Shown: piece after piece, positions 1-46,256 of the stretch
Position numbering within the stretch: position 1 is the stretch's first letter
How the letters are laid out: each line of letters opens with the position of its first letter
IMG/VR virus record: IMGVR_UViG_2579779052_000002
DNA length: 46,256 nucleotides
Source: a virus
Taxonomy: Duplodnaviria > Heunggongvirae > Uroviricota > Caudoviricetes
Reading direction: 5' to 3' (one strand)
Notes under the pieces: model-generated
Told to the model about the DNA's origin: nothing
Databases searched by the model: none
What the model saw: the letters and a program-made list of their open reading frames with translations, nothing else
Made by a program: the position numbers and the translations under genes

Positions 1-136
1 CAATATCGGTACTGTTTGCTGGCAGACCTGTATGAGGCGGAATATATGCGTCACCTTCACCAATAAATTCATTAGTTCCGGCCAGCAGATTATAAATTTT
101 TATGGTCCGTGCTTGTTCACTCATTCTGAATGCCAT
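1..136 (-). CDS. tfa: tail fiber assembly protein, N-terminal fragment (runs off window start)
   Basis: Minus-strand ATG at 136..134 overlaps stf stop (TAATG). Translation [45 protein letters not shown] resembles lambdoid Tfa N-termini. Position immediately after stf. Confidence 0.8.
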
Positions 137-3100
137 TATGCAAGCCTCACAATATAGTTAAATGCGATGTTTTTGACGGTGTTTTCCGCGTTACCAGCAG
201 CGTTAACGGTGATGGTGTGTCCATGTGAACCAATCGCAACGGAGTGCGCATGAGCACCAATTGGAACAGAGTGCGCATGGTTACCTGTAGTGCTTGTGGC
301 ACCAGACCAGGTTCTGGAAGCGTTAAAGTTTACAGGAACACCATAAGTAAATTGAGAGCCCGTAAATCCATGGGCTGGCGCAGAGCCACCCAGTGTAAAT
401 GCTCCACTTGCTGTATAGAAATTACCGCTATCACTTCTGAAGTAACCGAGAGTACCGGTAATTTCCATAGTGCCTCGGCTGTGGTTATGGTCACCAGTGG
501 CATTTGAAGACTTAGTACCATAATCAAACGACGACGTGGTTTTCGTCCCCAAATCCGTACTGGATGCACTGGCGCTGTGGGTGTGCGATTTAATGCCGTC
601 CTGTTCCTGAGATAATACGGCTCGACCACTGGCAGGGTTGCCCTTAATCGTCCAGCCCCGCATATCAGGGATCACGCCTGACGGATAAGCAGCTGCAAGT
701 TTCGGGTAAGCAGATTTGTCAAAAGTCTGCCCCTGCATCAGGGCATAACCAGACGGAACGGTATCTGATGGCCACGGGATTGGTGCGCCGACTGGGTAGC
801 TTTCTGGTGGAAGATTTTTCGAGGTATAAACTTCTGCCCAGTCTTCCTCAAAACCATAACCGTCTCTTGAAGAACGGTAGAACAGACCACGATTTCTGTA
901 ATGCGCCTTCATCTGCAGGGTCCGGCAACTTCCGACTCCGGTATAGAAGTTAACCAGAATATAGCTGTCGCCAGAGCGGGTGACATTGTAAGCGCCTGAT
1001 TCGGCATTCCAGGGAACGGCTCCATCCGAATCCGCATAAGCCCCCGTCGAACGTCGGGCAAATGCACCAATATTTTCCGGCGTGAGGTTAATATCCGCCG
1101 AGCCATCAAACTTAACACCGTTAATTTTTGGGACTGCCGCAAGTTTCGTCGCGGTATCGGCGTTCCCCTTCAGTGCCCCGGTGATCCCATCAGTAACAGA
1201 CAACGGACCTGAAATAGTCCCTCCAGTCGTTGGCAGCGCTCCAATATCTGATGGTGTAGGTTTCTGATGTGAGCTATACATCGTATAAACAACACCACCG
1301 GTAACGCTGGAAGGCTTACTCGCTGAATATGTTGGCGAGGTATAAATAGAAACTGACGCATTTGTAGTACAATCCCAATGGATATTTACACTCGTCGCAT
1401 AATTGCCAATCTCAACGTAAATATCATATGTATCGCCGGATGTGTTGATCCAGGCGAAATTCGTTAATCCGACGGCTGTACGCTTCCACAAAGCTCCGGT
1501 AATCCCTTTGGGCTTTCCATTGCCTGCTCGTAGAACCAGTTCTGAAATGCCTGCCTGCTGTGGGGAGCCGACGTTGTAACCAGCGCCACCAATCAATGCG
1601 ATGTAAACGATGGAACTCGCTTGTGGCATGGTAACCGTTGCCAGTTTGAACCCCCCTGCCCCGCCAGAGAAAGAGATCGTTACTGAATTTAAAGTGCCAA
1701 TATCTTTCGGTGTTAATGTTATATCCGCAGTCAGTGCTTTCCCGTTAACTTTTCGGTTAGATGGTACCCTGCCATTCGCATTGTCATTCGCTGCTTTAAC
1801 TGCCTTCGGTGTCGCGGCAAGCGTTTCAGATGTGCTGTTGGTTGCACTGCTGAGCTGTACTATCCCCTTTTTCGTCGTACTTGCATCCTCAAGCGCCACG
1901 GCGGATGCAATATCCTCTGCCCGTTTTGCCGCTGTCTCGGCGCGCGTTGCCGCGGATTCCGCCGTACTTTTGCTCTGTGCTGCCGCCGTCGCACTGCCAG
2001 TTGCCTCTGTCGCCTTCGTGGATGCTGTCGTGGCGCTGCCCTTCGCTGCTGACGCCTGTCTGGTCGCCTCATCTTTTGAAGCTGACGCCGATGATGCCGA
2101 TGACGCCGCCGAACTAGCGGACGATGCGGCAGCCGTTTTTGAGGATTCTGCGCTGGTTTCCGACGCTTTCGCGTTCGTCTCGGATGTCTTCGCTGCGGAA
2201 GCAGACCTCGCTGCTGCACTGGCCTGTTCAGTGGCTTCGCCAGCCTTCGTTGTGGCTGTTGAAGCAGACGAGGCGGCACTTTCTGCCGACTTTCCGGCAG
2301 CGGTGGCACTGGCTGAGGCCTGCCCGGCACTTGTTGACGCGGCACTGGCAGATAATGCAGCCGCTGTTTTTGAACCTGCCGCAGCTGAGGCGCTCTGTTC
2401 CGCTGCCGTCTCAGAAGACTTAGCGTTCGTCTCGGACGTTTTTGCCGCCTTCGCAGAATTTGCTGTCGCCGTTGCCGAGGAAGCTGCGCTGCTGGCGCTC
2501 GAGGATGCATTCGTTTCTGAAGATTTCGCTGCCTCTTTTGAGGCCGCCGCACCCCGTGCCGAGGTGGCAGCTTCTGACGCCTTCGTGGTCGCTGTGGATG
2601 CAGAAGTGGCTGCCGATTTTTGTGATGCTGCGGCATTCGTTTCTGACGTTTTCGCGGCACTGGCGCTGGTAGCTGCCGCGCTTTTTGATGACTCTGCAGC
2701 AGCAGCACTTTTTGAGGCTTCAGTGGCCTTTATTGATGCCGTTCCTGCGCTGGAAGACGCTGACTGAGCCGACGACGCGGCCTGTCCGGCTGACGTGCTG
2801 GCTGCACGTGCTGAGCCTGCAGCATCAGTCGCATGGGTTGCCGCCTCACGGGCTGATGTGCTGGCATCGCCGGCTGACTTCTTCGCGGCTGCCGTGTTCT
2901 GTGCCACTGCGGACGCGTTACGCGCCACCTCTTCCACCATCACTTCAAAACGGCGCAGTGCCTCCGGACGGGCATCATCCTCCGTCATGGCACCGAGAAA
3001 ATCATTCAGCGTACCCGGTTGTGAGTCTTCATACACGGTGATGGTCCCGGCGTGTGACGGCGGGAATCCCTCCACCAACAGACTGACGCTGTACTGACCA

Positions 3101-3264
3101 TACTCGACGTCCATTGTATAACGCCCGGCTTCATCCGGGTTTTCTGAGGCCACTGTGTTCACCACCACCGTGCTGCTGGTTCGTCTGGCCTTCAGCACAA
3201 TGGTGCAGTTCTGTACTGGTTTTCCTGTGCCATCTTTAAGCACGCCAGAAATTTTTACTGTCAT
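136..3264 (-). CDS. stf: side tail fiber protein (1042 aa) with long Ala/Ser/Thr-rich low-complexity central region and His-rich C-terminal tip
   Basis: ORF-track protein; N-terminus [26 protein letters not shown] and central [13 protein letters not shown] repeats match lambda-type Stf; C-terminus has HxH motifs ([21 protein letters not shown]). GGTGGA RBS before ATG. Confidence 0.9.
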
Positions 3265-3278
3265 ACTTTTCCACCAAT

Positions 3279-3311
3279 AAAAAAAGCCCGCAGCAGTGAC
3301 GCCACGGGCTT
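3279..3311 (-). terminator. rho-independent terminator downstream of lom
   Basis: Minus strand reads GCCCG-loop-CGGGC followed by TTTTTTTATT. Confidence 0.6.
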
Positions 3312-3415
3312 CAGGACAGTGTAACTTTACGTTTCCTCAAACGCAGTTCACCCCATAAGGTGGATGAACCTGCGTATCATAACAATATTTACAGAAGATA
3401 AATCGGCGTCTGTTG

Positions 3416-4015
3416 TCAGAAACGGTATCCGATACCAACAATAAATGCATCCGTTCGCCAGTCGCCACTACCGGAACCTTCATAAGCAAGGTCAATGGTC
3501 ACGTATTCGGTCGGGTTAAACTGCACGCCAGCCCCCCACGCCAGAGACGTGTTGCTGTGGCGACCGTCATCACTTCCGGTCAGCACGTCGTGCGTTTTCC
3601 CCTTGTTGTCAGTTACGCGGAGATAATCCCCGGAGAAAGTCGACACACGGCTGTAAGCCACACCCACCATCGCATACGCGCTGAACCATTCATTCACGCG
3701 TACAGACGGCCCCGCCATCACGCTGAACCAGCGGTTACGCACGGAATCTTCATGCCAGCGGGTATCGCTGTAGTGCGTTTTTTGCTCATCCTCAGCATTG
3801 GCATAACTGAAGGACGTAATCAGCCCCAGCGCGTCCGTAAACTCATAACGGTATTTCACGTTAATCCCGTTCAGATTATCGCTGCCGGGAGCGTTCGTAC
3901 GGGCATGAAGATACCCCGCGCTCAGTGTGGACTGATGTTCAGACGCCCATGCAGGCGCACCGGATACGGACAGACAGATGGCTGCGGACAAAATGGCTGC
4001 ACAAACTTTACGCAT
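3416..4015 (-). CDS. lom: Lom/Ail-family outer membrane beta-barrel protein
   Basis: 199 aa with N-terminal signal peptide (MRKVCAAILSAAICLSVSGAPAWA) and C-terminal ...IVGIGYRF typical of Ail/Lom/PagC family; located between J and stf as in lambda. Confidence 0.9.
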   Translation of the reverse strand: MRKVCAAILSAAICLSVSGAPAWASEHQSTLSAGYLHARTNAPGSDNLNGINVKYRYEFTDALGLITSFSYANAEDEQKTHYSDTRWHEDSVRNRWFSVMAGPSVRVNEWFSAYAMVGVAYSRVSTFSGDYLRVTDNKGKTHDVLTGSDDGRHSNTSLAWGAGVQFNPTEYVTIDLAYEGSGSGDWRTDAFIVGIGYRF

Positions 4016-4038
4016 AATTACCTCTCGCTTTTCTGCAA

Positions 4039-4064
4039 TAAAAAAGGCGCCATTTCTGGCGCCC
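4039..4064 (-). terminator. rho-independent terminator between J and lom
   Basis: GGCGCC-ATTTCT-GGCGCC hairpin followed on minus strand by TTTTTTATTG. Confidence 0.6.
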
Positions 4065-4082
4065 GTATATGGGTTATAAAAT

Positions 4083-7000
4083 TCAGCTGATACTGATGCC
4101 TGCGGTGGCTTTCTTCATCACCACAACCAGCAAATCGCTGATACTTGCTGTGGGATACCAGTTATTCACCAGCCATGCTGACACCGAAAACTCCAGTGTC
4201 ATGTGACCGTGACCGGCAGGCATATCAATAACACCACTGTAAATCAGCGTATTATCCAGCGCGGTACGGTTATAAATTTCAGCACCGTTTTTCCGCACTA
4301 TCAGACGGCATGAGGAGTAAATATCAGTATGCTCTTTCTCATGTTTAGCGCCGCTGAATGCCACCGCCGGAATAACAATCTGCCGGTCAAACGGCTGATC
4401 GTCATAAACCCTGACGGTAATGGTCCCTGATGGCCACCGCTCCGGTGCACGGGAGTCCCGGGGGAAAGCTTTGCCCACTGTTTTAACGAGATCGCCTTCA
4501 ATCTGGTTCGCGGACAATTTTCCCAGAACCCGACAGTTCTCGTTAATCGTGACGTTGTTGAGCGTCCCGGAGTTCGCATTCACGTTACCGCTGATATCGG
4601 CATTTTTCGCCGTCAGCCGCCCGTCCGGTGTCAGGGAAAATGCCGGAGGATTACCGCCGCTGGTAATGGTGGGAGCCGTCAGATATTTCAGGAACACTTC
4701 ATTCATAAATATCTGATCGCCCTGACCAACAAACATCGGCTTTGTGTTGCCATTCGCAGGATTAATCATCGCAATCCTGTCTGCCGCCAGCAGCACCTGA
4801 CTCTGCATTCCTGCTGGCGTATTCTCAATACCGGCACCGATACCCGCAATATAAAGGCGTCCGTCCTGCATCTGCTGCAGTTTCACGGCCCACATGCTGT
4901 TCAGGTTATTATTTGTATCAACCTGAACTTTCTGTATCTGCTGGATTGCCGCACTCTGATTTTCCAGTTTTTTATTGACGGTCTGCGTGATTTCATTGCT
5001 GACATTCGTAATGGACGTCCTGATTTCAGCCAGGTCCGGCGCAAGCTGACCGTTATCAATCTGCGTCCACAGCTCCTGGGCCAGATGTGTTTTCCCGATT
5101 TCTCCTTTGAAAAAATCCAGGTAACCTTCCGCATCATCGCTCGCCCGACCGACAGCCTCCACGAATGCCGATTTGCCAACAGTATTCACACTGCGGATAT
5201 AAAAATAATAATCATGGCCCGGTTTGATATTGATACTGGCAGCTATCCAGTACAGCGCCGAGCCAAGATAGCGGGCTGCGGTTTCAATCTGCCTGATATC
5301 CGCAATCCGCTTTTCCGAGAACCAGAACTCAAACTGTACCGTCGGGTCATAAACGGCAAGATGCGGCGTGGCGGTTATCTGAAAATAGCCCGGCGTCAGC
5401 TCAATCCGCGACGGTGCTGCCGGTGCGGCAATCCGGAAGGTGGTGGTGGCAGGTTCACCCTGCTGGCCATAGCTGTTTATCGCCCGCACCGTCAGGGTGT
5501 ATTCCCCGAGCGGCAGGCCGCTGAAACGGTTCTCCGTGTCTGCGGTGATGGCGGTGGTCACCAGTCTGGCATCCGTTCCCTTACCACTGGTCAGGCGCAG
5601 ACTGAAGCGCACACCCTTCACCACCCGCGGCGTGTCCCATTTCGCCTGCGCCAGATACTGGCCGTCAGCTGCGCTCACCTCCACCGTCAGGTGCTGCACT
5701 GCCGGTGGGATGACGCTGTTCAGGGAACCTGACTGCGGCTCAAAGCGGGCACCGTTATCCACGATGGCTTCTTTTTCCGGTACGTGCTGCACCGCCGTGA
5801 TGGCAAAGGTGCCGTCCGTGTTTTCCCGGACGGAGACACAGCGGAACAGGCGACGGCGCAGTGACGGCAGGGAGAGTCCCCACACCCCGTATGTCTCCAC
5901 ACCATCAGGCAGGGTACTGACCTGTATCCGGTCCGGCGCGGGGTGTTCGGTGATGTCCACACTCACTGGCTTACCGCTGCCGTTAATCAGGTTCACCGTG
6001 GCGGCACCGGTCTCCGGAAGTGTCACTTCACGGTCCAGCGTCAGGGTGCGGGTGGCAGCATCAATGGACAGGACACGTCCGCCGGTCAGGGTCCCGGCAT
6101 AGTCGTTATCACAGATTTCAATGATGTCACCGGGTGTGTGCCGCAGCCCCTGAGACCCGAGCGTGAAATCCACCGTCTGCGTTTCCAGCAGTTCGGTCTT
6201 TATCACCCACAGTCCGGCACGGTGGGCCTGACCGCGGCTGGTACAGCCGAACGCGTCCATCTTCAGCAGGTTGCGTCCGTAGCGCAGTATGGCTTCCGGG
6301 TCTTCCACCAGTTCCGTGGAGGTCTGCCAGCCGTTCTGCGGGTCGGTGTAATTCACCTCCACCGCCGTGTGCCGGTCCTTCAGGGCACTGAAGCTGTAGC
6401 GGAATCCCACGCCGTTATCATCCACCACCACATCGCTGTTGGTGTACGGCCACACCACATCCGACGGGCGGTCCTGAACGAACGTCAGCGTCTGACCGTT
6501 CCATACCGGCATACAGCGCATCGCAGAGCAGAAATCACTGAGAACGTCCCACGCCTTACGCTGTTGTGCCAGGTACGCATTAAAGGTCATCCGCGGCTCG
6601 GTCCCCCCGAAACCATCCGGGACCGTCTGATCGCAGTACTGCCCGATGGCATACAGCGCCCACTTGTCCACATCCGCCGCCCCCAGACGTTTTCCCATGC
6701 CGTAGCGCGGGTGAGTCAGCATGTCCCACAGGCACCAGGCCGGGTTGTTGCTGTATGCCGGTTTCAGACTGCCGTCCCAGATACCACTGTACGTGCGTTT
6801 TTCCGGGTCATAGTTTGACGGCACCTGGATGATACGACCGCGGATATGGTAGTTCACCGTCATCTGCTGGCCGCCGAACTGCTCCGCATCCACCTGCAGC
6901 CCCACAATGGCCGTGTTCGGGTAGCACTGTTTCACATCGATGATTTCGGTGTATGACGACCACAGCGTCTTATTCTGCAGCTGGTCCGTGGTGCTGTCCG

Positions 7001-7556
7001 CCGTCTCCCTGACCATCCGGATGTTAAAGGGCCGGGGAGGCAGATTATCCAGAATCACCGAGGCCAGGAACTGTGAGGTGGTCTTGCCGTTAATGGTGAC
7101 GTCCTTTTCTGTCACCCAGTTACCGTTACGCTGTAACTGAATCAGCAGGCGGACGGTTGCCGGGTTACGGTCACCCTTTGAGGTGGTCTCCACCAGTGAC
7201 TGCACCCCGAAGGTAACCCGCAGGCGGTCAATGTTCGCGGACGTAATGGTGCGCGTCACCGGTTTTGCCTTCGTCACTTCCACGCCCAGTCCGGTTTCAG
7301 CTCCGGAGGACTCAAAGCCTTCCGGTGGTGTCTGCTCCTGCTCCCCGGCGCGCCAGACCGCCGTCACACCGTGTATCACGGGATTGCCGTCCGTGTCCGT
7401 CAGTGGGGTTTTGTTCACCAGAATACTCTGCAGTCCCTTCACCGGACCTTCTATCGGTCCCTCACCAATCGCATCAATCACGCTCATCATCTGCGTGGAT
7501 TTGAGATTATCCTTCGCCTCACGAGGCGTGTGTGCCTTACCGCCACCTTTTCCCAT
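4083..7556 (-). CDS. J: central tail fiber / host specificity protein J
   Basis: 1157 aa; N-terminus [22 protein letters not shown] and long collinear similarity to lambda gpJ as recalled; GGGGAAGG RBS. Confidence 0.95.
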
Positions 7557-7660
7557 ACAGCCTTCCCCTGAATAAATTAACCGCCACTTGCCATTCCGTA
7601 CAGAAGTCGGATATCCTTCGCCCGAAAAGCATGAAACACATTTCTGCCATGCTAAAGAGA

Positions 7661-7694
7661 AACCCCGGTATCAGCAGATACCGGGGTTTTCTTT
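7661..7694. terminator. bidirectional intrinsic terminator hairpin in I-J spacer
   Basis: CCCCGGTATC-loop-GATACCGGGG stem flanked by A-run upstream and T-run downstream, so a T-tract follows the stem on either strand. Confidence 0.55.
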
Positions 7695-7760
7695 CATGCC
7701 CACCGATAATCCTGTTGGTTAAAACCGGTAATGGCATAAAAATTCTGAATATCTTCACAT

Positions 7761-7789
7761 TTTCACACACTGACTGTGGCGCTTATAAT
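7761..7789 (+). promoter_or_regulatory. candidate sigma70 promoter (TTTCAC-17 nt-TATAAT)
   Basis: Perfect -10 hexamer TATAAT at 7784-7789 with weak -35 at 7761-7766; about 100 nt upstream of a plus-strand terminator. Confidence 0.3.
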
Positions 7790-7860
7790 TTCGCTGCGTT
7801 AGTGTTTTTTTGCCCGAGTAACAAAAACAACTCCTTAACATTGATCTTCATTTGTCTGTC

Positions 7861-7893
7861 CCCGCAGCTCCGCGATCACTGCGGGATTTTTTT
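7861..7893 (+). terminator. plus-strand intrinsic terminator
   Basis: CCCGCAG-loop-CTGCGGG followed by ATTTTTTT on plus strand only. Confidence 0.5.
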
Positions 7894-7898
7894 ATGTT

Positions 7899-8579
7899 TT
7901 ATCCCTGTCGCCCGATAACCACGACCGTTCCGCCCCCGCCTTCATCACGGGTGCTGATGTCCTGGGATATACGGCGGGAGCCAACCAGCATTTCCCCGTA
8001 AGGCACCGGCATCGGGTTCCCCTGGGCAATCATGTTATCCAGCGAGGAAAAGTACGTGTTCTGTCTGCCGTTATCCGTTGCGCGGTAATCCGGTGTTTTT
8101 GCCTTCGGGGCCAGCATCTGGGCCACACCGCCCAGAATCATGCTGGCTCCAAGTGAAAACAGCATCGTGGTGGCAGAAAAACCACCGGCTGCCAGGGCTG
8201 AACCCCATAACGCCATTGATGCCCCGGCAGTGAAGAAAGAGCCCACGATGGCTGCCGCCCCCAGCACAATCTGCAGTCCACCCTTTCCGGCCCCGGCCAG
8301 TCGCGGCACAATATGGATGACCGTTCCCTCACCCAGCTGTTCGTGAAGACGGGCGTACACCGCCTCCGGTGCCGTGTCATAACCGGCAATACGTATCTGG
8401 TACCAGCCTTCGTTCATCTGACGGCGAAAGCCCGGCACCTGTAACGACAGCGCCCGGATGGCTTCCGCTGCCGTGTTCACATACAGGCTGAGGCGGCGGC
8501 CAAATCGTTGTAAATCCCCGTGAAGGCAGATGCGTGCCAGTGGCGGTGACGCCAGACAGAATGCGTTCGTCGTTGCCAT
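7899..8579 (-). CDS. I: tail assembly protein I
   Basis: 226 aa; N-terminus MATTNAFCLASPPLARICLHGDLQRFGRRLSLYVNTAAEAIRALSLQVPGF matches lambda gpI as recalled. Confidence 0.9.
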   Translation of the reverse strand: MATTNAFCLASPPLARICLHGDLQRFGRRLSLYVNTAAEAIRALSLQVPGFRRQMNEGWYQIRIAGYDTAPEAVYARLHEQLGEGTVIHIVPRLAGAGKGGLQIVLGAAAIVGSFFTAGASMALWGSALAAGGFSATTMLFSLGASMILGGVAQMLAPKAKTPDYRATDNGRQNTYFSSLDNMIAQGNPMPVPYGEMLVGSRRISQDISTRDEGGGGTVVVIGRQG

Positions 8580-9220
8580 TTTTCGGAATACCTCTCCCGT
8601 TTACTCAGTTGTTCAGGCAGATGGTGAAGCAGCTCACCGTTGCCGCAGTAAATGGCGGCATGGTTCGGTACCGAAGCACCAAAGCAGCACAGCAGAATAT
8701 CGCCCGCCTGTGCAGAGGACAGGGGCACCCGGTAAAAGCCGGTGACCGCCATATTGTCCAGGTAAAGGTTCTGACCGTTGCGCCACCAGTCATCCTCGCG
8801 ATGAAAATCCGGCATTTCAGTCCCCGCCAGATGATAAGCATCCCGGAACAGCGTGTAACAGTCCGTCACCCCGTGCTCAAAGCGCCGTCCTGTCAGATGT
8901 GGCACACAGCGGAATTTGTGAATGTCACCCCGGCAGACCAGCCACCAGGGCAGTGCGCTTTTTATCTGCAGCCGCCGGTCAGCCTCGCTCAGCCAGGGCA
9001 GCCCACCGGGATGACTGTGGACCAGTGCCACAATCTCCCCCTGCATCTCTGCCCGCAGCCAGTCTTCCGGTGCGATACGAAAATACGCCTCCGGCTCTGC
9101 AGAAATATTCACACAAGGGATATACCACTCCCCCTCCGGCGTGCTTATCACGAAGCCGCACGACTCCGCAGGCGCACACCGCCGGGCATGCGCCAGAATC
9201 GCTGATTCAGTCTGTGTCAT
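8477..9220 (-). CDS. K: tail assembly protein K (NlpC/P60-like)
   Basis: Chosen start ATG at 9220 (MTQTESAILAHARRCAPAESCGFV, lambda gpK-like) rather than the upstream ORF-track start; ~100 nt 3' overlap with I. Confidence 0.85.
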   Translation of the reverse strand: MTQTESAILAHARRCAPAESCGFVISTPEGEWYIPCVNISAEPEAYFRIAPEDWLRAEMQGEIVALVHSHPGGLPWLSEADRRLQIKSALPWWLVCRGDIHKFRCVPHLTGRRFEHGVTDCYTLFRDAYHLAGTEMPDFHREDDWWRNGQNLYLDNMAVTGFYRVPLSSAQAGDILLCCFGASVPNHAAIYCGNGELLHHLPEQLSKRERYSEKWQRRTHSVWRHRHWHASAFTGIYNDLAAASACM

Positions 9221-9230
9221 AAACCGGGAT

Positions 9231-9929
9231 TTACTGCGAAAGTTTATTAATGGAAAGGAAACCGCCAAAATTGCCGACATTCCTGCGCAGTTCACACCCG
9301 CGCATGCACTTGCTGCATCTGTCCTTACGGATATCCGTGGTGGGGTTGTCGAACTCATCCGCCACCGCAGGACCGTTATACCCGCATTCATCTCCCCGGT
9401 AATCCCACATACAGGTGTTCGCCAGCATGATGCGACCGGGAAACAGCGCCCCATCCGTCTCGGTCGGTGTAGCCAGCACAAACGAGGCCGTCATGGCTGT
9501 CAGCTGCGACATCTGCTCCACCACCCAGCGGTCACTCAGCTCCTGCTCCGGGTCCGCCTCCGGATTGCCCGCAACGAAATTCACCGCATCCAGAAAACGG
9601 GCATACACCCGGCGGCGGACCACCGTGGCCCCCACCAGACTCTGCAGGTCCTCCGCCATCCCGGTGACAAGGCCAAACAGATTGGACACCGTCAGCGACG
9701 GGCGGGCACTGCTGCCCCGGCCGTTCATCTCAAAGCCGCTGCCGTCAATCGGGTATGCCTCATACTTACGCCCCTGCCAGGTGACCGGCTCCCCTTTTTC
9801 ATTCAGCTCATTACAGAAAAAATACCGCTCACCACCCTGTACCGTCAGGTCGATTTCCCAGAGTACCACCCGCGGTGACTGCTCTGATTTAACCGACTCG
9901 TTCAGACTTTCTTCGCGAATATCCTGCAT
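9231..9929 (-). CDS. L: minor tail protein L
   Basis: 232 aa, MQDIREESLNES..., lambda gpL-like; start overlaps M stop. Confidence 0.9.
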   Translation of the reverse strand: MQDIREESLNESVKSEQSPRVVLWEIDLTVQGGERYFFCNELNEKGEPVTWQGRKYEAYPIDGSGFEMNGRGSSARPSLTVSNLFGLVTGMAEDLQSLVGATVVRRRVYARFLDAVNFVAGNPEADPEQELSDRWVVEQMSQLTAMTASFVLATPTETDGALFPGRIMLANTCMWDYRGDECGYNGPAVADEFDNPTTDIRKDRCSKCMRGCELRRNVGNFGGFLSINKLSQ

Positions 9930-10270
9930 CAGTTCACCACCTGCTCAATCGTACAACTGAAATCACTGTACCTGGCGTTATCTGTGACGCTCCACTCCCG
10001 GCACACCACCCTCACCGTCCGGTTATGTTTCGGCGGTCGCCACAAAAAGGCACGGTAACCACCATGCCAGGATAAAAATTCATCCAGCCAGCGCCGGGTT
10101 GGTTCATCCGTCACCCGGAACACCGCCTGAAACGTCTTCAGTCTGGCATTAAGTCCCGTCGGTCGGCGCTGTTCATAACCGTCACCAAACCGAACCCTCA
10201 CCACCGACGGTTTCTCACTCACCTGCATCCCTTCACGCGGGACCAGATGCAGCGTTTTTATCTCAGCCAC
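9929..10270 (-). CDS. M: minor tail protein M
   Basis: 113 aa, MAEIKTLHLVPREGMQVSEKP..., lambda gpM-like; 8-nt overlap with H. Confidence 0.9.
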   Translation of the reverse strand: MAEIKTLHLVPREGMQVSEKPSVVRVRFGDGYEQRRPTGLNARLKTFQAVFRVTDEPTRRWLDEFLSWHGGYRAFLWRPPKHNRTVRVVCREWSVTDNARYSDFSCTIEQVVN

Positions 10271-13200
10271 TCAGCATTCCTCCGTCACGTCGCATGGACA
10301 GCATCACCGCCTGCACCCGCTGGTCAATCAGCTGCACAAGACTGCCTGCCGCCTCCGCCCCTATCTGTCCGTTAGCCCCGTCATTCTGAATGGCGATGTG
10401 GTAGACCGGGGAATACACCAGACCGGCACTGCCGTTCATACTGCCCACCGCGCGTACGCCCAGCGAGCCATCCGCCGCCCGGGTCAGGGGCATAATGGCT
10501 TCAGGTCCGGCTTCCCCCATCAGCCCGGCCCCTTTTGCAAACGCAAAGTACGTGGGCGTGTCCACAATGCTGTTGCTGTACGCACTCAGGTTTGCCGAGG
10601 TATACACGCCGCCTTTTGCATTGGCCACCGCACCGCCCAGCCAGCTACCAATACTGCCGATAAATCCTCCCGCTCCGGACATACTGTTTGCCGCCGTCTT
10701 GATCCCGTTGACAATCGCGGCATTCATAAGAACTTTTGATATTTCCTGCAGCACTGATGAGGCCCAGCTGCGCCATTCCACTTTATTTCCGTTCAGCATC
10801 TCCGTGATGTTATTCACCATCCCTGAGATACCCTCCGTCGCCAGCTGTGCTGCCTGTGAGGCGTAATCGGACGCATTATCCACCCAGTTACTGAATCCCT
10901 CCTGCAGCCCTTTCTGCCAGTCCGCACGCTGCCCATCCGATTCGGCATAAAAGGCTTCCTGCTCTTTCAGACGTTCACTCAGATACTGCGCGTTCTGTGC
11001 CAGAGCCTGTCTGTAAAAATCCTCACTGATATCCCCGGTCTGATACTGAGACTGAAGGTCCGCATCCTTCTGGCGGAAACTGTCGCGGATCTGCTGCAAC
11101 TCCCGCATGCGTTCACGGAGCCGCTCTCCCTGCCCGTACCCCAGCAGTTCCGCTTCATTTGATGCACGCGCAGCCACATTATCATTCTTCAGGGTCTCTT
11201 CCCGGGACCGCAACTGCTCCCGGATTTTTTGCTGGTCAATCAGGGCCGCATTGCGCAGCAGTTCCTGCTTCTGCATCTCCGTCAGGGTTTTCAGTTCGCC
11301 CTGCGCAGTCTGGTATTTCAGCTTCGCCAGCTCTGTATTCTGCCCCGCAAGTGCCAATTGCTCTTTCTGCTGCTTCAGCAGCCGGGAAAAACTGTCTTCC
11401 GCTTTTTCCGTCTCTGATTTTCCACCCCGGGATTTGGGTTTATTCGCCTCGTTATTGCGCCAGGCTTCCAGGGCATTACTGATATAACGTTGTCTCGCCT
11501 CCTGATACGGTTCACCCACAAAACCGAGGTCATCCGCCGCATACCCCAGTCGGACACGCTCTTTTTCTTCCCCTTTCAGTCTGGACAGGGCCAGCTCACG
11601 CTCTGTTTTTGTCAGGGCACTCTGCTGTTTATCATCCAGAGTGGCCTGTGGCAGCCGTAACGGCACATTCACCAGTCCCTGCCGCTGCTGAAGCAGTTCA
11701 TTACCCAGCCCCAGCAGACGGTTGAATTCCGTATGCTGACCGTTCATAACCAGCATGGACTGGTACACCTTATTCTGCTCTGCCGCCTGCTGACGAATTA
11801 ACGCCACACGACGGTCTTCCAGCCCGGCAAGCACATCCTGAATGGACTGCGCTTTTTCCTGCATCTGTGCCAGACGGGACTGCTCAACGGCAAGCTGCTC
11901 TGTTGCCTGAGAAAGCCCTTCCGTCACGGTCTTCACCGATGTCAGATGGTTTATCATGAATCCGTCACCGGTTGTCCAGCCAGGGTTAGCCAGAACATAC
12001 TGATATCCAGCGATTTTTTCCTGCAGGGATTTCACCCGGCTGGCCTGTTCATCAATCAGCCGGTTCTGCTCTGCCAGCGCCGCCCGTGTTCGTCCTTCAT
12101 TATCTGAGGCTTCAGGCAAAGACATTGACGGCGTTTTATGCGCGATTTCATCTATCGTCAGTGCATACTGGCGCGCTGACTCCCTGGCCTGCTCCTGATT
12201 CTGGTACAGCGTATACCATGCTGCTGCCCCCAGCATCACCAGTCCGGGTACGCCACCAACCAGTCCCAACGCACCAGTCATCAGACGTGAGCCCACCGCC
12301 GTTGTACTGTTCAGCGCATTCTGGGCTGCGGTTCTGGCAGCAATATTTCTGTTCAGGCGTTCCTGTGTGGCCGCCAGACGGGCTTCTGCAGCAATCTGCA
12401 TCTCCGTCCCGCGGGCTGCCGCCACAGCCTGCTGTGCACGGTACACGGCTGCCCTTGCCCGCGCCGTGGCAATCTGCGTCCCCCTGAGCTGTGCTTCCGC
12501 CAGTGCCACTTCATTACGTGCTGCCGTCACAAGTCCTGCCGTGGCAGACACCGCTCCGGAGGCCATATTGCCAAAGTACCGGGCAACCCCGACGGCAACC
12601 AGCGCCCCCGCGGCTGTTGCCACATTATCAATATTACCGGCAACACCGTTCAGCACGCCGGAGAGCGTTTTCGTCGCTCCGCTGGCTTCATTCGCGCCAC
12701 CCACCCAGGCCATAAAGGCGTTTTCCACCTTTGTGATCCCGTCAGAGACCGTTTCCGGCATGGCGGCATATTCATCACGCAATACCCCCAGCTGGCTGAT
12801 TAACGCAGGAACGACTTTATCCGCCGTCAGTTTGCCGTCGTCCGCCATCGCCTTAAGGTCTTTACGGGCCACGCCCATACCCGCAGCCAGTGCACGTACG
12901 ATCCGGTCTCCGCTTTCATTGACCGAATTAAATTCCTCACCGCGTAACACACCCTGTGCCAGCGCCTGGCTGAACTGGGTGATCACCGAGCCCGCCTCTG
13001 CCGTACTGGCACCGGAGATTTTCAGCCCCGTGGAAATGGCCTCCGTCACCTTCAGCACATCATCAGCACTGTAACCATATTCACGCATTGAGGCTGCCGA
13101 GCGGGCAAACAGGGCCGCATTATCTGAAAATGCCGTGCCCGTCCGCTGGCTGATATCCATCAGCACTTTCTGTGATGACGAAAATTCATCGGATGACTGC

Positions 13201-13505
13201 GACGCCTGTTTCAGTCGGGCATTCACGGAACTCCATTCATCGGCCAGAGAAATCAGGTGTCCGGTGGCAAAGGCACCTGCAAATGCCCCCGCCGTTCCGG
13301 CAGCTGAAGCGCGGATTTCCGTCAACTGGCTGTTCAGCTCAGCCAGGGCGCGTCGCTGCTCCCGGGCGACTGCGGCAGCCTGACGCCCGCCATTCTGCAG
13401 GGTCCGGTAATATTCACTGCCCATGCGGGAAGTCCGCTGGATCTCCGACTGGAATGACTGCGAATTTGCCGAAATTTTGATAATCAGTTCACGTAACGTC
13501 GCCAT
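10263..13505 (-). CDS. H: tail tape measure protein (1080 aa)
   Basis: Long coiled-coil-rich protein between G-T and M; larger than lambda gpH (853 aa as recalled). Confidence 0.9.
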   Translation of the reverse strand: MATLRELIIKISANSQSFQSEIQRTSRMGSEYYRTLQNGGRQAAAVAREQRRALAELNSQLTEIRASAAGTAGAFAGAFATGHLISLADEWSSVNARLKQASQSSDEFSSSQKVLMDISQRTGTAFSDNAALFARSAASMREYGYSADDVLKVTEAISTGLKISGASTAEAGSVITQFSQALAQGVLRGEEFNSVNESGDRIVRALAAGMGVARKDLKAMADDGKLTADKVVPALISQLGVLRDEYAAMPETVSDGITKVENAFMAWVGGANEASGATKTLSGVLNGVAGNIDNVATAAGALVAVGVARYFGNMASGAVSATAGLVTAARNEVALAEAQLRGTQIATARARAAVYRAQQAVAAARGTEMQIAAEARLAATQERLNRNIAARTAAQNALNSTTAVGSRLMTGALGLVGGVPGLVMLGAAAWYTLYQNQEQARESARQYALTIDEIAHKTPSMSLPEASDNEGRTRAALAEQNRLIDEQASRVKSLQEKIAGYQYVLANPGWTTGDGFMINHLTSVKTVTEGLSQATEQLAVEQSRLAQMQEKAQSIQDVLAGLEDRRVALIRQQAAEQNKVYQSMLVMNGQHTEFNRLLGLGNELLQQRQGLVNVPLRLPQATLDDKQQSALTKTERELALSRLKGEEKERVRLGYAADDLGFVGEPYQEARQRYISNALEAWRNNEANKPKSRGGKSETEKAEDSFSRLLKQQKEQLALAGQNTELAKLKYQTAQGELKTLTEMQKQELLRNAALIDQQKIREQLRSREETLKNDNVAARASNEAELLGYGQGERLRERMRELQQIRDSFRQKDADLQSQYQTGDISEDFYRQALAQNAQYLSERLKEQEAFYAESDGQRADWQKGLQEGFSNWVDNASDYASQAAQLATEGISGMVNNITEMLNGNKVEWRSWASSVLQEISKVLMNAAIVNGIKTAANSMSGAGGFIGSIGSWLGGAVANAKGGVYTSANLSAYSNSIVDTPTYFAFAKGAGLMGEAGPEAIMPLTRAADGSLGVRAVGSMNGSAGLVYSPVYHIAIQNDGANGQIGAEAAGSLVQLIDQRVQAVMLSMRRDGGMLSG

Positions 13506-13552
13506 TCACCTTTCTCCGGGCGTAAAAAAACCGCCTCAGCGGTTCTCATCAT

Positions 13553-14232
13553 TCATGACTGTGCTGCAAAGCTCAGCGCGTCTTCCAGCGCCGCAAACGG
13601 ATCCACCTCCGGCTTATCCTCATCCTCGCCCCAGCAGAGCATGGCGTCCTTCAGTGCAACATTCATCCCCTGTGCCCCAAAAACCGCTTTCACGATCTGT
13701 GCATTACGGATATCCCCGCGCTCATCACCCAGCGGGGATACCCTGTCGAACTCCATCCACATCATCGCCTCGCTCACACTCAGGCTGTGCCGCAGTTCGG
13801 ATAAGGTGCGCCCCAGACGGAGCGCAAGTCGCATCAGAAAGCGAATTTCCGGGCGGGCTACTTTTTTCTGGCCGACTCTGCATCAGCGATCAGTTCCAGT
13901 GCCTGACGCAGCAACCGGGCATGTACCGGACCATAGACGGCCAGCACCTGCTCACGGTCGTCCGGAGCGAACACCCGCTGCAGATCCGTATCACACAGGA
14001 CATCGCAGAACAGCGTCACATCCGCTTCCAGGTTACGGCGGGTTTTCGCCACCACCGACAGGGTATCGTCATCCTCTCCATCACCATTGAGCACTTCCTG
14101 CCACAGATACCAGGCCTCTGCCGAAGGCTCCCGCAGCACCACGCTGACATTACCCCATTCCGGCACCTTCACCGTTTTATGACGAAACCCTGACAGTCTG
14201 GCCAGCGCCAGCGTTTTCAGATCCTTTTTCAT
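13553..14232 (-). CDS. T: tail assembly chaperone G-T fusion produced by programmed -1 ribosomal frameshift
   Basis: G frame ends ...ARKK-stop at 13858; the -1 frame is open across the slippery site and continues as ...KKVARPEIRFLMRLALRLGR... to stop at 13553. Confidence 0.75.
13858..14232 (-). CDS. G: tail assembly chaperone G
   Basis: Start chosen at ATG 14232 (MKKDLKTLALARLSGF) just after V stop; acidic protein between V and H. Confidence 0.8.
   Translation of the reverse strand: MKKDLKTLALARLSGFRHKTVKVPEWGNVSVVLREPSAEAWYLWQEVLNGDGEDDDTLSVVAKTRRNLEADVTLFCDVLCDTDLQRVFAPDDREQVLAVYGPVHARLLRQALELIADAESARKK
13861..13867 (-). promoter_or_regulatory. -1 frameshift slippery heptamer A_AAA_AAG
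   Basis: Minus strand reads GCC AGA AAA AAG TAG; heptamer A AAA AAG lies immediately before the G stop codon. Confidence 0.7.
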
Positions 14233-14246
14233 GATGACCCATCCCC

Positions 14247-14963
14247 TTATCCGGCGGCTGCGCTCACTGTCACGGTGCATTCAACAGACGTCACACTCTG
14301 TGCTTTCTCTGCCGAATCGGTCACCACGCAGGTATATTTCCCCGCATCAGCGGACTGCGCACCTGGCTTACTGAAGGTGTCTGTCGTCTGCCCGTCAACC
14401 GGCTGACCATCCTTCTTCCAGGCGTATTTATACGGCGGCGTTCCCCCGTTGGCACTGACTGACATTGTCAGCAGCGCACCTGTATTCACGGTAAGTGTTT
14501 TATCCAGATTTTTCACAAACGCCAGCGGTACCACAAAGGACACCGGTTTGCCTTTCATACGCAGTGAAAACGTTGCTGCCACCACGCCGTTGGTACCGGA
14601 TGACCAGGTGTGCTGACGCACTTCCGCCAGGAACTTAAAGCCCTTACCGGACGGAAACAGCACCTTAAACGCATACAACGCGTCATTGTCATAGGCATCA
14701 CGCAGGGCGTTCTGGGCCTGATTCAGATAAAAATTACCCGACATGGAAATCTCAGACGACGCCCCCAGACCGTTGATGTTCTCCTGCTCGGTGGAGCAGA
14801 GCGTGGTCACATCAATATCCTGTTTCTGACCGGCGGTGAACTGGACTTCCTTGATGGTGCAATCCAGGCGCAGATATTCCGCCTTATCCATAGTTTCAGC
14901 AGTCGCCGGGGCAGATGAAATCATCACCTGCGTCAGCTGTGAGCGTTCATACAAAGCAGACAT
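14247..14963 (-). CDS. V: major tail protein V with C-terminal Ig-like domain
   Basis: Start chosen at ATG 14963 (MSALYERSQLTQV...) preceded by AGGAGG; C-terminal region resembles Big_2-type Ig domain (ends TVSAAAG). Confidence 0.85.
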   Translation of the reverse strand: MSALYERSQLTQVMISSAPATAETMDKAEYLRLDCTIKEVQFTAGQKQDIDVTTLCSTEQENINGLGASSEISMSGNFYLNQAQNALRDAYDNDALYAFKVLFPSGKGFKFLAEVRQHTWSSGTNGVVAATFSLRMKGKPVSFVVPLAFVKNLDKTLTVNTGALLTMSVSANGGTPPYKYAWKKDGQPVDGQTTDTFSKPGAQSADAGKYTCVVTDSAEKAQSVTSVECTVTVSAAAG

Positions 14964-15027
14964 TCTGCCTCCTGATAATAAAAAACCCGCACGCGGCGGG
15001 GTATGGTTTTGTAGAAAAAAGAAAAAG

Positions 15028-15372
15028 TCACACCGTGACCTGAAACTCCAGGGTTGCACGGTAACAGCGGTTTTCCGGAATATAGTCCTGCATTTCACTG
15101 ACGGATCCCGGGGCCAGCAGCATTATGGCTTCACGGGCGTCCTGACGTATCTGACGCGCCTGCGTCACAGTCCCGGCATAAACGTCTATCTGCACCGACA
15201 CTGAGGACTCCGCCTGCCCGCCCATCACGTCCGCTGACACCGATGAAATCAGGCTGAAAACCACCCACGGAAGCGCCACCGACGGCCTGCCATCCAGCAG
15301 GGGGACCACATACGGGTACCCCTGCCCGCCGGCAAGATGCGCCAGATGAGGATACAAATCCGCCTCCGTCAT
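15028..15372 (-). CDS. tail terminator / minor tail protein (gpU-like position)
   Basis: 114 aa ORF immediately upstream of V, ATGA-coupled to the preceding gene; assignment by synteny. Confidence 0.6.
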   Translation of the reverse strand: MTEADLYPHLAHLAGGQGYPYVVPLLDGRPSVALPWVVFSLISSVSADVMGGQAESSVSVQIDVYAGTVTQARQIRQDAREAIMLLAPGSVSEMQDYIPENRCYRATLEFQVTV

Positions 15373-15815
15373 CGTCTCAGTACCTCATCAATGGCCCGGT
15401 TCATCCGCGCAATCGCCACCTGAGCTGCCTGTTCACTGCGCACATCAAACGCCGGGCGCACAAACGGGTGCGGTGGCATATTCACAGTCCCCATTTCCAC
15501 AAACCGCCAGTAGAAAGCATTGCGCGGGTTATCCGCCTTCATAGTGTTATCGCTGTTACCGGTGTCCGGATTAACACCACGGATATGGACACCGGATTCC
15601 ATCCCGCCATCGCGGGAGCGCCGGGAAAGGATCACCACATTGCGGCGCAGTTTTCCCCTGCGTACCGGTGCCCGTGACACCACTTCTTCTTTCAGCACAT
15701 TCGCACCCGCACGGGTTGCCTCACGCAGCACCCGGTTATTTTCCGCACCACTCAGAAGCTGCAAATCGCGGCTGATGTCCTCCAGCCCCGAAAAATCCAG
15801 CAGGGTTTCGATCAT
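15369..15815 (-). CDS. HK97 gp10-like tail completion / head-tail joining protein
   Basis: 148 aa; position and general resemblance to HK97 gp10 family; ATGA coupling on both sides. Confidence 0.6.
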   Translation of the reverse strand: MIETLLDFSGLEDISRDLQLLSGAENNRVLREATRAGANVLKEEVVSRAPVRRGKLRRNVVILSRRSRDGGMESGVHIRGVNPDTGNSDNTMKADNPRNAFYWRFVEMGTVNMPPHPFVRPAFDVRSEQAAQVAIARMNRAIDEVLRR

Positions 15816-16162
15816 TTTTCCCCTCCCAGCCGACAGAGAATTTCCAGCCGCCCGCCGGTCGCATCCGGCACGGGCAGCCCGACAACGTTCAGGATCCGGT
15901 CACGCCATGGACCACTCAGCACATGAAGTCGTGACGCTGCCGTGATTTCCCGACCGGACTGACCGCGCACCCAGATGCGGATTTCCGCCTGCGCCATTTC
16001 CGCACCGGACTGCATCCGCTCCCGGCTGCTCCTGCCACGGATATCCGCATGAATTTTCCCGCATGACACCCATTCTTCCGTCATTTCTCCGGCAGCGTTA
16101 CGGGTTAACACCGGATTCAGAACACTTATCATCTGTGTCAGACGACCTGCAGATATTGCCAT
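15812..16162 (-). CDS. head closure / head-tail adaptor protein
   Basis: 116 aa ORF in connector block between portal and tail genes. Confidence 0.6.
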   Translation of the reverse strand: MAISAGRLTQMISVLNPVLTRNAAGEMTEEWVSCGKIHADIRGRSSRERMQSGAEMAQAEIRIWVRGQSGREITAASRLHVLSGPWRDRILNVVGLPVPDATGGRLEILCRLGGEK

Positions 16163-16171
16163 TCCCCCTCC

Positions 16172-16498
16172 TCATAACACCGTCGGACAACGCAAATCGT
16201 AAATCAGCACGGAAACAGAAAACGGCAGCTCCCCCTGAAGCAGTTCTTCCCGCTCCGCAAGATCCGGATTCCGGTACAGCATCCCGGTCAGTCGCATGGC
16301 AGCCCCCTTCATCCGGGTTAATGCCTCGCCCGGGATCAGTTCACCGTCCTCACGGATCACTTTATCCCGGCTGCCCTGAATGTAGGCCAGCAGCACGGCG
16401 GTAGCCTGACGAACCTTGTCCATCAGCATGTCATCATCCGCGTCATGGTCGACACGCAGATGTGCCTTGATCTCTTCCAGTGTCAGTAATGCCGTCAT
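16172..16498 (-). CDS. head-tail connector (gp6-like)
   Basis: 108 aa, overlaps portal stop by 4 nt; synteny. Confidence 0.6.
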   Translation of the reverse strand: MTALLTLEEIKAHLRVDHDADDDMLMDKVRQATAVLLAYIQGSRDKVIREDGELIPGEALTRMKGAAMRLTGMLYRNPDLAEREELLQGELPFSVSVLIYDLRCPTVL

Positions 16499-19080
16499 TT
16501 TCCGCCTCCTGCATCCCGCCCACGTTTTGCCGCCAGGGTCCAGGCTGATGAATGAGCTTCTCCGGGTTTATCTTCGGTCATACTGTTGCAGTGCCACAGC
16601 GAGCCCCCCCACGTCACCGTATCGCCGGGGTGGTAGGTTTCACCGGCTCTGAACACACCGCGGTAGAGCATCACCGGCAGGGAAAATGTTTTTTCCGTAC
16701 GCTGGCCACTGCTCTGCCGGACCACCACAGAGAACAACCGCTCACCCGTCATGCTGACGTCAATATCCGCCACCCCGTCAACCAGGCATTCCCATCCCCG
16801 CATCCCGTGCGTTTTTTCATACGCCCGCCAGAGTCCGCCCTGGTGTGTGGCATACGTGCCCCGGGGAAAGGATTTTTGATCGTCAATGGCGGGGAGTATT
16901 TCCAGAGCCGTGGCATCACGCCCGTCCTGCGGAGCCGGCAGGGCACTCACCGCATCCAGAACCGCCTTCTGCAGAACATCCGGATCGTAGTCACGACCAT
17001 CACGCGGAACATGAATATGGCTTACCGCCTCCTTCACCATCTGTTCAAGCATCGGACGCACATCATCCGGGGTGAGACTTTTACCGTCTGCCGGCTGCGG
17101 AATATTTGCGACCGCATCATTCACCGCCTTCTGCAGAACATCGGGATCATAGTCACGACCGTCGCGCGGAACAGGGATATGGCTTACAGCCTCCTTCACC
17201 ATCTGTTCAAGCATCGGACGCACATCATCCGGGGTGAGACTTTTACCGTCCGCCGGCTGCGGAATATTTGCGACCGCATCATTCACCGCCTTCTGCAGTA
17301 CTTCCGGATCGTAGTCACGACCATCACGCGGAACAGGGATATGGCTTACAGCCTCCTTCACCATCTGTTCAAGCATCGGACGCACATCATCCGGGGTGAG
17401 ACTTTTACCGTCCGCCGGCTGCGGAATATTTGCGACCGCATCATTCACCGCCTGCTGCAGTACATCCGGATCATAATCACGACCATCACGCGGTACCGGA
17501 ATGGCCCCCACAGCGTCATCCACCATCGCCTGCAGAACCGGACGCACCTCATCCACCGTCACATGCTTCTGTAATACCGCCGACAGGGAAGTCAGTTTCT
17601 CTTCAAACGCTTGTGCCTGCGAGGCCATCTTCCCCTCAAATGTGCGCTGTAAATCCGCCAGCACTGTGGAGAATTCTTCTCCCAGTGCACGAATAATGGA
17701 CAGTTCCCGTTCCGTCATTTTCTCAGTATCCCCCCTGAACATCGCTTTCACCGCATCATGCTCTGTTTCACTGATTGCCTTATTACCGTCAGATGCGCCG
17801 TCAGGCAGCTGTGATGAAACTGTTTTCCCGGCAGACGCGAACGGATCCTCACGGGCATCACGACGGGACAGCGCCTCCAGACTGTAGTTCTGCTGCTGAA
17901 GATACAGTGCATCACCGCCGGCCAGGGGCGGCAGGTTCTCCCGTTTACGGGCCTCATTGGGCGTGAGAAGCGTATTTTTCACCGCATCCCCCAGCGTTTT
18001 CATGCGCCGCTCACTGTCCATTCTCAGCAGCGTGGTGACATCAAATTCTGTACTCTCGTTTTCCCCCGTTTCCAGCGCCTCATCCAGTAACAGTTCAATG
18101 GACTCAATCAGCGTCTGCAGGCACTGGGAATAATACTGCTGCTCCAGCGCCTCCACGTTGTCACTGGAAGGCGGTTGTCCCACGCCAATCTTGTAGGCCG
18201 GGACACGGAACACCGAACAGACAATTTCAGCGGTCATCTTCAGTTGTTCCACCGTCTGCGCATCCACAGGTGAAAACGTCGTGGGGTTGTATTTTGCCCC
18301 GTTGCTCAGAATGGCCGTTTTCCCCGCATTTTCGCCTGTATACCCGCTGTCCCAGTTGCTCTTCAGTTTTTTCGCATTTTCTTCCGTAATACTGCCGGGG
18401 ATCTCAATCACCCCGGACGGCCTGCCGCCATTTCTGAAAAAAGACGTCGAATTTTCCTGAATATGATGCCCCTGCGTGGCCGCCAGCCCGGCGGCATACA
18501 CCGGCGGCAATCCTATAAGCGGATGAAAAAAACAGTTAAACCGGTCGTGGATCACTTCCCGGGCAGGCACCGTCACCGCCTCCGTGATCCCGCAGTTCCG
18601 GTCCGGCGTGATGCGGTAGAACACCTCGCCGTCATCCGCCACCAGAGGTTCAACCCGGCTCCAGTCCAGAATACGCAGTTCTTTGATCTGCCCCCGGGCA
18701 TTACGGATTTTCAGCACCACCGTATTGCCATGACGCAGTTTGGCGTTCAGCCACAGTTCAAAAAACTGGATGCGGTTCTGCTGGGCGTTGGGACGACGAC
18801 AGAGGCGGGCAATATCCCCCCGGCGCGTTTCCCTGCGTATCCCATGCGCATCCGTCTGCATAAGACGCAGCCGCATTTTGGCGATATCCTGGGATATCAG
18901 CGAAATACATGCAAACACCGCATGAAAGGAGAGGACGGCTTCAGGATCGGCTTTCACGCCCTGCTGCCAGGCGCCGGAAAAGGGCTCAGCCACCGCCTGA
19001 AACAGGCTGGTCCAGCCCGCCTCTCTTACGTCACGTCCTGATTTCTGGTTTTTTCGGGTTCGCCGTAAAAGGTTCCACAT
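16495..19080 (-). CDS. portal protein (HK97 family) with ~440-aa C-terminal extension containing tandem 54-aa repeats
   Basis: N-terminal ~420 aa contains portal-like motifs (RPSGVIEIPG, GENAGKTAILSNGAKYNP, EIVCSVFRVPAYKIG); C-terminal region has 4 copies of IPVPRDGRDYDPDVLQKAVNDAVANIPQPADGKSLTPDDVRPMLEQMVKEAVSH. Confidence 0.8.
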   Translation of the reverse strand: MWNLLRRTRKNQKSGRDVREAGWTSLFQAVAEPFSGAWQQGVKADPEAVLSFHAVFACISLISQDIAKMRLRLMQTDAHGIRRETRRGDIARLCRRPNAQQNRIQFFELWLNAKLRHGNTVVLKIRNARGQIKELRILDWSRVEPLVADDGEVFYRITPDRNCGITEAVTVPAREVIHDRFNCFFHPLIGLPPVYAAGLAATQGHHIQENSTSFFRNGGRPSGVIEIPGSITEENAKKLKSNWDSGYTGENAGKTAILSNGAKYNPTTFSPVDAQTVEQLKMTAEIVCSVFRVPAYKIGVGQPPSSDNVEALEQQYYSQCLQTLIESIELLLDEALETGENESTEFDVTTLLRMDSERRMKTLGDAVKNTLLTPNEARKRENLPPLAGGDALYLQQQNYSLEALSRRDAREDPFASAGKTVSSQLPDGASDGNKAISETEHDAVKAMFRGDTEKMTERELSIIRALGEEFSTVLADLQRTFEGKMASQAQAFEEKLTSLSAVLQKHVTVDEVRPVLQAMVDDAVGAIPVPRDGRDYDPDVLQQAVNDAVANIPQPADGKSLTPDDVRPMLEQMVKEAVSHIPVPRDGRDYDPEVLQKAVNDAVANIPQPADGKSLTPDDVRPMLEQMVKEAVSHIPVPRDGRDYDPDVLQKAVNDAVANIPQPADGKSLTPDDVRPMLEQMVKEAVSHIHVPRDGRDYDPDVLQKAVLDAVSALPAPQDGRDATALEILPAIDDQKSFPRGTYATHQGGLWRAYEKTHGMRGWECLVDGVADIDVSMTGERLFSVVVRQSSGQRTEKTFSLPVMLYRGVFRAGETYHPGDTVTWGGSLWHCNSMTEDKPGEAHSSAWTLAAKRGRDAGGGK
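16939..17586. repeat. 162-bp tandem direct repeat, ~4 copies, in-frame within portal gene
   Basis: Anchor AATATTTGCGACCGCATCATTCACCGCC recurs at 17101, 17263 and 17425 (period 162); flanking copies are degenerate. Confidence 0.9.
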
Positions 19081-19247
19081 TCGCCATGCTCCGCATCACG
19101 TTTCTTTTTCTGACCTGCCGGACGTCGCACCGTGATGTACTCCGCCTTTCCCAGGCGAACCAGCACCTCCGCACACGGCTGTGCCACATCACGGATATCC
19201 CCGGCCCGGGCATCATGCGTGCCCTGCAGATATCGGATCTTTGCCAT
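19026..19247 (-). CDS. hypothetical small protein (73 aa) between capsid and portal genes
   Basis: ATG-initiated ORF, weak RBS, overlaps portal start by ~55 nt; may not be expressed. Confidence 0.3.
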   Translation of the reverse strand: MAKIRYLQGTHDARAGDIRDVAQPCAEVLVRLGKAEYITVRRPAGQKKKRDAEHGECGTFYGEPEKTRNQDVT

Positions 19248-19291
19248 AACCTGTTACGGGAGGCGCACGCCTCCCGTCCTCCTTATCAGAC

Positions 19292-27909: not shown

Positions 27910-29790
27910 TTATGATGATGCTGGTGCATTTATCTCCAGCACCAGACTTTCTATCTCAACGCCATACGCTGCATTTTTGGTAATATCCGTCAGCGTCAGC
28001 GCATTCAGCCCCAGTGTCAGACTGTCTTTTATGACCTGGAATGCCGGGCCAGCCACTCCATTCAGTTTCGGAGTAACCGTGGCACTGCCGGCGGTGAACA
28101 CCAGCTCCAGCGTCTGCCAGTCGTTACTGTAATTCCCGAACTCGCCCAACTTTGTGTTTCCTGCTTTCTTGTGATGCATCAGATTCAGTTTGCCGTCTGT
28201 GGTCTGGGTGAAGAACGACATCAGGAACGGGTTACCAGTCCCGGTCATCGCCACGACGTCAGGTAACGCTACATCGGTATACAGATAAATTCCCAGACCG
28301 AACTGATTGTTGGTCAGTGCGCCTGACAGGCGGAACTTACAGGTCAGTCTGCCGCCCTGTGTCAGCAGGGTAATTGCGTCATCCACCGGATGCATCAGGG
28401 ACCAGGTTTTATTGCTCTGCTTGGTGATCTTAAATACACCATCTGACAACTGAATTCCGCCGTCCTTAATGGTCCAGCCCTGCGCAGCAGCATCTCCGGC
28501 TGTCGGCATCAGGGAGATTGTGCGTATGGATGCATCTTCAGACGGCCCCGATGGCGTGTTGCCGCCGGGCGAGGGTTTGATTTCCGGTGCCTTACCACTG
28601 ATGAAGGCTGAGGTGCGCCCGGCTGCGTTCAGAATAGCGGTTGCCAGACGATCCGGAATAATGCTCCTGCGCGCCCATGAACTGAAATGTGTCGGGCGGT
28701 TTGATGATACCTGGTTTCCATTCGTTCTCGATGCCGCACCGTAATATCCTGATGCCGGAATATCCGGATCTTCTGCCGGCGCGTTAGTGGCGGTATTGAC
28801 GCCGTTACCGTCTGTCATGAAGGGCACAAAATAAACGCCCTCACTCTCCCTGTTTTTATCCCCGCCGTACACGGTGTCGTACTGGGTAGCGTATGTATTT
28901 TTCCAGTAATACGTCGTGTCACCACAAATCCACGGCACATCTGCAGCACTGCCTCCATGACACTGCGTGTTAAACTCGGTAATGTCCGCACGAAACTGTT
29001 TCAGCATGGCCGCAAACAGCGGAGGTTGCTGTGAGTACGTAGCGGCGCTCATGTCAAATTCGCCCTGCATCCAGCATACGGCCAGCAGCATGTTTTTTGG
29101 GTTTTTCTGCAATGCGGCCTTCGTGCGCAAAATCAGGTCCTGATATAAAGGTTTACCCACACCCCAGCGAGCCGAATCCTGACTGGCTCCTGTGGACTCG
29201 CTGAATGTCCCCTCCGCGCCCTGGGTGAATGCCGAACCACCACGACAGCATGGAACCAGTAAAATCCCGGCATTCTGTGGAATGTAAGGCAACAGGCGTT
29301 TGGCAATATGCAAGCCCTGTCCGACACAGCCATACTGCCCTTTGCTCAGGTCTGCATTCGGGTGATTCAGTGCGCTCATATCCTGAACATCATGCAGGCA
29401 GTGATCTGCCGGAATGATGTCGTTAAATGCGCATGCTTTACCACCGGGAGTCACTGTGTTGCGACGGGCCAGTTGCTTAATGCGTGGGTGGGGCGCATCG
29501 TAAGAATCCGGCAGCGGCATTCCCTCACCATATGACATGGCATTGGATTGACCAGCAAGTACCACCACGTAATACCACTCCGGCACGCTGCCGTGCTGGG
29601 GGGAATCAGGTGAGATGTCTGTAGTGCCATCGGCCACCATTGCCTGCATTAGATACCACGGGGTGCCGGGTTCGTAGGCAACCCGCGTCTCCCCCTGAAG
29701 ATGCCACCCTTTCGCAAGATGTTCATTCACCTTTTGAGTCAGTTCAGCCTGTGTCATGGCTGTAATCAGTGCAAAGTTCTTACTGGTCAT
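27910..29790 (-). CDS. nanS-p: prophage-encoded sialate O-acetylesterase (NanS-p type; DUF1737 N-terminus + SGNH/SASA esterase + C-terminal lectin-like domain)
   Basis: 626 aa; VVLAGQSNAMSYG esterase motif; architecture and placement just upstream of the lysis cassette as in EHEC lambdoid prophages. Confidence 0.8.
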   Translation of the reverse strand: MTSKNFALITAMTQAELTQKVNEHLAKGWHLQGETRVAYEPGTPWYLMQAMVADGTTDISPDSPQHGSVPEWYYVVVLAGQSNAMSYGEGMPLPDSYDAPHPRIKQLARRNTVTPGGKACAFNDIIPADHCLHDVQDMSALNHPNADLSKGQYGCVGQGLHIAKRLLPYIPQNAGILLVPCCRGGSAFTQGAEGTFSESTGASQDSARWGVGKPLYQDLILRTKAALQKNPKNMLLAVCWMQGEFDMSAATYSQQPPLFAAMLKQFRADITEFNTQCHGGSAADVPWICGDTTYYWKNTYATQYDTVYGGDKNRESEGVYFVPFMTDGNGVNTATNAPAEDPDIPASGYYGAASRTNGNQVSSNRPTHFSSWARRSIIPDRLATAILNAAGRTSAFISGKAPEIKPSPGGNTPSGPSEDASIRTISLMPTAGDAAAQGWTIKDGGIQLSDGVFKITKQSNKTWSLMHPVDDAITLLTQGGRLTCKFRLSGALTNNQFGLGIYLYTDVALPDVVAMTGTGNPFLMSFFTQTTDGKLNLMHHKKAGNTKLGEFGNYSNDWQTLELVFTAGSATVTPKLNGVAGPAFQVIKDSLTLGLNALTLTDITKNAAYGVEIESLVLEINAPASS

Positions 29791-30098
29791 TGTGTTACTC
29801 CCGTCTGGTGTGTCAGTTCGGCTATTCTCTTATCCAGTTCAGCAATGGCCCGTTTATCCGCGTTACAGGTTTCCAGTGCATCCAGAAGGCGGTCGCCCCA
29901 TATTCCGAGGTTTCCCCATGTGGGTTGGTCAGGGAAGGGGGGAGGCGTTACCGGCATGGTCAGCGTCTGCGGTATAAGCCGGACTGACGGCGCTGGCCGT
30001 GGCGCGTTCTGCGTGCCTGCGCAACCTGTCAGTAAAACGAGCGTCAGGCAAAGCGTGGGCGCATTCATCTTTTGCAATATCGTTGCGTAGCTGTTCAC
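29787..30098 (-). CDS. lysC: o-spanin lipoprotein (P2 LysC-like), overlapping i-spanin
   Basis: Signal peptide plus lipobox (LTGC); starts inside the i-spanin gene in another frame and extends past it; stop overlaps nanS-p start. Confidence 0.65.
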   Translation of the reverse strand: MNSYATILQKMNAPTLCLTLVLLTGCAGTQNAPRPAPSVRLIPQTLTMPVTPPPFPDQPTWGNLGIWGDRLLDALETCNADKRAIAELDKRIAELTHQTGVTQ

Positions 30099-30336
30099 GT
30101 CTTACCTCTCCGTCCTGATTGCGTTGCTGATTGTCCGCGCGGAGTTGAGCCAGCACCTGCTGCATATCCTGTACCCCGGCGCTGATGATATTCAGTGTGT
30201 CGACGGTACTTTTCAGGGTGCTGGCCTGCGCTTCGTTTCTGGCGTTCTCCCGGCCCAGCGACCACGACAGACGCATGGATGTTCCCCATGCGGCAATCAG
30301 AAGGAAAGCGACGCCAAGCGTGGGCCAGAGCTTCAT
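29929..30336 (-). CDS. lysB: i-spanin (P2 LysB-like)
   Basis: Start chosen at ATG 30336 (MKLWPTLGVAFLLIAAWG..., N-terminal TM then coiled coil); ATGA-coupled to the endolysin gene. Confidence 0.65.
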   Translation of the reverse strand: MKLWPTLGVAFLLIAAWGTSMRLSWSLGRENARNEAQASTLKSTVDTLNIISAGVQDMQQVLAQLRADNQQRNQDGEVRREQLRNDIAKDECAHALPDARFTDRLRRHAERATASAVSPAYTADADHAGNASPLP

Positions 30337-30725
30337 GCCGGATAGGCTCCGTGTGGTAACTGAAAATGCGGTCCGTCTTTCAGGGTCTTCCAGTCGCCGC
30401 CCCATTCCACCGGAATATTCAGTTCCCGGCTGGCCTGTCTGAATGCTGCTGCGATTTTTTCGTACAGCGGCCATTCCCATGACACCTGGCTGCCAACATA
30501 AGCCACAACATCCACGGCATGCCCTGTGAGATGGCGACTGTTCATGGTCTGGCTCTTGCCTGTGGTCACGAGCTGCTTCTGACGATAACGACTGCGCAAT
30601 CCTTCGGTGATACCAAAATCCACTTCCGAGATTTCCAGCGCCCGTCGGGTCACTTTCACCAGATCAGGATTTACACCCTGCAAATTCTTTTCGCTTCGGC
30701 TGCTGAATTTAAATGTGTTGCTCAT
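30333..30725 (-). CDS. endolysin, L-alanyl-D-glutamate peptidase (M15 family)
   Basis: 130 aa with HLTGHAVDV zinc-binding-type motif; sits between holin and spanins. Confidence 0.7.
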   Translation of the reverse strand: MSNTFKFSSRSEKNLQGVNPDLVKVTRRALEISEVDFGITEGLRSRYRQKQLVTTGKSQTMNSRHLTGHAVDVVAYVGSQVSWEWPLYEKIAAAFRQASRELNIPVEWGGDWKTLKDGPHFQLPHGAYPA

Positions 30726-31045
30726 TCGTTCCTCTCCTTCACCCTGCGATCAAATATTGCAATAACCTTGTCGCGTGCTTTCTCTGCGCCCATAAAACCG
30801 ATTGAGGCACCAAAAAACGTCACTGCATCCTCAGGGATCCCGAAGAAGCGCAGCGACCCGGCCACGGCCATGGCAAGAACGCCGCACGCCAGCGATCCCG
30901 TTACGGTCTGAACCAGTGTTCGTCCGTCATAAAGACTCATCAGCGCGGAAATGCTGACAGCCGCGCCTACTGCATACACCGTTGGCAGGTGGTCAAAGAG
31001 CCACGCAATAACCTGCTCTGTGATCCCTGTTTGAATGGTGCTCAC
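30722..31045 (-). CDS. holin (P2 Y-like position)
   Basis: GTG start with GGGGGGAG RBS directly after X stop; 107 aa with hydrophobic segments. Confidence 0.6.
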   Translation of the reverse strand: MSTIQTGITEQVIAWLFDHLPTVYAVGAAVSISALMSLYDGRTLVQTVTGSLACGVLAMAVAGSLRFFGIPEDAVTFFGASIGFMGAEKARDKVIAIFDRRVKERNE

Positions 31046-31047
31046 TG

Positions 31048-31248
31048 CTACTCCCCCCACAACTGAATCATTTCTCGTTTCTTCTTCTCCGGCTCCGGCA
31101 TCTCCACTTCCTGCCCGGCGTCCAGAAATACCTGCTGACAGAGTCCGGGGTTGGCATCCAGCACCTTTTCGGTGACGCCCCGTGTCGTGCCGTAGTACCG
31201 GAAACAGAGCGAATCCACGGTGTCGCCTTCCAGTGCCTTCACTTTCAT
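31048..31248 (-). CDS. X: tail protein X (P2 gpX-like)
   Basis: MKVKALEGDTVDSLCFRYYGTTRGVTEKVLDANPGL... matches P2 gpX (MKTFALQGDTLDAICVRYYGRTEGVVETVLAANPGL...) as recalled. Confidence 0.8.
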   Translation of the reverse strand: MKVKALEGDTVDSLCFRYYGTTRGVTEKVLDANPGLCQQVFLDAGQEVEMPEPEKKKREMIQLWGE

Positions 31249-31742
31249 CAGCACAGCTCCGCAAACATTCGCGGTCGTCCCAGAATGTCAGAGATGGCCC
31301 AGCTCACATCGCGCCACAAATCCGATGTCTGTATATCCAGTGCGTCCGCCCGGCGGTCGCCCTTGTCCGTTGTGTCCGCATCGCGGTAACGCTCCAGAAT
31401 CAGGGCGCGTGTGGCGGTATAAACAGCATTGCGCCAGTGCCAGAGATTGACGCTTTCTCCGTTAATTACAGGGGCCGGAACATCGGCCAGCGTCTGATAG
31501 CCAGCCGCCTGTTGTTCCTGCTGCCATGCTTCCAGCTCGCGGGTAACGTGTGCTATGGCCCCGGTGGCGGTATGCAGCAGGCGGGAGGTGGTCACGCGGC
31601 CCGGCAGTCGTACCGCCAGACGCAGCTCACGCAGCACAATATCCGGCCAGAATGCACCCGCTGAAATGCGAGTGTCGCCATCATCGGTATCGGTGATGTC
31701 GTCCTCTGCGGGGCCGGGGTTAGTTCTGGCAACCATACTCAT
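31248..31742 (-). CDS. L: head completion / stabilisation protein (P2 gpL-like)
   Basis: Start chosen at ATG 31742 with AGGAG RBS; similarity to P2 gpL as recalled (EQFWPDV.../AVSEILG). Confidence 0.8.
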   Translation of the reverse strand: MSMVARTNPGPAEDDITDTDDGDTRISAGAFWPDIVLRELRLAVRLPGRVTTSRLLHTATGAIAHVTRELEAWQQEQQAAGYQTLADVPAPVINGESVNLWHWRNAVYTATRALILERYRDADTTDKGDRRADALDIQTSDLWRDVSWAISDILGRPRMFAELC

Positions 31743-31843
31743 GGGGTTCACTCCTGAAAAAATCGGGCGGTGGGTGCGCGGTGTAAACGGTCACGGAGTC
31801 AAACCGGAACACCGCGCACGCCGCCCGCTGACGGGGTCAGTCG

Positions 31844-32644
31844 TTAACCGCGCTTTGCCTTCTGCGTCGCGGTGGTTTTTCGTGTTGCAGGCTTCCGCGT
31901 TGTCTTTTTATTTTTGCTGCTTTCGTCCTGCGCCTGCTGTGCGCTGGCGTCTTCTGGTTCGGCTGCGGAATCGGCTTTTTTCAGGGCGCGGGAAAGGGTT
32001 GCAATCTCGCGTTTCACACCTGCGTTCGGGTTCAGGTGCATCGCTTCGCGCAGCAGCTTCAGTGAAGAGGCCATGTTGTCTGCATCGGTCAGGCCACGAC
32101 GGGCAAAGGCACACGCCTTGCATAATTTGGCGCGCACTTCGTCCGGAATGTCCTGGTTGGCGACAATTTCCCAAAGTGTGTCCAGTGGTTCGATAAAGGC
32201 GGATAAATCCGCGTCGGCATCCGTCCCAGCCTGCGTCAGTACCGGGTTGCAGATTTCTTCGGTCAGTACCGTGGCAGCAGTACGGCCAAAGTTATCCGGC
32301 ATGATGAGGTTGTGACGGACCACATATGCACCAATACGCAGCGCCAGCGGAAGATCGCCGCAGTCAATCGCCCACACCATCAGCGTGGCAATTACTTCGT
32401 CCTGTTGCCCGCCGTCAGCCTCCAGCGTTCCCTCAATCCAGCCGGAAAAGTCCGGCAACAACTCTTTTTTGATGGCGGCTTTCGCGCTTCTGGCCTGTAT
32501 GGCCTTTAGCCTGGCCTGTGCCAGACGCAGACGATACAGCACTTCTTCATGCGCGGTACACGCGGCGTGGTCCACACCTTCATTCGCCCGGCCTGCGCGC
32601 TGTGCCATCACGTTCTGCCAGTGTTGTTGTGCAGGAGTAATCAT
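31844..32644 (-). CDS. M: terminase endonuclease (small) subunit, P2 gpM-like
   Basis: 266 aa with GGAGAG RBS; position between N and L; basic C-terminal tail. Confidence 0.8.
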   Translation of the reverse strand: MITPAQQHWQNVMAQRAGRANEGVDHAACTAHEEVLYRLRLAQARLKAIQARSAKAAIKKELLPDFSGWIEGTLEADGGQQDEVIATLMVWAIDCGDLPLALRIGAYVVRHNLIMPDNFGRTAATVLTEEICNPVLTQAGTDADADLSAFIEPLDTLWEIVANQDIPDEVRAKLCKACAFARRGLTDADNMASSLKLLREAMHLNPNAGVKREIATLSRALKKADSAAEPEDASAQQAQDESSKNKKTTRKPATRKTTATQKAKRG

Positions 32645-32689
32645 TTTTTCTCTCCGTTACAGGCGGGCATGATGCCCGCCGTGAGTTGA

Positions 32690-33742
32690 TTAGCTGTCGG
32701 CGAACTTCAGGCCAGTGACCATCGCGCACTTGCCATAGTCTTCAACGACATAAGCGTCATTGATGGACTGGTAGGTGGCGATGCGGTTGTATTCCGGCTC
32801 GTCTTTCATCAGACGACGCATTGAACCTTTCTGCCAGTAAATCGACAGGTTGTTGAACGAGGTGATAAGCATCGTTGCATCCGGGAAGAACGGCGCAAGG
32901 AACACGCCCAGCCCGCCAATGGTGCGCGATGACAGGATGAGCTGCCCGGCAAGTAATTCCGCATTGGGATTCTGGCCGCTGATGCTGTTCAGCACGGGCA
33001 GACGCAGCGAGTTAAACAGGTTGCGCCCCATAATCACCACGAGGTCGTCAGCTTCCTTGTGCCATTCATCCAGCAGGGATGAGCGCGCATCCTGTACCAG
33101 AGCATCGGCATTCGCATACTTACCCGCGTGCGCCACAGTGTTGTCCATGTTGCGGGAGGTCAGCGTCACGTCATTCATTACGCGCTCGCTGGCATCGGTT
33201 CTGATGTGCTCCAGCCAGCCCACGTTAACGTCCTGAAGCAGCTTGTTGGTGTGAAAATCAGACTCGTAGGCGTGGGATGTGCCGTTAAAGCCAATCATGA
33301 TGCGATCAAGCGCTACCTGCCGGGCGATCTGTGTACTGATACGGGACTGAAAATCGCTGTGGGCCGCCCAGGTATCAAGCTGTGGGTACGAAATAAAGGT
33401 ATCGTAGTTCACCTGTTCGCACTGGTACTGACGAGACTTCATATCGATCACGTTATTCGGGTTACGGCGTTTGATGCCGTCATAACTGCTATTCGTGCGC
33501 GCAATTGGCCCGGTGGTGTCCAGGAGGATTTTTTCGCCTTTCTGGTCGGTCACGCCGATCACGTTAATTCTTTTCGTAAATTCGGTACTTTCCTTTGAGG
33601 CGTTTTCAAAACGCTGCTGCACCGCGGGTTCCACGGTAAATCGCGATACCAGTGCAGATACCGGGATATTGTTAAGCGACGCCTGCTGCGCCATATAGCA
33701 CCCCAGCTTGTTGCGGGTAATATCTGACATCACCAGATTCAT
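32690..33742 (-). CDS. N: major capsid protein, P2 gpN-like
   Basis: 350 aa; KFTVEP, INVIGVTDQKGEK, DLVVIMGRNLF segments align with P2 gpN as recalled; start could instead be ATG 33730. Confidence 0.85.
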   Translation of the reverse strand: MNLVMSDITRNKLGCYMAQQASLNNIPVSALVSRFTVEPAVQQRFENASKESTEFTKRINVIGVTDQKGEKILLDTTGPIARTNSSYDGIKRRNPNNVIDMKSRQYQCEQVNYDTFISYPQLDTWAAHSDFQSRISTQIARQVALDRIMIGFNGTSHAYESDFHTNKLLQDVNVGWLEHIRTDASERVMNDVTLTSRNMDNTVAHAGKYANADALVQDARSSLLDEWHKEADDLVVIMGRNLFNSLRLPVLNSISGQNPNAELLAGQLILSSRTIGGLGVFLAPFFPDATMLITSFNNLSIYWQKGSMRRLMKDEPEYNRIATYQSINDAYVVEDYGKCAMVTGLKFADS

Positions 33743-33765
33743 AAAAAATTTGCTCCTTTGTCTTA

Positions 33766-34602
33766 TCAGAAGTCAGCCAGCTGGTCGGAGGCTGCGCCCG
33801 TTGCGGTGAAGCGGTTCTGCGGATCGCCGTCCTGCGTGCGCAGTTTTTCCTTCAGTGCTGTCAGCTCTGTGGTCAGTGACGTGATTTTCTGGCGGTCCTG
33901 CTGATGGCGGGTTTCCAGCACATTAAAACGGTCGATAATGTCGGCCTGTGATGTTGCAACGCCTTCCACCGCTTCCTGAATACGGGAGAAACTGGCGTCA
34001 TCCGCTTTGCGGCCACGACCAATAATCCCCATTACGCGGTTAAACCACTGGGTGCCTTCTTCCTGGCGTTGTTCTGCCATTTCGATGATTTCAGACTCGA
34101 TGGCTTCGGAGATAAGCGGTGCTTCACCCTGGATACTGTTGAACGTCATCACCGCCTGACGCTGCTGTGCCGTGAATTTCAGGCGCTCAGTGCCCAGGCT
34201 TGCCGGGGTGTCGGTCATCGCCAGCCCGACCAGATAGGCACGCCCGTTAACGGAGAACTGCGGGTGCAGTTCGATACTGGAATAGATTTTCTTGCCGTCA
34301 GCGACAAGCTGCTTCATGCGCTCGGTCGGTTCGATTTCTGCATACAGCGCAGTACGTCCGGCCAGCGGGCCTTCCGTAATATCTTCCGTACTCAGCGCGG
34401 TGACATCGCCCATTGCGGAAAATTCGCTTGACGGGCATGGCGAGAGATAGTGCTCAACGTTCACGCGGGCAGCGTAAACATCCGGGTTGAAGTTCTCGGC
34501 GGCTTCACGCAGATGCACCGGACTGATTTCACGGCCATCAACAGTTGATCCGGAGACAGCCACGCGAAACTTTTTGCGGGATGTCTTTTTTTCATTAGCC
34601 AT
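33766..34602 (-). CDS. O: capsid scaffolding protein, P2 gpO-like
   Basis: Start chosen at ATG 34602 (MANEKKTSRKKFRVAVSGSTVDGREIS...), aligning with P2 gpO N-terminus as recalled. Confidence 0.85.
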   Translation of the reverse strand: MANEKKTSRKKFRVAVSGSTVDGREISPVHLREAAENFNPDVYAARVNVEHYLSPCPSSEFSAMGDVTALSTEDITEGPLAGRTALYAEIEPTERMKQLVADGKKIYSSIELHPQFSVNGRAYLVGLAMTDTPASLGTERLKFTAQQRQAVMTFNSIQGEAPLISEAIESEIIEMAEQRQEEGTQWFNRVMGIIGRGRKADDASFSRIQEAVEGVATSQADIIDRFNVLETRHQQDRQKITSLTTELTALKEKLRTQDGDPQNRFTATGAASDQLADF

Positions 34603-34756
34603 AGTTTTTGCCCCTCTGACTGGTTCTTCAGTCATGATGGCAAAGCGTAACAGGCTGATACAAAGGGATTTTGTTGTAAGAAAACGGCCAGAACAGGGGG
34701 TTAAGGAGAACAGTTTCGCGCGCGGGTAATCTTCCTGTAATTACTCAGGGGGAGCA

Positions 34757-36508
34757 ATGATTCAGGACGCTTTTGTGCGCCAGCGTGCGCGGCAACTTTA
34801 CTGGCAGGGTTATCCGCCCGCAGAAATATCACGTCTGATGGGAATAAACCCGAACACGATTTATGCGTGGAAAAAACGCGACCAGTGGGATGAAACGCCA
34901 CCCGTGCAGCGTGTCACGCAGTCCATCGATGCGCGCCTCATCCAGCTTACTGAAAAACAGAATAAAACAGGCGGTGACTTTAAGGAAATAGACCTGCTGA
35001 CCCGGCAGCTTAAAAAACTGCATGATGGCCAGCCGGATGCGACGGTCACAGGAAAGAAAGGCCGGGCGAAAAAACTCAAAAATCATTTCACGCCGGAACA
35101 GATTGCCGCACTGCGGGAAAAAATCATCAGCAGGCTGGAGTGGCATCAGCGGGGCTGGTTTGACTCCCTGACCCTTTGCAGGGAAGCCGGGATACGTAAC
35201 AGGATGATCCTGAAATCCCGACAGATTGGGGCGACCTGGTATTTTGCACAGGAAGCTCTGCTGATGGCGCTGCGTGACGATGTGGCGCAACCTTACCAGC
35301 GTAACCAGATTTTTTTGTCTGCGTCGCGTCGTCAGGCGTTCCAGTTTAAAAGCATTATTCAGAAGGCCGCGGCTGAAGTTGATGTGGAGCTGAAAGGGGG
35401 CGATAAAATCATCCTCTCCAACGGCGCAGAGCTGCATTTTCTCGGCACTTCTGCTGCGTCGGCACAGTCCTATACGGGCAATTTTTATTTTGATGAATTT
35501 TTCTGGGTCAGTCGCTTTGCTGAACTGCGCAAGGTGGCTGGCGCTATGGCAACCCTCAGCGGACTGCGGCGCACCTACTTCTCCACGCCATCCACCGAAA
35601 CGCACGAGGCATACGCCTACTGGAACGGCGACCGCTGGAACGAGAAAAAGGCCACGCATAAACGCCAGCGTTTTTCTGTGGACTGGAAAACTCTGCATAA
35701 CGGGCTTATCTGCCCTGACCGGACGTGGCGGCAAATTGTCACGCTGGAAGATGTGGTCAATCACGGCTGGAAACACACCGATATCGACGAAATTCGTGAT
35801 GAAAACACCGAAGACGAGTTCCTCAATCTCTATATGTGTGAGTTTGTCCGCGAAGGGGAATCGGCATTTAACCTGAATATCCTGATTGGCTGCGGTGTTG
35901 ACGGATACGACGACTGGAAAGACTGGAAACCTTTTGCTCCCCGCCCGATGGGGAATCGTCCGGTATGGATTGGGTATGACGCAAACGGCAGTAGTGGCAA
36001 CGGCGACAGCGGCGCTGTGTCCGTGGTGGTTCCTCCGGCTGTTCTTGGTGGCCGTTTTCGAACGGTGGAGACGCGACGCGTTCAGGGGCTGGAGTTTGAA
36101 GAACAGGCCAGAGTCATTGAAGAGTTCACGTATCGCTACAACGTGGAACACATCGGCATTGATGTGACGGGCGGGAACGGGGAGGCTGTTTATCAGATAG
36201 TGAAACGGTTTTTCCCTGCTGCTATTCCGTACACCTTCACGCTGTCATCAAAACGGTCGCTGGTACTGAAAATGCTGCAAATAATGCGTGCCGGGCGGTG
36301 GGAATACGATCGCGCCGAACGCGAGCTGGTCGCGGCCTTTAACGCCGTGCGTAAGGTGAAAACACCGGGCGGCTTTATCACTTACGAAACGGACCGCGCG
36401 AGGGGGATCAGCCACGGCGACCTTGCGTGGGCAACCATGCTTGCTGTCATTAACGAACCGATTGGCGGCGAAGGAGAAAACGAGCGTTTCACGGTTATGG
36501 AGTTCTGA
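34757..36508 (+). CDS. P: terminase ATPase (large) subunit, P2 gpP-like
   Basis: 583 aa with GGGGGAG RBS; divergent from O as in P2; ATPase-like region around KSRQIGATWYFA. Confidence 0.9.
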   Translation: MIQDAFVRQRARQLYWQGYPPAEISRLMGINPNTIYAWKKRDQWDETPPVQRVTQSIDARLIQLTEKQNKTGGDFKEIDLLTRQLKKLHDGQPDATVTGKKGRAKKLKNHFTPEQIAALREKIISRLEWHQRGWFDSLTLCREAGIRNRMILKSRQIGATWYFAQEALLMALRDDVAQPYQRNQIFLSASRRQAFQFKSIIQKAAAEVDVELKGGDKIILSNGAELHFLGTSAASAQSYTGNFYFDEFFWVSRFAELRKVAGAMATLSGLRRTYFSTPSTETHEAYAYWNGDRWNEKKATHKRQRFSVDWKTLHNGLICPDRTWRQIVTLEDVVNHGWKHTDIDEIRDENTEDEFLNLYMCEFVREGESAFNLNILIGCGVDGYDDWKDWKPFAPRPMGNRPVWIGYDANGSSGNGDSGAVSVVVPPAVLGGRFRTVETRRVQGLEFEEQARVIEEFTYRYNVEHIGIDVTGGNGEAVYQIVKRFFPAAIPYTFTLSSKRSLVLKMLQIMRAGRWEYDRAERELVAAFNAVRKVKTPGGFITYETDRARGISHGDLAWATMLAVINEPIGGEGENERFTVMEF

Positions 36509-37554
36509 TGAGCAGAAAAAATAAAAAAGTGCGCATGAGTTCACGCATTGATCTCGCTGATGCGCTCAGGAAAGAATCATCGCTCAGTGCATTCACATTT
36601 GATGGTCCTTATCGCCTGACCGGGCATGACCTGCTGGACAATATGTACTGTGCTGATAACGGACGGTGGTATGAAACCCCGGTGGACTGGTACGGTCTGG
36701 CAAGAGCAGCCCGGCAAACGTCCTGGCATCAGTCTGCGCTTTACTTTAAGCGCAATGTATTACTCGGTTGCTACATCCCGCACCCGCTGCTTTCCCGGCA
36801 GGATTTCTCGGCGCTGGCGCTGGACTGGTTTGTGTTCGGTAACGCATTCCTTGAGCTTAGAAGCAATATGCTCGGCGAACCGCTTAAATTACGGCACGCC
36901 CTGGCGAAATACATGCGACGCGGAAGCGATCTTGAATCATGGTGGTATGTGCAGGATGGCAAGGACGCGTTCCAGTTTCGCCCTGGCAAAGTGTGCCACC
37001 TGATGAATCCGGATATTAACCAGGAAATCTACGGCATGCCGGAATATCTTGGCGCATTACTCTCGGCCAGCCTTTCTCATTCGGCGGACATGTTCAGAAA
37101 ACTGTACTACGACAACGGATCCCACGCCGGGTGCATCATCTACATCGGTGCAGCGCAGGTAAACCGCGAAAGCATGGACTCCCTGAAAGAAACGTTACAG
37201 GGCGCGCGTGGTGGTGGTGCGTTTAAAAACGTACTCATCCATGCGCCCAACGGGGGCAAAGAAGGTGTGCAAATTTTGCCGTTCCAGCAGATCACTGCAA
37301 AGGATGAGTTCATGAATGTTAAGGCGGCATCCCGTGATGATGTGCTGGCTGCGCACCGCGTTCCGCCGCAACTGATGGGGGCGATGCCGGGCGAAAAAAG
37401 TGCGTTTGGTGATGTGGAGAAGGCCGCGCGGGTTTACGCAATTAACGAGCTGATGCCCGTCATGGAGGCCATGAAGCACATCAATGACTGGCTTGGCGAA
37501 GAGGTGATCCGCTTTAACCCTTACGCACTGCTAGATACCCAGCCCACATCCTGA
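36508..37554 (+). CDS. Q: portal protein, P2 gpQ-like
   Basis: 348 aa, start overlaps P stop (TGATG); P-Q order as in P2. Confidence 0.9.
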   Translation: MSRKNKKVRMSSRIDLADALRKESSLSAFTFDGPYRLTGHDLLDNMYCADNGRWYETPVDWYGLARAARQTSWHQSALYFKRNVLLGCYIPHPLLSRQDFSALALDWFVFGNAFLELRSNMLGEPLKLRHALAKYMRRGSDLESWWYVQDGKDAFQFRPGKVCHLMNPDINQEIYGMPEYLGALLSASLSHSADMFRKLYYDNGSHAGCIIYIGAAQVNRESMDSLKETLQGARGGGAFKNVLIHAPNGGKEGVQILPFQQITAKDEFMNVKAASRDDVLAAHRVPPQLMGAMPGEKSAFGDVEKAARVYAINELMPVMEAMKHINDWLGEEVIRFNPYALLDTQPTS

Positions 37555-38005
37555 CGCGCTTCGCTTGTCTGCTGCTTCGCCGGGGCATAAAAAATTTATG
37601 CCCCGACTCTCCAGCTCCTGTATCAATCAGATAATTTCACGACGCTTTTCTGCTTATTGTCATCATCGGCGGTCAGACTCTTACGCAATCCCACCGCGTT
37701 GACTGCATGTTCTCGCCGCCTCAGTGCGATTTTGACGGCCTTATCTGCCACCCATCAAATCAAAAGCCCTCACGTCTTTTTCACGCTCAGCGTGAGAAAT
37801 ACAGCCATTCTGTTGTGTCGCTGCGACATCGTTCAGGGGATGCTATTTACCCCCTGAAACGCGGGCTGTTCCCCCGTCACCTGCGCGCAGAAAAAACGCG
37901 TTTTTTTGTGCACGTACGGATCCTTGACGGATCCAGCCACCACGCGGGCCGGAAGTACAAAAAGTCGTTCAAAAAAATTGTGCAAACTTGTGCACTATCG
38001 TGCAA

Positions 38006-38031
38006 ACAAAAAAAGCGCCTTATCGGCGCTT
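38006..38031 (-). terminator. intrinsic terminator after the 38040-38309 gene
   Basis: Minus strand AAGCGCC-GATAA-GGCGCTT followed by TTTTTTTGTTTG. Confidence 0.6.
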
Positions 38032-38039
38032 CAAAAGTA

Positions 38040-38309
38040 TCAATTGTTGCTGTTTATTAATCGCCAACCACGAACATATGCTTCATAGGCATCTCTGTGC
38101 CTTACAGTTCCAGCCTGGCTAAACGGAATGTTAGCTAAAACTAAATCATTCTGAGCCATAGCGCGTCCTTCAAGCGCATCTTTTATGCCTAGCTCAAAAG
38201 CACAGGCAGCGCATTTGTGCCGACCTTCTTGTCCTTGATATTCAGGGAGAGACAGAAATGTTGGATTATAACGATGAGGGTTCTTGCAAATACCTGTTTT
38301 AGCCCGCAC
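38040..38309 (-). CDS. hypothetical protein (89 aa), possible Cys-containing small regulator
   Basis: GTG start with GAGG RBS; followed by a strong terminator; no family recognised. Confidence 0.45.
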   Translation of the reverse strand: MRAKTGICKNPHRYNPTFLSLPEYQGQEGRHKCAACAFELGIKDALEGRAMAQNDLVLANIPFSQAGTVRHRDAYEAYVRGWRLINSNN

Positions 38310-38673
38310 TTTATTTACCTCATAGGAAAAATATGCGTGCCTTTACAGAGGTGCGTGTAAGCAATAAAATATACGACGCACATTTTGATTTACTTCGGAA
38401 GGCACGCATATCAGGTTAAGTGAGTCCGACCGAGTTTTACGCCCCAATAGTTGCTGCTATTGGGGCGTTTTGCATGGACAATGCCGCGCAATTATCTTGT
38501 CGCTCACAATGCGAACGATCTTACAAAAAGGCACATTACTGTCAAGATAATTGATCGTTTTAATCGATAGATAATAGACAATCTATTTGTTTAACAGATC
38601 GATTATTGAAGTAAGTGTGCCAAATGGAATGATACTGTCTCTATAAACGTGAGCATTTTTCGCGCAGATGCTT

Positions 38674-38985
38674 TTACTCAGGAAATAACGCCCGGATATT
38701 CCCAGCCATCTGGCTGGTTATCTTAGCCACTGGTGCAGACTGTGCTTCAAACTTTTTTGAGCTGATTTGTGTCACAGGTAACATCTCATCATCAGCCCAT
38801 GCGGCCAGTCGGTAAGCCTCTGCCGGATTCGTCTTCAGAAGTGCCAGCCCGGCCAGAAAAGCCACGCGTTGGCCGCTTTTGCGGGCTTCTGGTGTAAGGC
38901 TGTCCAGCCAGGCGCATGCTTCTCCTTCGTTCTTGACGGCGGCGGGCTTCAGATAGAAACTTATCCGTCTGGTTGGTGTCGTCAT
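38674..38985 (-). CDS. parR: ParR/StbB-like centromere-binding protein
   Basis: Start chosen at ATG 38985 (MTTPTRRISFYLKPAA...KSGQRVAFLAGLALL), resembling plasmid R1 ParR N-terminal RHH region as recalled; directly downstream of parM. Confidence 0.6.
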   Translation of the reverse strand: MTTPTRRISFYLKPAAVKNEGEACAWLDSLTPEARKSGQRVAFLAGLALLKTNPAEAYRLAAWADDEMLPVTQISSKKFEAQSAPVAKITSQMAGNIRALFPE

Positions 38986-38989
38986 TGGT

Positions 38990-39949
38990 TTACTCCTTGT
39001 CCATTGCGTACAGCCCATTAACCAGAGCAAACTGTGGCACCCCGTCCGCGATGAAAGTCGCATTAACTCCGCAGGCTTCGCGGATAGCGGGTGCCACAAT
39101 CTCCGCCCCGCCACCGACAACCATCACCCGCCCGTAACCCGAAAAAACCGCCAGCGCGCGGATCACGCGTTGTTTCAGTGTTTCTTCCTTTTCACGAATA
39201 ACCGCCATCAGGCTGGCGTAATGCGCGTCATTGTGGATGTGCTGGCGCAGCCAGGCTTCATTATGGCGATGTTCGATAATGGTATTGGCGATGTGGTGAC
39301 TGGTGCGCATACCGTTAGTGGCCATCACCGACAGTACGGCATCGGCCATAAGAGAAACGCCTACGTGTGGATCGCAAAACACCTGGCTGATACCTGCCAG
39401 TTGCCCCTGAACCTTTGCCACATCCAGCGTGGTTCCGCCCAAATCCACAATCAGCAGGGATTCAAACGGACTCATGTCAGCCAGTGCTTTAAAGCCAGCC
39501 GGAATGGATTCAGGCATAACCCGTACGTTACGGATAGTGAATGCTTCGCCGTTCTGGTACTCCACCGGGCGCATGACGTTCGCTTTTTTGCGGTTGATGT
39601 TGGCCATGTCCGGCTGTGCGTTTGTGTCGAAATATTCGCTCAGTGGCAGGGTAACAACCACATCCACTTCCTGTGGCGTGATGTCTGATTTGACCAGCGC
39701 GTGATGAATGGCAATGACATTCACATCGCTGTACTGGTATTGCGTGTCGGTCGTCTGGACAAAGCGATCGCTGACCGGATCAAAACCATAGCGCACGCCA
39801 TCAAGCATGTAGTTAGCAGGCTGCGAGCCACCGAACGGCGCAGACCATTCCGACTTGAAGCTGTTCGGGCTGATGGCGTTGCGGCGTTCGCCGTTCTCAG
39901 TCCATGCCAGCTTGATGTTGGTGGAGCCGTCGTCGATGTAAATTTTCAT
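38990..39949 (-). CDS. parM: ParM/StbA-like actin-fold partition ATPase
   Basis: 319 aa; motifs IDDGSTNIK, MPESIPAG, LIVDLGGTTLDV, VMVVGGGAE match actin-like ParM (R1 StbA) as recalled; AAGGAAAA RBS. Confidence 0.8.
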   Translation of the reverse strand: MKIYIDDGSTNIKLAWTENGERRNAISPNSFKSEWSAPFGGSQPANYMLDGVRYGFDPVSDRFVQTTDTQYQYSDVNVIAIHHALVKSDITPQEVDVVVTLPLSEYFDTNAQPDMANINRKKANVMRPVEYQNGEAFTIRNVRVMPESIPAGFKALADMSPFESLLIVDLGGTTLDVAKVQGQLAGISQVFCDPHVGVSLMADAVLSVMATNGMRTSHHIANTIIEHRHNEAWLRQHIHNDAHYASLMAVIREKEETLKQRVIRALAVFSGYGRVMVVGGGAEIVAPAIREACGVNATFIADGVPQFALVNGLYAMDKE

Positions 39950-39977
39950 GTCGGTTTTCCTTATGTTGATTAATTAA

Positions 39978-40096
39978 TCGTTTACGGGATTCTGAAATCC
40001 CGTTTTTGCCTGTTTTGTGCGCGCTTCATATATCGCTGCGCGTTTTTTGCTCATTTACGGGATTCGTGAGTCCCGTTTCTGTCTGTTTTTTGTTTC
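39978..40096. repeat. two ~45-bp direct repeats (73 bp apart), each with an ACGGGA-loop-TCCCGT hairpin followed by a T-rich tract
   Basis: TTTACGGGATTCTGAAATCCCGTTTTTGCCTGTTTTGT and TTTACGGGATTCGTGAGTCCCGTTTCTGTCTGTTTTTTGT; one copy in the A-parM spacer, one in the last codons of A. Confidence 0.8.
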
Positions 40097-42866
40097 CACT
40101 GGTCAGGCCACCCCGCAGCAGGTCTGCTTTGCGGCTGGCGCGTTCAGTGGTTTCACTGATTCTCTGTGCGTGCTCTGCGTCGCGGATGGCGCGCAGCATG
40201 TCAGAAAGCACGGTAACGGGTGTTTTCATGGTGTTCTGGTCCTGCTGAAGTGTGGATGCCAGGCGTGCGGCGGCTTCAGGGTCTGATGCCCCCAGCTGTG
40301 CCAGATAGCTGGCGACCGGGTTATGGCGGATCTCCGTGCTGCTTACGCCATGATTACGGCTCAGACGCTGCCAGAGCTGCGTGATTCGGCTGTCCGGGCG
40401 GGTATCCGGTTTGCGTACAATTTCAAATCCCTGCGGTGCAATGATGCTGCCGTCAACGTACAGACTGCCGCCCCGTAACAGGTGCTGCATCTGTTGTTCA
40501 CCGATATGCAGGCCGAGAGATTCAGCAGACTCCCGCCATTCTTTAGCGAGTAACTCGTGGTTATCAGGCAAAGGCCGCTGCTGTTTGCGGCTCTGTGTCC
40601 AGTTCTGCATTTCATCGCTGCTGTTTTTTGCCTGTTTGTCACGAAGCGAACGCATCAGCGCCCGGCGTTCGTGCCGTTTCAGTGAGCGCATCCATTCATT
40701 TACTTCAACGCCGTCAGGAAGCTGCGGCCACGGTGCTGGCCGTTCTTCCGGCTGTTCTGTCCCGTTGTTGCCTGTTTCCTGTACACGGGGACAGTTATTG
40801 CCACGAGTCCAAGGGGCGGCAGGGCCGCCCTGAAGGTCAAAACCATTTTCGCGGGCGCTGTCTTCCGCTTCCGGTTTACGTCTTACCAGCTTCCAGTTAT
40901 CCGGATGCGTGCACACACGGGAGGATTCCCCGATGAATGGCGACCAGATCCCGTAAATCTGTACACTCTGTTCGCCGTAATCGTTCAGCTCATCTGCGAG
41001 GTCGTAGGCTGTGCGAATCAGGTAGTCCTTGCGCGGAACAAGTACGCCACCCTGTTTTTCAATGTAGGTGGCAAAACATCCGGCATCAGCGGCAGCGAGT
41101 ACCGCATCCATTGCATCATCCTTCAGCCGTTGTGGGCCTTCCGGGTTGCGTGCCATCTGGCTGGCAAGGCGGCGGAGTTCACGCCATACCTGACGGGAGG
41201 GGATGCCAAAGAACTGGAACTGGCGGACCCGGTGAAGGCGTGCCCAGCCGATGGCGCGTTCCACGCTCTCGGCCATTGATTTTCCGGTTTCGTGGTCAAC
41301 GCGTGGCTTGCCCGTTTTCGGGTCGATGCCATCCACGGCGCGGCTGTCCAGGTTCTTTCCGATGTAGGTGGCGATGTAGCTGGTTGGCGTGCCTTTTGAG
41401 CCGTCGACATACTCCACCTTAAAGCGCGGAGTAATATCATTGCCCAGCTCGTGGCGGTCTTCCTGAATGGCAATATCGCGGGTGTGGGACACAATGGTGT
41501 CGATTTCTTCCGGATGAGCAAAGACCATCATATGCCAGTGCACGGTGCCGTCATGGTGAGGCTCCACCGTGCGGATGCCATACCAGCGCAGGCCGTCGCG
41601 GTTCAGTTTCTTGCGGACCGCCGCAAAAAACGTGTTAACCAGGTAATCGCTGGAGTCGCGCATGGTGGCCCCGTTCCATTTGGGATTCGGATGACCGTTC
41701 TCTGTTGTGGCGTGGTATTTTGACGGGCAGGTGACAGTCAGAAACACCGCTCTGTCGCCACGGGCTTCGGCCAGAAGTTCCAGCCCCTTCATGGTGGCCA
41801 TCATTTCTGCCTTACGGTGAATCGGGTTACTTACTCCCGCGTAATACACTGTCTCGAGATCAATCGTGAACCCGTCTTCGTTTTCCAGCATGAAACTTTT
41901 CAGGAAATCGCGTGTTTTCTCGCGCTGTGCGCGAAACTCGCTTAACGCGTCCTGGCTCAGATAGGGTGATGTTTTTCTGGAAACCAGACAGGCGGCGCGG
42001 AGTTGTTCTTCTCTCCACTCGCAACGTAACAGCCACAGTTTGCGTTTCCACCATTCCGCACAGGTCAGGCGAAGGATTGCGCCCGGCAGCAGCTCCGTGT
42101 CCGGTTCATTCCTCCGGTCTTTGTCTGTTGTCAGAGCGTCATAATGTGGAGGCATAGCGTGCAGGTGTAACGCCATGCGGGCCAGCATCTGATACGCCTT
42201 CAGCGTTACATCCATGGTCAGCTCGCCATCGGTCGCGCCAAAGCCATCGCAGAGTTTTTCAAAAGTGCCACTGAACATCGCCGCCGTCATGGTGGCCAGC
42301 GTCTGTATCTGGTGTTTGTTGAGCTGCGGCAGGTAAAGCAAATCGTCCAGGCGTTCGCGTCCGGCAAGGGAGCGATAGCCCGGTGTCAGCCAGCGGCTGT
42401 CGGTGCGGTCCAGACGTTCGAATATTTTGCGCAGGGTTCCGCGCGCGTAGCGTTCAGCCTGCCAGCTCTTTTTGCCTTTCTGACGATCGGCTTCCTGCTT
42501 CTTGCGCAGAAAAGAGAGGTGGCGGCTCAGAGGTTCACGCAGATAAACGGGAAGCACCTTCAGTGTGGCAAAAGCACGGGCCACCGGGTCTTGTTCTGTT
42601 GCCTGACGCTTGCTGATGATGCTTTGTGCCAGCTTTTCACGCTGTCCGGCTTCCTCAAGGGATGCCATGAGTTTTTTACCCACGGTGGATTGTGCGAAAA
42701 AGGCTTCTTCCTTCGCTTCCTGTTCTTCCTGTGCCCTTTTGTTTGCCTCAAGGTAGTAACGGATGGCGCGTTGCAGGTCGGTTTCAGTTTCCTGCCTGCG
42801 CTCCGTAAATCTGGCCGGATCAATGGCTGGCCGTGGTTCATTCCAGCTCCATGCAAACGCACTCAT
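40026..42866 (-). CDS. A: replication initiation endonuclease (P2 gpA-like, HUH rolling-circle family)
   Basis: HUH motif HWHMMVF and tyrosine motif SYIATYIGK; start set at ATG 42866, ATGA-coupled to the upstream gene (ORF track starts 27 nt earlier). Confidence 0.8.
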   Translation of the reverse strand: MSAFAWSWNEPRPAIDPARFTERRQETETDLQRAIRYYLEANKRAQEEQEAKEEAFFAQSTVGKKLMASLEEAGQREKLAQSIISKRQATEQDPVARAFATLKVLPVYLREPLSRHLSFLRKKQEADRQKGKKSWQAERYARGTLRKIFERLDRTDSRWLTPGYRSLAGRERLDDLLYLPQLNKHQIQTLATMTAAMFSGTFEKLCDGFGATDGELTMDVTLKAYQMLARMALHLHAMPPHYDALTTDKDRRNEPDTELLPGAILRLTCAEWWKRKLWLLRCEWREEQLRAACLVSRKTSPYLSQDALSEFRAQREKTRDFLKSFMLENEDGFTIDLETVYYAGVSNPIHRKAEMMATMKGLELLAEARGDRAVFLTVTCPSKYHATTENGHPNPKWNGATMRDSSDYLVNTFFAAVRKKLNRDGLRWYGIRTVEPHHDGTVHWHMMVFAHPEEIDTIVSHTRDIAIQEDRHELGNDITPRFKVEYVDGSKGTPTSYIATYIGKNLDSRAVDGIDPKTGKPRVDHETGKSMAESVERAIGWARLHRVRQFQFFGIPSRQVWRELRRLASQMARNPEGPQRLKDDAMDAVLAAADAGCFATYIEKQGGVLVPRKDYLIRTAYDLADELNDYGEQSVQIYGIWSPFIGESSRVCTHPDNWKLVRRKPEAEDSARENGFDLQGGPAAPWTRGNNCPRVQETGNNGTEQPEERPAPWPQLPDGVEVNEWMRSLKRHERRALMRSLRDKQAKNSSDEMQNWTQSRKQQRPLPDNHELLAKEWRESAESLGLHIGEQQMQHLLRGGSLYVDGSIIAPQGFEIVRKPDTRPDSRITQLWQRLSRNHGVSSTEIRHNPVASYLAQLGASDPEAAARLASTLQQDQNTMKTPVTVLSDMLRAIRDAEHAQRISETTERASRKADLLRGGLTSGNKKQTETGLTNPVNEQKTRSDI

Positions 42867-43252
42867 GGCTGGTATCCCGTCACGCGCTGCCACTCCTGTG
42901 AGAAGAGGGCGGAAAGGCGGTTAAATTCAGCGGAGTATTCACTCAGCGAGGCACACCCGCCAGCAGTGCGATGCGCCAGCATTGCCGCAAATATGGAGGC
43001 CGGGGAGTCGTAATACGCCAGCAGTGATTCGCCGTGTGGTGTCAGGCAGTGCAACGCCAGCCCGTGTGGTGTGAAGTCCACGCGGTAGCAGTCGTCTACT
43101 GTGAAATAAAGGGTGTCTGCATTCTCCGGTTTTGTGGTGCGTGCTCTGTTGTCACGACCACGGATGTAGAGATCAAATAATCCCTGAAGAACGGGAGCCA
43201 GACGGGTGTCCTGTGTGCGCACCCATCTTGTGAAGTCATGAGCGTCAATCAT
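42863..43252 (-). CDS. hypothetical protein (129 aa), early operon
   Basis: ATG ORF translationally coupled to A. Confidence 0.55.
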   Translation of the reverse strand: MIDAHDFTRWVRTQDTRLAPVLQGLFDLYIRGRDNRARTTKPENADTLYFTVDDCYRVDFTPHGLALHCLTPHGESLLAYYDSPASIFAAMLAHRTAGGCASLSEYSAEFNRLSALFSQEWQRVTGYQP

Positions 43253-43360
43253 GCTGCAATTCTCTTTACTACAGATGTGCGAAGGCTTCCTGCCAAAAAA
43301 CTCAGAAGCGGTCGGTTACAGGAATTGACGTTCTACGAGTAGTTATTGCTGGCTTGAGGT

Positions 43361-43579
43361 TCATTTCTGTTTAATTCCGTGCATGCTGTAGAAGAAATCA
43401 AAAGTGTTATCTATGCGTATCATGAGCTCACGCTGCATCGCTTCTGGTGTTTCTGGTTCGCCTGGTGAGCCAACTCCCGCGAAGAAATCACCGATCTCGC
43501 TTTGAATAAGTGCCTTTAGCGTTGCTGAGGAACTCAGGTGTGTTCGGTGATGTCTGCGAGTGATTCTTCTCCTACTCAT
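43361..43579 (-). CDS. hypothetical protein (72 aa)
   Basis: ATG ORF, ATGA-coupled to the upstream gene. Confidence 0.45.
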   Translation of the reverse strand: MSRRRITRRHHRTHLSSSATLKALIQSEIGDFFAGVGSPGEPETPEAMQRELMIRIDNTFDFFYSMHGIKQK

Positions 43580-43779
43580 TTGCGTGGATCCTGTACCTGT
43601 CGGATAAGATTCACCCGCGCCACATTAGTGGCGCAAAAGTAAGTGCCGTCAGTGAGATAGATGTGGTGTGCATCCTTTTCTGAGCGGTGTTTGTCGATTG
43701 TGGTAATCAGACGTTCGTCGACTTCGTATTCACGTCCTCTGGAGGTGAAACGAACGACAGGAAAATGCTTAATTGCCAT
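43576..43779 (-). CDS. hypothetical protein (67 aa)
   Basis: Start chosen at ATG 43779 with AAGGAGG RBS (ORF track starts at an upstream GTG). Confidence 0.55.
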   Translation of the reverse strand: MAIKHFPVVRFTSRGREYEVDERLITTIDKHRSEKDAHHIYLTDGTYFCATNVARVNLIRQVQDPRK

Positions 43780-43865
43780 TACGCCTCCTTGGTGTGTGTG
43801 AATACCTCTGCGAATGCAGATTGTGTTCACATTTTTTTATTTAAGCTGGGGTTTTATTTATGCGG

Positions 43866-43979
43866 TTATTCGCCAGTGAAAAAGCGTTCAATCTTTTTTA
43901 CTGAATTAATAATTCGCATAATACCAATTGCACAAACCACCGAAATAATAAGAACAATCCAGGATATAAATATACTCAT
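43866..43979 (-). CDS. small hydrophobic peptide (37 aa, single predicted TM)
   Basis: Below ORF-track cutoff; MSIFISWIVLIISVVCAIGIMRIINSVKKIERFFTGE, ATGA-coupled to the upstream gene. Confidence 0.35.
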   Translation of the reverse strand: MSIFISWIVLIISVVCAIGIMRIINSVKKIERFFTGE

Positions 43980-44218
43980 GCGATATTTCCCAGTTTGTAC
44001 GGCTCAATATGCTCCCCGCATTCTGCGGCGCAGATAAGCTCAGAAAGTTCATTAAGCGCATCCAGATCGTCAGCGTAAAAAGCTACGTCATACAGACTCC
44101 GGATAGCCCTGGTCAATGAGTCACGGGCTGCACGTTCTGAATGAGCGCCGGATGCGCTTAAACGAAAATAAAAACGCTCAAGTGCTTTGTTGATGAGAGT
44201 TTTATATTCTTTATCCAT
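43976..44218 (-). CDS. hypothetical protein (80 aa)
   Basis: ATG with AAGGGTG RBS. Confidence 0.5.
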   Translation of the reverse strand: MDKEYKTLINKALERFYFRLSASGAHSERAARDSLTRAIRSLYDVAFYADDLDALNELSELICAAECGEHIEPYKLGNIA

Positions 44219-44229
44219 CGCAACACCCT

Positions 44230-44508
44230 TTAATCTGCTTTCTGAATTTCAGCTTCTGAATCCATGCAGATAATCTCGATATAGGGTTCATCGCCATTAA
44301 CCTGACGAGATTTTTCGGCTTCGCTAATTATTTCGCGAATGATCTGGTACGGAAGCTCTACAGTCAGGCGTGTACCGTTCAGATAAACGTAGGTAGCTGC
44401 GTTTTTTTCAGATGGAACTACTCCGTCAATAGCTGATGCGCGTAATAACAGTTCACCGCGAAAATCAATAAAGCGGATAAATACACCTTGTGCATGGTCT
44501 TTAGTCAT
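44230..44508 (-). CDS. hypothetical protein (92 aa)
   Basis: ATG with AGGTG RBS. Confidence 0.5.
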   Translation of the reverse strand: MTKDHAQGVFIRFIDFRGELLLRASAIDGVVPSEKNAATYVYLNGTRLTVELPYQIIREIISEAEKSRQVNGDEPYIEIICMDSEAEIQKAD

Positions 44509-44518
44509 AAAGCACCTG

Positions 44519-44869
44519 TTATAAAGCAGCCTGTTTAATAAAACTTTGCCCGCGAAGCAGACGATCGACTGTGCGTAGTGCTTCGTACAATGTGAAATCC
44601 TGCCCGAACTGATTATCGCCGCTGCTTAATGCAAAAATGCGGTTTCCGGTAAACGGATTGTGTGGGCATCTGTGAACCACGATTCCAGCTTTCTCAATCA
44701 GCCAGGTGTGTTCGCCGATTTGTTTTACAGCGTGCCCATCTGGTGTTGCGTGCGTCTCGTTCAGGTTATAGCGGCTGTTACTACGTGATGCACTGGTAGC
44801 GACGTGGTGTACATGGCGTTCTACGCCATTACGAAATTTGGAGTATGGATTATTAGTGTTTTTTTTCAT
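44519..44869 (-). CDS. hypothetical protein (116 aa)
   Basis: ATG ORF in early operon; weak RBS. Confidence 0.45.
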   Translation of the reverse strand: MKKNTNNPYSKFRNGVERHVHHVATSASRSNSRYNLNETHATPDGHAVKQIGEHTWLIEKAGIVVHRCPHNPFTGNRIFALSSGDNQFGQDFTLYEALRTVDRLLRGQSFIKQAAL

Positions 44870-44890
44870 GATGATGCTCTGTTCATTGTT

Positions 44891-45094
44891 TTAGCTGTTA
44901 GCCAAAGCGTCTTTTAACATCGCCACAAGGTTTACTTCAGGCTTTTCCATTTTGGCGCGTTTGGGGCGGATAATAATTCGACCGTCAGCCAACATCTTTT
45001 TGCATGTATTAAGAGGGATACCTGTTATCTCTGCATATTTCTGCAGGGATACATAGGGGGCATTCACATTGATATTGATGGTTATACCTGACAT
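44891..45094 (-). CDS. cox: Cox-like HTH excisionase/regulator
   Basis: 67 aa; APYVSLQKYAEITGIPLNTCKKMLADGRI resembles P2 Cox HTH (IPYQEFAKLIGKSTGAVRRMIDKGKL) as recalled. Confidence 0.55.
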   Translation of the reverse strand: MSGITININVNAPYVSLQKYAEITGIPLNTCKKMLADGRIIIRPKRAKMEKPEVNLVAMLKDALANS

Positions 45095-45110
45095 CCCACT
45101 AGCCTCCTGA

Positions 45111-45317
45111 TCAGGAAGATTTGTTTTGTTCTTTCTGGGTTAGCTCTAGGCCGCGAAGGAAGATCATGCGCGCCATGTTAGAGGATGAGCGTTGTTCTTT
45201 AGCTGCCATTTCATCAATGACGGCTCGCTCCTCGAGGGACAGCCGAAGTGCCAGTCTTGGACCTGTGGCGGTGTTACGCGGAATGCGTGATCTGGTATCG
45301 TGAAGAACTTGTTTCAT
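45111..45317 (-). CDS. small ribbon-helix-helix-like regulator, first gene of the early operon
   Basis: 68 aa, RLSLEERAVIDEMAAKEQRSSSNMARMIFLRGLE; no obvious RBS (possibly leaderless); divergent from repressor. Confidence 0.45.
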   Translation of the reverse strand: MKQVLHDTRSRIPRNTATGPRLALRLSLEERAVIDEMAAKEQRSSSNMARMIFLRGLELTQKEQNKSS

Positions 45318-45359
45318 AGTGGTATATTGTGATCATCTAATAGCTCGTGAAATCATTTT

Positions 45360-45377
45360 GGTATCAAAAAAGATACC
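45360..45377. promoter_or_regulatory. candidate operator GGTATC-AAAAAA-GATACC in divergent repressor/early promoter region
   Basis: Perfect 6-bp-arm inverted repeat 15 bp upstream of the repressor ATG; a related half-site GGTATA lies at 45321. Confidence 0.4.
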
Positions 45378-45392
45378 TGTCAAGGTTTTTGT

Positions 45393-45797
45393 ATGAAAAA
45401 TGATATTGGTCAGCGGTTGCGTGAGGAAAGGGAAAGATTGGGACTTAGTCAAGTTGCCATGAGCGACATTGGTGGAGTCAAAAAGCTAACTCAGCTTAGA
45501 TATGAGAAAGGAGATAGCTTTCCTGATGCTGCGTATTTGGCAGCGCTGTCTCGTTTTGGCCTTGATGTTCAGTATGTTGTGTTGGGAATTCACTCACCTG
45601 AAACTTATAACGATGATGAGCAGGAGTTGATTACTCGCTTTCGAGCAGCTTCGTTAGATGTGAAAAACGCGGTGATCGGGGCTTTAAAAGGTGCGATCAG
45701 TGAAAAGGAAACTCAGCCATCAGGACGTGAGTTAAATATTTCTGGTGGTAATAACCGTATCGCTGGTCGTGACTATAACGAAACTAAGGGTAGGTGA
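45393..45797 (+). CDS. XRE-family HTH repressor (immunity repressor candidate)
   Basis: 134 aa; N-terminal HTH (IGQRLREERERLGLSQVAMSDIGGVKKLTQLRYEKGDSFP); divergent from the cox-like operon. Confidence 0.7.
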   Translation: MKNDIGQRLREERERLGLSQVAMSDIGGVKKLTQLRYEKGDSFPDAAYLAALSRFGLDVQYVVLGIHSPETYNDDEQELITRFRAASLDVKNAVIGALKGAISEKETQPSGRELNISGGNNRIAGRDYNETKGR

Positions 45798-45812
45798 TAG
45801 TAGGGAGGTGAC

Positions 45813-45893
45813 ATGGCCGTCAACTCAAACGGTTCAAACAATCGCGTTGCTGGGCGTGATTTTCACGAAAAGAATATTCAGATAGAGCGATAT
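45813..45893 (+). pseudogene. ORF truncated by IS1 insertion
   Basis: ATG 45813 with GGGAGGTG RBS; reads MAVNSNGSNNRVAGRDFHEKNIQIERY then runs into the IS1 left end at 45894. Confidence 0.55.
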
Positions 45894-46256
45894 GGTGATG
45901 CTGCCAACTTACTGATTTAGTGTATGATGGTGTTTTTGAGGTGCTCCAGTGGCTTCTGTTTCTATCAGCTGTCCCTCCTGTTCAGCTACTGACGGGGTGG
46001 TGCGTAACGGCAAAAGCACTGCCGGACATCAGCGCTATCTCTGCTCTCACTGCCGTAAAACATGGCAACTGCAGTTCACTTACACCGCTTCTCAACCCGG
46101 TACGCACCAGAAAATCATTGATATGGCCATGAATGGCGTTGGATGCCGGGCAACCGCCCGCATTATGGGCGTTGGCCTCAACACGATTTTCCGCCATTTA
46201 AAAAACTCAGGCCGCAGTCGGTAACCTCGCGCATACAGCCGGGCAGTGACGTCATC
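45894..46256 (+). mobile_element. IS1 insertion sequence, left end and insA (continues beyond window)
   Basis: GGTGATGCTGCCAACTTACTGATTTAGTGTATGATGGTG matches IS1 left inverted repeat as recalled, followed by insA. Confidence 0.9.
45949..46224 (+). CDS. insA: IS1 transposase InsA
   Basis: 91 aa, [91 protein letters not shown]. Confidence 0.95.

Follow-up and report, generated by a model that had tools for sequence, protein, structure and literature searches.

The window analysed here comprises 46,256 nucleotides of a Caudoviricetes genome (IMGVR_UViG_2579779052_000002). Gene I, encoded on its minus strand at 7899-8579, yields a tail assembly protein of 226 aa with 67% identity to lambda I and matches to tail assembly PHROGs. 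Gene J, the tail tip or host specificity protein, is encoded on the same strand at 4083-7556, and homologous loci are annotated as gpJ in RefSeq. In the order of the late operon, gene I is the upstream and gene J the downstream neighbour of a gap of 342 bp (7557-7898). The corresponding gap in lambda measures 60 bp (I ends at 15444, J starts at 15505) and contains a hairpin only, without the pasB cassette described below. A first-pass annotation, made from the sequence without tools, had given the lambda spacing as about 60 bp and had described a gap of 342 bp without a convincing ORF. The lambda coordinates and those of the window bear out both figures, and none of the four ORFs in the gap (128, 77, 44, and 28 aa) matched a PHROG family.

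Thirteen phage records, for the most part prophages of the PPompW type, contain all 342 bp at 100% identity, and the gap is present in approximately 1445 of 5426 complete E. coli genomes (coverage of 80% or more). Rfam models revealed zero families at gathering score in the entire window (1-46256), with no tRNA and no match to modelled prophage sRNAs such as STnc100, AgvB, and AsxR. A relaxed search at E<=1 over 7000-8500 returned sub-threshold, terminator-like noise only. The PasB family itself is absent from Rfam.

The right part of the gap carries a sigma-70-type promoter on the plus strand (7762-7789), composed of TTCACA (7762-7767), a 16-nt spacer, and TATAAT (7784-7789). Its score of 11/12 is the best of all sigma-70-like matches in the first 20 kb. 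In the first-pass annotation, this promoter had been reported with a shift of one base to the left, as TTTCAC-17-TATAAT (7761-7789). A Rho-independent terminator follows on the plus strand at 7861-7893, exactly where it had been placed before: the arms CCCGCAG (7861-7867) and CUGCGGG (7879-7885) form a 7-bp GC-rich stem with an 11-nt loop, followed by an A and seven U (7887-7893). A terminator of this kind with a 3' U tract is a hallmark of Hfq-dependent trans-acting sRNAs. Read on the minus strand, it is not followed by a U tail and should therefore be no obstacle to late transcription. Terminator-like sites are common, 23 having been found in 20 kb versus 17 expected, and hence the case for an sRNA gene is built on the combination of features, their conservation, and published experiments.

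In the left part, a strong hairpin, AAACCCCGGUAUC-AGCA-GAUACCGGGGUUU (7655-7697, both strands), is accompanied by U-rich tails on either strand. Its arms (7660-7672 and 7677-7689) are perfectly complementary over 13 bp, and folding yields about -25 to -32 kcal/mol with z about -6, irrespective of the strand. This is the bidirectional terminator hairpin previously called at 7661-7694. The remaining J-proximal spacer (7557-7654) is allele-specific and reveals a weak promoter-like site and a resemblance to the 3' end of gene I.

The I-J insert carries pasB

PasB was discovered by Hfq RIL-seq in EPEC E2348/69 and was also detected by RNA-seq (Pearl Mizrahi et al. 2021, PMC8550237). Table S6 of that study lists it as an RNA of 83 nt on the minus strand of NC_011601.1 (1466343..1466261; EPEC O127:H6 E2348/69), located in prophage PP6 between E2348C_1436 and E2348C_1437, and gives AATCCCGCAGTGATCGCGGAGCT as its Northern probe. 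In E2348/69, these coordinates fall between the tail assembly gene and gpJ, and the locus aligns to 7734-7898 of the window almost perfectly, with one difference inside the RNA. Accordingly placed, pasB as published occupies 7811-7893 on the plus strand (83 nt) and agrees with E2348/69 PasB at 82 of 83 positions, while the probe target is matched exactly on the plus strand at 7866-7888. The sole difference is A7837, corresponding to nt 27 of PasB, which is C in E2348/69. Nucleotide 27 is also the position given for the variant PasB-2 by Zhu, Shabalina and Storz (2026, bioRxiv 10.64898/2026.05.13.724894).

The insert carries pasB, an sRNA gene already described, and is not a new feature. The gene is intergenic within the phage structural operon, between I and gpJ, and antisense to both; its 3' end lies 5 nt from the I stop codon, on the opposite strand. 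Zhu et al. (2026) likewise describe PasB as embedded in a phage structural operon and as often the only Pas sRNA of a genome.

The sequence features from which the first-pass annotation had proposed a plus-strand small RNA at about 7795-7895 are real, and their interpretation as an sRNA gene is supported by the match to PasB. The transcript is convergent on the end of I as envisaged, but it stops 5 nt short and overlaps none of the I coding sequence. Promoter and terminator do bracket pasB, whereas the hairpin at 7661-7694, counted among the bounding features, lies outside the RNA. Real sRNA genes can evidently be found from promoter and terminator anatomy alone, even by a reader without tools.

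Expression was studied in E2348/69, where a Northern blot revealed PasB at the predicted size and with Hfq-dependent stability, and where the RNA was more abundant in the non-activating condition (PMC8550237). The same study gives log2 fold changes of -6.8 (padj 2e-40) and -2.4 (padj 4e-6) for PasB in an hfq mutant under two conditions, and 37 RIL-seq interactions with PasB as the sRNA partner. By homology, an Hfq-dependent transcript of approximately 83 nt would be expected from the window copy as well, the expression data themselves referring to the E2348/69 copy only. PasB is one of the abundant Hfq-bound sRNAs which prophages have added to pathogenic E. coli.

Promoter, 5' end and RNA body

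For a comparison of promoters, 42 distinct upstream sequences of PasB-like RNAs were used. The -10 element is kept in the family as NATAAT or TATCAT. The -35 element TTCACA (7762-7767) is not conserved, and the stretch from -35 to -10 exists in at least four unrelated versions. Further upstream lies the motif TTCTGAATATCTTCACATTT (7743-7762, plus strand), of the form TTCTGA-N6-TCACATTT, which is invariant in every promoter-bearing family member at a fixed distance of 21 nt from the -10 and occurs once in the window versus 0.01 occurrences expected. A search for the promoter pattern in one genome per species gave no matches.

We hypothesize that this motif is a binding site for a host activator, since its half-sites can be read as CRP-like (model TGTGA-N6-TCACA) or Cra-like (model TGAA-N4-TTCA). 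With one mismatch allowed, the CRP pattern was found once in the window versus 1.8 occurrences expected, which is not significant, and the assignment of a CRP site by pattern alone was dropped. As this looser pattern is not above chance, the argument for an activator site is solely one of conservation. With a start at 7796, the centre of the upstream site would lie at about -44.5. In class II CRP promoters the centre is usually found at -41.5, three bases less than here. The higher abundance of PasB in the non-activating condition would fit catabolite control, provided that this medium lacks glucose.

The -10 element predicts a start near 7796, at the usual distance of about 7 nt, and an RNA of 98 nt. 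The published 5' end, equivalent to 7811, was derived from read coverage (PMC8550237); it lies 15 nt downstream of the predicted start and 22 nt after the -10. This discrepancy could reflect processing of the mature RNA at the U run, an error in one of the two estimates, or imprecise mapping. The intervening segment, GCGUUAGUGUUUUUUU (7796-7810, plus strand), is a possible 5' leader outside the published 83-nt PasB, and its first six nucleotides, GCGUUA (7796-7801), are nearly invariant across the family. A hairpin at the 5' end was considered as an argument for a start upstream of 7811 and rejected: a conserved pairing of the U run (7804-7810) with the A run was absent from the RNAalifold prediction, and single-sequence folds of the 5' parts were no better than shuffles (z -1.4 to +2). 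Both the conserved upstream site and the 5'-end discrepancy can be tested in simple experiments.

The RNA body is predicted to be unpaired, the terminator being the only stable predicted structure. Within the body, the A-rich stretch GUAACAAAAACAAC (7817-7830, plus strand) can be read as repeated A-R-N triplets. Such motifs are Hfq sites (PMC4104026), and the stretch is a candidate site for the distal face of Hfq. Other body types of the family retain an A-rich stretch (AAGAAUAAU, AAAAAUAAC). It is followed by a predicted unpaired region, CUCCUUAACAUUGAUCUUCAU (7831-7851, plus strand), whose conserved core contains CUCCUUA and UUGAUCUUCAU. We infer that the base-pairing seed lies here, and Zhu et al. 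(2026) suggested a PasB seed just upstream of the terminator. CUCCUUA...UUGAUCUUCAU is conserved in family alignments, in which AUCUUC was fixed by the search pattern, so that the invariance of AUCUUC itself is biased. The terminator stem is likewise invariant and free of covariation; it was fixed by the search pattern, and this test is therefore uninformative. Taken together, an unpaired body, a terminator hairpin, and a U tail represent the layout of an Hfq-dependent base-pairing sRNA.

PasB-like cassettes and the left part of the gap

The first-pass annotation had suggested comparing the I-J spacer across lambdoid prophages. Twelve I-J gaps were aligned, and 141 copies were collected from viral contigs, E. 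albertii, and loci in hand by means of a pattern derived from the 3' portion of the RNA; the cassette proved to be conserved across many prophages. The 141 copies comprise 48 distinct RNA sequences in several body types, and in 129 of them no more than 40 nt separate the sRNA 3' end from the stop codon of gene I, which is encoded on the other strand. Gap sizes fall into classes of ~220-240 bp, ~320-340 bp (the window type), and ~846 bp. An uninterrupted match to PasB of at least 28 nt is present in only 13 of the 48 variants. The blastn search of Zhu et al. (2026) used a word size of 28, and these settings would thus miss most of the family, whose size is three to four times what a stringent BLAST would show.

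Across species, the 3'-part pattern was found only in E. albertii, apart from likely contaminant contigs and two unrelated chance matches. DNA of the E. coli type with I, a PasB-like RNA, and J was seen on the short contigs L016, L019, and L020, which are filed under Parendozoicomonas haliclonae, Streptomyces flavalbus, and a Clostridiales MAG; contamination or mis-binning is the most likely explanation.

Tandem arrangements occur as well. Four PasB-like modules occupy a single I-J gap in IMGVR_UViG_2728369607_000007 (L067; minus strand, 1215 to 320), each composed of TTCTGA-N6-TCACATTT, a -10, a different body, and a terminator, and two modules are found in contig L058 (4417-4692). The papers cited here make no mention of tandem sRNA arrays at I-J. 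In 13 of the 141 loci, belonging to the ~846-bp gap class (e.g., L022 543-1762; L008 1-552), a sodC moron coding for a Cu/Zn superoxide dismutase lies between J and the PasB-like RNA, on the strand of the RNA and upstream of it. These sodC-linked copies are devoid of a promoter, which in most sodC loci was removed by a microhomology deletion. The sRNA would here arise only as the 3' end (3' UTR) of the sodC transcript.

The family extends to RNAs reported earlier under other names. EcOnc22, EcOnc23, and EcOnc24 are Hfq-bound RNAs of ~85 nt encoded in prophages Sp15, Sp14, and Sp11 of E. coli O157:H7 Sakai, respectively, and are destabilised without Hfq (Tree et al. 2014, PMC4104026 Table S2). 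Their coordinates fall in the I-J gaps of these three prophages (L012, L013, L014), and their shared probe has an exact match of 23 nt to the PasB-like body just upstream of the terminator. The published peaks are offset by a constant 160-162 nt from that core in the current assembly, and are shifted by about 130-160 nt relative to the current RefSeq record, which may be due in part to a change of the genome record. All three share with pasB the I-J position and strand relative to the tail genes, the upstream motif, a GCGUUA or GCAUUA start, the UUAAUCUUCAU core, and the CCCGCAG/CUGCGGG-U7 terminator. They differ in having only ~77% identity to PasB over the RNA, with a longest exact run of at most 15 nt, and in the region from the upstream motif to the -10, which is unrelated to that of pasB. 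Judged by sequence, EcOnc22/23/24 are members of the PasB family, and PasB is now tied to these older O157 RNAs. Among the entries of Table S6 available to us (PMC8550237), PasA and PasD are assigned EHEC homologues, and PasB is not. In the available text of Zhu et al. (2026) EcOnc is not mentioned, and a link between PasB and EcOnc is absent from it as well as from that of PMC8550237.

The left part of the gap (7557-7733) is confined to the window allele, and 1442 of 1451 records are at least 99% identical to it. When phages and E. coli genomes were searched in distant mode for diverged relatives, the same allele alone was recovered, and the hairpin and probe sequences, used as text strings in a literature search, gave no results. 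At the equivalent position, other alleles (E2348/69 and an Stx2c phage) and lambda carry a different hairpin, whose T tail is oriented in the sense of the late operon; some paired changes are seen among these hairpins (ATCC/GGAT versus ACCC/GGGT). A hairpin before J hence appears to be ancestral.

The left part could alternatively be a module in its own right. In this case, two tandem sRNA modules would share the gap, and the segment at ~7588-7697 would encode a second plus-strand RNA of ~74 nt, starting from the weak promoter-like site TTGCCA-18-TATCCT (7588-7617, plus strand, 9/12) and ending at the hairpin 7660-7689 with the tail UUUUCUUUC. Besides this site and the plus-strand U tail of the hairpin, several resemblances point in this direction: two to four tandem modules are present in this gap in other phages, the post-hairpin sequence GCCCACCGATAATCC followed by ATAAAAATTCTGA resembles the inter-module spacers of L067, and CCTTCCCCTGAATAAA agrees with a module start at 15 of 16 positions, a score reached by 0 of 300 shuffles. 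However, the left part contains neither the conserved upstream motif nor the AUCUUC core, and promoter matches of 9/12 occur at chance rate. Its similarity to known modules is not significant by BLAST and marginal by Smith-Waterman, the segment is invariant across 1446 genomes and thus gives no comparative signal, and neither a publication nor an annotation was found for it. We consider a second module unlikely. As a homologue of PasB-like modules the left part was rejected, as BLAST returned only the self-complementary hairpin and Smith-Waterman only short matches; for a degenerate second module, the evidence is thin.

Some further observations concern this region. The element GCC(C/A)ACCGATA(A/T)(T)CC is found in the window at 7700-7716, after the big hairpin, and in L067 at ~955 and 505, after module terminators. 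The stretch TAT-CCT-TCGCCCGAAAAGCATGA (7612-7634) agrees with the last codons of gene I (7900-7924) at 20 of 25 positions, 12 of 500 shuffles being as good, and TATCCTTCGCC recurs without mismatch, over 11 nt, within J (7508-7518). From their sequence, the I- and J-like stretches at 7612-7634 may be the relic of an older I-J junction that recombination has left behind. Two variants of the window-type gap were seen in the viral contigs L045 and L115: one carries an insertion of ~1.26 kb at the equivalent of ~7708, between the hairpin and the pasB promoter, and in the other 7646-7688 is deleted, so that most of the hairpin is lost.

A broader reading of the locus can be offered tentatively. The I-J gap might be a site dedicated to the insertion of sRNA cassettes from a large and rapidly diversifying family, including PasB and EcOnc22-24, in arrays of up to four, which would combine one activator-dependent promoter (TTCTGA-N6-TCACATTT, possibly under CRP or Cra) with swapped bodies and seeds; the left half of the window gap would possibly be a second module. 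If this is true, a single nutritional signal would be linked by the prophage to host targets that can be exchanged.

Mode of action and relation to known systems

We consider it very probable that 7743-7893 is pasB in the form of a self-contained moron cassette, whose RNA likely acts by Hfq binding and trans-pairing. Equipped with a promoter and a terminator of its own, the cassette lies between two conserved late genes and is absent from lambda. Located directly after the I stop codon, it points against the late operon. In the lysogen, where the late operon is silent, the sigma-70 promoter (-10 at 7784-7789) would drive plus-strand transcription up to CCCGCAG...CUGCGGG-U7 (7861-7893), giving an RNA of about 83-98 nt. 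This RNA would present an unpaired body, with the A-rich stretch and the core CUCCUUA...UUGAUCUUCAU, ahead of the terminator hairpin with its U tail. PasB would bind Hfq and, through the unpaired core, pair in trans with host and prophage mRNAs. The RIL-seq data from E2348/69 fit such Hfq-dependent trans-pairing.

Between I and J, the late transcript is complementary to PasB over the entire length of the small RNA, and the position of PasB right after the I stop is kept in 129 of 141 copies. Both would suit an RNA that acts mainly in cis, pairing after induction with the late tail mRNA to alter its cleavage, its stability, or the translation of J, with trans targets being secondary. Yet ~37 different RNAs pair with PasB in the RIL-seq data of PMC8550237, and in the window allele the J ribosome binding site is ~250 nt away from the paired region. 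Furthermore, the body is highly variable among phages while the position is kept, which fits interchangeable trans seeds better: as any antisense sequence stays complementary, a variable body in a fixed position disfavours a role in cis. A predominantly cis-acting PasB is quite improbable on these grounds.

That the insert represents inert debris from a mobile element or from past recombination, with promoter and terminator as chance matches, is extremely unlikely. The left part does weakly resemble the 3' end of I and the 5' end of J, possibly as recombination scars, but the right part is an RNA gene detected experimentally (PMC8550237), and the cassette is found almost only at I-J, in 1-6 places per genome, tracking the number of prophages. 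Neither terminal repeats nor a transposase were found; the origin from a known mobile element, which the first-pass annotation had named as an argument against its own proposal, is contradicted for 7743-7893. Hardly credible is a small protein encoded in the gap by the 128-aa ORF 7532-7918 (plus strand) or the 77-aa ORF 7537-7770 (minus strand): both ORFs exist and one phage record annotates a hypothetical protein here, but neither matches a PHROG family, both run across hairpin, promoter, and terminator, indels of 1-7 nt and replacement of whole segments among related alleles would break any frame, and the sampled genomes have no RefSeq annotation at the gap.

Several known systems can be compared with the window copy. 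Closest is PasB of E2348/69 itself, with identical promoter region and terminator, the same I-J position, and the same antisense orientation. It differs in its surroundings, a gap of 240 bp with a different J-proximal hairpin, compared to 342 bp with the larger two-way hairpin and ~100 extra bases beside J in the window.

AgvB and AsxR (Tree et al. 2014, PMC4104026; RF02702, RF02703), anti-sRNAs from EHEC prophages, are likewise short and Hfq-binding; each is transcribed from its own promoter to its own terminator, is conserved in the 3' part and variable in the 5' part, and has a fixed insertion site in lambdoid phages. In contrast to pasB, they are located downstream of the Q-dependent PR', near stx and the lysis genes, and measure 51-60 nt. 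The RF02702 and RF02703 covariance models gave no match to the window at the gathering threshold and none at E<=1 over 7000-8500. AgvB was rejected as the identity of the window RNA, as it occupies the PR' moron site and not the tail operon (PMC4104026). PasB is not known to act as a sponge. Morons of lambdoid phages are exemplified by sodC in the tail region (Juhala et al. 2000, as cited in PMC4104026). Like these, pasB is a separately promoted and terminated addition to the late operon, located between two of its genes, absent from lambda, and expressed from the prophage; unlike them, it yields an RNA and not a protein.

Follow-up and report, generated by a model that had tools for sequence, protein, structure and literature searches.

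The tail assembly chaperone gene in this 46,256-nt phage sequence (the window, meaning the whole stretch of DNA that was analyzed) very probably undergoes programmed -1 frameshifting by tandem tRNA-Lys slippage on the heptamer A_AAA_AAG, which would yield both the chaperone G and a 226-aa G-T fusion; we put the probability of this reading at just over 90%. A -1 frameshift of the G/G-T type was what the original prediction had proposed, and gene order, protein families, conservation, homology to HK97 gp13/gp14, and a published reporter value all support it. We infer that slippage at A_AAA_AAG is ribosomal rather than transcriptional and that it involves two Lys tRNAs slipping in tandem. The frameshift as such is already known, since this is textbook recoding, the HK97 homologue is annotated as frameshifted, and a reporter value of 7% exists for this very sequence.

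The slip site and its two reading frames

On the minus strand, an ORF of 124 codons plus a TAG stop extends from 14232 to 13858 and has the 3' end GCC AGA AAA AAG TAG. The heptamer A_AAA_AAG lies within this end at 13867..13861 (minus strand) in the register X_XXY_YYZ, its first A being the third base of the AGA codon, with AAA as the P-site codon and AAG as the A-site codon; the TAG stop of G (13860..13858) is immediately 3' of it. Minus-strand reading and translation therefore bear out the earlier claim that the G ORF ends in RKK-stop with the heptamer directly before the stop codon. After a -1 slip, the first codon is GTA (13861..13859), and the frame then remains open until a TGA at 13555..13553, which translates to an extension of 102 sense codons (13553..13861) and a predicted G-T fusion of 226 aa. 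The translated junction, ...ARKK-VARPEIRF..., is identical to the one that had been predicted, and the -1 frame is indeed open to 13553, although over 102 codons and not the 94 originally given; that figure matches the 93-aa ATG-initiated ORF at 13834..13553. Since the nearest -1-frame stop 5' of the slip is 7 codons upstream, the T frame opens essentially at the slip site.

Rarity of the heptamer was dropped as evidence, because AAAAAAG is overrepresented in the window (21 copies on both strands versus 6.2 expected from shuffles). Specificity comes instead from register and context: of the 21 copies, the one at 13867..13861 alone has both a long -1 extension and, upstream, a long zero-frame ORF in register (at least 124 codons). 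A further in-register A_AAA_AAG was observed on the plus strand at 38009-38015, where the ORF extends at least 125 codons upstream and 14 codons remain to the stop; the open -1 frame at this copy is 35 codons long, and the site is probably incidental.

Frameshifting on this sequence has been measured. A cluster of 41 frameshifted genes similar to an HK97 protein was predicted by Antonov et al. (2013, NAR 41:6514, PMC3711429) under the label "phage tail assembly chaperone," and two of its members, cloned between GST and MBP, gave 6% and 7% frameshifting in E. coli. The frameshift with ID 15618692, of the cluster Phage_TAC, is listed at 7% ± 0.79 (Suppl. Table S2, PMC3711429), a GST-MBP reporter value obtained in E. 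coli and not in the phage. An exact string match by script showed that the 75 nt of this insert are 100% identical to 13887..13813 of the window (minus strand); the cloned inserts also had flanks (18 nt upstream and 45 nt downstream), and identity to the window was verified for the listed 75 nt. The frameshift reporter suggested as a check on the prediction has thus, in effect, already been published for an identical sequence.

Gene families, neighbors, and known systems

The product of 14232..13858 (minus strand), a G analogue and HK97 gp13 homologue, matches Pfam PF06222 (Phage_TAC_1) over its full length (E = 6e-61, positions 1-124 of 124) and PHROG 344 (tail assembly chaperone), and RefSeq names it "phage tail assembly chaperone." Its ATG is preceded by a strong Shine-Dalgarno sequence (-9.1 kcal/mol). 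The -1 extension, i.e., the T domain, matches PF06223 (Phage_tail_T, E = 7e-18) and PHROG 337 ("tail protein"). Both halves also match, in order, PHROG 14766, a fusion profile of 224 positions.

The gene order on the minus strand is major tail subunit (14963..14247), G (14232..13858), the T frame (13861..13553), and tape measure (13505..10263), followed by a gene for a lambda-M-like minor tail protein. The major tail subunit was identified by Pfam Phage_TTP_11, Phage_tail_2, and Ig_3/I-set and by its RefSeq name, "major tail subunit," while the 1080-aa tape measure protein matches Phage_HK97_TLTM (1e-90), TMP_3, and Tape_meas_lam_C. Two overlapping ORFs on the same strand thus lie between the major tail and tape measure genes. 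We conclude that the window is a common lambdoid prophage of E. coli with an HK97-like tail module, in which the G/T genes form the tail assembly chaperone pair.

Several features of the neighboring genes were seen along the way. The major tail subunit (14247-14963, minus strand) carries an in-frame C-terminal Ig-like domain (Pfam Ig_3, Ig_2, and I-set), and its gene is labeled "fibritin" in one phage record, a mislabel, and "Hoc-like head decoration" in another. Two terminator-like hairpins (15000-14986 and 15041-15025, minus strand) separate the gp17-like tail completion gene from the major tail gene, paralleling HK97, in which a "putative terminator" is annotated before the major tail gene. 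Farther upstream, a 162-bp tandem repeat at 16961-17554 (3.3 copies, 95% match) falls within the minus-strand ORF 19080..16495, whose 861-aa product is called "phage portal protein" in RefSeq. The C-terminal half of this protein contains 54-aa repeats (IPVPRDGRDYDP...KSLTPDDVRPMLEQMVKEAVSH), which are unusual in a portal and suggest a fused repeat-containing domain.

When the predicted fusion was compared with HK97 gp14, the two were 61% identical over 225 aa (E = 5e-101) and collinear across the junction. In the HK97 record (NC_002167), gp14 is given as a joined CDS (7472..8145) that overlaps gp13 and is "translated due to a -1 frameshift"; the mEp234 record carries a similar frameshift note. 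The two systems share PF06222 and PF06223, the -1 direction, the invariant A_AAG Lys codon at the slip, and a location flanked by the major tail gene on one side and an HK97-type tape measure gene on the other. They differ at the slip site, which in HK97 is G_GAA_AAG (CGG GAA AAG, with an imperfect XXY P-site codon) located 15 nt before the G stop, whereas in the window the canonical A_AAA_AAG abuts the stop. Based on the shared PF06222 and PF06223 domains and the collinear similarity, the G/T pair is assigned to the HK97 gp13/gp14 family.

In HK97, moreover, gp14 is separated from the tape measure gene by the moron gp15; at this place the window has only a terminator-like hairpin. This hairpin (13544-13524, minus strand; AACCGC-TGAG-GCGGTT followed by T7) sits between the T stop (13553) and the tape measure ATG (13505), which are 47 nt apart. 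It was not called by the pattern scan, as stem extension consumes the T-run. Since HK97 and mEp234 have annotated putative terminators together with the moron gp15 at this position, the hairpin may be a moron-less remnant of the gp15 insertion site.

The relationship to lambda is more distant. The frameshift of lambda G/G-T was described by Levin, Hendrix, and Casjens (1993) and Xu, Hendrix, and Duda (2004, 2013, and 2014), as cited via PMC5009743. Shared with lambda are the strategy, the gene position, the -1 direction, the A-site AAG Lys codon, the T domain family (PF06223 by Pfam), and a K|V junction followed at the same place by an F..LA...GR motif. In contrast, the lambda heptamer is G_GGA_AAG and lies 15 nt before the stop, lambda G belongs to PF06894 (Phage_TAC_2) whereas the window G matches only PF06222, and the lambda T extension is longer (~145 aa, versus 102 codons in the window). 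BLASTP found no significant pairwise similarity between the window fusion and the lambda G-T fusion (E = 8.6), such that the Pfam T-domain profile PF06223 is the sole link between them. Efficiency is low in both systems, with a lambda G:GT ratio of ~30:1 (PMC5009743) versus the 7% reporter value here. The statement that the window reproduces the lambda strategy with a different heptamer holds, and the lambda heptamer given with it is correct, since lambda G-T could be reconstructed at G_GGA_AAG; the closest relative, however, is HK97 gp13/gp14 rather than lambda G.

Conservation of the two-frame arrangement

A scan using one genome per species recovered 51 loci from >20 genera with 44-64% protein identity. 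The set analyzed consisted of 52 loci, namely 49 of these 51 (two disrupted copies were excluded), the window, HK97, and PhiR49_2, spanning 44-99% identity. In all 52, the end of G carries an A_AAG Lys codon in register, and after the slip comes a -1 ORF of 94-103 codons, open from the slip site or from just upstream of it; the +1 frames are short. The full heptamer A_AAA_AAG is present in 36 loci, with the remainder carrying G_GAA_AAG (the HK97 type, 7 loci), A/G_GCA_AAG (7 loci), or A_GAA_AAG (2 loci). A stop codon directly abuts the site in 28 of the 36 A_AAA_AAG loci and in 9/9 of the loci with A/G_GCA_AAG or A_GAA_AAG, which look like the weakest sites of the series. Sites that encode Lys-Lys always use AAA AAG, and the terminal AAG is invariant (52/52), while neighboring synonymous positions vary freely. 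Slip site and two-frame layout are therefore both kept in diverged relatives.

Disrupted G frames of 153 and 46 codons, in which the arrangement has been lost, were observed in L041 (a Serratia sp. L9 prophage) and L046 ("Candidatus Symbiopectobacterium endolongispinus"), respectively; both are probably decaying prophages. Three in-frame G-T fusions from the protein database (P0001, P0002, and P0004), all single-contig variants in which deletions or double frame changes have occurred, were set aside as uninformative, probably reflecting sequencing or assembly indels. Two other proteins have unusual architectures. A 240-aa ENA protein (P0118) contains PF06222 and PF06223 in one frame at 33% identity and may be a natural in-frame G-T, and a 390-aa protein (P0011) in which a chaperone domain is fused to the C-terminal domain of a tape measure protein is probably a deletion remnant.

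Existing records annotate a "phage tail assembly protein T" from ATG 13834, and the Met at this position is kept in nearly all relatives, as would be expected if T were a separate 93-aa protein initiated independently at that ATG and the heptamer were incidental. However, conservation of the T-frame protein begins at the first -1 codon (V-x-x-P-x-x-x-F-L/M-M-x-L-A-L-R-L/M-G-R-T), upstream of the annotated ATG, and the nine -1 codons between slip and ATG are conserved as protein across relatives diverged to 44-64% identity. Anti-Shine-Dalgarno pairing at ATG 13834 is weak (-3.5 kcal/mol, versus -9.1 for G and -6.6 for the tape measure gene), and one relative, L052, carries Leu in place of the annotated start Met. 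The T ORF thus has no convincing start of its own, and its conservation reaches back to the slip. Given, in addition, the consistent opening of the -1 ORF at the slip or just upstream of it, the 7% GST-MBP fusion obtained with the identical sequence, and the annotation of the homologous HK97 gp14 as a frameshift fusion, we regard independent initiation as the source of T as very unlikely, although some T may additionally start at the conserved Met.

Slippage could instead occur during transcription, with RNA polymerase adding an extra A in the A6 run and thereby placing G and T in one frame. The site is homopolymeric, the GST-MBP assay cannot separate RNA-level from ribosome-level slippage, and single-contig in-frame G-T proteins such as P0004 show that the run is indel-prone at some level. 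According to the literature, however, productive transcriptional slippage generally needs runs of >7 A or >8 T, for which A6 is short. Moreover, 16 of the 52 loci have only 3-4 A (GCA_AAG or GAA_AAG) with the same -1 arrangement, and this retention of A_AAG fits slippage of tRNA-Lys rather than polymerase stuttering. Polymerase slippage would also favor longer uninterrupted runs, whereas AAA AAG is found in 36 loci and the final G in all 52. The probability of a transcriptional origin is accordingly minimal.

A third explanation is that the arrangement is a decayed or accidental frameshift, i.e., a pseudogenized single G-T gene in which no programmed recoding takes place; prophage regions do often have indels in homopolymer runs. 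The distribution of the module argues against this. Over 1 kb, the region matches 92 phage records, with an identity of at least 99% for several E. coli phages and of 93-99% for many Stx1/Stx2-converting phages, such as BP-4795, 2851, and YYZ-2008. Besides these 92 records, among them inducible Stx phages, 1246 of 5426 complete E. coli genomes (~23%) contain the module with its two-frame layout, and the layout recurs in relatives from >20 genera. An accidental indel would not be so conserved, and we give this explanation practically no weight. Taken together, the conservation of the -1 frame from its first codon, the weak Shine-Dalgarno pairing at ATG 13834, and the conserved layout argue against both independent initiation of T and an accidental indel.

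Stimulatory elements, proposed mechanism, and annotation

In E. coli, A_AAA_AAG ranks with the most shift-prone heptamers, and the smallest sequence that serves as a -1 site is A_AAG (Atkins et al. 2016, PMC5009743). The identical heptamer, decoded by the single E. coli tRNA-Lys, is used by E. coli dnaX (gamma/tau), where a Shine-Dalgarno-like stimulator precedes it, a stem-loop follows it, and the frequency of shifting is ~50%; neither element was detected here, where the value is 7%. The outcome also differs, with the dnaX shift giving early termination and the window shift a 102-codon extension.

An upstream Shine-Dalgarno-like stimulator of the dnaX type, ~10 nt 5' of the heptamer, was not found. 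The best anti-Shine-Dalgarno duplex was -2.4 kcal/mol, weaker than 83% of the 16-nt windows in G, and the mean over relatives was at background. Downstream, a single-sequence fold of 13860..13780 had a z-score of -1.5, and a three-sequence alifold hinted at an extended hairpin after the slip; the RNAalifold consensus of 46 unique relatives, however, contained no pairs in this region. The strongest local hairpin, GCGCUCC-N4-GGGGCGC, starts 35 nt downstream of the slip. By explicit pair counting, its stem was 78.6% paired, compared with 76.2% in shuffles, with 4 compensatory cells. We rejected this hairpin as a conserved stimulator based on the absence of consensus pairs, pairing near the shuffle level, and little covariation; sequence conservation around the stem is attributable to the conserved peptide ALR(L/M)GRT. 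Fold, RNAalifold, and pair counts thus agree that a conserved dnaX-type stem-loop 5-9 nt 3' of the heptamer is lacking.

The modest 7% efficiency is consistent with either an unstimulated heptamer or a stop-assisted one. Since nine relatives keep no more than NGCA_AAG or AGAA_AAG together with an adjacent stop, and since neither a conserved structure nor a Shine-Dalgarno element was found, a tentative possibility is that the core of the family is a single tRNA-Lys slip on A_AAG for which the 3'-adjacent stop serves as the stimulator (a "shifty stop"). If so, A_AAA_AAG_TAG would be stop assisted, and its efficiency would depend on release factor 1 levels.

For tandem slippage on A_AAA_AAG, we propose the following sequence of events. 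A ribosome translating G would reach the heptamer with one tRNA-Lys paired to AAA (P site) and another to AAG (A site), TAG being the next codon. The majority (~93%) would terminate there and release the 124-aa chaperone. In the remainder, ~7% by the reporter value, both Lys tRNAs would slip back one base and re-pair with AAA, and GTA would become the next codon; slow decoding of the adjacent TAG as an A-site codon possibly favors this step. Slipped ribosomes would read 102 more codons to complete the 226-aa fusion, and the T domain would be translated only within it.

In lambda, gpG and gpGT occur at ~30:1 and act as chaperones through which the major tail protein and the tape measure protein are linked (Atkins et al. 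2016, PMC5009743); a balanced ratio of G and GT is needed for tail assembly, and both are absent from virions (PMC5009743). By analogy, many G and few GT molecules would coat the tape measure protein, with T recruiting the major tail subunit, and neither G nor GT would end up in the virion. The expected partners are thus the tape measure protein for G and the major tail subunit for T, an assembly role that we assign by likeness to lambda.

In NC_011601, AP012539, NC_004813, PV340570, and ON470626, T is given an ORF of its own with 93 aa (70 aa in one record), and the ribosomal-slippage join that the HK97 record carries is absent. All records inspected, for the module as well as for close relatives of it, list the short T and not the 226-aa fusion, an annotation gap that affects >1200 complete E. 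coli genomes. The analysis adds little new biology, its practical value being the annotation of T as a frameshift fusion. For the family as a whole, the slip-site variants surrounding the invariant A_AAG constitute a clean natural series that is usable for studies of the minimal -1 site.

What the first reader, a model, noticed from the sequence alone, without database searches (positions are those of the whole stretch)
16495..19080. Portal gene with a long C-terminal extension built from 162-bp in-frame tandem repeats
The portal-like N-terminal ~420 aa is followed by ~440 aa that include four 54-aa tandem repeats (DNA period 162 bp, copies at 17101, 17263, 17425 plus degenerate flanks) and a distinct C-terminal domain (…WGGSLWHCNSMTEDKPGEAHSSAWTLAAKRGRDAGGGK). 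Near-identical repeats are prone to expansion and contraction, so copy number may vary between strains. The extension could be a fused scaffold, decoration or ejection-protein domain.
Basis: seen in the sequence. Interest (0 to 1): 0.6.

Follow-up and report, generated by a model that had tools for sequence, protein, structure and literature searches.

The report
Portal fused to neighbouring fibre-like gene
The 861-residue "portal with a repeat-rich tail" is real, but it is an ordinary HK97-type phage portal joined by one extra G to the next gene, a widespread uncharacterised fibre-like head-module protein that is a separate gene in about 40% of E. coli copies and in every other genus examined.

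Summary
Window 16495-19080 (-) is one 861-aa ORF, and a 162-bp in-frame tandem repeat (3.3 copies, 95% matches) lies inside it. Repeat copy number does vary among relatives, in steps of 162 bp.

The interpretation needs changing. The "C-terminal extension" is the complete product of the next gene (here called ORF2, 407 aa, the phrog_1289 family). All 32 non-E. coli loci in which both genes could be read encode the portal (~450 aa) and ORF2 as two genes whose stop and start overlap. These loci come from Enterobacterales, Pseudomonas, Rhizobiales and Sphingomonadales.

In E. coli a G-run six codons before the portal's native stop is either G5 (split, the ancestral frame) or G6 (fused, as in this window). 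Complete genomes hold 918 G5 and 1369 G6 junctions. Seven other homopolymer runs in the same gene almost never vary in length, so the junction indel is real and is tolerated only at this site.

ORF2 has a long N-terminal helix, then eight ~27-aa "PxPxDG loop plus helix" units, then a β-domain built of chitin-binding-type (CBM5/12-like) modules of the kind found on phage fibres.

ORF2's function is untested. I infer it is a low-copy accessory protein of the portal vertex that still works when tethered to the portal. Interest is moderate.

The parts
16495..19080 (-). Fused ORF, 861 aa (95 kDa): portal plus ORF2
   Evidence: phrog_2271 (859 positions) matches it end to end.
17935..18921 (-). HK97-family portal domain (aa 54-382)
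   Evidence: Pfam PF04860 at 272.6 bits. TIGR01537 at 349.4 bits.
17719..17883 (-). Acidic portal C-terminal tail (aa 400-454). It follows the conserved crown helix '...YLQQQNYSLEAL' and ends in the fusion linker 'GDTEK'.
   Evidence: pI 4.9.
17730..17735 (-). G6 homopolymer (C6 on the + strand) at gene nt 1346-1351. One G more than the ancestral G5. This extra base fuses the two genes.
   Evidence: Polymorphism is 36 G5: 36 G6 in fetched loci, and 918 against 1369 places in complete E. coli genomes.
17715..17718 (-). ATGA: the start codon of ORF2 (M455 of the fusion) overlapping the portal's native TGA stop, which is read only in the G5 frame
   Evidence: The same ATGA junction occurs in other Enterobacterales.
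16495..17718 (-). ORF2-equivalent, 407 aa, pI 4.9: the phrog_1289 family, which is normally a separate gene
17566..17712 (-). Long N-terminal α-helix of ORF2 (ORF2 aa 3-51)
   Evidence: AlphaFold2 model (pLDDT 63-76 in this stretch).
16941..17565 (-). Spacer array: eight ~25-29-aa units, each a 12-residue 'ΦPxPxDGxD' loop plus a 13- or 17-residue helix. It is strongly acidic (net -18).
17017..17502 (-). Three near-identical 162-bp (54-aa) higher-order copies within the array (TRF call: 16961-17493)
   Evidence: Copy number varies among relatives.
16498..16935 (-). C-terminal all-β domain (aa 716-861) built of CBM5/12-like (chitin-binding-type) modules
16604..16610 (-). G7 run encoding the conserved T-W-G-G motif. 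Used as an internal control: its length never varies.
   Evidence: 40/40 loci carry G7.
16172..16498 (-). Head-tail adaptor (Ad1/gp6-like), 108 aa. Its ATG overlaps the ORF2 stop as a second ATGA.
19292..21229 (-). Prohead protease-major capsid protein fusion, 645 aa (context: the gene upstream of the portal)

Best explanation
Shown.

- The 861-aa ORF is a secondary fusion of two adjacent head-module genes.
- Gene 1 is an HK97-family portal of about 454 aa.
- Gene 2 (ORF2, 407 aa) belongs to a very large, uncharacterised, acidic protein family. In relatives it is encoded between the portal and the gp6-like head-tail adaptor, with stop/start overlaps on both sides.
- ORF2 is modular. It has a ~50-residue N-terminal helix, a variable-length spacer of ~27-aa 'PxPxDG loop plus helix' units, and a conserved ~145-aa β-domain made of CBM5/12-like modules, a type also found on phage fibres and tailspikes. 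In this window the spacer has been homogenised into 162-bp higher-order repeats that expand and contract.
- In E. coli a G5 tract lies six codons before the portal stop. Gain of one G (G6, as in this window) replaces the last four portal residues (ILRK becomes DTEK) and reads in frame into the ORF2 start codon.
- Both alleles are common, and each state occurs on several local haplotypes.

Inferred.

- Length changes at every other homopolymer in the gene are essentially absent, and ORF2 stays intact and constrained in both states. The fused form is therefore functional, not decaying.
- This implies that ORF2 can work while tethered to the portal C-terminus. In all solved portals that end is the crown, which faces the capsid interior.
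- I therefore favour, at about 50%, ORF2 being a low-copy accessory protein of the portal vertex that docks at or near the portal crown. This would be a positional analogue of SPP1 gp7 / Mu F or of the P22 portal barrel. The tether would merely make a normally non-covalent 1:1 association covalent.
- An external neck or head fibre is the main alternative, at about 30%.
For: - One-base difference: G6 against G5 is the only indel between the window gene and phage 1717. In phage 1717 the two genes are annotated separately (1365 nt and 1224 nt, overlapping by 4 nt).
- Ancestral frame: the G5 reading ...KAMFRGILRK* matches ...KAM[LI]RG[LF]LTK* followed by ATGA in Phytobacter, Kosakonia, Kluyvera, Atlantibacter, Enterobacter and Pantoea.
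- Synteny: the order TerL, protease/MCP, portal (~450 aa), ORF2 (167-556 aa, separate), adaptor holds in all 32 non-E. coli loci where the junction could be read.
- Family size: 5609 representative clusters at E<=1e-3. Nearly all of the best 150 are standalone proteins of 240-700 aa. Among 276 retrieved family members, only the three members of the P0209 cluster and one E. coli fragment carry a portal segment, and none carries adaptor or capsid sequence.
- Allele counts: 1369 G6 and 918 G5 places in 5426 complete E. coli genomes. In IMG/VR the counts are 33 G6 and 35 G5.
- Internal controls: G6@260 is invariant in 39/39 loci, G7@2471 in 40/40, T7 in 66/66, and four G5 runs in 39/39, 58/59, 45/45 and 34/35. 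The junction run is 36:36.
- Recurrence: at least 7 state changes on an NJ tree. G6 occurs on at least 4 distinct local haplotypes, and G5 occurs on the same haplotypes as G6.
- Constraint: dN/dS is 0.15-0.28 in both states. Aberrant ORF2 lengths number 4/27 in G6 and 5/29 in G5 loci.
- Structure.
- Independent fusion: P0209 (1237 aa) joins a portal to an ORF2 homologue through an unrelated junction.
- Infectious phages: the split form occurs in the isolated Salmonella phage FSL SP-016 and in phage BP-4795. The fused form occurs in phage 2851 and in WGPS6, the closest relative of the plaque-forming phage phi330 (PMC12502783).
Against: - No experiment bears on ORF2. No virion proteomics, structure or mutant was found.
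- A fibre-like build with a distal carbohydrate-binding-type domain, collagen-like tails in some homologues and an acidic pI is what one expects of an external fibre. It is not expected of a protein enclosed in the head.
- The argument that constraint persists in the G6 state is weak, because the states interconvert and the large G6 clade is young.
- Clonal over-representation (ST131, O157) inflates the raw allele counts.
- Internal initiation at M455, or proteolytic release, could supply free ORF2 from the fused allele. Tolerance of the fusion would then say nothing about where ORF2 sits.
- I could not confirm from a held paper that G6 phages are infectious. The Strauch 2008 paper on phage 2851 is not held, and the G-run state of phi330 is unknown to me.
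Confidence: 0.75

Rival explanations
1. External neck or head fibre. ORF2 is normally a free, oligomeric fibre anchored by its N-terminal helix at the portal vertex or on the capsid. It projects a sugar-binding domain that helps adsorption. In the G6 allele the fibre is trapped inside the head or made only by inefficient internal initiation, so the fusion is a hypomorphic or 'off' state that is tolerated because the fibre is accessory.
For: - The C-domain resembles the chitin-binding domains of chitinases and modules of tail fibres and tailspikes.
- It also resembles collagen-like phage fibre proteins.
- It matches tail-fibre PHROGs 5073, 26419 and 11660.
- Some homologues carry collagen-repeat hits.
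- The spacer length is very variable.
- The family is acidic, with median pI 4.9.
- Twelve copies of 44.5 kDa inside the head would take up little of its volume (my estimate).
Against: - Broken ORF2 is no more frequent in G6 than in G5 loci, and dN/dS is no higher.
- The only fusions seen are to the portal C-terminus. None is to the adaptor or the capsid protein.
- The Shine-Dalgarno context before M455 is weak (my reading), so a G6 allele should yield little free ORF2.
Confidence: 0.3
2. Contingency switch. The G-tract is a selected, heritable toggle, as in bacterial phase-variable loci. Slippage between G5 and G6 switches the phage population between free and portal-tethered ORF2 and so changes virion properties.
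For: - The split between states is near 50:50, and each state occurs on several haplotypes.
- All other runs, including a longer G7, are fixed in length.
- Both states keep intact ORFs.
Against: - The tract is not conserved in other genera. Most use AGA GGA at these codons.
- G5/G6 tracts mutate slowly compared with classic contingency tracts of eight or more bases (general knowledge).
- The pattern is equally explained by neutrality of the indel at this one permissive site.
- No phenotype is known.
Confidence: 0.15
3. Decay. The G6 allele is a disabling frameshift in a defective prophage, and the long ORF is an accident with no function.
For: - The window is a prophage.
- E. coli carries many defective lambdoid prophages (general knowledge).
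- Some relatives do have broken ORF2 or portal genes.
- Multi-prophage strains could complement a defective allele in trans.
Against: - Indels at other homopolymers in the same gene are almost absent. That would not be so under neutral decay.
- There are 1369 G6 places in 782 complete genomes, with a median of one per genome.
- The fused ORF stays open for 2586 nt.
- Phage 2851 and WGPS6 carry G6-length genes.
Confidence: 0.1
4. Programmed frameshifting. Either allele makes both a short portal and a portal-ORF2 fusion by ribosomal or transcriptional slippage on the G-run, as with T7 gene 10A/10B or lambda gpG/gpGT.
For: - In the G5 allele the P-site GGG can re-pair in the -1 frame, and it is followed by the rare ATA codon (reading).
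- A stable hairpin lies downstream, with z = -3.7.
Against: - The run is absent from most relatives.
- The hairpin starts about 35 nt after the run, not the usual 5-9 nt.
- Neither allele has a canonical X XXY YYZ heptamer.
- Nothing requires both products.
Confidence: 0.06
5. This is a single ancestral portal gene that evolved a long repeat-containing C-terminal extension.
For: - It is one ORF in this window.
- PHROG 2271 models the full length.
- RefSeq annotates it as one 'phage portal protein'.
Against. The extension begins at the start codon of a gene that is separate in every other genus sampled, and the split frame is the conserved one.
Confidence: 0.03

Closest known systems
HK97-family portal proteins (Pfam PF04860, TIGR01537)
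   Same: Residues 1-~450 are a full-length member. They include the conserved crown helix and sit in the usual head-gene context.
   Different: Here the portal is covalently continued by a second, unrelated protein of 407 aa. Family members are typically 400-480 aa.
SPP1 gp7 / Mu gpF (MuF) minor head proteins
   Same: From my own knowledge: they are encoded directly downstream of the portal gene, are low-copy and portal-associated inside the head, and are sometimes found fused to portals or carrying variable C-terminal domains. Only the gene position was checked here.
   Different: There is no sequence relationship. No Phage_Mu_F hit appeared in the Pfam scans. ORF2 has a repeat spacer and a CBM5/12-like end domain, which MuF proteins lack.
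P22 gp1 portal barrel
   Same: A portal polypeptide that continues beyond the crown as a long helical structure inside the capsid (my own knowledge). The fused allele places a ~50-residue helix just after the portal tail.
   Different: The P22 barrel is an integral, non-repetitive part of the portal gene. Here the continuation is a separate gene product joined by an indel, and it ends in a β-domain.
CBM5/12 chitin-binding domains (chitinase ChBDs) and the related modules on phage tail fibres and tailspikes
   Different: The window protein scores below the Pfam cut-off (19.1 against 26.2 bits). The domain is a composite with an extra β-sheet. It sits in the head module, not in a tail-fibre or enzyme context. 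Ligand binding is untested.
Fibrous head or neck accessory proteins (SPP1 gp12 collagen-like decoration protein, T4 fibritin, phi29 gp8.5 head fibre)
   Same: An elongated modular build encoded in the head module. The comparison with these three proteins rests on my own knowledge.
   Different: No homology was detected. ORF2 uses helix-loop repeats, not a collagen or coiled-coil shaft. Its location on the virion is unknown.
Homopolymer-tract phase variation (bacterial contingency loci) and frameshift-extended phage structural proteins (T7 10A/10B, lambda G/GT)
   Same: A one-base change of frame at a short run decides whether a structural protein carries a large C-terminal extension. Both states are common.
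   Different: Here the two states are fixed DNA alleles. There is no demonstrated translational slippage. The tract is short and is not conserved outside E. coli.

Membership tests
HK97-family phage portal (PF04860 / TIGR01537) | Sequence match above the curated cut-offs | tested here: met
   PF04860 scores 272.6 bits against 39.1. TIGR01537 scores 349.4 bits against 112.05.
HK97-family phage portal (PF04860 / TIGR01537) | Located in a head-morphogenesis module with terminase, protease/capsid and adaptor genes | tested here: met
   TerL, protease-MCP, portal, adaptor and head-closure genes lie in order.
HK97-family phage portal (PF04860 / TIGR01537) | Forms a dodecameric ring at one capsid vertex | not testable with these tools
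   Needs virion structure or biochemistry.
ORF2 family (phrog_1289; no curated name) | N-terminal helix, then PxPxDG/helix repeat spacer, then the conserved C-terminal β-domain (...YPRGTYA.H.GGLWR...GDTVTWGGSLWHC...KRGRD) | tested here: met
   phrog_1289 at E 4.8e-195. Alignments A1-A3 have 12-38 invariant columns. Models.
ORF2 family (phrog_1289; no curated name) | Encoded as a separate gene between portal and gp6-like adaptor, with overlapping stop and start codons | tested here: not met
   It is fused to the portal in this window through the G6 allele. The position, the downstream ATGA and the in-frame start codon are retained. The feature is met in G5 alleles and in all 32 non-E. coli loci with a readable junction.
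CBM5/12 carbohydrate-binding module (PF02839) | Pfam gathering score | tested here: not met
   19.1 bits against 26.2 for the window protein. Four of the ten representative homologues scanned reach 21.9-24.8 bits. Precomputed PF02839 hits exist for many others.
CBM5/12 carbohydrate-binding module (PF02839) | Small β-hairpin fold of the chitin-binding domains | tested here: met
CBM5/12 carbohydrate-binding module (PF02839) | Binds chitin or another glycan | not testable with these tools
   Needs binding assays with the recombinant domain.
MuF / SPP1 gp7 minor head proteins (PF04233) | Sequence match to the Phage_Mu_F domain | tested here: not met
   No hit in the Pfam scans of the window protein or of ten homologues.
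Programmed ribosomal frameshift site | Slippery sequence conserved among relatives | tested here: not met
   Most related genera have AGA GGA or other codons at this position, with no run.
Programmed ribosomal frameshift site | Stimulatory RNA structure 5-9 nt downstream of the slip site | tested here: not met
   The only strong hairpin (z = -3.7) begins about 35 nt downstream.
Phase-variable (contingency) homopolymer locus | Recurrent tract-length change with both states keeping usable reading frames | tested here: met
Phase-variable (contingency) homopolymer locus | Raised switching rate and a selectable phenotype difference | not testable with these tools
   Needs deep sequencing of phage populations and isogenic mutants.

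The most novel reading that the evidence does not exclude
The junction G-tract is a heritable switch that toggles a temperate phage between two virion forms. In one the carbohydrate-binding fibre-like protein ORF2 is free. In the other all twelve portal subunits carry it covalently on the interior side. This would be phase-variable virion architecture, and ORF2 would define a new, very widespread class of portal-vertex accessory protein.
Probability: 0.15. Interest if true: 0.7.

Novelty: new variant of a known kind. Interest (0 to 1): 0.45.

Why it matters
- Annotation. Thousands of database entries call the ORF2 family "portal protein", "gp6-like head-tail connector" or "carbohydrate binding domain protein". 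Several Stx-phage records flag the ancestral split form as a pseudogene. The comparative data reverse that polarity: the split form is the norm and the 861-aa "portal" is the derived form.

- Biology. A family with thousands of representative clusters sits in a fixed slot of a common head module in Proteobacteria and has no known function. Natural fusions to the portal C-terminus give a testable clue to where it sits in the virion.

- Practice. The 162-bp repeats break short-read assemblies, because many "partial" proteins end inside them. Copy number and G-run state are usable markers for typing Pankowvirus-like and Stx prophages.

- Limits. If the fusion proves neutral, this is an ordinary gene fusion/fission polymorphism in a mosaic prophage.

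Tried and rejected
- Sequencing or assembly artefact for G5/G6: rejected. Seven other homopolymers in the same gene, including a G7 and another G6, are length-invariant across the same loci. The window allele is identical in many closed genomes.
- Repeat as an assembly collapse: rejected for the window. Closed genomes show the same and other copy numbers. Draft assemblies do break there.
- Programmed frameshift: no conserved slippery site, and the hairpin is too far downstream.
- MuF/gp7 homology, scaffold or decoration families: no Pfam or NCBIfam hits beyond the portal. The PDB sequence search gave only weak matches to designed helical repeats.
- ORF2-adaptor fusions, suggested by PGAP's name 'gp6-like head-tail connector, partial': rejected. 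The example checked is a contig-end fragment with a separate adaptor gene. No family member contains adaptor sequence.
- Literature: seven full-text searches found no study of this protein. The Strauch 2008 paper on phage 2851 is not held. The phi330 paper reports virion mass spectrometry but shows no portal data.
The first dN/dS run on the C-domain was out of register and was redone. The full-ORF2 AlphaFold model has low confidence in the repeat region, so its tertiary arrangement was not interpreted.
Full report
**1. The observation**

The ORF listing finds one ORF at 16495..19080 on the minus strand, 861 aa. Tandem Repeats Finder reports a 162-bp unit with 3.3 copies, 95% matches and no indels at 16961-17493.

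At the protein level there are three full 54-aa copies: aa 527-580, 581-634 and 635-688. They are 151-155/162 nt identical pairwise. Each is made of a 25-aa and a 29-aa sub-unit. With the degenerate flanks, the motif 'ΦPxPxDG' occurs eight times.

The N-terminal part is an HK97-family portal. PF04860 covers aa 54-382 at 272.6 bits, and TIGR01537 scores 349.4 bits.

**2. Where the window comes from**

The gene is 100% identical to many complete E. coli chromosomes and 99.6-99.7% identical to phage 2851 and Stx2a_WGPS6 (genus Pankowvirus). Of 5426 complete E. coli genomes, 1246 carry a copy.

The surrounding genes, in order, are terminase small and large subunits, a prohead protease-major capsid fusion, a small ORF, the portal, a gp6-like adaptor, a head-closure protein, an HK97 gp10-like protein, a tail terminator, the major tail protein, tail chaperones and the tape measure.

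**3. The 'extension' is the next gene**

Many Stx phages have a 2585-nt version of the gene that is annotated as two CDSs. In phage 1717 these are 1365 nt and 1224 nt and overlap by 4 nt.

An alignment with the window shows a single indel. The run G6 at gene nt 1346-1351 (window 17730-17735) is G5 in phage 1717.

With G5 the portal reads ...KAMFRGILRK and stops at a TGA that overlaps the ATG of the second gene (ATGA). That ATG is codon M455 of the window ORF. With G6 the frame runs ...KAMFRGDTEK-MTERELS..., straight into that gene.

I call the second gene ORF2 (window 16495-17718, 407 aa).

**4. Which state is ancestral**

A motif-based scan of one genome per species returned 42 loci. In all 32 non-E. 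coli loci where the junction could be read, the order is TerL, protease/MCP, portal of about 450 aa, a separate ORF2 of 167-556 aa, then the adaptor. These loci come from Phytobacter, Kosakonia, Kluyvera, Atlantibacter, Enterobacter, Pantoea, Rouxiella, Morganella, Proteus, Pseudomonas, Rhizobiales and Sphingomonadales.

In Enterobacterales the portal ends ...KAM[LI]RG[LF]LTK* and ORF2 starts MNERELSLIK..., joined by ATGA. The E. coli G5 frame reproduces this ending and the G6 frame does not. Split is therefore ancestral and the fusion is derived.

An exhaustive HMMER search with ORF2 found 5609 representative clusters at E<=1e-3, of which 630 are at E<=1e-30. Almost all of the best 150 are standalone proteins of 240-700 aa.

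Only one non-E. coli cluster is portal-fused: P0209, 1237 aa, seen on contigs of up to 119 kb. Its junction is unrelated to the E. coli one. Among 276 retrieved family members, none contains adaptor or capsid sequence.

PHROGs already holds the standalone family as phrog_1289. It is labelled 'portal protein', presumably by carry-over from the fused entries.

**5. The G-tract polymorphism is real, common and specific to this site**

Short queries that can only match one state found 1369 G6 places in 782 complete E. coli genomes and 918 G5 places in 492.

*Controls.* In the same set of loci, other homopolymers of the same gene are fixed in length. G6 at nt 260 is invariant in 39/39 loci, G7 at nt 2471 in 40/40, T7 in 66/66, and four G5 runs in 39/39, 58/59, 45/45 and 34/35. 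The junction run is 36:36.

This excludes sequencing error. It also shows that frameshifts elsewhere in the gene are purged, so the gene is under selection and the junction indel alone is tolerated.

*Recurrence.* An NJ tree needs at least seven state changes. G6 sits on at least four distinct 240-nt local haplotypes, and G5 occurs on haplotypes otherwise seen only with G6. This points to recurrent slippage or very short conversion tracts.

*Constraint.* ORF2 stays open in both states. Aberrant lengths number 4/27 for G6 and 5/29 for G5. dN/dS is 0.15-0.28 in both states. The constraint argument has limited power, because the states interconvert and the main G6 clade is young.

**6. Repeat copy number**

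From M455 to the stop, related loci measure 735, 897, 1059, 1221 (or 1215), 1383 and 1707 nt, i.e. steps of 162, in both G5 and G6 backgrounds. BP-4795 has one copy more than the window, and vB_EcoS-705R7 one fewer.

A Serratia homologue (P0121) has its own, different, near-identical 54-aa copies. Homogenisation and expansion therefore happen independently in different lineages.

Many draft-genome proteins are 'partial' and end inside the array, which shows that short-read assemblies break there.

**7. What ORF2 looks like**

AlphaFold2 on the last 172 residues, with 45 aligned sequences, gives pLDDT 86 and an all-β domain.

Pfam CBM_5_12 is sub-threshold in the window protein at 19.1 bits against a cut-off of 26.2. 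It is on record for many homologues. Some homologues also end in short collagen-like tails.

The whole-ORF2 model shows a helix over residues 3-51. It is followed by alternating 13- and 17-residue helices separated by 12-residue PxPxDG loops. Confidence in how these pack is low, while the C-domain is confident.

ORF2 is acidic: pI 4.9, with the array at net -18. The family median pI is also 4.9.

No solved structure matches by sequence.

**8. How it most likely works**

*Shown.* The ORF is a fusion created by a +1 G. ORF2 is a modular protein with a helix, a variable spacer and a CBM-like head. It occupies a fixed slot with stop/start overlaps on both sides: ATGA with the portal in the G5 frame, and ATGA with the adaptor. 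Both states are common.

*Inferred.* Overlapping stop/start codons with two 12-copy ring proteins suggest low, roughly equimolar expression. That points to a vertex-specific protein, not a capsid-wide decoration protein.

The fusion persists, recurs and shows no excess decay, so ORF2 probably still functions when tethered to the portal C-terminus. In all solved portals (SPP1, P22, T4, phi29 and HK97-like; my own knowledge) that end is the crown inside the capsid.

I therefore favour, at about 50%, a portal-crown-associated minor head protein. It would be positionally analogous to SPP1 gp7 / Mu F or to the P22 barrel.

The fibre-like build argues instead for an external neck or head fibre, at about 30%. 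In that case G6 would be an off or hypomorphic state, harmless because twelve 44.5-kDa copies occupy little of the head.

Proteolytic release by the prohead protease, or internal initiation at M455, could reconcile the two readings. Neither could be tested here.

**9. Rivals considered**

- Programmed frameshifting is unlikely. The run is absent from most genera, and the only strong hairpin (z = -3.7) starts about 35 nt downstream.
- Neutral decay is unlikely, given the invariant control runs.
- A selected phase-variable switch is possible but not required by the data.

**10. Literature**

No paper on this protein was found.

PMC12502783 describes phi330. It is a plaque-forming, OmpC-dependent siphophage whose closest relative is WGPS6, and WGPS6 carries a G6-length gene 99.6% identical to the window. 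CsCl-purified virions were analysed by mass spectrometry (PRIDE PXD061229), but no portal data are shown. That dataset could settle virion content.

FSL SP-016 was isolated as a phage (PMC3728262) and has the split form, as does BP-4795. From my own knowledge, phage 2851 (fused form) and BP-4795 were both described as transducing phages. The paper on phage 2851 is not held.

**11. Verdict**

The feature is a derived portal-ORF2 gene fusion caused by a one-base homopolymer gain. It carries a copy-number-variable repeat spacer and a CBM5/12-like end domain.

It is a new variant of known kinds of thing: gene fusion/fission, portal-neighbour fusions, and homopolymer polymorphism. It is attached to a large protein family of unknown function. 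Interest is moderate.

Noticed in passing
window 19292-21229 (-); loci L151, L153, L160, L163-L165: The neighbouring gene is itself a fusion of a prohead protease and the major capsid protein (645 aa). In several alphaproteobacterial relatives the same two parts are separate ORFs (~205 aa and ~460-485 aa). Fusion/fission polymorphism therefore affects two adjacent head genes of this module.
   Followed up: partly
window 19026-19247 (-): A small ORF between the capsid and portal genes is conserved across Enterobacterales at 48-60% identity. It is 55-56 aa in relatives and ends at the portal start. Here it is 73 aa and overlaps the portal start by 55 nt. Function unknown.
   Followed up: partly
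window 17640-17700 (-), about 20 nt downstream of the ORF2 start codon: A stable RNA hairpin (CACUGGGAGAAGAAUUCUCCACAGUG and flanks) lies here. The 106-nt fragment folds at -35.6 kcal/mol with z = -3.7 against shuffles. It is too far from the G-run to act as a frameshift stimulator. A role in ORF2 translation was not examined.
   Followed up: partly
window 16495-16510 and 17708-17728 (-): Both gene junctions (portal/ORF2 and ORF2/adaptor) share the same 11-nt string GAAAATGACGG around their ATGA overlap. This may be coincidence or a shared reinitiation context.
   Followed up: no
database entries for homologues: Names for the same family conflict: 'phage portal protein', 'phage gp6-like head-tail connector protein' (full-length standalone Hafnia proteins), 'carbohydrate binding domain protein' and 'hypothetical protein'. 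Several Stx-phage records mark the ancestral split form as 'portal protein (pseudogene)'.
   Followed up: partly
homologues P0030-P0120; L168: A very large number of draft-assembly proteins are 'partial' and end inside the 162-bp repeat array. Contigs break there, so copy number cannot be trusted in short-read assemblies.
   Followed up: partly
window 14247-15098 (-): The major tail protein carries a C-terminal immunoglobulin-like domain. It is annotated 'immunoglobulin domain-containing protein' in phage 2851 and, oddly, 'fibritin (wac)' in vB_EcoS-705R7. The 283-aa GTG-start ORF listed here is probably over-extended compared with the 239-aa annotated CDS.
   Followed up: no
window 222-279 and 23018-23071: There are two separate 27-bp tandem duplications, each about 2 copies at 83-85% matches. 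One is near the window start and one is close to the terminase small-subunit gene. Not examined.
   Followed up: no
locus L001 1442-2752 (phage 1717): IS629 is inserted between the terminase small subunit and the capsid gene in Stx2 phage 1717, and no terminase large-subunit CDS is listed in that stretch. That phage's head module may therefore be defective even though it keeps the ancestral split portal/ORF2.
   Followed up: no

Follow-up and report, generated by a model that had tools for sequence, protein, structure and literature searches.

The DNA analysed here, referred to as the window, spans 46,256 bp and constitutes the whole of the draft contig JJLU01000060.1 of E. coli 1-250-04_S3_C1 (GCA_000627435.1). 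It contains a NanS-p-type sialate O-acetylesterase gene located in a prophage late region, with P2 lysis genes on one side and lambdoid lysis genes on the other. The esterase gene, its domains and the surrounding features are as follows (window coordinates).

27910-29790, minus strand: NanS-p-type sialate O-acetylesterase ORF, 626 aa, uninterrupted (WP_032288205.1 / EZJ86410.1 by exact protein look-up)
29587-29790, minus strand: DUF1737 domain and linker, aa 1-68, variant specific to P2-like phages (Pfam PF08410)
28627-29586, minus strand: SASA/SGNH catalytic domain, aa 69-388, with GQSN, WMQGEFD and RPTH motifs (alignment with NanS, 3PT5)
27925-28503, minus strand: lectin-like C-terminal domain, DUF6645, aa 430-622 (PF20350; PDB 6YP6)
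28858-28860, minus strand: private Y311D codon (C at 28860 in the window, A in both parental types)
28090-28329, no strand: crossover interval, 240 bp identical in both parental types (three-way SNP comparison)
29787-30047, minus strand: P2-type lysC (Rz1-like; PF23793), the stop codon of which overlaps the esterase ATG (ATGA)
29929-30336, minus strand: P2-type lysB (DUF2570), in the order annotated in SCU-105
30333-30725, minus strand: M15 endolysin of the P2-type lysis set, in the order annotated in SCU-105
30722-31045, minus strand: P2-type holin, in the order annotated in SCU-105
31048-37554: P2-type head/packaging genes X, L, M, N and O (minus strand) and P and Q (plus strand) (Pfam; SCU-105 synteny)
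45895-46256, plus strand: partial IS1 (InsA; PF03811, PF12759) at the contig end, within the P88-like prophage beside the repressor gene
27799-27827, minus strand: hairpin resembling an intrinsic terminator (stem of 12 bp, then a U-run), located after the esterase stop and before the start of the S holin
27544-27759, minus strand: P21-type S holin, first gene of the lambdoid half, with 99% identity to lambdoid prophages in complete genomes
27195-27539, minus strand: DUF1327/YdfR in the lambdoid half, 99% identical to lambdoid prophages in complete genomes

Beyond the P2-type head genes, the P2-like half continues on the minus strand with partition genes (ParM/StbB), then replication gene A and a repressor gene. 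On the 3' side of the esterase, the lambdoid genes follow in the order S holin, DUF1327, lysozyme, Rz, a TonB_C protein, HNH and terminase, with further genes coding for a protease-capsid fusion, tail proteins, Lom and a tail fibre that ends near position 136. The hairpin in front of the S holin has a folding energy of -17 kcal/mol (z = -4.0), and none of 200 shuffled sequences was as stable.

NanS-p genes are typical morons of EHEC lambdoid and Stx prophages, where they are normally found between the Q/stx region and the lysis genes. In place of this canonical slot, which runs from Q/stx or Q to the S holin under pR'/Q control, the window esterase has lysC as its upstream neighbour. The first-pass annotation had described the gene as lacking an adjacent toxin or antiterminator gene, and this is correct: no Q antiterminator or stx gene adjoins the esterase, and none was seen among the annotated genes of the 46,256-nt window.

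Domain structure and predicted activity of the esterase

Three Pfam domains were identified in the 626-aa protein with scores above the curated cut-offs, namely DUF1737 (PF08410; aa 4-53, 28.7 bits), SASA (PF03629; aa 75-271, E = 2e-11) and DUF6645 (PF20350; aa 476-586, E = 3.5e-19). Residues 69-388 match the E. coli NanS/YjhS protein (PDB 3PT5) over 320 residues (E = 5e-120), while residues 430-622 match the NanS-p C-terminal domain (PDB 6YP6; E = 1e-29), and the three-domain NanS-p architecture (N-terminal DUF1737, SASA and C-terminal lectin-like domain) is complete in the window ORF. The SGNH-type blocks held in common with NanS (the GQSN nucleophile, QGE.D and R..H) are intact, and the GQSN, WMQGEFD and RPTHFSS motifs are shared by all 71 of the relatives compared. 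The RPTH sequence is a block IV variant known from the NanS-p of phage 86 (PMC10462455). A search of PDB sequences with the N-terminal 69 residues returned coiled-coil noise and matched no solved structure, while a PHROGs search returned families of unknown function only. Judged from its sequence, the 27910-29790 region is an intact ORF coding for a predicted sialate O-acetylesterase of the NanS-p family and an ordinary member of that known family. The identification made in the first-pass annotation is thus confirmed, and its esterase motif is not mutated.

One private substitution in the window allele, Y311D, affects a position at which the 71 relatives and NanS all have a tyrosine. It falls outside the SGNH blocks and may represent either a genuine mutation or a consensus error, although it could impair the predicted esterase activity.

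The best-known relatives are the NanS-p proteins of Stx and non-Stx lambdoid prophages, such as 933W z1466/933Wp42 and phi24B vb_24B_21/gp84 (described by Saile et al. in 2016 and 2018 and by Franke et al. in 2020, according to PMC8065619 and PMC10462455). The window gene has in common with these the three-domain architecture, the SGNH blocks and the location of a late phage gene beside a lysis cassette, and its SASA and C-terminal parts share 80-100% DNA identity with lambdoid alleles. It differs from them in its distinct DUF1737 variant, in its position, which is natively 3' of P2-type lysC and 5' of gpR rather than between Q/stx and S, and in its predicted P2 (Ogr-type) late control instead of Q antitermination. 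The catalytic domain and all motif residues are likewise conserved in the chromosomal NanS/YjhS (3PT5), which belongs to the nan regulon, has a single domain and, unlike the window esterase, contains neither DUF1737 nor the lectin-like C-terminal domain.

NanS-p family members de-O-acetylate Neu5,9Ac2 and mucin sialic acids, their C-terminal jelly-roll domain binds carbohydrate, and the protein is synthesized upon induction and set free by lysis (PMC8065619, PMC10462455). By analogy with the family, de-O-acetylation, carbohydrate binding and synthesis at the time of induction may be expected of the window esterase, which by homology would strip 9-O-acetyl groups from sialic acids and so yield usable Neu5Ac.

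The lysC-gpR slot of P88-like prophages

The gene order of the P2-type half (Q P / O N M L X, holin, endolysin, lysB and lysC) is that of the late operon of the P88-like phages (Xuanwuvirus, P2 family), with 97-100% DNA identity. The region 27928-45894 is 99.95% identical to the P88-like prophage of SCU-105 (9 mismatches in 17,967 bp), in which the esterase gene is situated between lysC and the tail gene R, 23 nt from gpR. The junction between lysB/lysC and the esterase is found in 376 of the 5,426 complete E. coli genomes, as is the 206-nt region encoding the N-terminal domain, which lies at lysC among the matches listed. The esterase-gpR junction is present in 375 of these genomes. Strains carrying the esterase in the lysC-gpR slot include O26:H11 11368, O103 and O104:H4 2009EL-2050. 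The same slot is occupied by a 656-aa esterase in a divergent P2-like lineage (loci L112-L115), where gpR shows 70% DNA identity and the endolysin is of a different type. The N-terminal domain of this second esterase is 52% identical to that of the window protein, its C-terminal domain is of another type, and the phage collection contains no near match to L113, one of the loci of this lineage. By contrast, in phage P88 and most relatives in the collection lysC leads straight to R without an esterase gene, and homology with the window ends at 29843.

The window-type allele is therefore native to, and widespread in, the lysC/gpR slot of P88-like prophages (P2 family, Peduoviridae), as indicated by the lysC junction in 376 genomes and the use of the same slot in a divergent lineage. 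This context is frequent among genomes but receives no discussion in the searchable literature. No report of a P2-like phage with an O-acetylesterase was found there, NanS-p being discussed only for lambdoid and Stx phages, and the papers that treat both nanS and P2-like prophages make no connection between the two.

The ATGA overlap of the lysC stop and the esterase start in the window represents the upstream half of this operon slot, while the downstream half, observed in 375-376 complete genomes, is absent from this contig. As the slot between lysC and R leaves no room for a promoter or terminator of its own, the esterase would be co-transcribed with the late operon, and since R and S must be transcribed through it, the gene would form part of the late O operon. 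On this assignment, which rests on synteny, the esterase would be expressed with the P2-type late O-to-S operon and released at lysis. A scan for the Ogr-type late-promoter dyad (TGT-N12-ACA) returned 7 matches against 11 expected by chance, with none in the O/P intergenic region, and a sigma-70 scan returned nothing above chance. Comparison with SCU-105 places ogr on the missing half of the prophage, outside the window. The suggestion in the first-pass annotation that the gene may now be expressed from P2-type late promoters thus stands in part, in that late-operon expression of a gene behind P2-type late genes is plausible, but the P2 placement is native rather than newly acquired.

Origin of the junction between P2-type and lambdoid DNA

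A three-way comparison shows that the window is of the lambdoid type at 27925-27934, 27969, 28000 and 28089 and of the P2 type (SCU-105/L005) from 28330 upward. Four of the nine mismatches with SCU-105 are located at 27934-28089, and all four are lambdoid-type. From 28330 to the gene start, the window is 100% identical to SCU-105 except for private changes at 28780 and 28860, whereas the identity with lambdoid alleles over the same stretch is 50-90%. Between these two regions, the P2-borne and lambdoid-borne alleles share an exact core of 240 bp within approximately 400 bp at approximately 99% identity. By this SNP pattern, the window esterase is a chimera of approximately 1.5-1.7 kb of a P2 allele and approximately 0.2-0.4 kb of a lambdoid allele. 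The closest lambdoid relative, a non-Stx prophage, is 98-99% identical over 17001-29584 and has its own esterase gene preceded by Q, a methyltransferase gene, two tRNA genes and iraM, with Q approximately 3.4 kb upstream.

These data bear on the proposal in the first-pass annotation that a lambdoid (EHEC-type) prophage retained its NanS-p moron but exchanged its Q/stx region, along with all else upstream, for a P2-like module, bringing the gene under new P2 late control. The location of the gene between P2-type and lambdoid genes, with no adjacent Q or stx, is in line with this model. It is contradicted by the SNP pattern, as the sequence from 28330 to the gene start is that of a P2-borne allele, as well as by the N-terminal variant, which occurs at lysC only among the matches listed, and by the ancestral and widespread P2 placement (376 genomes and the divergent lineage). 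The model is accordingly very improbable: the first 1.5-1.7 kb of the gene derive from a P2-prophage allele, and it is the lambdoid DNA downstream that is anomalous.

The P2/lambdoid junction itself is probably an artefact of short-read assembly in which two separate prophages of strain 1-250-04_S3_C1 were wrongly joined, a reading drawn from population statistics. No locus in the 5,426 complete E. coli genomes combines lysC, the esterase in its window allele and the S holin, and the corresponding locus with a second hybrid allele is likewise absent from these genomes. IMG/VR, whose sequences come for the most part from draft and metagenome assemblies, contains 26 loci with the P2-type 5' end, 16 of which run on to gpR and three to a lambdoid S holin (the alleles all being different and one metagenomic), while seven contigs end inside the gene. 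Hybrids thus account for 3 of the 19 resolved IMG/VR loci as opposed to none of the 376 complete genomes (Fisher p = 9.5e-5). One of the hybrid contigs stops 613 bp past the esterase, at the point where lambdoid variants diverge. A GenBank 'phage' record proved to be a draft contig of bacterial origin that breaks off within the esterase gene, and the 13 members listed in the protein cluster besides the query and the representative are all labelled 'partial'. Hybrids that recur independently, in unfinished assemblies only and always within the near-identical tract, form the pattern predicted for a repeat-induced misjoin, which would arise in the 240-bp repeat common to the P2-borne and lambdoid-borne esterase copies.

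The window also resembles repeat-induced chimeric contigs in other respects. Its breakpoint falls in an exact repeat that is probably longer than the reads, many sister contigs are cut inside the same gene, hybrids occur in draft and metagenome data only, and the contig ends lie in IS1 and tail-fibre assembly repeats. The right end extends 362 bp into IS1, homology with SCU-105 stopping at 45894, and the left end lies in tail-fibre assembly sequence, both being typical of the repeat-bounded ends of short-read assemblies. The location of the S holin 3' of the esterase on this contig is thus probably due to the misjoin, and the juxtaposition of P2 and lambdoid genes is probably not a biological feature. 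Given the absence of the hybrid from complete genomes and the presence of Q approximately 3.4 kb upstream of the esterase in the closest lambdoid relative, reassembly would likely reveal Q sequences upstream of the lambdoid esterase copy.

The alternative that the junction is real appears rather unlikely. In this scenario, homologous recombination took place between the esterase copies of the resident P88-like and non-Stx lambdoid prophages, by inversion or, if the copies are in direct orientation, by deletion, leaving a defective hybrid of a P2 early/head/lysis half and a lambdoid lysis/head/tail half. The shared tract of approximately 400 bp, with its 240-bp exact core, is ample for RecA-dependent recombination, the mosaic gene with lambdoid-type patches in P2-borne alleles of complete genomes shows that recombination occurs naturally, and the prophage already carries an IS1 insertion and may be decaying. 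One of the 376 complete genomes with the lysC junction is without the gpR junction. The entries 'samples_with_this_contig 3' and UniRef100 n=4 could mean that independent assemblies reproduce the junction, but UniRef100 also merges fragments, which renders n=4 ambiguous, and the exact chimeric protein is on record from one contig only. The contig passes the gene unbroken, as if the strain had a single (hybrid) copy. An inversion would, however, leave two copies of the repeat, so that the clean read-through would be equally unexplained, while a deletion would remove the essential genes cysT and pgsA if the prophage is integrated at the SCU-105 site. Its distribution also argues against a real junction, with different alleles in the window and three of 19 draft or metagenome loci and none in the complete genomes. 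Were the junction nevertheless real, the P2 late operon would still drive the esterase, but its transcript would meet the strong terminator-like hairpin at 27799-27827 before the S holin, and the lambdoid late genes, cut off from pR'/Q behind this terminator and without Q on the contig, would be silent. A viable natural P2-lambda hybrid phage with the esterase gene as module boundary, to which the existence of four different hybrid contigs might point, was rejected on gene content and is hardly credible, as the contig carries two sets of head genes along with two lysis cassettes but no P2 tail genes, ogr or Q, and no such phage occurs among 50,697 phage records or in any complete genome.

The favoured reading in its entirety, that of an intact NanS-p gene native to P88-like prophages and co-transcribed with the late operon, with a junction that falls within the 28090-28329 tract, in the last approximately 200-450 nt of the gene, and is most probably a misjoin, is considered fairly likely. 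The nanS-p paralogues constitute multi-copy mosaic repeats that break or misjoin short-read assemblies, and caution is warranted where hybrid prophages or newly regulated modules are inferred from draft contigs at nanS-p, as such cases need read-level support.

Exchange of esterase modules and the DUF1737 variant

The DNA homology of lambdoid alleles to the window gene ends at 29584, exactly at the start of the SASA domain, and homology in the flank is regained only downstream of 27928. The P2-type and lambdoid-type N-terminal domains share approximately 25% protein identity, and the P2-type DUF1737 carries, relative to the lambdoid type, an insertion of four residues in the loop that precedes the conserved LMQA motif. 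Between these two points, the alleles are mosaics with stretches of 73-100% identity, and for some P2-borne alleles the identity with lambdoid ones is 99% over approximately 1.65 kb. Internal patches identical to lambdoid alleles are also seen in P2-borne alleles in complete genomes, indicating that the two gene copies do exchange sequence in nature.

A 2026 preprint (10.64898/2026.04.10.717836) shows the DUF1737 domain of phi24B gp84 to be a capsid-decoration domain that docks on the capsid. The strict occurrence of a distinct DUF1737 variant in P2-like phages of two divergent lineages, alongside the shuffling of the remaining protein with lambdoid copies, would fit a head-specific docking role, although this analogy is speculative and the association of the variant with P2-like phages would be equally well accounted for by plain linkage to the upstream flank. 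Taken further, the esterase of P2-family phages might be more than a moron that benefits the lysogen, namely a virion-associated protein of the late operon, with DUF1737 as a head-docking adaptor matched to the P2-type capsid and with free exchange of the SASA and lectin cassette with lambdoid phages. In that case, the gene would serve as a recombination bridge between phage families that are otherwise unrelated, the window junction being one real product of such exchange. This broader proposal is quite doubtful.

Approximately 7% of complete E. coli genomes, including those of O104:H4 and O26:H11 lineages, carry a NanS-p copy within a P2-family late operon, with a DUF1737 variant particular to this type of phage. 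Taken with the capsid docking of phi24B gp84, this suggests a testable idea as to why DUF1737 follows the phage type while the catalytic cassette shuffles.

Junctions and database records of the P2-borne esterase

Among 5,426 complete E. coli genomes, the lysC-esterase junction was found in 376 and the esterase-gpR junction, counted at >=80% coverage, in 375. In one complete genome the esterase gene may be truncated or rearranged. Two GenBank 'phage' records, each labelled 'partial genome', are identical matches, namely ON470599.1 (L085; vB_EcoM-569R5) and ON470623.1 (vB_EcoM-705R2). Inspection of the former showed it to be a bacterial draft contig, which includes the chromosomal genes focA, pflB and dmsABC and stops within the esterase gene.

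Other genes of the P2-like and lambdoid halves

24543-24869, minus strand: small TonB_C-domain lipoprotein-like ORF, lambdoid half, between Rz and the HNH/terminase genes
38674-39949, minus strand: plasmid partition genes for ParM (StbA) and a StbB-type protein, P2-like prophage
45895-46256: partial IS1 with InsA (Zn-ribbon and HTH domains), forming the end of the contig

In the P2-like prophage, the partition genes have replication gene A on one side and the cos/portal end on the other; they also occur in E. coli SCU-105, which carries a complete P88-like prophage, and in vB_EcoM-569R5. Comparison with SCU-105 shows that the terminal IS1 splits a gene of the P88-like prophage annotated as 'membrane protein', which adjoins the repressor.

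Private substitutions and the terminator-like hairpin

27799-27827, minus strand: strong intrinsic-terminator-like hairpin, after the stop codon of the esterase and before the start of the S holin gene
28858-28860: private Y311D codon of the esterase

The tyrosine at position 311 is invariant in all 71 relatives and is also found in the chromosomal esterase NanS, while the window encodes aspartate; a further private base occurs at 28780. As both sites fall within the paralogue-variable part of the gene, these changes could be mixed-read consensus errors or else real mutations. The hairpin combines a 12-bp stem with a U-run (-17 kcal/mol, z = -4.0), and its read-through in lambdoid prophages would require Q-modified polymerase.

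Allelic relationships of the esterase

3501-5471 of L113: 656-aa esterase of a divergent P2-like lineage (L112-L115)

The L112-L115 lineage, for which no near match was found in the phage collection, encodes its esterase in the same lysC-to-gpR slot as the P88-like prophages. Its N-terminal domain is related to that of the window esterase (52% identical), while its C-terminal domain appears by inspection closer to the phi24B type (PDB 6YP6). In the comparison with L005 and L027, which covers 28439-28935 of the window, the P2-borne allele shared by the window and SCU-105 is 98-100% identical to the lambdoid alleles L027, L020, L035 and L018 across ~28636-28935, whereas it shares only 73-89% identity there with L005, another P2-borne allele. 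This pattern is evidence that gene conversion has taken place in the past between esterase copies carried by P2-like prophages and those carried by lambdoid ones.

Follow-up and report, generated by a model that had tools for sequence, protein, structure and literature searches.

A probable cos site of P2-family layout in a P88-like prophage

The non-coding interval 37555-38039 of the window, that is, of the whole 46,256-nt stretch of viral DNA analysed here (IMG/VR record IMGVR_UViG_2579779052_000002), very probably contains the cos site of a P88-like prophage (genus Xuanwuvirus, P2 family), with a functional unit of ~159 bp (37846-38004) built like the cos sites of P2, 186, and P4. A preliminary description of this DNA had expected cos just beyond the portal gene Q by synteny with P2, and its placement at 37846-38004 is now supported by that synteny, by conservation throughout the family, by the presence of the segment in a satellite, and by a layout colinear with the cos sites of P2, 186, and P4, which were defined by experiment. 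Judged from its sequence, the site appears to be a P2-family cos that has diverged, an ordinary feature and no different kind of element.

A P2-family prophage, reversed with respect to the P2 map, makes up the right part of the window. Its nearest phages are P88-like, the 485-bp interval being 92-96% identical in 16 phage records, and homology of the window to P88 is limited to about 29843-45900. The genes that surround the site, or would act on it, are the following:

31248-34635, minus strand: scaffold, capsid, small terminase, and head-completion genes
31844-32644, minus strand: small terminase subunit (gpM homologue; PHROG 74, E = 1.7e-80; 37% identity to P2 gpM), the presumed cos-recognition protein
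34757-36508, plus strand: large terminase subunit (gpP homologue; 44% identity to P2 gpP), the presumed nicking and translocating enzyme
36508-37554, plus strand: portal protein (gpQ homologue; 47% identity to P2 gpQ)
38040-38309, minus strand: small cargo gene, adjoining the non-coding stretch on the far side from the portal gene
40026-42893: replication gene gpA, beyond the cargo and plasmid-partition-like genes

As in P2, the proposed cos sits between the portal gene and a variable cargo/gpA region, with the genes for gpP and gpM nearby. The plasmid-partition-like pair between the cargo gene and gpA (window 38674-39949) is conserved in P88-like phages and unusual for an integrating P2-family phage; one of the two proteins has a Plasmid_stab_B domain, while the other matches PHROG 691 (partition protein) and has a counterpart annotated as ParM in related records. 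At its left end, the P88-like element carries holin, endolysin, and spanin genes and then breaks off at about 29843; window positions 1-29843 belong to a lambdoid or Stx-type prophage, whose late region supplies lysis, terminase, head, and tail genes there. Next to the break, 27910-29790 encodes a 626-aa protein of unknown function (PHROG 143; the matching region is labelled DUF1737-like in a similar phage record). No P2-type tail genes occur within the 46-kb window, and the P88-like element may therefore not form particles by itself; the cos and terminase genes of this truncated prophage look intact.

Comparison of related prophages, which represent more than 30 sequence types, shows 37846-38004 as the only conserved part. 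Alignment of 49 unique P88-like sequences revealed that 37845-37915 is almost invariant and 37915-38004 slightly variable, and that homology collapses at 38005. The stretch 37860-38004 is present in 1140 of 5426 complete E. coli genomes, most matches ending at query position 145, which corresponds to 38004. Homology of relatives thus ends at 38004/38005, where variable cargo starts. Scanning of IMG/VR with an invariant 16-mer returned about 100 true loci, which fall into 33 clusters (below 85% identity) once the 34th one listed is set aside as a chance match. These 33 clusters have a common layout that reads CCC..T.GCG.GGGCT...CCCCCGTCACCTGCGCGC, about 20 variable bases, TTTTT.GTGCA, a variable spacer, A-tract-TGTGCA-N5-TGTGCA-N5-TGTGCA, and unrelated cargo, the invariance of the block CCCCCGTCACCTGCGCGC being largely fixed by the scan patterns. 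The same layout was evident in species genomes of Serratia, Symbiopectobacterium, Kluyvera, Erwinia, Pantoea, Mixta, Klebsiella, Kosakonia, Citrobacter, and Enterobacter. In the clades scanned, the distance from the portal stop codon to the downstream search pattern CCCGTCACC is 184-320 nt; this pattern starts at 37873 in the window, 10 nt into the predicted cohesive end. The elements of the interval and its borders are listed below:

37555-37845, no strand: portal-to-cos spacer, specific to P88-like phages and outside the conserved core; contains the 37781-37795 palindrome and other inverted repeats
37581-37605, plus strand: perfect hairpin CGGGGCATAAA-AAA-TTTATGCCCCG (11-bp arms, 25 bp), 27 nt past the portal stop codon
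37846-37862, plus strand: Q-side (portal-gene) flank of cos, ATTTACCCCCTGAAACGC, where satellite homology begins; near-invariant among P88-like sequences
37863-37881, plus strand: cosN equivalent, GGGCTGTTCCCCCGTCACC (minus strand 5'-GGTGACGGGGGAACAGCCC), the predicted G+C-rich 19-nt cohesive end, which includes the invariant block of the family, with predicted nicks at both borders
37882-37900, plus strand: 19-nt spacer TGCGCGCAGAAAAAACGCG, containing an invariant GCGCGC and part of the A6CGCGT7 palindrome
37901-37913, plus strand: T7 run and GTGCAC, forming TGCA box 1 at +27; the counterpart in P2, 186, and P4 is TTTTAATGCA at +25
37914-37972, plus strand: spacer of variable sequence but conserved length; contains the duplicated ACGGATCC, a G-rich GGGCCGGAAG, and an alternative cut candidate (37941-37959)
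37973-38004, plus strand: A-tract and three (T)GTGCA boxes at 37980, 37990, and 38000 (+99, +109, and +119), forming the distal edge of cos
38012-38032, minus strand: intrinsic terminator of the cargo gene 38040-38309, past the homology break, part of the variable cargo module and outside cos

The preliminary description had seen no match to the P2 cohesive end. This held at up to three mismatches, for which GGCGAGGCGGGGAAAGCAC has no match in the window, but not for a more diverged counterpart, since 13 of 19 positions agree at 37863-37881. This ungapped match of GGGCTGTTCCCCCGTCACC to the P2 19-mer has the same orientation to the portal gene and is the best on both strands of the 485-nt interval. 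Its single-register P is 1.8e-4, yet with about 0.17 matches of this quality expected over all registers of the interval it is marginal when taken alone. Sister sequence types match the P2 19-mer at 14-15 of 19 positions, and local alignment of the P2 and 186 19-mers to several sequence types repeatedly chose the invariant block. Alignment with the cos regions of P2, 186, and relatives, as had been proposed earlier, yielded a colinear layout. An nhmmer profile of the P88-type site (37846-38004, 32 representatives) matches the right arm of P4 cos with E = 5e-5 in 46.6 kb and, weakly and in the same register, that of 186. When extrapolated, these two alignments put the known 19-nt ends of P4 and 186 no more than 2 nt from 37863-37881. 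Both borders of this segment are conserved between helper and satellite, and the intact 19-mer is present in P88 and PhiSM, which are reported as active phages (PMC5285337, PMC6456863). We infer from these comparisons that the terminase cuts at the borders of the 19-mer. Contig breaks in this region of IMG/VR are scattered (+53, +55, and +70 from the start of CCCGTCACC at 37873) and look like assembly breaks, a metagenome scan for physical ends returned 15 true loci, all internal, and our literature search retrieved nothing on the cos of P88, Xuanwuvirus, or P88_4B11.

Between the 19-mer and the cargo, four copies of GTGCA fall within 111 nt (37908, 37980, 37990, and 38000) against 0.12 expected (Poisson P = 7e-6), and both this cluster and the 10-nt-phased triple are the sole instances in the 46-kb window. 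The three distal copies, exactly 10 nt apart, account for the repeated motifs that had been noticed at about 37978-38006; the copy at 37908 had escaped that list, and the TTGTGCA repeats are boxes 2-4. With respect to the 19-mer, TGCA occurs at +27, +99, +109, and +119 in 118 unique P88-type arms. The 105 unique P2-type arms, which form 57 clusters below 75% identity, have it at +25, +31, +97, +107, and +116-120. Conservation does not extend to the DNA between the boxes. P4 and sequence types B-E have CAGACCGCGCC in common in the spacer beyond box 1. The spacer 37914-37972 varies in sequence between types while box spacing is kept, and this combination of fixed length and free sequence suggests a constraint of helical phase or wrapping. 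By analogy with known terminases, the box array 37973-38004 would likely be a binding array for the small terminase subunit. An IHF site near box 2 found no support, as the core ATCAANNNNTTR of the consensus WATCAANNNNTTR is present in one of 119 arms and the window has TTCAAAAAAATTG, with a spacing of 5 instead of 4. P2-type cos sites (P2 33450-33574, the right ends of 186 and P4, and the 105 IMG/VR arms) have three ATGCA boxes at +97, +107, and about +119, which places them outside the usually quoted 55-bp core. In IMGVR_UViG_2648501669_000002, the DNA between two TTGTGCAC repeats (37906-37913 and 37988-37995) is lost, that is, the equivalent of 37914-37987. The 19-mer is kept there and the spacer and two boxes are gone, which looks like a natural cos-arm deletion through the 8-bp repeat.

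A weak E. coli match to the site (77% over 145 bp) proved to belong to a small island and to no prophage of the P88-like kind. This satellite-like island was recovered from E. coli DLI.6n (locus L004, 3144-12132) and E. coli PEC240 (locus L129, 4170-13947). Its genes code for an integrase, a Toprim primase of 889 aa, an Icd-like protein, an Ogr/Delta zinc finger, and a homologue of the P2-family major capsid protein; portal and terminase genes are lacking. The capsid homologue is 423 aa long, 36% identical to the gpN of the window, and has an extra N-terminal part of ~120-130 aa. Lacking sid and psu, and with a primase barely similar to P4 alpha, the satellite is therefore not P4-like. Satellite and window have only 37846-38004 in common, at 77% identity, and in the satellite this segment sits between the delta-like gene and the integrase gene. 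Since the satellite copies exactly this segment, we take 37846-38004 to be the packaging signal, for which such sharing is strong comparative evidence. P2 and P4 likewise have just cos in common (PMC9122126). The satellite-type cos was found at no less than 90% identity in about 56 complete E. coli genomes, and 16 of its 30 best matches come with a second, helper-type copy, a count that ignores clonal relatedness. We infer that the satellite depends on the terminase of a P88-like helper.

Side by side, the two arms run colinearly. In P2, the 19-mer is followed by a 19-nt spacer (CGCCCGCTTCACGGGGCGG), TTTTAATGCA at +25, about 68 nt, and three ATGCA boxes; in the window, it is followed by a 19-nt spacer, TTTTTTTGTGCA, 67 nt, and three GTGCA boxes. 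The 19-nt spacers themselves are of low identity (7/19 by hand count). In addition to the equally oriented 19-mer (13/19 identity), the window resembles P2, 186, and P4, which have 19-nt 5' cohesive ends, in the position of cos next to the portal gene, in G+C-rich flanks with GCG, and in helper-satellite sharing. It differs from them in six of the 19 cohesive-end positions, in the box sequence (GTGCA versus ATGCA), in a 2-nt shift of all boxes, and in the invariant GCGCGC, which lies on the cargo side of the 19-mer in the window but on the portal-gene side in P2, 186, and P4. Furthermore, the portal-to-cos spacer spans 308 nt in the window versus 167 nt in P2, and the terminase proteins are merely 37-44% identical to those of P2. 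Ziermann and Calendar reportedly described a 55-bp core of P2/P4 cos in 1990. The segment common to helper and satellite is about 159 bp long for the P88 type, as compared with 55 bp for P2 and P4 (PMC9594776). Beyond enterobacteria, the cos of the Ralstonia phage phiRSA1 has been measured as 5'-GGTGAGGCGGGGTCCAAC (GGTGAGGCGGGG...), and that of Smp131 was deduced by analogy (PMC5694545, PMC3931495). With these two included, P2-family cohesive ends vary around GG(C/T)GA.G.GGGG, a pattern that GGTGACGGGGGAAC of the window fits. The hosts of phiRSA1 and Smp131 differ from that of the window prophage. The cos of lambda is organized as cosQ-cosN-cosB and includes an IHF site and the R sites, to which gpNu1 binds. 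The window resembles it in having a nicking site beside a one-sided array of phased repeats, presumably for small-terminase binding. Unlike lambda, however, it would have ends of 19 nt rather than 12 nt and departs from the IHF core consensus, and the two sites have no sequence similarity.

P2 terminase consists of gpM and gpP, and cosB and cosN of lambda provide a model for how such an enzyme acts. By this analogy, gpM (31844-32644) would bind the phased TGCA boxes on the cargo side and bend or wrap the right arm. The gpM-bound arm would then position the large subunit gpP (34757-36508), and gpP would nick both strands at the borders of the 19-mer, leaving 19-nt 5' overhangs with 5'-GGTGACGGGGGAACAGCCC on the minus strand. 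The naming of gpM as the box-binding protein and the exact nick positions are the conditional parts of this scheme, whereas the site it would act upon is given by position, conservation, satellite sharing, and colinearity with experimentally mapped sites.

A cut elsewhere in the same cos has to be considered, namely a staggered one in the variable spacer at about 37941-37959 (CACGCGGGCCGGAAGTACA | AAAA), with TGCA boxes on both sides and 37863-37889 acting as a recognition or termination element. It stems from LR595891 (P88_4B11), a record that is an exact circular permutation and begins at the position corresponding to 37959|37960, with zero bases lost or repeated. This is the sole database record that opens inside the region, 78 nt beyond the 19-mer and between boxes 1 and 2, and we found no paper on how its termini were set. 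In the same record (1-125), the 5 nt equivalent to 37860-37864, which span the predicted Q-side nick, are deleted, but this deletion is in no IMG/VR contig. These oddities could reflect a real mutation, an artefact at an assembly end, or a cut elsewhere. The candidate also loosely resembles an inverted P2 19-mer, and its motif GGGC(C)GGAAAGGGCA is retained in sequence types A-E and in the satellite. However, that motif is missing in AMSCJX04 and in type F, both of which have the 19-mer and the boxes, and the spacer around it is homologous to that of P4, which is uncut. Moreover, helper and satellite would differ around a Q-side nick at 37941-37959, while they agree at both borders of 37863-37881. 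We therefore consider a cut in the spacer unlikely; cosN at the LR595891 terminus had been a candidate and was downgraded on unbiased alignments, the nhmmer profile, and box offsets.

Alternatively, the palindromes and repeats in the portal-to-cargo gap could have no relation to packaging and instead be signals of transcription or form a small RNA. The hairpin at 37581-37605 directly follows the portal stop codon, where the terminators tQ of P2 and tW of 186 are annotated, a real terminator exists at 38012-38032 on the minus strand, and the predicted RNA fold of 37555-37860 is far more stable than shuffles on the minus strand (z = -5.97; plus strand, -2.73). Yet the hairpin fails as an intrinsic terminator, with no T-run on either strand, hence no U-tract, and a silent terminator scan. 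Similarly, Rfam at the gathering threshold gave 0 matches in the whole window, and covariation in the portal-to-cos spacer was no better than in slid controls. Signals of this kind would also leave unexplained why a satellite shares only 37846-38004 and why the layout is that of P2 cos. They would complement our reading in 37555-37845 and offer no rival for the core, so that as a substitute for cos we regard them as very improbable. Lower still we rate the chance, which is slight in the extreme, that the interval encodes small proteins, such as those of the 117-aa ORF at 37707-38060 (plus strand) or the 42-aa ORF at 37623-37751 (minus strand). Both ORFs exist and several records annotate hypothetical CDSs in the interval, but conservation runs in blocks across types, and the substitutions in 37626-37845 among the 49 unique P88-like sequences are scattered, with no obvious 3-nt periodicity by eye. 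The 117-aa ORF, in turn, has no PHROG match, crosses the homology break at 38004, and would be frameshifted by the 5-nt deletion of LR595891.

Returning to the cos at 37846-38004, the spacer 37555-37845 that precedes it is not needed to account for packaging. It is conserved (92-96%) only among P88-like phages, and neither the satellite nor the other sequence types have it; the cos-gpQ gap of P2-like phages is known as a hot spot of insertion (PMC5694545). This bears on the five motifs that the preliminary description had listed for the region. All of them exist: the TCACGC inverted repeat is TCACGCT-C-AGCGTGA at 37781-37795, the AAAAAACGCGTTTTTTT palindrome lies exactly at 37891-37907 as given, and the CGGATCC duplication extends to two copies of ACGGATCC (37916-37923 and 37927-37934). 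The palindrome reported as 23 bp at 37573-37595 is indeed perfect, but it measures 25 bp with 11-nt arms and maps to 37581-37605, so that its coordinates were off by 8-10 nt. Of these motifs, the third (A6CGCGT7) and the fifth (GTGCA) belong to the conserved core, whereas the other three fall outside conserved elements. The CGGATCC duplication is in the variable spacer, and the palindromes at 37581-37605 and 37781-37795 are in the lineage-specific portal-to-cos spacer. In 600 nt, chance alone readily produces short repeats of 8-12 nt in two copies (the listing has 15 direct and 17 inverted ones), and the significance of the site thus rests on its conservation and not on repeats.

The suspicion, also voiced in the preliminary description, that packaging specificity differs from that of P2 is plausible on sequence grounds, because six of 19 cohesive-end positions differ, gpM is 37% identical, and a separate type of satellite has the P88-type site while P4 has the P2 type. 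More tentatively, and as a possibility that we would not call probable, the P88-type site may represent a second packaging-specificity group in the enterobacterial P2 family. This group would share a TGCA-box code fixed relative to the cut and be exploited by its own non-P4-like satellite lineage, which has a P2-family capsid gene instead of sid/psu. The site leaves the understanding of P2-family packaging unchanged, and its novelty is modest. What it offers is a sequence rule for finding cos (the 19-mer plus TGCA boxes at +27, +99, +109, and +119) in the P88-like prophages that about one fifth of complete E. coli genomes carry, and an exact edge, 38004/38005, for the cos-adjacent defence/cargo hotspot. 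The data further suggest that cos type separates helper-satellite pairs; if the proposed grouping is true, cos type would predict which helper mobilises which satellite.

Follow-up and report, generated by a model that had tools for sequence, protein, structure and literature searches.

A predicted antisense RNA facing a folded mRNA leader in the probable control region of an accessory cassette of P2-like, lambdoid and P22-like phages

The region from 38310 to 38673 probably acts as the regulatory part of a self-contained accessory cassette, in which an antisense RNA of about 97 bases faces the long folded mRNA leader of a gene for an 89-aa protein. Positions are those of the window, by which we mean the whole stretch of DNA analysed (46,256 nucleotides). 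An important basis of this view is that one layout is repeated in 34 distinct relatives, found in P2-like, lambdoid and P22-like phages and falling into four divergent sequence groups: a sense promoter about 200 nt 5' of the gene, a structured leader, a promoter on the opposite strand within this leader, and a covarying hairpin, which in the relatives lies about 70–100 nt beyond the antisense promoter. A literature search found no description of the predicted antisense RNA. The initial annotation, all features of which were found in their places when checked against the sequence, had proposed either a small plus-strand gene or an sRNA with a terminator, and had regarded an AT-rich patch as a possible centromere-like or origin-like site for the adjacent parMR. 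Comparative evidence supports a putative sRNA with its terminator and does not support the small gene or the centromere or origin.

The window represents a P88-like prophage of the P2 family, and the region matches Xuanwuvirus prophages at 98–99% identity. Its genes are arranged in the order gpA, parM, parR, cargo, cos and portal, and the region under study is located in the variable cargo spot extending from parR to cos. The interval from gpA to gpQ has been surveyed as a hotspot of accessory and defence genes, and this exact locus was catalogued there as 'StbA + Plasmid_stab_B + hypothetical' (PMC9122126). We found the region in 173 of 5426 complete E. coli genomes (about 3%), O157:H7 and O111 strains among them, and its 180 copies in E. 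coli are all chromosomal. Lysogens with an identical copy include E. coli O157:H7 FRIK944 and strain 300709. The cargo gene and its leader occur also without parMR, adjoining the lysis genes in lambdoid Providencia phages and lying between cI and N in a P22-like Salmonella phage. A program scan for terminators between parR and the cassette found no clear one.

The cargo gene (38040–38309) lies on the minus strand and, as had been pointed out initially, the plus-strand ORF and hairpin are divergent from it. Its product matches PHROG 3941, a family of unknown function (E=9e-49), and searches of Pfam, NCBIfam and PADLOC gave no match. The protein is predicted to be soluble, with helices and a Cys/His motif of the zinc-binding type, and the residues C8, H12, R30, H31, C33, C36, Q65, R70 and H71 are invariant or nearly invariant in the family, which comprises 173 clusters at 50% identity. 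For collecting these relatives a full HMMER scan was needed; a word-indexed search gave near-identical proteins only. The AF2 model has a pLDDT of 90, and no relative of its fold was found among solved structures. In other proteins the domain is fused to HNH, NOV_C, DndB and WYL domains. The coordinates of all features are collected in Table 1.

Table 1. Features of the cassette and of its neighbourhood, in window coordinates
Feature	Position	Strand	Remarks
Intrinsic terminator of the 89-aa gene	38012..38032	-	8-bp GC-rich stem, then TTTTTGTTT
89-aa cargo gene, GTG start	38040..38309	-	ORF list; PHROG 3941
Shine-Dalgarno GAGGT of the 89-aa gene	38316..38320	-	GAGGTAAAT kept in the window and L004/L005; 6 nt 5' of the start codon
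Leader hairpin HP3	38331..38411	-	Inverted repeat I2; outer arms 38331-38343 and 38399-38411
28-codon ORF, judged non-coding	38333..38419	+	MRAFTEVRVSNKIYDAHFDLLRKARISG; by-product of an inverted repeat
Putative antisense RNA promoter, TTTACA-17 bp-TAAAAT	38342..38370	+	10/12 consensus matches; sigma-70-like
Predicted cis-antisense sRNA, ~97 nt	38376..38472	+	5' end inferred (+/-2 nt); 3' end put in the U-run
Putative terminator hairpin HP2 of the sRNA	38439..38468	+	Inverted repeat I4; 12-bp stem, 6-nt loop, UUUG next
Predicted sense promoter for the cargo transcript, TTGACA-16 bp-TAAGAT	38518..38545	-	10/12 consensus matches
AT-rich upstream patch	38546..38606	.	About -35 to -95 from the sense start site
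Patch palindrome ATAGAT-N8-ATCTAT	38568-38587		
Patch palindrome ATCTGTTAAACAaAT	38585-38599		
parR (Plasmid_stab_B)	38674..38985	-	PF10784, E=1e-23; neighbour outside the cassette
Better parC candidate	39978..40092	.	Repeat D1 and inverted repeat I1; just upstream of parM

Neither of the two promoters in Table 1 had been noticed initially. They face each other, and both are kept, as consensus matches, in the 34 distinct relatives. The sense promoter would give the window an mRNA leader of about 200 nt; its boxes are kept in L004 and L005 as TTGACA and TAGGAT, and a comparable promoter is found 200–236 nt 5' of the start codon in all groups (34 distinct leaders). A GATC overlaps the −10 box (TAAGATC, 38517–38523), and GATC is 4.1-fold enriched in the control regions of the cassette family. 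An inverted repeat that flanks the sense promoter (38489–38499 and 38543–38553) was dropped as an element of the cassette and taken as lineage-specific or due to chance, because it is not conserved in L004 and L005.

The leader is predicted to fold into a 5' hairpin region, the GC hairpin HP2, and the long hairpin HP3 ending just before the ribosome-binding site. The outer arms of HP3, 13 nt each, form a perfect inverted repeat that had likewise escaped notice; the fold has −58 kcal/mol and z = −5.9. The antisense promoter lies within HP3; beyond this hairpin, the mRNA continues with UUUUU (38326–38330) and then with the Shine-Dalgarno sequence. A long stem exists at this position in every group, realized in five different sequence solutions. 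The sense orientation is the more stable one in 16 of 19 representatives, with 57 G-U pairs on the mRNA strand versus 28 on the other; the window is an exception, its HP3 having no sense-strand bias. The evidence for HP3 comes from comparison between groups, the G4 leaders alone having too little variation for RNAalifold to find covariation.

The antisense promoter sits inside the 28-codon ORF. All 34 distinct relatives carry TTTAC[A/T], a spacer of exactly 17 bp and TAnnnT, and eight different −10 hexamers occur among them. CTTTAC is invariant between variable flanks, and TGTAAAG is invariant even though its pairing partner differs or is missing between groups. The distance from the −35 box to the end of the extracted hairpin region, which was set 12 nt past the stem, is 111–122 nt in the relatives; in the window a 27-nt insertion extends it to 141 nt. 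The predicted sRNA (fold z = −3.8) matches the upstream half of the leader, the 5' arm of HP3 included, with perfect complementarity, and has no overlap with the Shine-Dalgarno sequence.

The plus-strand hairpin with a T-run is indeed present: the 12-nt arms of HP2 (38439–38450 and 38457–38468) are 100% complementary and are followed by GTTTTG, with four T in the window; no T-run follows the hairpin on the reverse strand. Since this run is short, HP2 was missed by a simple terminator scan that demanded at least five T in eight. Among 22 distinct sequences, pairing holds in 94% of cells, and 10 of 12 pairs have changed on both sides; the covariation value of 0.665 compares with 0.209 in shuffles, none of 500 reaching it, and with at most 0.118 when the hairpin position is slid. 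G-U pairs number 27 in the sRNA orientation versus 8 in the mRNA orientation, and the orientation bias in stability is moderate, the sRNA strand being more stable in 15 of 24 sequences. Because the G-U biases favour the sRNA for HP2 and the mRNA for HP3, each strand appears to bear the structure suited to its own RNA. Several other groups have a poor U-tail behind HP2 (UUCCCUAU; CCCCCAU in L091), and with such weak tails termination at HP2 is not assured. The positions of the plus-strand promoter and of HP2 are kept in four divergent groups and HP2 covaries, which argues for a putative sRNA with a terminator.

HP2 is also where the model R1 scores best in the window (plus strand, 18.3 bits; minus strand, 13.3 bits). 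A covariance model built only from the P22-like/G4 group recovered the element in the other groups, each time on the correct strand and in the correct position, and found nothing in unrelated loci. In Rfam, no match at the gathering level was obtained in the window or at the element in 13 divergent loci, the region having been searched to E 10. The weak scores were those of sar (RF00262; 22 bits, threshold 43, E=0.12), ctRNA_pGA1 (RF00236; 22.1, threshold 45) and Spot_42 (RF00021; 19.4 bits, threshold 80), and we rejected these three as the family of the element, their scores being below gathering and the similarity confined to the hairpin.

The 28-codon ORF does possess what an annotator would look for, an ATG preceded at a good spacing of 5 nt by an AGGA (38324–38327), but its peptide is not conserved in the nearest divergent relatives: the L004 type has an unrelated 31-aa peptide at this place, and most other groups have no ORF there. 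The sole conserved plus-strand promoter lies 3' of the ORF start, and a mirror-image ORF on the minus strand (38320–38409) also begins with MRAF, because the two starts lie in the arms of one inverted repeat (38331–38343 and 38399–38411). The ORF is an accident of this repeat, and that it encodes a small protein seems to us exceedingly improbable.

The AT-rich patch itself is real, 38540–38610 having 75% A+T versus 46% in the window, and so are its repeated motifs: GATC occurs at 38553 and 38597, with another at 38517 just outside, and ATCGAT at 38563 and 38598. At the density of the window, 0.22 GATC would be expected in 84 bp, and three are present (Poisson P ~0.0015). The patch is the best-conserved part of the cassette (87–90% identity to the L004/L005 type versus 40–80% for the coding region) and the most conserved non-coding stretch nearby; it lies about 70–130 bp from parR, and its TAGA/TCTA palindromes in AT-rich DNA are of the kind that ribbon-helix-helix proteins can bind. 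In spite of these points, a parC or origin-like site serving parMR is a very improbable reading, because the patch travels with the cargo gene and phages having the same ParR DNA-binding domain lack it. It was found in 39 IMG/VR contigs, which are the same contigs that carry the P2-type cargo gene, one to one, and it is absent from P88 and vB_EcoM-705R2 and from the lambdoid and P22-like versions. Homology between parMR-bearing phages stops at the parR stop codon: P88 (ParR 83% identical) and 705R2 (54%) share the N-terminal domain of ParR and have unrelated DNA beyond that stop codon. The patch, on the 3' side of parR (38546–38606, with the parM start at 39949), has two palindromes and two or three ATCGAT/GATC motifs and no iteron array; GATC clustering was the sole origin feature in 38300–38700, where a DnaA box and a 13-mer were searched for, and neither IHF nor DnaA sites gave an exact match. 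The exclusively chromosomal copies in E. coli also speak against it.

A better candidate for parC is the conserved pair of repeats at the canonical place upstream of parM, which consists of two direct repeats of 42 nt that both contain the palindrome ACGGGAYT-N4-AATCCCGT (two matches versus 0.2 expected), and is 97% conserved in P88, 705R2, L004 and L005. ParM (StbA_N and ParM_N) and ParR (Plasmid_stab_B) of the window are true members of the family of plasmid R1 parMRC. A centromere of this family is expected to lie upstream of parM and to overlap the parM promoter. R1 parC, located upstream of parM, is composed of ten direct 11-bp repeats; the patch differs from it in lying 3' of parR, in being palindromic and in not co-occurring with ParR in related phages. 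As to other roles, neither the window nor the complete genome of phage 520873 contains a second copy of the patch, and plasmids and other phages gave no match beyond the same prophage type. An operator of the prophage's repressor, Cox or Arc-like proteins was rejected, no similar palindrome being found elsewhere in the window or in phage 520873; the immunity-region repeats differ from the patch palindromes. The patch is a candidate for a cassette-specific protein-binding or upstream regulatory site, which may be sensitive to Dam methylation.

In the switch that we propose, the antisense RNA would bind the leader as this is being made, with the first contact perhaps between the complementary loops of HP2, and the 5' arm of HP3 would thereby no longer be available for pairing; the 3' arm thus set free, which in relatives bears an anti-Shine-Dalgarno sequence, would then close the ribosome-binding site and turn the protein off. 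As the anti-Shine-Dalgarno sequence of this arm, the L004 type has ACCUC, the lambdoid types have CCCUG and the P22-like type has GCACCUU, and triplets of Shine-Dalgarno mimic, anti-Shine-Dalgarno and Shine-Dalgarno sequences co-vary between groups (GAGGUG/CACCUC/GAGGUA, CAGGGU/GCCCUG/CAGGGU and GUGC/GCAC/GUGC). Masking of the sRNA target lowered the predicted accessibility of the Shine-Dalgarno sequence from 0.69 to 0.02 in L085, from 0.57 to 0.19 in L100 and from 0.42 to 0.15 in L095. For the G4 and L004-type leaders the Shine-Dalgarno hairpin is predicted with or without the sRNA, and in the window, where the anti-Shine-Dalgarno sequence is weak, masking barely shifts the predicted accessibility (0.53 to 0.48). 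Because this masking test is inconsistent between groups, we infer the sign and the mode of regulation only tentatively.

Several known systems resemble this design in part. In type I toxin-antitoxin loci such as hok/sok, symE/symR and ralR/ralA, which are carried by plasmids and prophages, the promoter of a cis antisense RNA lies inside a long, highly folded mRNA leader, as is predicted for the cassette, and translation is set by alternative pairings around the Shine-Dalgarno sequence. Their products are short membrane peptides, in contrast to the 89-aa soluble zinc-type protein predicted here, and they have no sequence or Rfam similarity to the cassette. The sar/ant locus of P22 (RF00262) has, as is proposed for the cassette, an antisense promoter in the leader of an accessory gene of a temperate phage and an RNA ending in a GC hairpin, and a P22-like phage is among the carriers of the present cassette. 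However, sar covers the ribosome-binding site of ant, which the cassette RNA does not overlap; sar belongs to immI, whereas the cassette sits in the P2 hotspot or, in the P22-like phage, between cI and N, and only the hairpin resembles the sar model. RNA-OUT/RNA-IN of IS10 is similar in its facing promoters and in an antisense RNA directed against the 5' end of the mRNA, and its Dam-sensitive pIN recalls the GATC at the sense −10 box and the family-wide GATC enrichment; the cassette differs in having no transposase and an antisense RNA whose target is the upstream leader, not the start codon.

Three other readings of the RNA element have to be weighed against this proposal. The leader could be a cis-acting 5' UTR riboregulator by itself, whether protein-binding, temperature-responsive or other, with incidental plus-strand features and no functional antisense RNA. 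Such a reading is consistent with the clear mRNA-strand bias of HP3, with the folding of HP2 on both strands (of 24 sequences, 9 fold more stably on the mRNA strand), with a plus-strand tail after HP2 that is U-poor in several to most groups, and with a purine-rich AUAGGGAA motif 5' of HP2 on the mRNA in most groups. We consider it unlikely, since it leaves the TAnnnT at exactly 17 bp from the invariant TTTAC[A/T] without a structural reason for conservation, because the hexamer is in the variable apical part of HP3, and it has to face also the constancy of TGTAAAG while its pairing partner changes and the internal G-U pairs of HP2 that favour the plus strand. A different possibility concerns the sign: HP3 with the UUUUU after it could be an attenuator, that is, a leader terminator that the antisense RNA prevents from forming, and therefore the regulation would be reversed, the RNA turning the gene on. 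In most groups a U-rich tract does follow the 3' arm of HP3 (UUUUUCC, AUUUUAUU and UUAUUUUU), and an attenuator would also stop read-through from parMR, from which no clear terminator separates the cassette. This possibility looks fairly improbable, as typical terminators lack the long stem and large interior loop seen in HP3, L085-type leaders have a tract that is not rich in U, and the same U-rich tract forms the loop of the hairpin between anti-Shine-Dalgarno and Shine-Dalgarno sequences.

The cassette could also be a type I toxin-antitoxin or abortive-infection pair, a special case of our preferred explanation, in which the 89-aa protein would be an effector that arrests growth, with the antisense RNA as its unstable antidote. 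The architecture fits, with an antisense promoter inside a long folded leader and an occluded Shine-Dalgarno sequence; the gene is found at prophage spots for exclusion or defence (the P2 hotspot, a rex-like position and beside lysis genes), and its domain has the HNH, NOV_C, DndB and WYL fusion partners mentioned above. Against these points, a soluble protein of 89 aa is not a short hydrophobic peptide, classically of less than 60 aa, PADLOC has no match for it, and the sRNA has no overlap with the ribosome-binding site, which makes this special case rather unlikely. A bolder idea, which we regard as quite improbable, is an undescribed methylation-sensing switch that releases a novel zinc-type DNA-binding effector or toxin, with the protein binding the AT-rich patch to control itself. 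If this is true, the GATC-rich promoters and the antisense RNA would silence the protein in the fully methylated prophage, and its release would be confined to under-methylated DNA, whether this is replicating or incoming; there it would act as a toxin or as an effector of exclusion or defence.

The cos-proximal hotspot of P2-like phages has been mined for defence genes through protein annotation alone. Our results indicate that the hypothetical gene of this locus brings its own conserved, predicted RNA-based control unit, which has no Rfam family match and moves with the gene among P2-like, lambdoid and P22-like phages. The tempting idea that the nearby AT-rich, GATC-rich DNA serves parMR is thereby corrected, and what is gained is a concrete candidate RNA family, together with a testable regulatory design for a widespread family of uncharacterised phage proteins, which has 173 clusters at 50% identity.

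The flagged interval (38310-38673) belongs to the cargo and not to parMR, because parMR is common to the window, P88 and phage vB_EcoM-705R2 (705R2), and homology ends exactly at the parR stop codon, after which the cargo differs. The gene order is terminase, portal, a cos-like region, the 89-aa gene (-), this interval, parR (-), parM (-) and a gpA-like replication gene (-); the gpA-to-portal interval beside cos is a P2 hotspot for accessory and defence genes, and about one quarter of P2-like phages have partition genes (PMC9122126). Escherichia phages 520873 and 503458 (Xuanwuvirus, P88-like, Peduoviridae) are 98-99% identical to the region, which is present, chromosomally every time, in 173 of 5426 complete E. 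coli genomes. ParM has the domains StbA_N and ParM_N and ParR the domain Plasmid_stab_B, and judged by sequence both are genuine members of the R1 type. Every one of the 180 E. coli copies of the parMR-bearing prophage region is chromosomal and 0 are on a plasmid, so that the R1-type partition system is carried here by an integrated P2-like prophage. Short direct repeats beyond the 89-aa gene adjoin a stretch common to the ends of P88-like phage records and may be terminase- or cos-associated sites. In L004 and L005, which represent a divergent E. coli prophage type, an additional 95-aa gene (PHROG 33929; 4263-4550 in both) lies between the 89-aa homologue and cos, and the homologue has no annotation in the RefSeq records.

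Features of the control region and its surroundings in the window
Feature	Position	Strand	Remark
Short direct repeats	37974-38007		AAAATTGTGC / AAACTTGTGC; ATTGTGCAAAC / ATCGTGCAAAC
89-aa gene	38040-38309	-	
HP3 (long leader hairpin)	38331-38411		perfect 13-nt inverted repeat 38331-38343 / 38399-38411
28-codon ORF	38333-38419	+	AGGA upstream
Sigma-70-like promoter, antisense	38342-38370	+	TTTACA-17-TAAAAT
27-nt insertion relative to L004/L005 type	38371-38397		within predicted sRNA body
Predicted antisense sRNA	38376-38472	+	~97 nt
HP2 (hairpin)	38439-38468		perfect 12-nt arms 38439-38450 / 38457-38468, 6-nt loop, then GTTTTG
Perfect 11-nt inverted repeat	38489-38499 / 38543-38553		CAATTATCTTG / CAAGATAATTG; brackets sense promoter
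Sigma-70-like promoter, sense	38545-38518	-	TTGACA-16-TAAGAT
GATC	38517, 38553, 38597		
AT-rich patch	38546-38606		near-palindrome ATCTGTTAAACAaAT (perfect in relatives); ATAGAT-N8-ATCTAT; two ATCGAT (38563, 38598)
parR	38674-38985	-	
parMR	38674-39949	-	
42-nt direct repeat pair (81% identical)	39978-40019 and 40051-40092		each with palindrome ACGGGAYT-N4-AATCCCGT

All sequence features named in the initial annotation were found, and to these we add two good sigma-70-like promoters facing each other and the inverted repeat of HP3. Homologues of the 89-aa gene come from the divergent E. coli prophages, a Providencia genome, IMG/VR contigs and a P22-like Salmonella phage; the gene adjoins lysis genes in Providencia phages and lies between cI and N in phage BIS08P22, with no parMR in either setting. 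The approximately 200-300 bp upstream of the gene fall into four sequence groups that are barely alignable and have a single common plan: in mRNA order, the sense promoter at 200-236 nt upstream of the start codon, a short 5' hairpin, the GC-rich HP2, an A-rich run, HP3 with its end some 20 nt short of the start codon, a U-rich tract and the Shine-Dalgarno sequence (SD). This leader is missing from more distant homologues in other phyla. A purine-rich motif (AUAAGGGAA / AUAGGGAA / AUAGGAAAA) is kept in the leaders of all groups (e.g., L102, L085 and L095) at about 130-140 nt before the start codon, directly 5' of HP2 on the mRNA, and the tail of the predicted sRNA, UUCCCUAU, is its complement. 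The 11-nt inverted repeat around the sense promoter is not conserved in L004/L005. In BIS08P22, a "hypothetical protein" annotated at 2420-2656 overlaps the part of the cassette with the conserved leader and the predicted antisense RNA, and this gene call is probably spurious.

The initial annotation had proposed a small plus-strand gene or an sRNA with a terminator, and it is the sRNA that the comparison supports, through a kept promoter and a covarying HP2. The 28-codon ORF is not conserved: at the same place L004-type relatives have an ORF for an unrelated peptide (MRCSSLHGHTQK...), most groups have none, and the conserved plus-strand promoter lies downstream of its ATG. Because this ATG sits inside one arm of the HP3 inverted repeat, the minus strand likewise has an ORF starting MRAF. 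On these comparisons we conclude that the 28-codon ORF is non-coding. The GTTTTG tail of HP2 occurs on the plus strand only and is shorter than a generic terminator scan needs.

We consider that an antisense RNA probably exists, with some reserve. Its predicted promoter, TTTAC[A/T], exactly 17 bp and TAnnnT, was found on the strand opposite to the mRNA in 34 of 34 distinct sequences, with -10 hexamers TAAAAT, TACGAT, TAGACT, TACAAT, TAGAAT, TAATCT, TAAACT and TAGTCT. The -35 complement TGTAAAG is invariant, yet its HP3 pairing partner is altered or missing between groups, and the -10 lies within the variable top of HP3, so that the constraints look like those of a promoter and not of an RNA structure. 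A covariance model built from the G4/P22-like group alone recovers the element from the other groups, on the correct strand and at the correct place, and nothing from unrelated loci, its best match in the window being the plus-strand hairpin. In the alignment resulting from this search, 94% of HP2 cells are paired, 10 of 12 pairs have changes on both sides, and covariation is 0.665, against 0.209 in shuffles (reached by 0 of 500) and at most 0.118 in slid controls. G-U pairs in HP2 number 27 on the sRNA strand vs 8 on the mRNA strand, and in HP3 57 on the mRNA strand vs 28 on the other, HP3 being more stable in sense orientation in 16 of 19 representatives; the two hairpins thus appear adapted to opposite strands, which is what functional RNAs made from both strands would lead one to expect. 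Measured from the -35 to a point 12 nt beyond HP2, the distance is 111-122 nt in relatives vs 141 nt in the window, and this conserved spacing predicts an RNA of about 70-80 nt, lengthened in the window by the 27-nt insertion. The element matched no Rfam family. A gathering-level match to Rfam sRNA-Xcc1 (RF02221, 59.9 bits) at 2804-2893 (-) of L100, an IMG/VR phage contig, is unrelated to this leader.

The antisense RNA would be the complement of the leader's upstream half, HP2 and the HP3 5' arm included, and would not reach the ribosome-binding site. Three elements co-vary in the L004 type, the lambdoid groups and the G4/P22-like group, namely an SD copy starting the HP3 5' arm, its complement (anti-SD) ending the 3' arm, and the real SD after the U-rich loop (GAGGUG...CACCUC...GAGGUA; CAGGGU...GCCCUG...CAGGGU; GUGC...GCAC...GUGC). 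The simplest reading of the leader is a three-element switch, in which the SD would be open when HP3 is formed and would be closed by the anti-SD when the antisense RNA occupies the HP3 5' arm. This closing mechanism we put forward tentatively: folding with the sRNA target masked lowers SD accessibility from 0.69 to 0.02 in L085 and from 0.57 to 0.19 in L100, in agreement with the switch, and gives no support for SD closure in G4, the L004 type and the window. The window has a weak anti-SD and UUUUU directly after HP3, and given these two features an attenuator with regulation of opposite sign is a possible alternative.

The AT-rich patch lies directly upstream of the sense -35 (about -35 to -95), and 38540-38610 has 75% A+T vs 46% window-wide. 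A centromere- or origin-like role for parMR, as initially suggested, is not supported, because the patch tracks the 89-aa cargo and not ParR. P88 (ParR 83% identical) and 705R2 (54%) share the ParR N-terminal domain and have unrelated DNA here; iterons, an exact DnaA box and a 13-mer are absent; and a conserved repeat pair is already at the canonical place upstream of parM. This 42-nt pair lies across the stop codon of gpA and the region upstream of parM, shows 97% conservation in P88, 705R2, L004 and L005, and is the better candidate for parC or a parM promoter. An operator for the phage's own regulators was also rejected, no similar site being found in the rest of the window or across the complete phage 520873 genome. 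This leaves an upstream site specific to the cassette. No other part of the cassette is as well conserved between the window type and the L004/L005 type (87-90% identity vs 40-80% for the coding region). Our scan of IMG/VR found the patch in 39 contigs, essentially those with the P2-type cargo gene; it is absent from plasmids and other phages. It may be bound by the 89-aa protein itself, by an H-NS-type silencer or by a methylation-sensitive factor. GATC occurs 3 times in 84 bp in and beside the patch (0.22 expected) and 54 times in the control regions of the family (13.1 expected, 4.1-fold, top of 16 palindromic tetramers); one GATC is always 6-7 nt upstream of the sense -35 across the family, and in the window another overlaps the sense -10.

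The sole match of the 89-aa protein in protein libraries is PHROG 3941 (function unknown). The family is widespread, with 173 clusters at 50% identity in a full HMMER scan, and its (nearly) invariant residues C8, H12, R30, H31, C33, C36, Q65, R70 and H71 look like a zinc site (CHCC-type motif) plus two RH(K) motifs. Longer proteins have this domain fused to NOV_C, HNH, DndB or WYL, which suggests nucleic-acid binding. The AlphaFold (AF2) model is confident (pLDDT 90), and no solved structural relative of it was found.

The design of the cassette resembles the classical systems in which a cis-antisense RNA controls an accessory gene of a plasmid or phage, such as hok/sok-type type I loci, P22 sar/ant, and IS10 RNA-OUT/RNA-IN, whose promoter is Dam-sensitive; it differs from the type I loci in that its product is not a type I-style peptide. 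The predicted RNA belongs to no described RNA family. The comparative evidence is good, and we present antisense RNA and leader together as a candidate new family that accompanies a phage protein family still to be characterised.

Follow-up and report, generated by a model that had tools for sequence, protein, structure and literature searches.

A putative R1-type ParMRC partition cassette fixed beside the replication gene of P88-like, P2-family prophages

What could a plasmid partition system do in a phage that lives in the chromosome? It is hard to see how classical plasmid partition would serve an integrated prophage, yet the cassette described here, among the commonest ParMRC systems in E. 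coli, resides in prophages that are almost always integrated. The cassette itself is already known: it is annotated in RefSeq and PHROGs, and Rousset et al., 2022 attribute a putative plasmid partitioning system to about one quarter of P2-like phages (PMC9122126). We examined it in a 46,256-nt stretch of tailed-phage DNA (the window; IMG/VR record IMGVR_UViG_2579779052_000002), in which the relevant features are as follows.

38674..38985, minus strand: parR, predicted small DNA-binding adaptor, 103 aa (PF10784, PHROG 2515 and R100 ParR matches)
38990..39949, minus strand: parM, actin-like partition ATPase, 319 aa (Pfam, PHROG and R1 ParM matches)
39978..40019, no strand: proximal parC-like repeat, 29-70 nt 5' of the parM ATG, with the palindrome ACGGGATT-N4-AATCCCGT at 39984-40003
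40026..42893, minus strand: gene A, rolling-circle replication endonuclease (Pfam PF05840 Phage_GPA, 432.7 bits)
40051..40092, no strand: distal parC-like repeat within the last ~20 codons of gene A, with a 20-nt palindrome at 40057-40076

The P2-like prophage in the window is joined to a lambdoid prophage and its tail genes are missing, so the element that carries this copy of the cassette may be defective.

A first-pass annotation of the bare sequence had proposed a ParM/StbA-like actin-fold ATPase with a ParR-like partner, pointing to the motifs IDDGSTNIK, DLGGTTLD and VVGGGAE, all of which we found in the parM reading frame. Profile searches bore the proposal out for both proteins. The larger one scored 269.8 bits against PF06406 (StbA_N; curated cutoff 24.6) and 229.3 bits against PF21523 (ParM C-terminal domain; cutoff 27.4), and belongs to PHROG 691 ('partition protein'). 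The crystal sequence of R1 ParM (1MWK) matched it over its full length (E 7.7e-92), and its only PDB matches were R1 ParM entries (1MWK, 5AEY, 4A62 and 4A61; E ~1e-91, residues 1-316). The other actin-fold possibilities (Hsp70, FtsA, MreB or a sugar kinase), some of which the annotation had named as potential refuters, were ruled out by this exclusive PDB match and by scores below cutoff for the other actin-fold Pfam families. The nucleotide-binding and catalytic motifs DDGSTNIK, MPES, DLGGTTLD and GGGA are identical in the aligned R1 ParM and do not vary among eight diverse ParMs. By family, the ATPase is a true R1-type ParM.

The partner gene starts with an ATG at 38985, 4 nt past the parM stop codon, and its Shine-Dalgarno sequence (AAGGAG, 38993-38998) lies within the 3' end of parM; a longer, TTG-started reading frame extending to 39120 was rejected, as it overlaps parM and the true ATG has this ribosome-binding site. 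The product scored 83.4 bits against PF10784 (Plasmid_stab_B; cutoff 25), falls in PHROG 2515, and is matched by R100 ParR over residues 6-61 (BLASTP, 34% identity, E 2e-8), while a PDB sequence search with it returned no match. Judged by these matches, the small protein is a ParR/StbB of the R1 family. Its AlphaFold2 (AF2) monomer model is of low confidence (mean pLDDT 58), with helices predicted at residues 20-29 and 32-52 and disorder at residues 1-12; the N-terminal strand of a putative ribbon-helix-helix fold, of a kind that forms only in the dimer, is missing from it. Past a variable linker the C-terminal tail NI(R/Q)xLFPE is kept, and its N-x-x-x-L(F/I) motif, including a shared N96, is common to phage and R1 ParR, which makes the tail a candidate ParM-binding element.

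Both genes are under strong purifying selection. All 63 unique parM alleles are intact, with a dN/dS of 0.067, and parR is likewise intact in 63/63 alleles, with dN/dS values of 0.13 in the N-terminal, predicted DNA-binding domain, 0.70 in the linker and 0.025 in the C-terminal tail. Intact alleles and such domain-specific constraint, together with a gene order kept across genera at 53-62% ParM identity, speak against the cassette being a relic without function, left by some old recombination between plasmid and phage. A centromere smaller than the one in R1 and the lack so far of a demonstrated function would suit a relic, but we strongly disfavour this reading and regard it as the least probable of all.

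The annotation had also noted two hairpin-containing direct repeats immediately upstream, and these we recovered: a repeat search gave two 42-nt units, 81% identical and 73 nt apart start to start, each with a 20-nt palindrome of the form GGG-N10-CCC. The probability of such a pair arising by chance in the region is ~5e-8, and of the 12 GGG-N10-CCC occurrences in the window only a single pair has a 70-75 nt spacing. Rather than lying between genes, the distal repeat sits in the final codons of gene A (stop codon, 40026-40028), and it was not found at the 3' end of gene A in P2, which has no parMR. Across 76 loci the GGGAT/ATCCC arms are kept while spacer and flanks vary. The element recurs at the equivalent position in Hafnia and Plesiomonas prophages with a spacing of 72 nt versus 73 nt here, so that pairs 72-73 bp apart persist in three lineages whose ParMs are only 62% identical; in Serratia and Enterobacter relatives the layout differs, with inverted arms. 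We therefore consider the upstream repeats a good parC candidate, likely representing repeated putative ParR sites just 5' of parM.

How closely does the whole resemble the R1/R100 ParMRC system (parA/stb)? ParM aligns over its full length almost without gaps (E 8e-92) and shares all nucleotide-binding motifs, ParR belongs to the same Pfam family (34% identity in the N-terminal domain), the order repeats-parM-parR is the same, with the repeats upstream of parM like R1 parC, and the similarity extends to the ribosome-binding site region (CATAAGGA) and to the N-x-x-x-L motif at the ParR C-terminus. Moreover, in the R100 parC iterons, too, A/T precedes a CCC core, and the β-strand residues of ParR are similar. 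The differences are as clear. The R1/R100 cassette resides on a plasmid, whereas this one resides in an integrating P2-family phage; the phage ParR has 103 aa rather than 116 and lacks the middle helix; and the R1/R100 centromere consists of ten direct 11-bp iterons (2 × 5, a layout that R100 shows) around the strong par promoter, whereas in the phage we found two palindrome-bearing units of 42 nt, spaced 73 bp, whose GGGAT/ATCCC half-sites are inverted (4-6 half-sites in all), no consensus sigma-70 promoter, and a distal site that overlaps the end of gene A.

We next consider where the cassette occurs. It is present in 1304 of 5426 complete E. coli genomes (24%), O157:H7 and ST131 included, and in this species parMR lies beside gene A in almost every prophage with the matching gene A type (1278 parMR genomes versus 1320 genomes with that type, ~97%). 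The order gpA-parM-parR is also found in P2-like prophages of Hafnia, Plesiomonas, Serratia and Enterobacter, and in a neighbour-joining tree the phage-context ParMs form one clade separate from plasmid ParMs. Thus parMR is fixed next to gene A in the P88-like (Xuanwuvirus) lineage of the P2 family. This does not agree with the proposal that the pair is accessory cargo comparable to P2 old and tin. The two loci share the interval from gene A to the portal gene and cos, which in P2-like phages is known as a hotspot of defence (PMC9122126); however, old and tin are variable exclusion cargo with their own promoter, whereas parMR is lineage-fixed, lies on the gene A strand and matches no defence family. 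The survey of the A-to-cos locus that the annotation had suggested places the variable cargo only 3' of parR, between parR and the portal gene.

The annotation had also suggested that the ATPase might be co-opted for another role such as defence; more generally, the cassette might moonlight in the lysogen, through anti-phage or anti-plasmid defence, incompatibility with ParMRC plasmids, or an effect of the integrated parC on chromosome segregation. The hotspot location and the sheer frequency of the cassette (24% of complete E. coli genomes) would suit such a role, but a PADLOC search returned no defence-family match, the cassette is invariant where hotspot cargo varies, no consensus promoter was found that would serve expression in lysogens, and cross-talk with plasmids is unlikely since the phage and R1 ParMs agree in only about half of their residues and the repeats are unlike R1 iterons. 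We consider moonlighting very improbable.

Could the cassette instead maintain a plasmid prophage, in place of integration, as the first-pass annotation and Rousset et al. had supposed? The ParMRC set is complete, one circular 34.5-kb replicon has been deposited as a plasmid (pZ1323PEC0009-2), several phage-sized separate records exist among genome assemblies, and many members also carry a Hok/Gef toxin. Furthermore, the P1-like phage D6, a true plasmid prophage, has an R1-type (StbA-type) ParM (47% identity) and represents the only other phage group with one among 50,697 records; D6 is kept as a plasmid, so the function there is ordinary plasmid partition. However, 1450 of the 1452 occurrences in complete E. 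coli genomes are chromosomal and only two are on plasmids, which makes stable plasmid carriage unlikely. A phage-plasmid is an extrachromosomal replicon that usually lacks an integrase, whereas here the integrase is present and is retained even in pZ1323PEC0009-2; Hok homologues are as common in integrated Stx phages; and gpA, by established P2 biology, initiates rolling-circle replication in cis, is under early lytic control and does not constitute a plasmid replicon. The idea of a stabilised episome thus does not hold as a lifestyle, and we think it improbable; only a transient episome fits.

When would such an episome need ParMRC? Gene A adjoins parM directly upstream on the same strand and contains a P2-ori-like nick sequence at about 40795-40824 (22 of 30 positions agree with the P2 ori nick context), where the protein alignment predicts it. 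Because the genes share a strand and we found neither a sense-strand terminator-like site nor a consensus promoter between gene A and parM, parMR is probably made with the early operon, with gene A the probable source of read-through transcription. A weak promoter of its own may also exist, and hence expression in lysogens.

Two characterised systems offer precedents for an integrated element. The srpMRC system of SXT/R391 ICEs is likewise of ParM type, belongs to a normally integrated element that replicates through a rolling-circle initiator, acts on the transient excised circle, has its expression tied to the excision and replication regulon, and has a centromere of only four short direct and inverted repeats (PMC4489591); it differs in residing in an ICE, in having been tested experimentally, and in its proteins, SrpM and SrpR being distant relatives of R1 ParM and ParR whereas the phage proteins are close to them. 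In the integrated Corynebacterium glutamicum prophage CGP3, AlpAC pairs an actin-like protein with an adaptor that binds repeats upstream of the operon, is induced early and is required for normal phage DNA copy number (PMC4446434), although it represents another actin-like family, with reverse gene order and 24 short repeats, in a cryptic phage of an actinobacterial host.

By analogy with both, we read the cassette foremost as a functional type II partition system that acts on the transient circular extrachromosomal phage genome. With a probability of roughly 60%, we propose that this is a complete type II ParMRC cassette of the R1 kind, vertically inherited as a fixed module of P88-like (Xuanwuvirus) phages and acting on that circle. 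Expression would occur only while the genome is extrachromosomal and undergoing gpA rolling-circle replication, after infection or excision. ParR dimers would bind the GGGAT/ATCCC half-sites of both repeats, and also a weaker subsite, ACAG(G/A)C, that lies 10 nt upstream in each case, and on the proximal repeat ParR would probably lower expression. The ParR-DNA complex would cap and stabilise ATP-ParM filaments through the ParR C-terminal tail, and filament growth between two copies would push circular phage genomes apart. The purpose we favour is even distribution and retention of the transient circle in cells that are still dividing, as might arise during establishment of lysogeny or upon spontaneous or slow excision (cf. 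srpMRC in SXT/R391 ICEs). P2-type lytic growth is short, which counts against this explanation in that the benefit of segregation is not obvious.

Monomeric circles are the P2 packaging substrate, and ParMRC could alternatively move or space these replicating circles during the lytic cycle only, raising the yield of replication or packaging with no part in inheritance. That parMR follows gene A directly, without a terminator in between, points to co-expression with the early lytic operon; a function in each lytic round would suit its fixation as a core gene; and in CGP3 the phage DNA copy number drops 2-fold when AlpAC is mutated (PMC4446434). On the other hand, the phage proteins are close to plasmid ParM and ParR, and the activity measured for the latter is bipolar segregation; AlpC is a member of another Alp family, and its gene order is reversed; and P2, 186 and the majority of P2-like phages lack such a cassette and still grow. 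The sequence data fit both purposes; we rank purely lytic positioning second to retention, as a possible though rather unlikely alternative.

The timing of expression and the role of the cassette would show whether temperate phages handle transient circular genomes with actin-like filaments, and would extend the findings on ICEs (srpMRC) and on one cryptic actinobacterial prophage (AlpAC) to a tractable E. coli phage (P88, PhiSM). It is conceivable, though we put it at somewhat less than even odds, that an integrating myovirus lineage, present in about one quarter of complete E. coli genomes, has an R1-type ParMRC spindle among its core early functions, and that the minimal two-palindrome centromere by the rolling-circle origin serves to move or distribute transient circles, plasmid maintenance playing no part. 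If so, phages would have an actin-based step for handling their genomes, and this in the bacterium whose genetics is most developed.

Finally, the limits of the P2 gpA-gpQ 'hotspot' can be refined in P88-like phages, in which the variable slot begins after parR; its equivalent in the window is 38000-38673. This slot contains the AT-rich, GATC-rich patch (38540-38610) that the first-pass annotation had attached to the module. Its composition is as described (75% A+T versus 46% window-wide, with two GATC and two ATCGAT; at least two GATC occur in only 1.4% of 71-nt windows), but the patch is not conserved with the cassette and is part of the variable region, because homology to P88-type phages ends exactly at the parR stop codon.

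The partition cassette follows gene A, which encodes the rolling-circle replication endonuclease gpA, and the three genes run on the same strand (window coordinates):

40026-42893, minus strand, gene A (ORF; Pfam Phage_GPA, 433 bits), its 3' end separated from parM by 76 nt
38990-39949, minus strand, parM, 319 aa, separated from parR by 4 nt
38674-38985, minus strand, parR, 103 aa, with its ATG start at 38985

The RefSeq annotation of a genome 100% identical across the stretch gives the same parM and parR coordinates, and the parR ATG is preceded by an AAGGAG located in the final codons of parM. We found that the three motifs claimed for the ATPase by the first-pass annotation (IDDGSTNIK, DLGGTTLD, and VVGGGAE) are all present in the parM translation. 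ParM scored 269.8 bits against Pfam StbA_N and 229.3 bits against the ParM C-terminal domain; since the remaining actin-fold Pfam families fell below their own cutoffs and a PDB sequence search returned R1 ParM entries only (E about 1e-91; nearly gapless alignment over residues 1-316, with identical nucleotide-binding motifs), the ParM call stands. Residue D169 of this ParM is the counterpart of D170 in R1 ParM. ParR matched PF10784 Plasmid_stab_B (83 bits) and R100 ParR (34% identity across residues 6-61, E 2e-8), and both genes fall into PHROG families labelled 'partition protein'. The earlier identification of a ParM/ParR pair is thus upheld, with no alternative actin-fold family found in Pfam or PDB. 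NCBIfam yielded sub-threshold matches alone (PRTRC_D and PRK13917, 18-22 bits vs. cutoffs >200), despite which PGAP names both genes. A PADLOC search of the cassette and a PDB sequence search with ParR returned no match, and AF2 modelled the ParR monomer with low confidence. parMR is already annotated in RefSeq phage and bacterial records and in PHROG families, and Rousset et al., 2022 (PMC9122126) ascribe a putative plasmid partitioning system to about a fourth of P2-like phages; we found no functional study of ParMR in phage P88 or the genus Xuanwuvirus in the literature. What our analysis adds is that parMR is a lineage-fixed module rather than hotspot cargo, a specific parC candidate of two repeats, supported across genera, domain-specific constraint in ParR, and chromosome vs. 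plasmid counts that speak against a plasmid lifestyle.

Escherichia phage P88, phage 520873, Xuanwuvirus P884B11, Citrobacter phage PhiSM, and further members of the genus Xuanwuvirus (family Peduoviridae, P2-like) match the region at 95-98% identity, and in their RefSeq records the two genes appear as 'plasmid segregation protein ParM' and 'partition protein'. A search of 50,697 phage records placed R1-type ParM homologues in Xuanwuvirus (14 records) and the P1-like plasmid prophage D6 only. In P2 itself the equivalent interval is occupied by orf91, tin, and old, and parMR had been taken for accessory cargo of that kind; the comparisons speak for a lineage-fixed module instead. An A gene of the matching type reached ≥80% coverage in 1320 genomes, against 1278 for parMR. 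P2-like prophages of Hafnia, Plesiomonas, Serratia, and Enterobacter, with ParM proteins only 53-62% identical, have the same order of gpA, zero to two small ORFs, parM, and parR. After parR these prophages carry variable genes (HicAB, KAP NTPase, ogr-like, and unknowns), then portal and terminase. Breadth across genera was taken from contigs encoding these 53-62% relatives; a single-protein search of bacterial-genome contigs gave nine loci, and a viral-contig search gave 80, all within a tight E. coli clade and so informative on within-clade variation, not breadth. In a neighbour-joining tree without bootstrap, phage-context ParMs formed one clade apart from plasmid ParMs, including that of R100; one member of the neighbouring clade had plasmid-like surroundings. 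A 226-kb contig labelled 'Vagococcus sp. WN89Y' (NZ_JBQPOM010000071.1) carries an E. coli-type prophage region with a 97% identical ParM, and this nominally Gram-positive assembly is probably contaminated or mislabelled.

Across 63 unique sequences from 76 loci, alignment identity was 0.93-1.0 over A, parM, and the first half of parR, dropped within the parR linker, and reached ~0.45 (random level) past the parR stop, which puts the variable hotspot of these phages in the 38000-38673 slot and leaves parMR outside it. This slot contains the following:

38000-38673, cargo slot between parR and the portal/cos side
38040-38309, minus strand, cargo ORF of 89 aa (PHROG 3941, unknown function; CxxC motif)
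38545-38518, minus strand, promoter-like site (TTGACA-16-TAAGAT) that overlaps the AT-rich patch and faces the 89-aa ORF
38342-38370 (promoter-like site) and 38439-38472 (13-bp GC-rich hairpin and T-run), plus strand, predicted small RNA of ~95 nt

The first-pass annotation had joined an AT-rich, GATC-rich patch at 38540-38610 to the partition module. Its composition was confirmed (75% AT, two GATC, two ATCGAT), and its membership was not, as it lies within the non-conserved cargo slot. A second centromere at this patch was likewise rejected, since the sequence is not kept alongside parMR and instead holds a promoter-like site facing the cargo ORF. The candidate small RNA folds at -35.6 kcal/mol (z -3.7) and matched no Rfam family. 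A search for the P2 cos sequence across the window gave no match.

Both genes are under constraint, and in ParR this constraint is domain-specific. All 63 unique parM alleles are intact (63/63; mean dN/dS 0.067). In ParR, dN/dS was 0.13 for residues 1-64, 0.70 for the linker (65-90), and 0.025 for the final 13 residues; the N-terminus (MTTPTRRISFYLKP) is invariant among alleles and the tail NI(R/Q)xLFPE is conserved, with a hypervariable linker between them. The tail motif, with its invariant Asn, is common to the relatives from other genera and to R1 ParR (KNAMKLIN). Such a pattern is that expected of a functional adaptor obliged to bind both DNA and ParM. parR is also a mosaic (window 38674-38930; compared at 80 loci, L021-L100): two N-terminal domain types occur (...KNEGEACAWLDSLTPEARKSG... 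and ...KSEREACSYLDSLPASERSRA...) with many unrelated linkers, the first 17 residues and the tail being identical throughout. Megablast homology to O157:H7 and ST131 prophages stops inside parR, at window 38931 or 38840, and together with the mosaic domains and linkers this places recombination breakpoints within the gene.

Two hairpin-containing direct repeats, as previously described, lie directly upstream of parM and form our candidate parC:

39978-40019, proximal repeat, 42 nt with an internal 20-nt palindrome, 29-70 nt upstream of the parM ATG
40051-40092, distal repeat, 42 nt with an internal 20-nt palindrome, coded in the last ~20 codons of gene A

The repeats are 81% identical at a spacing of 73 nt (chance expectation about 5e-8), and although their GGG-N10-CCC core occurs 12 times in the window, they are the sole pair at 70-75 nt spacing. 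Sequence variation over the 76 loci falls in the 4-nt centre and the flanks, with the GGGAT/ATCCC arms largely conserved. Plesiomonas has a 26-nt repeat pair with the same core at a spacing of 72 nt, and in Hafnia two GGG-N10-CCC elements with 72-nt spacing sit as far from the ATG as they do here; in both, sequence outside these elements has diverged. Serratia and Enterobacter show a different layout, with 14-20-nt inverted arms around a 26-28-nt spacer. R100 parC consists of the classical 2 x 5 A/C-rich 11-bp iterons, each with an (A)CCC end; the CCC core is therefore common to both, whereas the arrangement differs and the phage sites are fewer. A proven centromere, srpC of the SXT/R391 ICEs, contains no more than four short repeats, direct and inverted (PMC4489591).

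Three other readings of the repeats were considered. The hairpins are terminator-like on the antisense (plus) strand only, where there is nothing to terminate, and no T-run follows them on the sense strand, so intrinsic terminators were rejected. A structured RNA (-9 to -11 kcal/mol, z about -2.2 to -2.6) is not favoured: no Rfam family matched, and variation across the 76 loci sits in the spacer and flanks, not in compensatory pairs. A role in the gpA origin was also rejected: the P2-ori-like nick sequence lies ~0.75 kb away inside A, at about 40795-40824, where protein alignment predicts it (22/30 positions shared with the P2 nick context), and the end of P2 A lacks the repeats. gpA here has 955 aa vs. 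761 aa in P2, with homology stopping near residue 759; the extra C-terminal part of ~195 aa (window 40026-40610) corresponds in the Hafnia prophage to an ORF of its own, 167 aa long (L013 4453-4956).

The first-pass annotation, and in passing Rousset et al., 2022 (PMC9122126), suggested stable plasmid maintenance, by which the cassette would stabilise an episomal form; the distribution of the element fits this poorly. A 1.4-kb query was found in 1304 of 5426 complete E. coli genomes, with 1450 placements on chromosomes vs. two on plasmids; carriers retain the tyrosine integrase, and PLSDB gave seven matching records, of which one alone, 34.5 kb long and with int, is circular and phage-sized. 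Stable plasmid carriage of these phages is thus at most rare. The circular 34.5-kb 'plasmid' NZ_CP148288.1 (L020) is in its entirety a deposit of the phage with intact integrase, and CP025923.1, CP025874.1, and CP025901.1 are phage-sized separate records from complete-genome projects on Indian clinical isolates; such replicons could be excised or induced circles, or true episomes. Outside the window, most Xuanwuvirus genomes carry a Hok/Gef (MokW-like) toxin gene beside ogr (L003 13707-13847; L020 1291-1431; P88 34928-35065), which gives the lineage counterparts to the two stability loci of R1 (parMRC and hok/sok). As a sign of plasmid-like behaviour this is weak, because Hok homologues are common in integrated Stx phages too.

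Between A and parM we found no sense-strand terminator-like site and no consensus sigma-70 promoter, and parMR follows A on the same strand in all lineages (E. coli and the four other genera); the simplest reading is therefore that parMR would be co-transcribed with the early operon, which includes the gene for the rolling-circle initiator, and ParR at the proximal repeat probably modulates this expression. The parts support, at the level of sequence, the standard ParMRC mechanism: ParR bound to the repeats would catch ParM filament ends through its C-terminal tail, and filament growth by insertion would push two phage circles apart. As the element is nearly always integrated and its replication is early and gpA-dependent, the substrate would have to be the transient circular phage genome after infection or excision. 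Two precedents exist for such a role. srpMRC stabilises the excised, rolling-circle-replicating form of SXT/R391 ICEs and is expressed with the excision regulon only (PMC4489591), and in the Corynebacterium glutamicum prophage CGP3, AlpAC is required after induction for the phage DNA to reach a normal copy number (PMC4446434). We favour a srpMRC-like distribution and retention of the circles while cells keep dividing, given how close the proteins are to a bona fide segregation machine; an AlpAC-like role in the lytic cycle is a less probable second reading.

Colinearity between the window and the P2-like prophage of strain SCU-105 is limited to 27928-45894, and the left 60% of the window is of another phage type:

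1 to about 27900, minus strand, lambdoid/HK97-like prophage with structural and lysis genes (tail fibre, gpJ, I, L, tape measure, Ig-tube, portal, protease-capsid, TerL, lysis genes)

The joint (junction 27910-29790; P2-like part from 27928) lies inside a DUF6645/SASA esterase gene carried by both phage types, and P2-like tail and baseplate genes are missing from the window. Since none of the 5426 complete E. coli genomes contains this joint, the window may be a prophage rearranged by prophage-prophage recombination or inversion, or an assembly chimera; the joint is without effect on the identity of parMR. At the other end, on the immunity-region side, the final 360 nt (45895-46256) differ from the SCU-105 prophage, which fits a mosaic immunity module.

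Follow-up and report, generated by a model that had tools for sequence, protein, structure and literature searches.

Genes surrounding the repeats

The DNA analysed here is a stretch of 46,256 nucleotides (the window), the minus strand of which carries, in the region of interest, the early region of a P88-like (Xuanwuvirus, P2-like) prophage. With phage P88 and its relatives this region shares 96-98% identity, and it has matches in 1373 of 5426 complete E. coli genomes. Gene A (40026-42848, minus strand) codes for a 940-residue protein with a strong match to Phage_GPA (E = 9e-130) and ends with a stop codon at 40026-40028. Downstream of it are parM (38990-39949, minus strand), encoding an actin-like partition ATPase with StbA_N and ParM C-terminal domains, and parR (38674-38985, minus strand), encoding an adaptor protein presumed to bind DNA; a gap of 4 nt separates parM from parR. 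The ParM product matches PF06406 (E = 1e-80), PF21523 (E = 3e-68) and the structure of R1 ParM (1MWK; E = 7.7e-92), and ParR matches PF10784, Plasmid_stab_B (E = 1e-23). Neither ParM nor ParR matched any defence family in a PADLOC scan.

The parM leader (39950-39977, minus strand) contains the sequence TTAATCAA and an AAGGA Shine-Dalgarno motif, both of which are also present in the Plesiomonas and Hafnia relatives described below. A promoter scan of the interval between A and parM, including the leader, found no sigma-70 promoter, and inspection by eye showed only poor -35/-10 candidates; parMR may be transcribed by read-through from A, and the repeats described here may not act as an operator. 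Late-promoter boxes of the Ogr type (TGT-N12-ACA) are absent from the repeats as judged by eye.

Structure of the two repeats

A repeat search identified two direct repeats of 42 nt each, at 39978-40019 and 40051-40092, which are identical at 34 of 42 positions (81%) and have a start-to-start distance of 73 bp. A sequence-only reading of this DNA had proposed two direct repeats of about 45 bp placed 73 bp apart; the number, orientation and spacing were correct, and the size was slightly overestimated. Dinucleotide-preserving shuffles of the 1.1-kb region (n = 300) gave a mean of 23.7 matches for the best pair of 42-nt windows (sd 1.0, maximum 27), compared with the 34 observed, and the 25-nt consensus TTTACGGGAYTCNNNARTCCCGTTT has just two sites in the 46-kb window (0.00 expected), these being the two repeats themselves.

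Each repeat contains a dyad of the form ACGGGAyT-N4-ArTCCCGT with eight pairs and a 4-nt loop, at 39984-40003 and 40057-40076, followed on the 3' side by a T-rich run on the plus strand; a terminator scan flags both as terminator-like. The stem of ACGGGA, loop and TCCCGT with a T-rich run after it, which the sequence-only reading had reported for each repeat, is therefore present in both copies. Its placement of one repeat in the spacer between A and parM and of the other over the last codons of A is borne out by the coordinates of the copies relative to the A stop codon. The proximal copy (box D; 39978-40019) has the dyad ACGGGATTTCAGAATCCCGT, read on the minus strand, and lies within the 76-nt A-parM spacer with its GGG 52 nt upstream of the parM ATG. 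The distal copy (box U; 40051-40092) has the dyad ACGGGACTCACGAATCCCGT, also read on the minus strand, with its GGG 125 nt upstream of the parM ATG, and lies within the final codons of gene A, at approximately residues 919-933 (KKQTETGLTNPVNE).

The 31 bp between the copies (40020-40050) contain the A stop codon together with one further AAAACGCG element, which shares its helical phase with the A-tracts of the repeats, and are the stretch that varies most among close relatives. Weak AAAC(G/A)GG sub-elements accompany the two repeats, and the A-tract and AAAC elements taken together are phased at 10.4-10.5 bp (R = 0.93; Rayleigh p ~0.002, in a test that was post hoc).

Co-inheritance of the repeats with parMR

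Three prophages in complete E. coli genomes (L112, L113 and L114) carry a P88-like gene A with other cargo and no parMR, and in all three both repeats are absent. The 3' regions of their A genes are about 92-96% identical to that of the window and their origin sequence (see below) is identical, but homology to the window ends at 40117-40142, after the residues ...RKA(D/T)LL, and is followed by three different A tails. The genes downstream are a methylase and an AAA ATPase in one of these prophages and hypothetical genes in the others. The segment from which these siblings diverge corresponds in the window to the last ~30 codons of A (40026-40116, minus strand), which encode the tail RGGLTSGNKKQTETGLTNPVNEQKTRSDI before the stop codon.

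The converse arrangement is seen in an IMG/VR locus (L073), in which A ends earlier and a separate, unrelated open reading frame of 155 codons (2457-2924 of that locus, with CxxC pairs) precedes parM. This reading frame ends in ...AEKQTKTGFTNPVNEQKTRSDI and a stop codon, and its C-terminal tail, KQTKTGFTNPVNEQKTRSDI, is the tail of A in the window; homology between this locus and the window starts at 40090, where the distal copy has its outer edge. Because an unrelated open reading frame shares the tail of A, the distal copy is cassette DNA that is read into by whichever open reading frame lies upstream, and the last ~30 A codons are part of the par cassette and not of conserved A. In a Hafnia locus (L084) the gene upstream of parM is again different, an unrelated open reading frame of 167 codons; we considered that it might be a split-off C-terminal domain of A and rejected this, as it shows no similarity. 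In Enterobacter, two genes lie between A and parM. The distribution across these genomes shows that the repeats are inherited together with parMR and not with A, whatever the neighbouring genes.

Conservation in more distant lineages

Divergent parMR pairs were found in P2-like prophages of Hafnia and Plesiomonas (62% ParM identity), Serratia (57-58%) and Enterobacter (53%). The E. coli, Salmonella, Plesiomonas and Hafnia elements have exactly two GGG-N10-CCC boxes each, spaced by 72-73 bp, one at -125 to -131 and the other at -52 to -59 relative to the parM ATG. Within 150 nt of the ATG these boxes hold every CCC and every GGG but one, which adjoins the Plesiomonas ATG; as a background level, GGG-N10-CCC occurs 0.26 times per kb across the whole window. 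By contrast, the DNA around and between the boxes cannot be aligned across the E. coli, Plesiomonas and Hafnia lineages, and the A C-terminal tails encoded over the distal box are unrelated as proteins. Across lineages, the boxes keep their core with its 13-bp register, the interval from one box to the other and their distance from parM.

The hairpins are not kept to the same degree. In Plesiomonas and Hafnia the stems are reduced to 3-4 pairs with 10-nt loops, no T-run follows the boxes on the antisense strand, and the distal boxes have predicted folds of only -6.5 kcal/mol (Plesiomonas) and -4.6 kcal/mol (Hafnia, z = -0.3). This pattern of conservation fits a binding site for a protein on double-stranded DNA better than a hairpin formed in RNA or single-stranded DNA.

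Among close relatives the picture is less distinctive. Compensatory double changes are absent from the 55 haplotypes compared, and conservation in the boxes does not exceed that of the neighbouring coding DNA, a pattern that does not help to choose between a hairpin and a protein-binding site. Pair-breaking changes occur at 40058 and 40057, and the window itself has a C at 40070 that creates a C.A mismatch. Some haplotypes of close relatives differ by CCC>CCT, by GGG>AGG or in an outer pair, and just one box is retained in a few elements. The GGG>AGG change is present in both boxes of L073 and in only the distal box of L123. One element (L032) has a single hybrid box produced by a 73-bp deletion between the repeats, and in another (L169) an IS66-family element abuts the proximal box and parM is frameshifted.

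The Serratia and Enterobacter clade (L088, L092, L107, L111 and L115) does not have the two-box layout. Instead, these elements have a long inverted repeat upstream of parM, GGGAAC...ATAGAAAAAT // ATTTTTCTGT...GTTCCC, with arms GGGAACGAAATAGAAAAAT ... ATTTTTCTrTTTC(GTTCCC). The arms of this inverted repeat resemble the T-rich iterons of plasmid parC, and the same clade has a GCCGTTTAAACGGC palindrome closer to parM. A scan of a genome collection yielded 18 loci, mostly of plasmid-type parMRC, and in the plasmid relatives (~50% ParM identity) a promoter at the same position is flanked by classical T-rich 11-bp iterons. With iterons in the plasmids, an inverted repeat in one group of phages and two boxes in another, lineage-specific repeats upstream of parM appear to be the rule in this family. 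The Hafnia and Plesiomonas lineages, which are intermediate, are thinly sampled, since scans of IMG/VR with the Hafnia and Plesiomonas ParM queries gave zero loci and one locus, respectively.

Transcription signals, RNA structures and recombination scars

The sequence-only reading had also raised the possibility that the repeats are tandem terminators of plus-strand transcription, and the local sequence is compatible with this in the E. coli lineage. On the plus strand the hairpins have predicted energies of -11.4 and -10.2 kcal/mol, their eight-pair stems contain four G-C pairs each, and they are followed on that strand only by TTTTTGCC and TTTCTGTC, in accord with the result of the terminator scan. 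Such terminators could block antisense read-through into A from the late P and Q genes (34757-37554, plus strand), which point toward the repeats, or from elsewhere, and the scan revealed no convincing plus-strand terminator between Q and parR. However, no plus-strand gene ends at the repeats, which are 2.4 kb past Q and within a minus-strand operon, and after the second hairpin just three U residues precede a C. Moreover, the Plesiomonas and Hafnia boxes retain the core, spacing and position with weak stems and without T-runs, so that termination is not a conserved property of the element in its relatives. Termination leaves the conservation unexplained and would at most be an addition in the E. 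coli lineage or a secondary role; as the explanation of the repeats we consider it unlikely.

A second possibility is that the repeats form stem-loops on the sense strand, in an A-parM-parR transcript, where they might process or stabilize the mRNA or modulate the translation of parM. The minus-strand folds are slightly better relative to shuffled sequences than those of the plus strand (z = -3.5 and -3.1), and three changes seen in close relatives (40003 A>G, 39986 C>T and 40075 C>T) would keep G-U pairs in minus-strand RNA. Other polymorphisms, however, break pairs (those noted above at 40058, 40057 and 40070), double changes that would restore pairing are lacking among the haplotypes, and the stability of the hairpins is not kept in Hafnia and Plesiomonas. 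There is no Rfam match at E <= 1 in 39700-40400, and neither the 72-73 bp spacing nor the helical phasing has an obvious meaning for an RNA. We regard a role as RNA structures as very unlikely.

The repeats could also be a scar of no function, arising either from a 73-bp tandem duplication or as a recombination joint left by cargo insertion. They are located exactly at the mosaic junction of a known recombination hotspot, the deletion in L032 shows that the two copies can collapse into one, and conservation among close relatives is unremarkable, all of which speaks in favour of such a scar. A neutral duplication would nonetheless not be expected to keep two cores, their spacing and their distance from parM at 62% ParM identity when the DNA between them is unalignable, and we give this explanation very little weight.

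Location of the replication origin

The hairpins at the end of A had been proposed in the sequence-only reading to be the nick site or origin for the HUH endonuclease A, on the grounds that P2 has its origin within the 3' part of gene A. The premise is correct, in that the P2 nick site is annotated at position 29892 of NC_001895, at approximately codon 620 of 761, and the 186 origin is placed at 28576 in its record. Both of these sites are within the sequence ...CTCGGAGTyCTGTCAATAACTGT, which encodes a conserved xVNNC motif. The comparison with the mapped P2 and 186 origins that the sequence-only reading had called for does not lead to the repeats, but to 40791-40820 on the minus strand of the window (GCCGCCCCTTGGACTCGTGGCAATAACTGT, with core CAATAACTGT), which is outside of the par module and separated from the repeats by about 715-840 bp. 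Neither the nick region (in P2, GCGCCTCGGAGTCCTGTCAATAACTGT) nor its homologue in the window shows any similarity to the repeats.

The decamer CAATAACTGT is identical at the DNA level, including at synonymous positions, in ten A genes whose products share 30-100% identity (those of P2, 186, the window, Plesiomonas, Serratia, Hafnia, Enterobacter and three E. coli siblings), and identity at synonymous positions is what a cis-acting site within coding sequence should show. The P88 record contains the homologue of 40791-40820 with no origin annotation. It is likely that 40791-40820 is the origin of the window's phage. The repeats resemble the mapped P2 and 186 origins in belonging to the same phage family and in their gene neighbourhood, the 3' part of A, and differ from them in sequence, with the window counterpart of those origins being elsewhere.

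Although gene A holds the P2 and 186 origins in its 3' part and rolling-circle origins commonly have hairpins, it is extremely improbable that the repeats are an origin, nick site or accessory replication signal (such as for the primosome or single-strand initiation) used by A, given the invariant nick-region homologue at 40791-40820, the dissimilarity of the repeats to it, the siblings L112-L114 that share A and the origin but lack the repeats, and the A tails over the boxes that are not conserved as protein. It would be natural to take hairpins found where A ends for the phage origin, and the comparison corrects that guess.

A putative parC-like site upstream of parM

The alternative also named in the sequence-only reading, a parC-like centromere, is the one favoured by the comparative evidence, specifically the co-inheritance of the repeats with parMR and the conservation of the two boxes. 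We estimate a probability of roughly two in three that the two repeats constitute a parC-like, ParR-binding centromere and possibly an operator, composed of two dyad boxes rather than arrays of 11-bp iterons of the R1 type. The assignment of ParR as the binding protein and of the site as centromere or operator is by analogy with the plasmid systems.

In plasmid R1, parC is located upstream of parM, and the binding of ParR to it both builds the partition complex and represses the promoter (PMC2241845). R1 parC is 159 bp long, bipartite and strongly curved, with two sets of five direct 11-bp iterons on either side of a 39-bp promoter spacer (PMC2241845). The element in the window is similar to it in several respects: it is directly upstream of parM in a parM-parR operon, its ParM is a clear homologue of that of R1, its ParR belongs to the same Pfam family, and it is a bipartite repeat element of ~115-150 bp with phased A-tract DNA, resembling the curved parC of R1. 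It differs in that the iteron sets around the promoter are replaced by two GGG-N10-CCC dyad boxes 73 bp apart with no detectable promoter, in that the 3' end of the upstream open reading frame contains the distal box, and in that the element resides on an integrating P2-like prophage and not on a plasmid. Because the scan found no sigma-70 promoter between or beside the boxes, the operator half of the R1 model is unsupported here.

The mechanism that we would expect, by analogy, is as follows. The repeats would provide the cis-acting site for a type II (ParMRC) partition cassette, carried by the phage as cargo in the gpA-gpQ hotspot. The two boxes (CGGGAyT ... ArTCCCG), being 73 bp or ~7 helical turns apart, would be presented on the same face of the A-tract-phased DNA upstream of parM. 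ParR (Plasmid_stab_B, with a presumed ribbon-helix-helix N-terminus) would bind each box as a dimer of dimers and could spread onto the flanking AAAC(G/A)GG elements, and the resulting complex of ParR and boxes would act as the adaptor that captures the ends of ParM filaments through the conserved ParR C-terminal tail. ParR may also autoregulate parMR. The overlap of the distal box with coding sequence would arise only because the upstream reading frame reads in until it meets the stop codon in the spacer.

Dimers of dimers are familiar at ribbon-helix-helix operators, examples being the 20-bp repeats of pSK41 parC and the operators of Arc and CopG. Such operators consist of short subsites, arranged as dyads or in tandem and separated by about one turn of the helix, which may be set beside the 13-bp GGG-to-CCC register of the boxes.

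Conservation and variation of ParR

The N-terminal sequence PTRRISFYLKP of ParR is unchanged in 54 of 55 distinct variants from P88-like loci, the remaining one having Y in place of F, and RRISFYLKP is invariant in an alignment of 23 ParR sequences. The C-terminal NIxxxFP tail is also conserved. In the lineages with two boxes the N-terminal strand reads TRR(I/V)SFYL, in contrast to NRKISFYL in the Serratia and Enterobacter clade; this correlation of strand with type of upstream site, which involves two clades only, speaks for ParR as the likely binding protein. An AlphaFold2 model of the ParR monomer built from the 23-sequence alignment is of low confidence (mean pLDDT 58); it has predicted helices at residues 20-29 and 32-52 and lacks the N-terminal strand. 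A sequence search of the PDB with ParR gave no match.

Among the P88-like prophages (L002-L081 and L119-L201) ParR is far more variable than ParM, which is 97-99% identical. The 55 distinct ParR sequences fall into two allele classes that are ~54% identical to each other, with a hypervariable linker at residues ~66-92. This variability could reflect either mosaic recombination or diversifying selection within the cassette. There is no covariation between ParR allele class and box sequence within E. coli, the boxes being the same in both classes.

Partition cassettes as prophage cargo

The gpA-gpQ interval has been described as a hotspot for cargo genes, where approximately one in four P2-like phages of E. 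coli has a putative plasmid partitioning system (Rousset et al. 2022, PMC9122126). The par cassette in the window is at the same locus as the cargo systems reported in that study (PMC9122126), whose authors suggest that the partition system perhaps allows maintenance as plasmids (PMC9122126). The cis-acting site of the P2-like partition system is not described in the main text of PMC9122126 or in the literature that we searched. What is added here is the definition of the two-box element and of the cassette boundary, and the proposal of a parC-like site with an unusual two-dyad architecture that partly overlaps an upstream open reading frame.

ParMRC is a textbook actin-based machine for DNA segregation that has been studied almost entirely on plasmids, and the par cassette is among the commonest cargoes of E. 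coli P2-like prophages; its presence has been noted before with its cis site left undefined. The boxes, their spacing and the cassette boundary are now located, which makes the system directly testable, and the layout of the putative centromere differs from that of R1.

A more far-reaching proposal is that the P2-like prophages of roughly one E. coli genome in four encode a functional ParMRC system that positions or segregates excised or replicating circles, that its centromere is a minimal two-box dyad site, unlike plasmid iteron arrays and partly within upstream coding sequence, and that the ParR linker is under diversifying selection. Taken as a whole this is unlikely. If it were true, segregation would serve either plasmid-like carriage or the sorting of genomes during lytic growth, and the occurrence of two ParR allele classes beside a near-invariant ParM and invariant boxes would be a sign of diversifying selection, which could stem from conflict among co-resident prophages or from an exclusion function of hotspot cargo.

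Other features of the window

Positions 1 to ~30000 of the window contain lambdoid prophage genes, including those for a tail fibre, J, tape measure, portal, capsid-protease, TerL, Rz and a NanS-like esterase. The P2-like element (~30000-46256) has capsid and terminase genes but is without P2 tail genes within the window, and it looks like a truncated remnant beside a lambdoid prophage, like Sp13 in O157 Sakai. The par cassette in the window may not be part of a viable phage.

About 640 nt downstream of parR there is a strong terminator-like site on the minus strand at 38012-38032 (GAAGCGCCGATAAGGCGCTTT followed by TTTTGTTTG), which is inside an open reading frame annotated in the P88 record and is a candidate for the end of the early or cargo transcript. 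A larger dyad, TTCAGGGGATGCTATTTACCCCCTGAA, is present at 37828-37860 between the portal gene Q and the cargo, near the expected position of cos; it has a GGGAT-N..-CCC core, and its likeness to the par boxes may be due to chance. Finally, a perfect G+C-rich palindrome, ACGGGAGGCGCACGCCTCCCGT, with the same ACGGGA and TCCCGT ends as the repeats, is situated at 19256-19277, where it separates the portal and capsid-protease genes of the lambdoid part, and is probably an unrelated terminator or structure.
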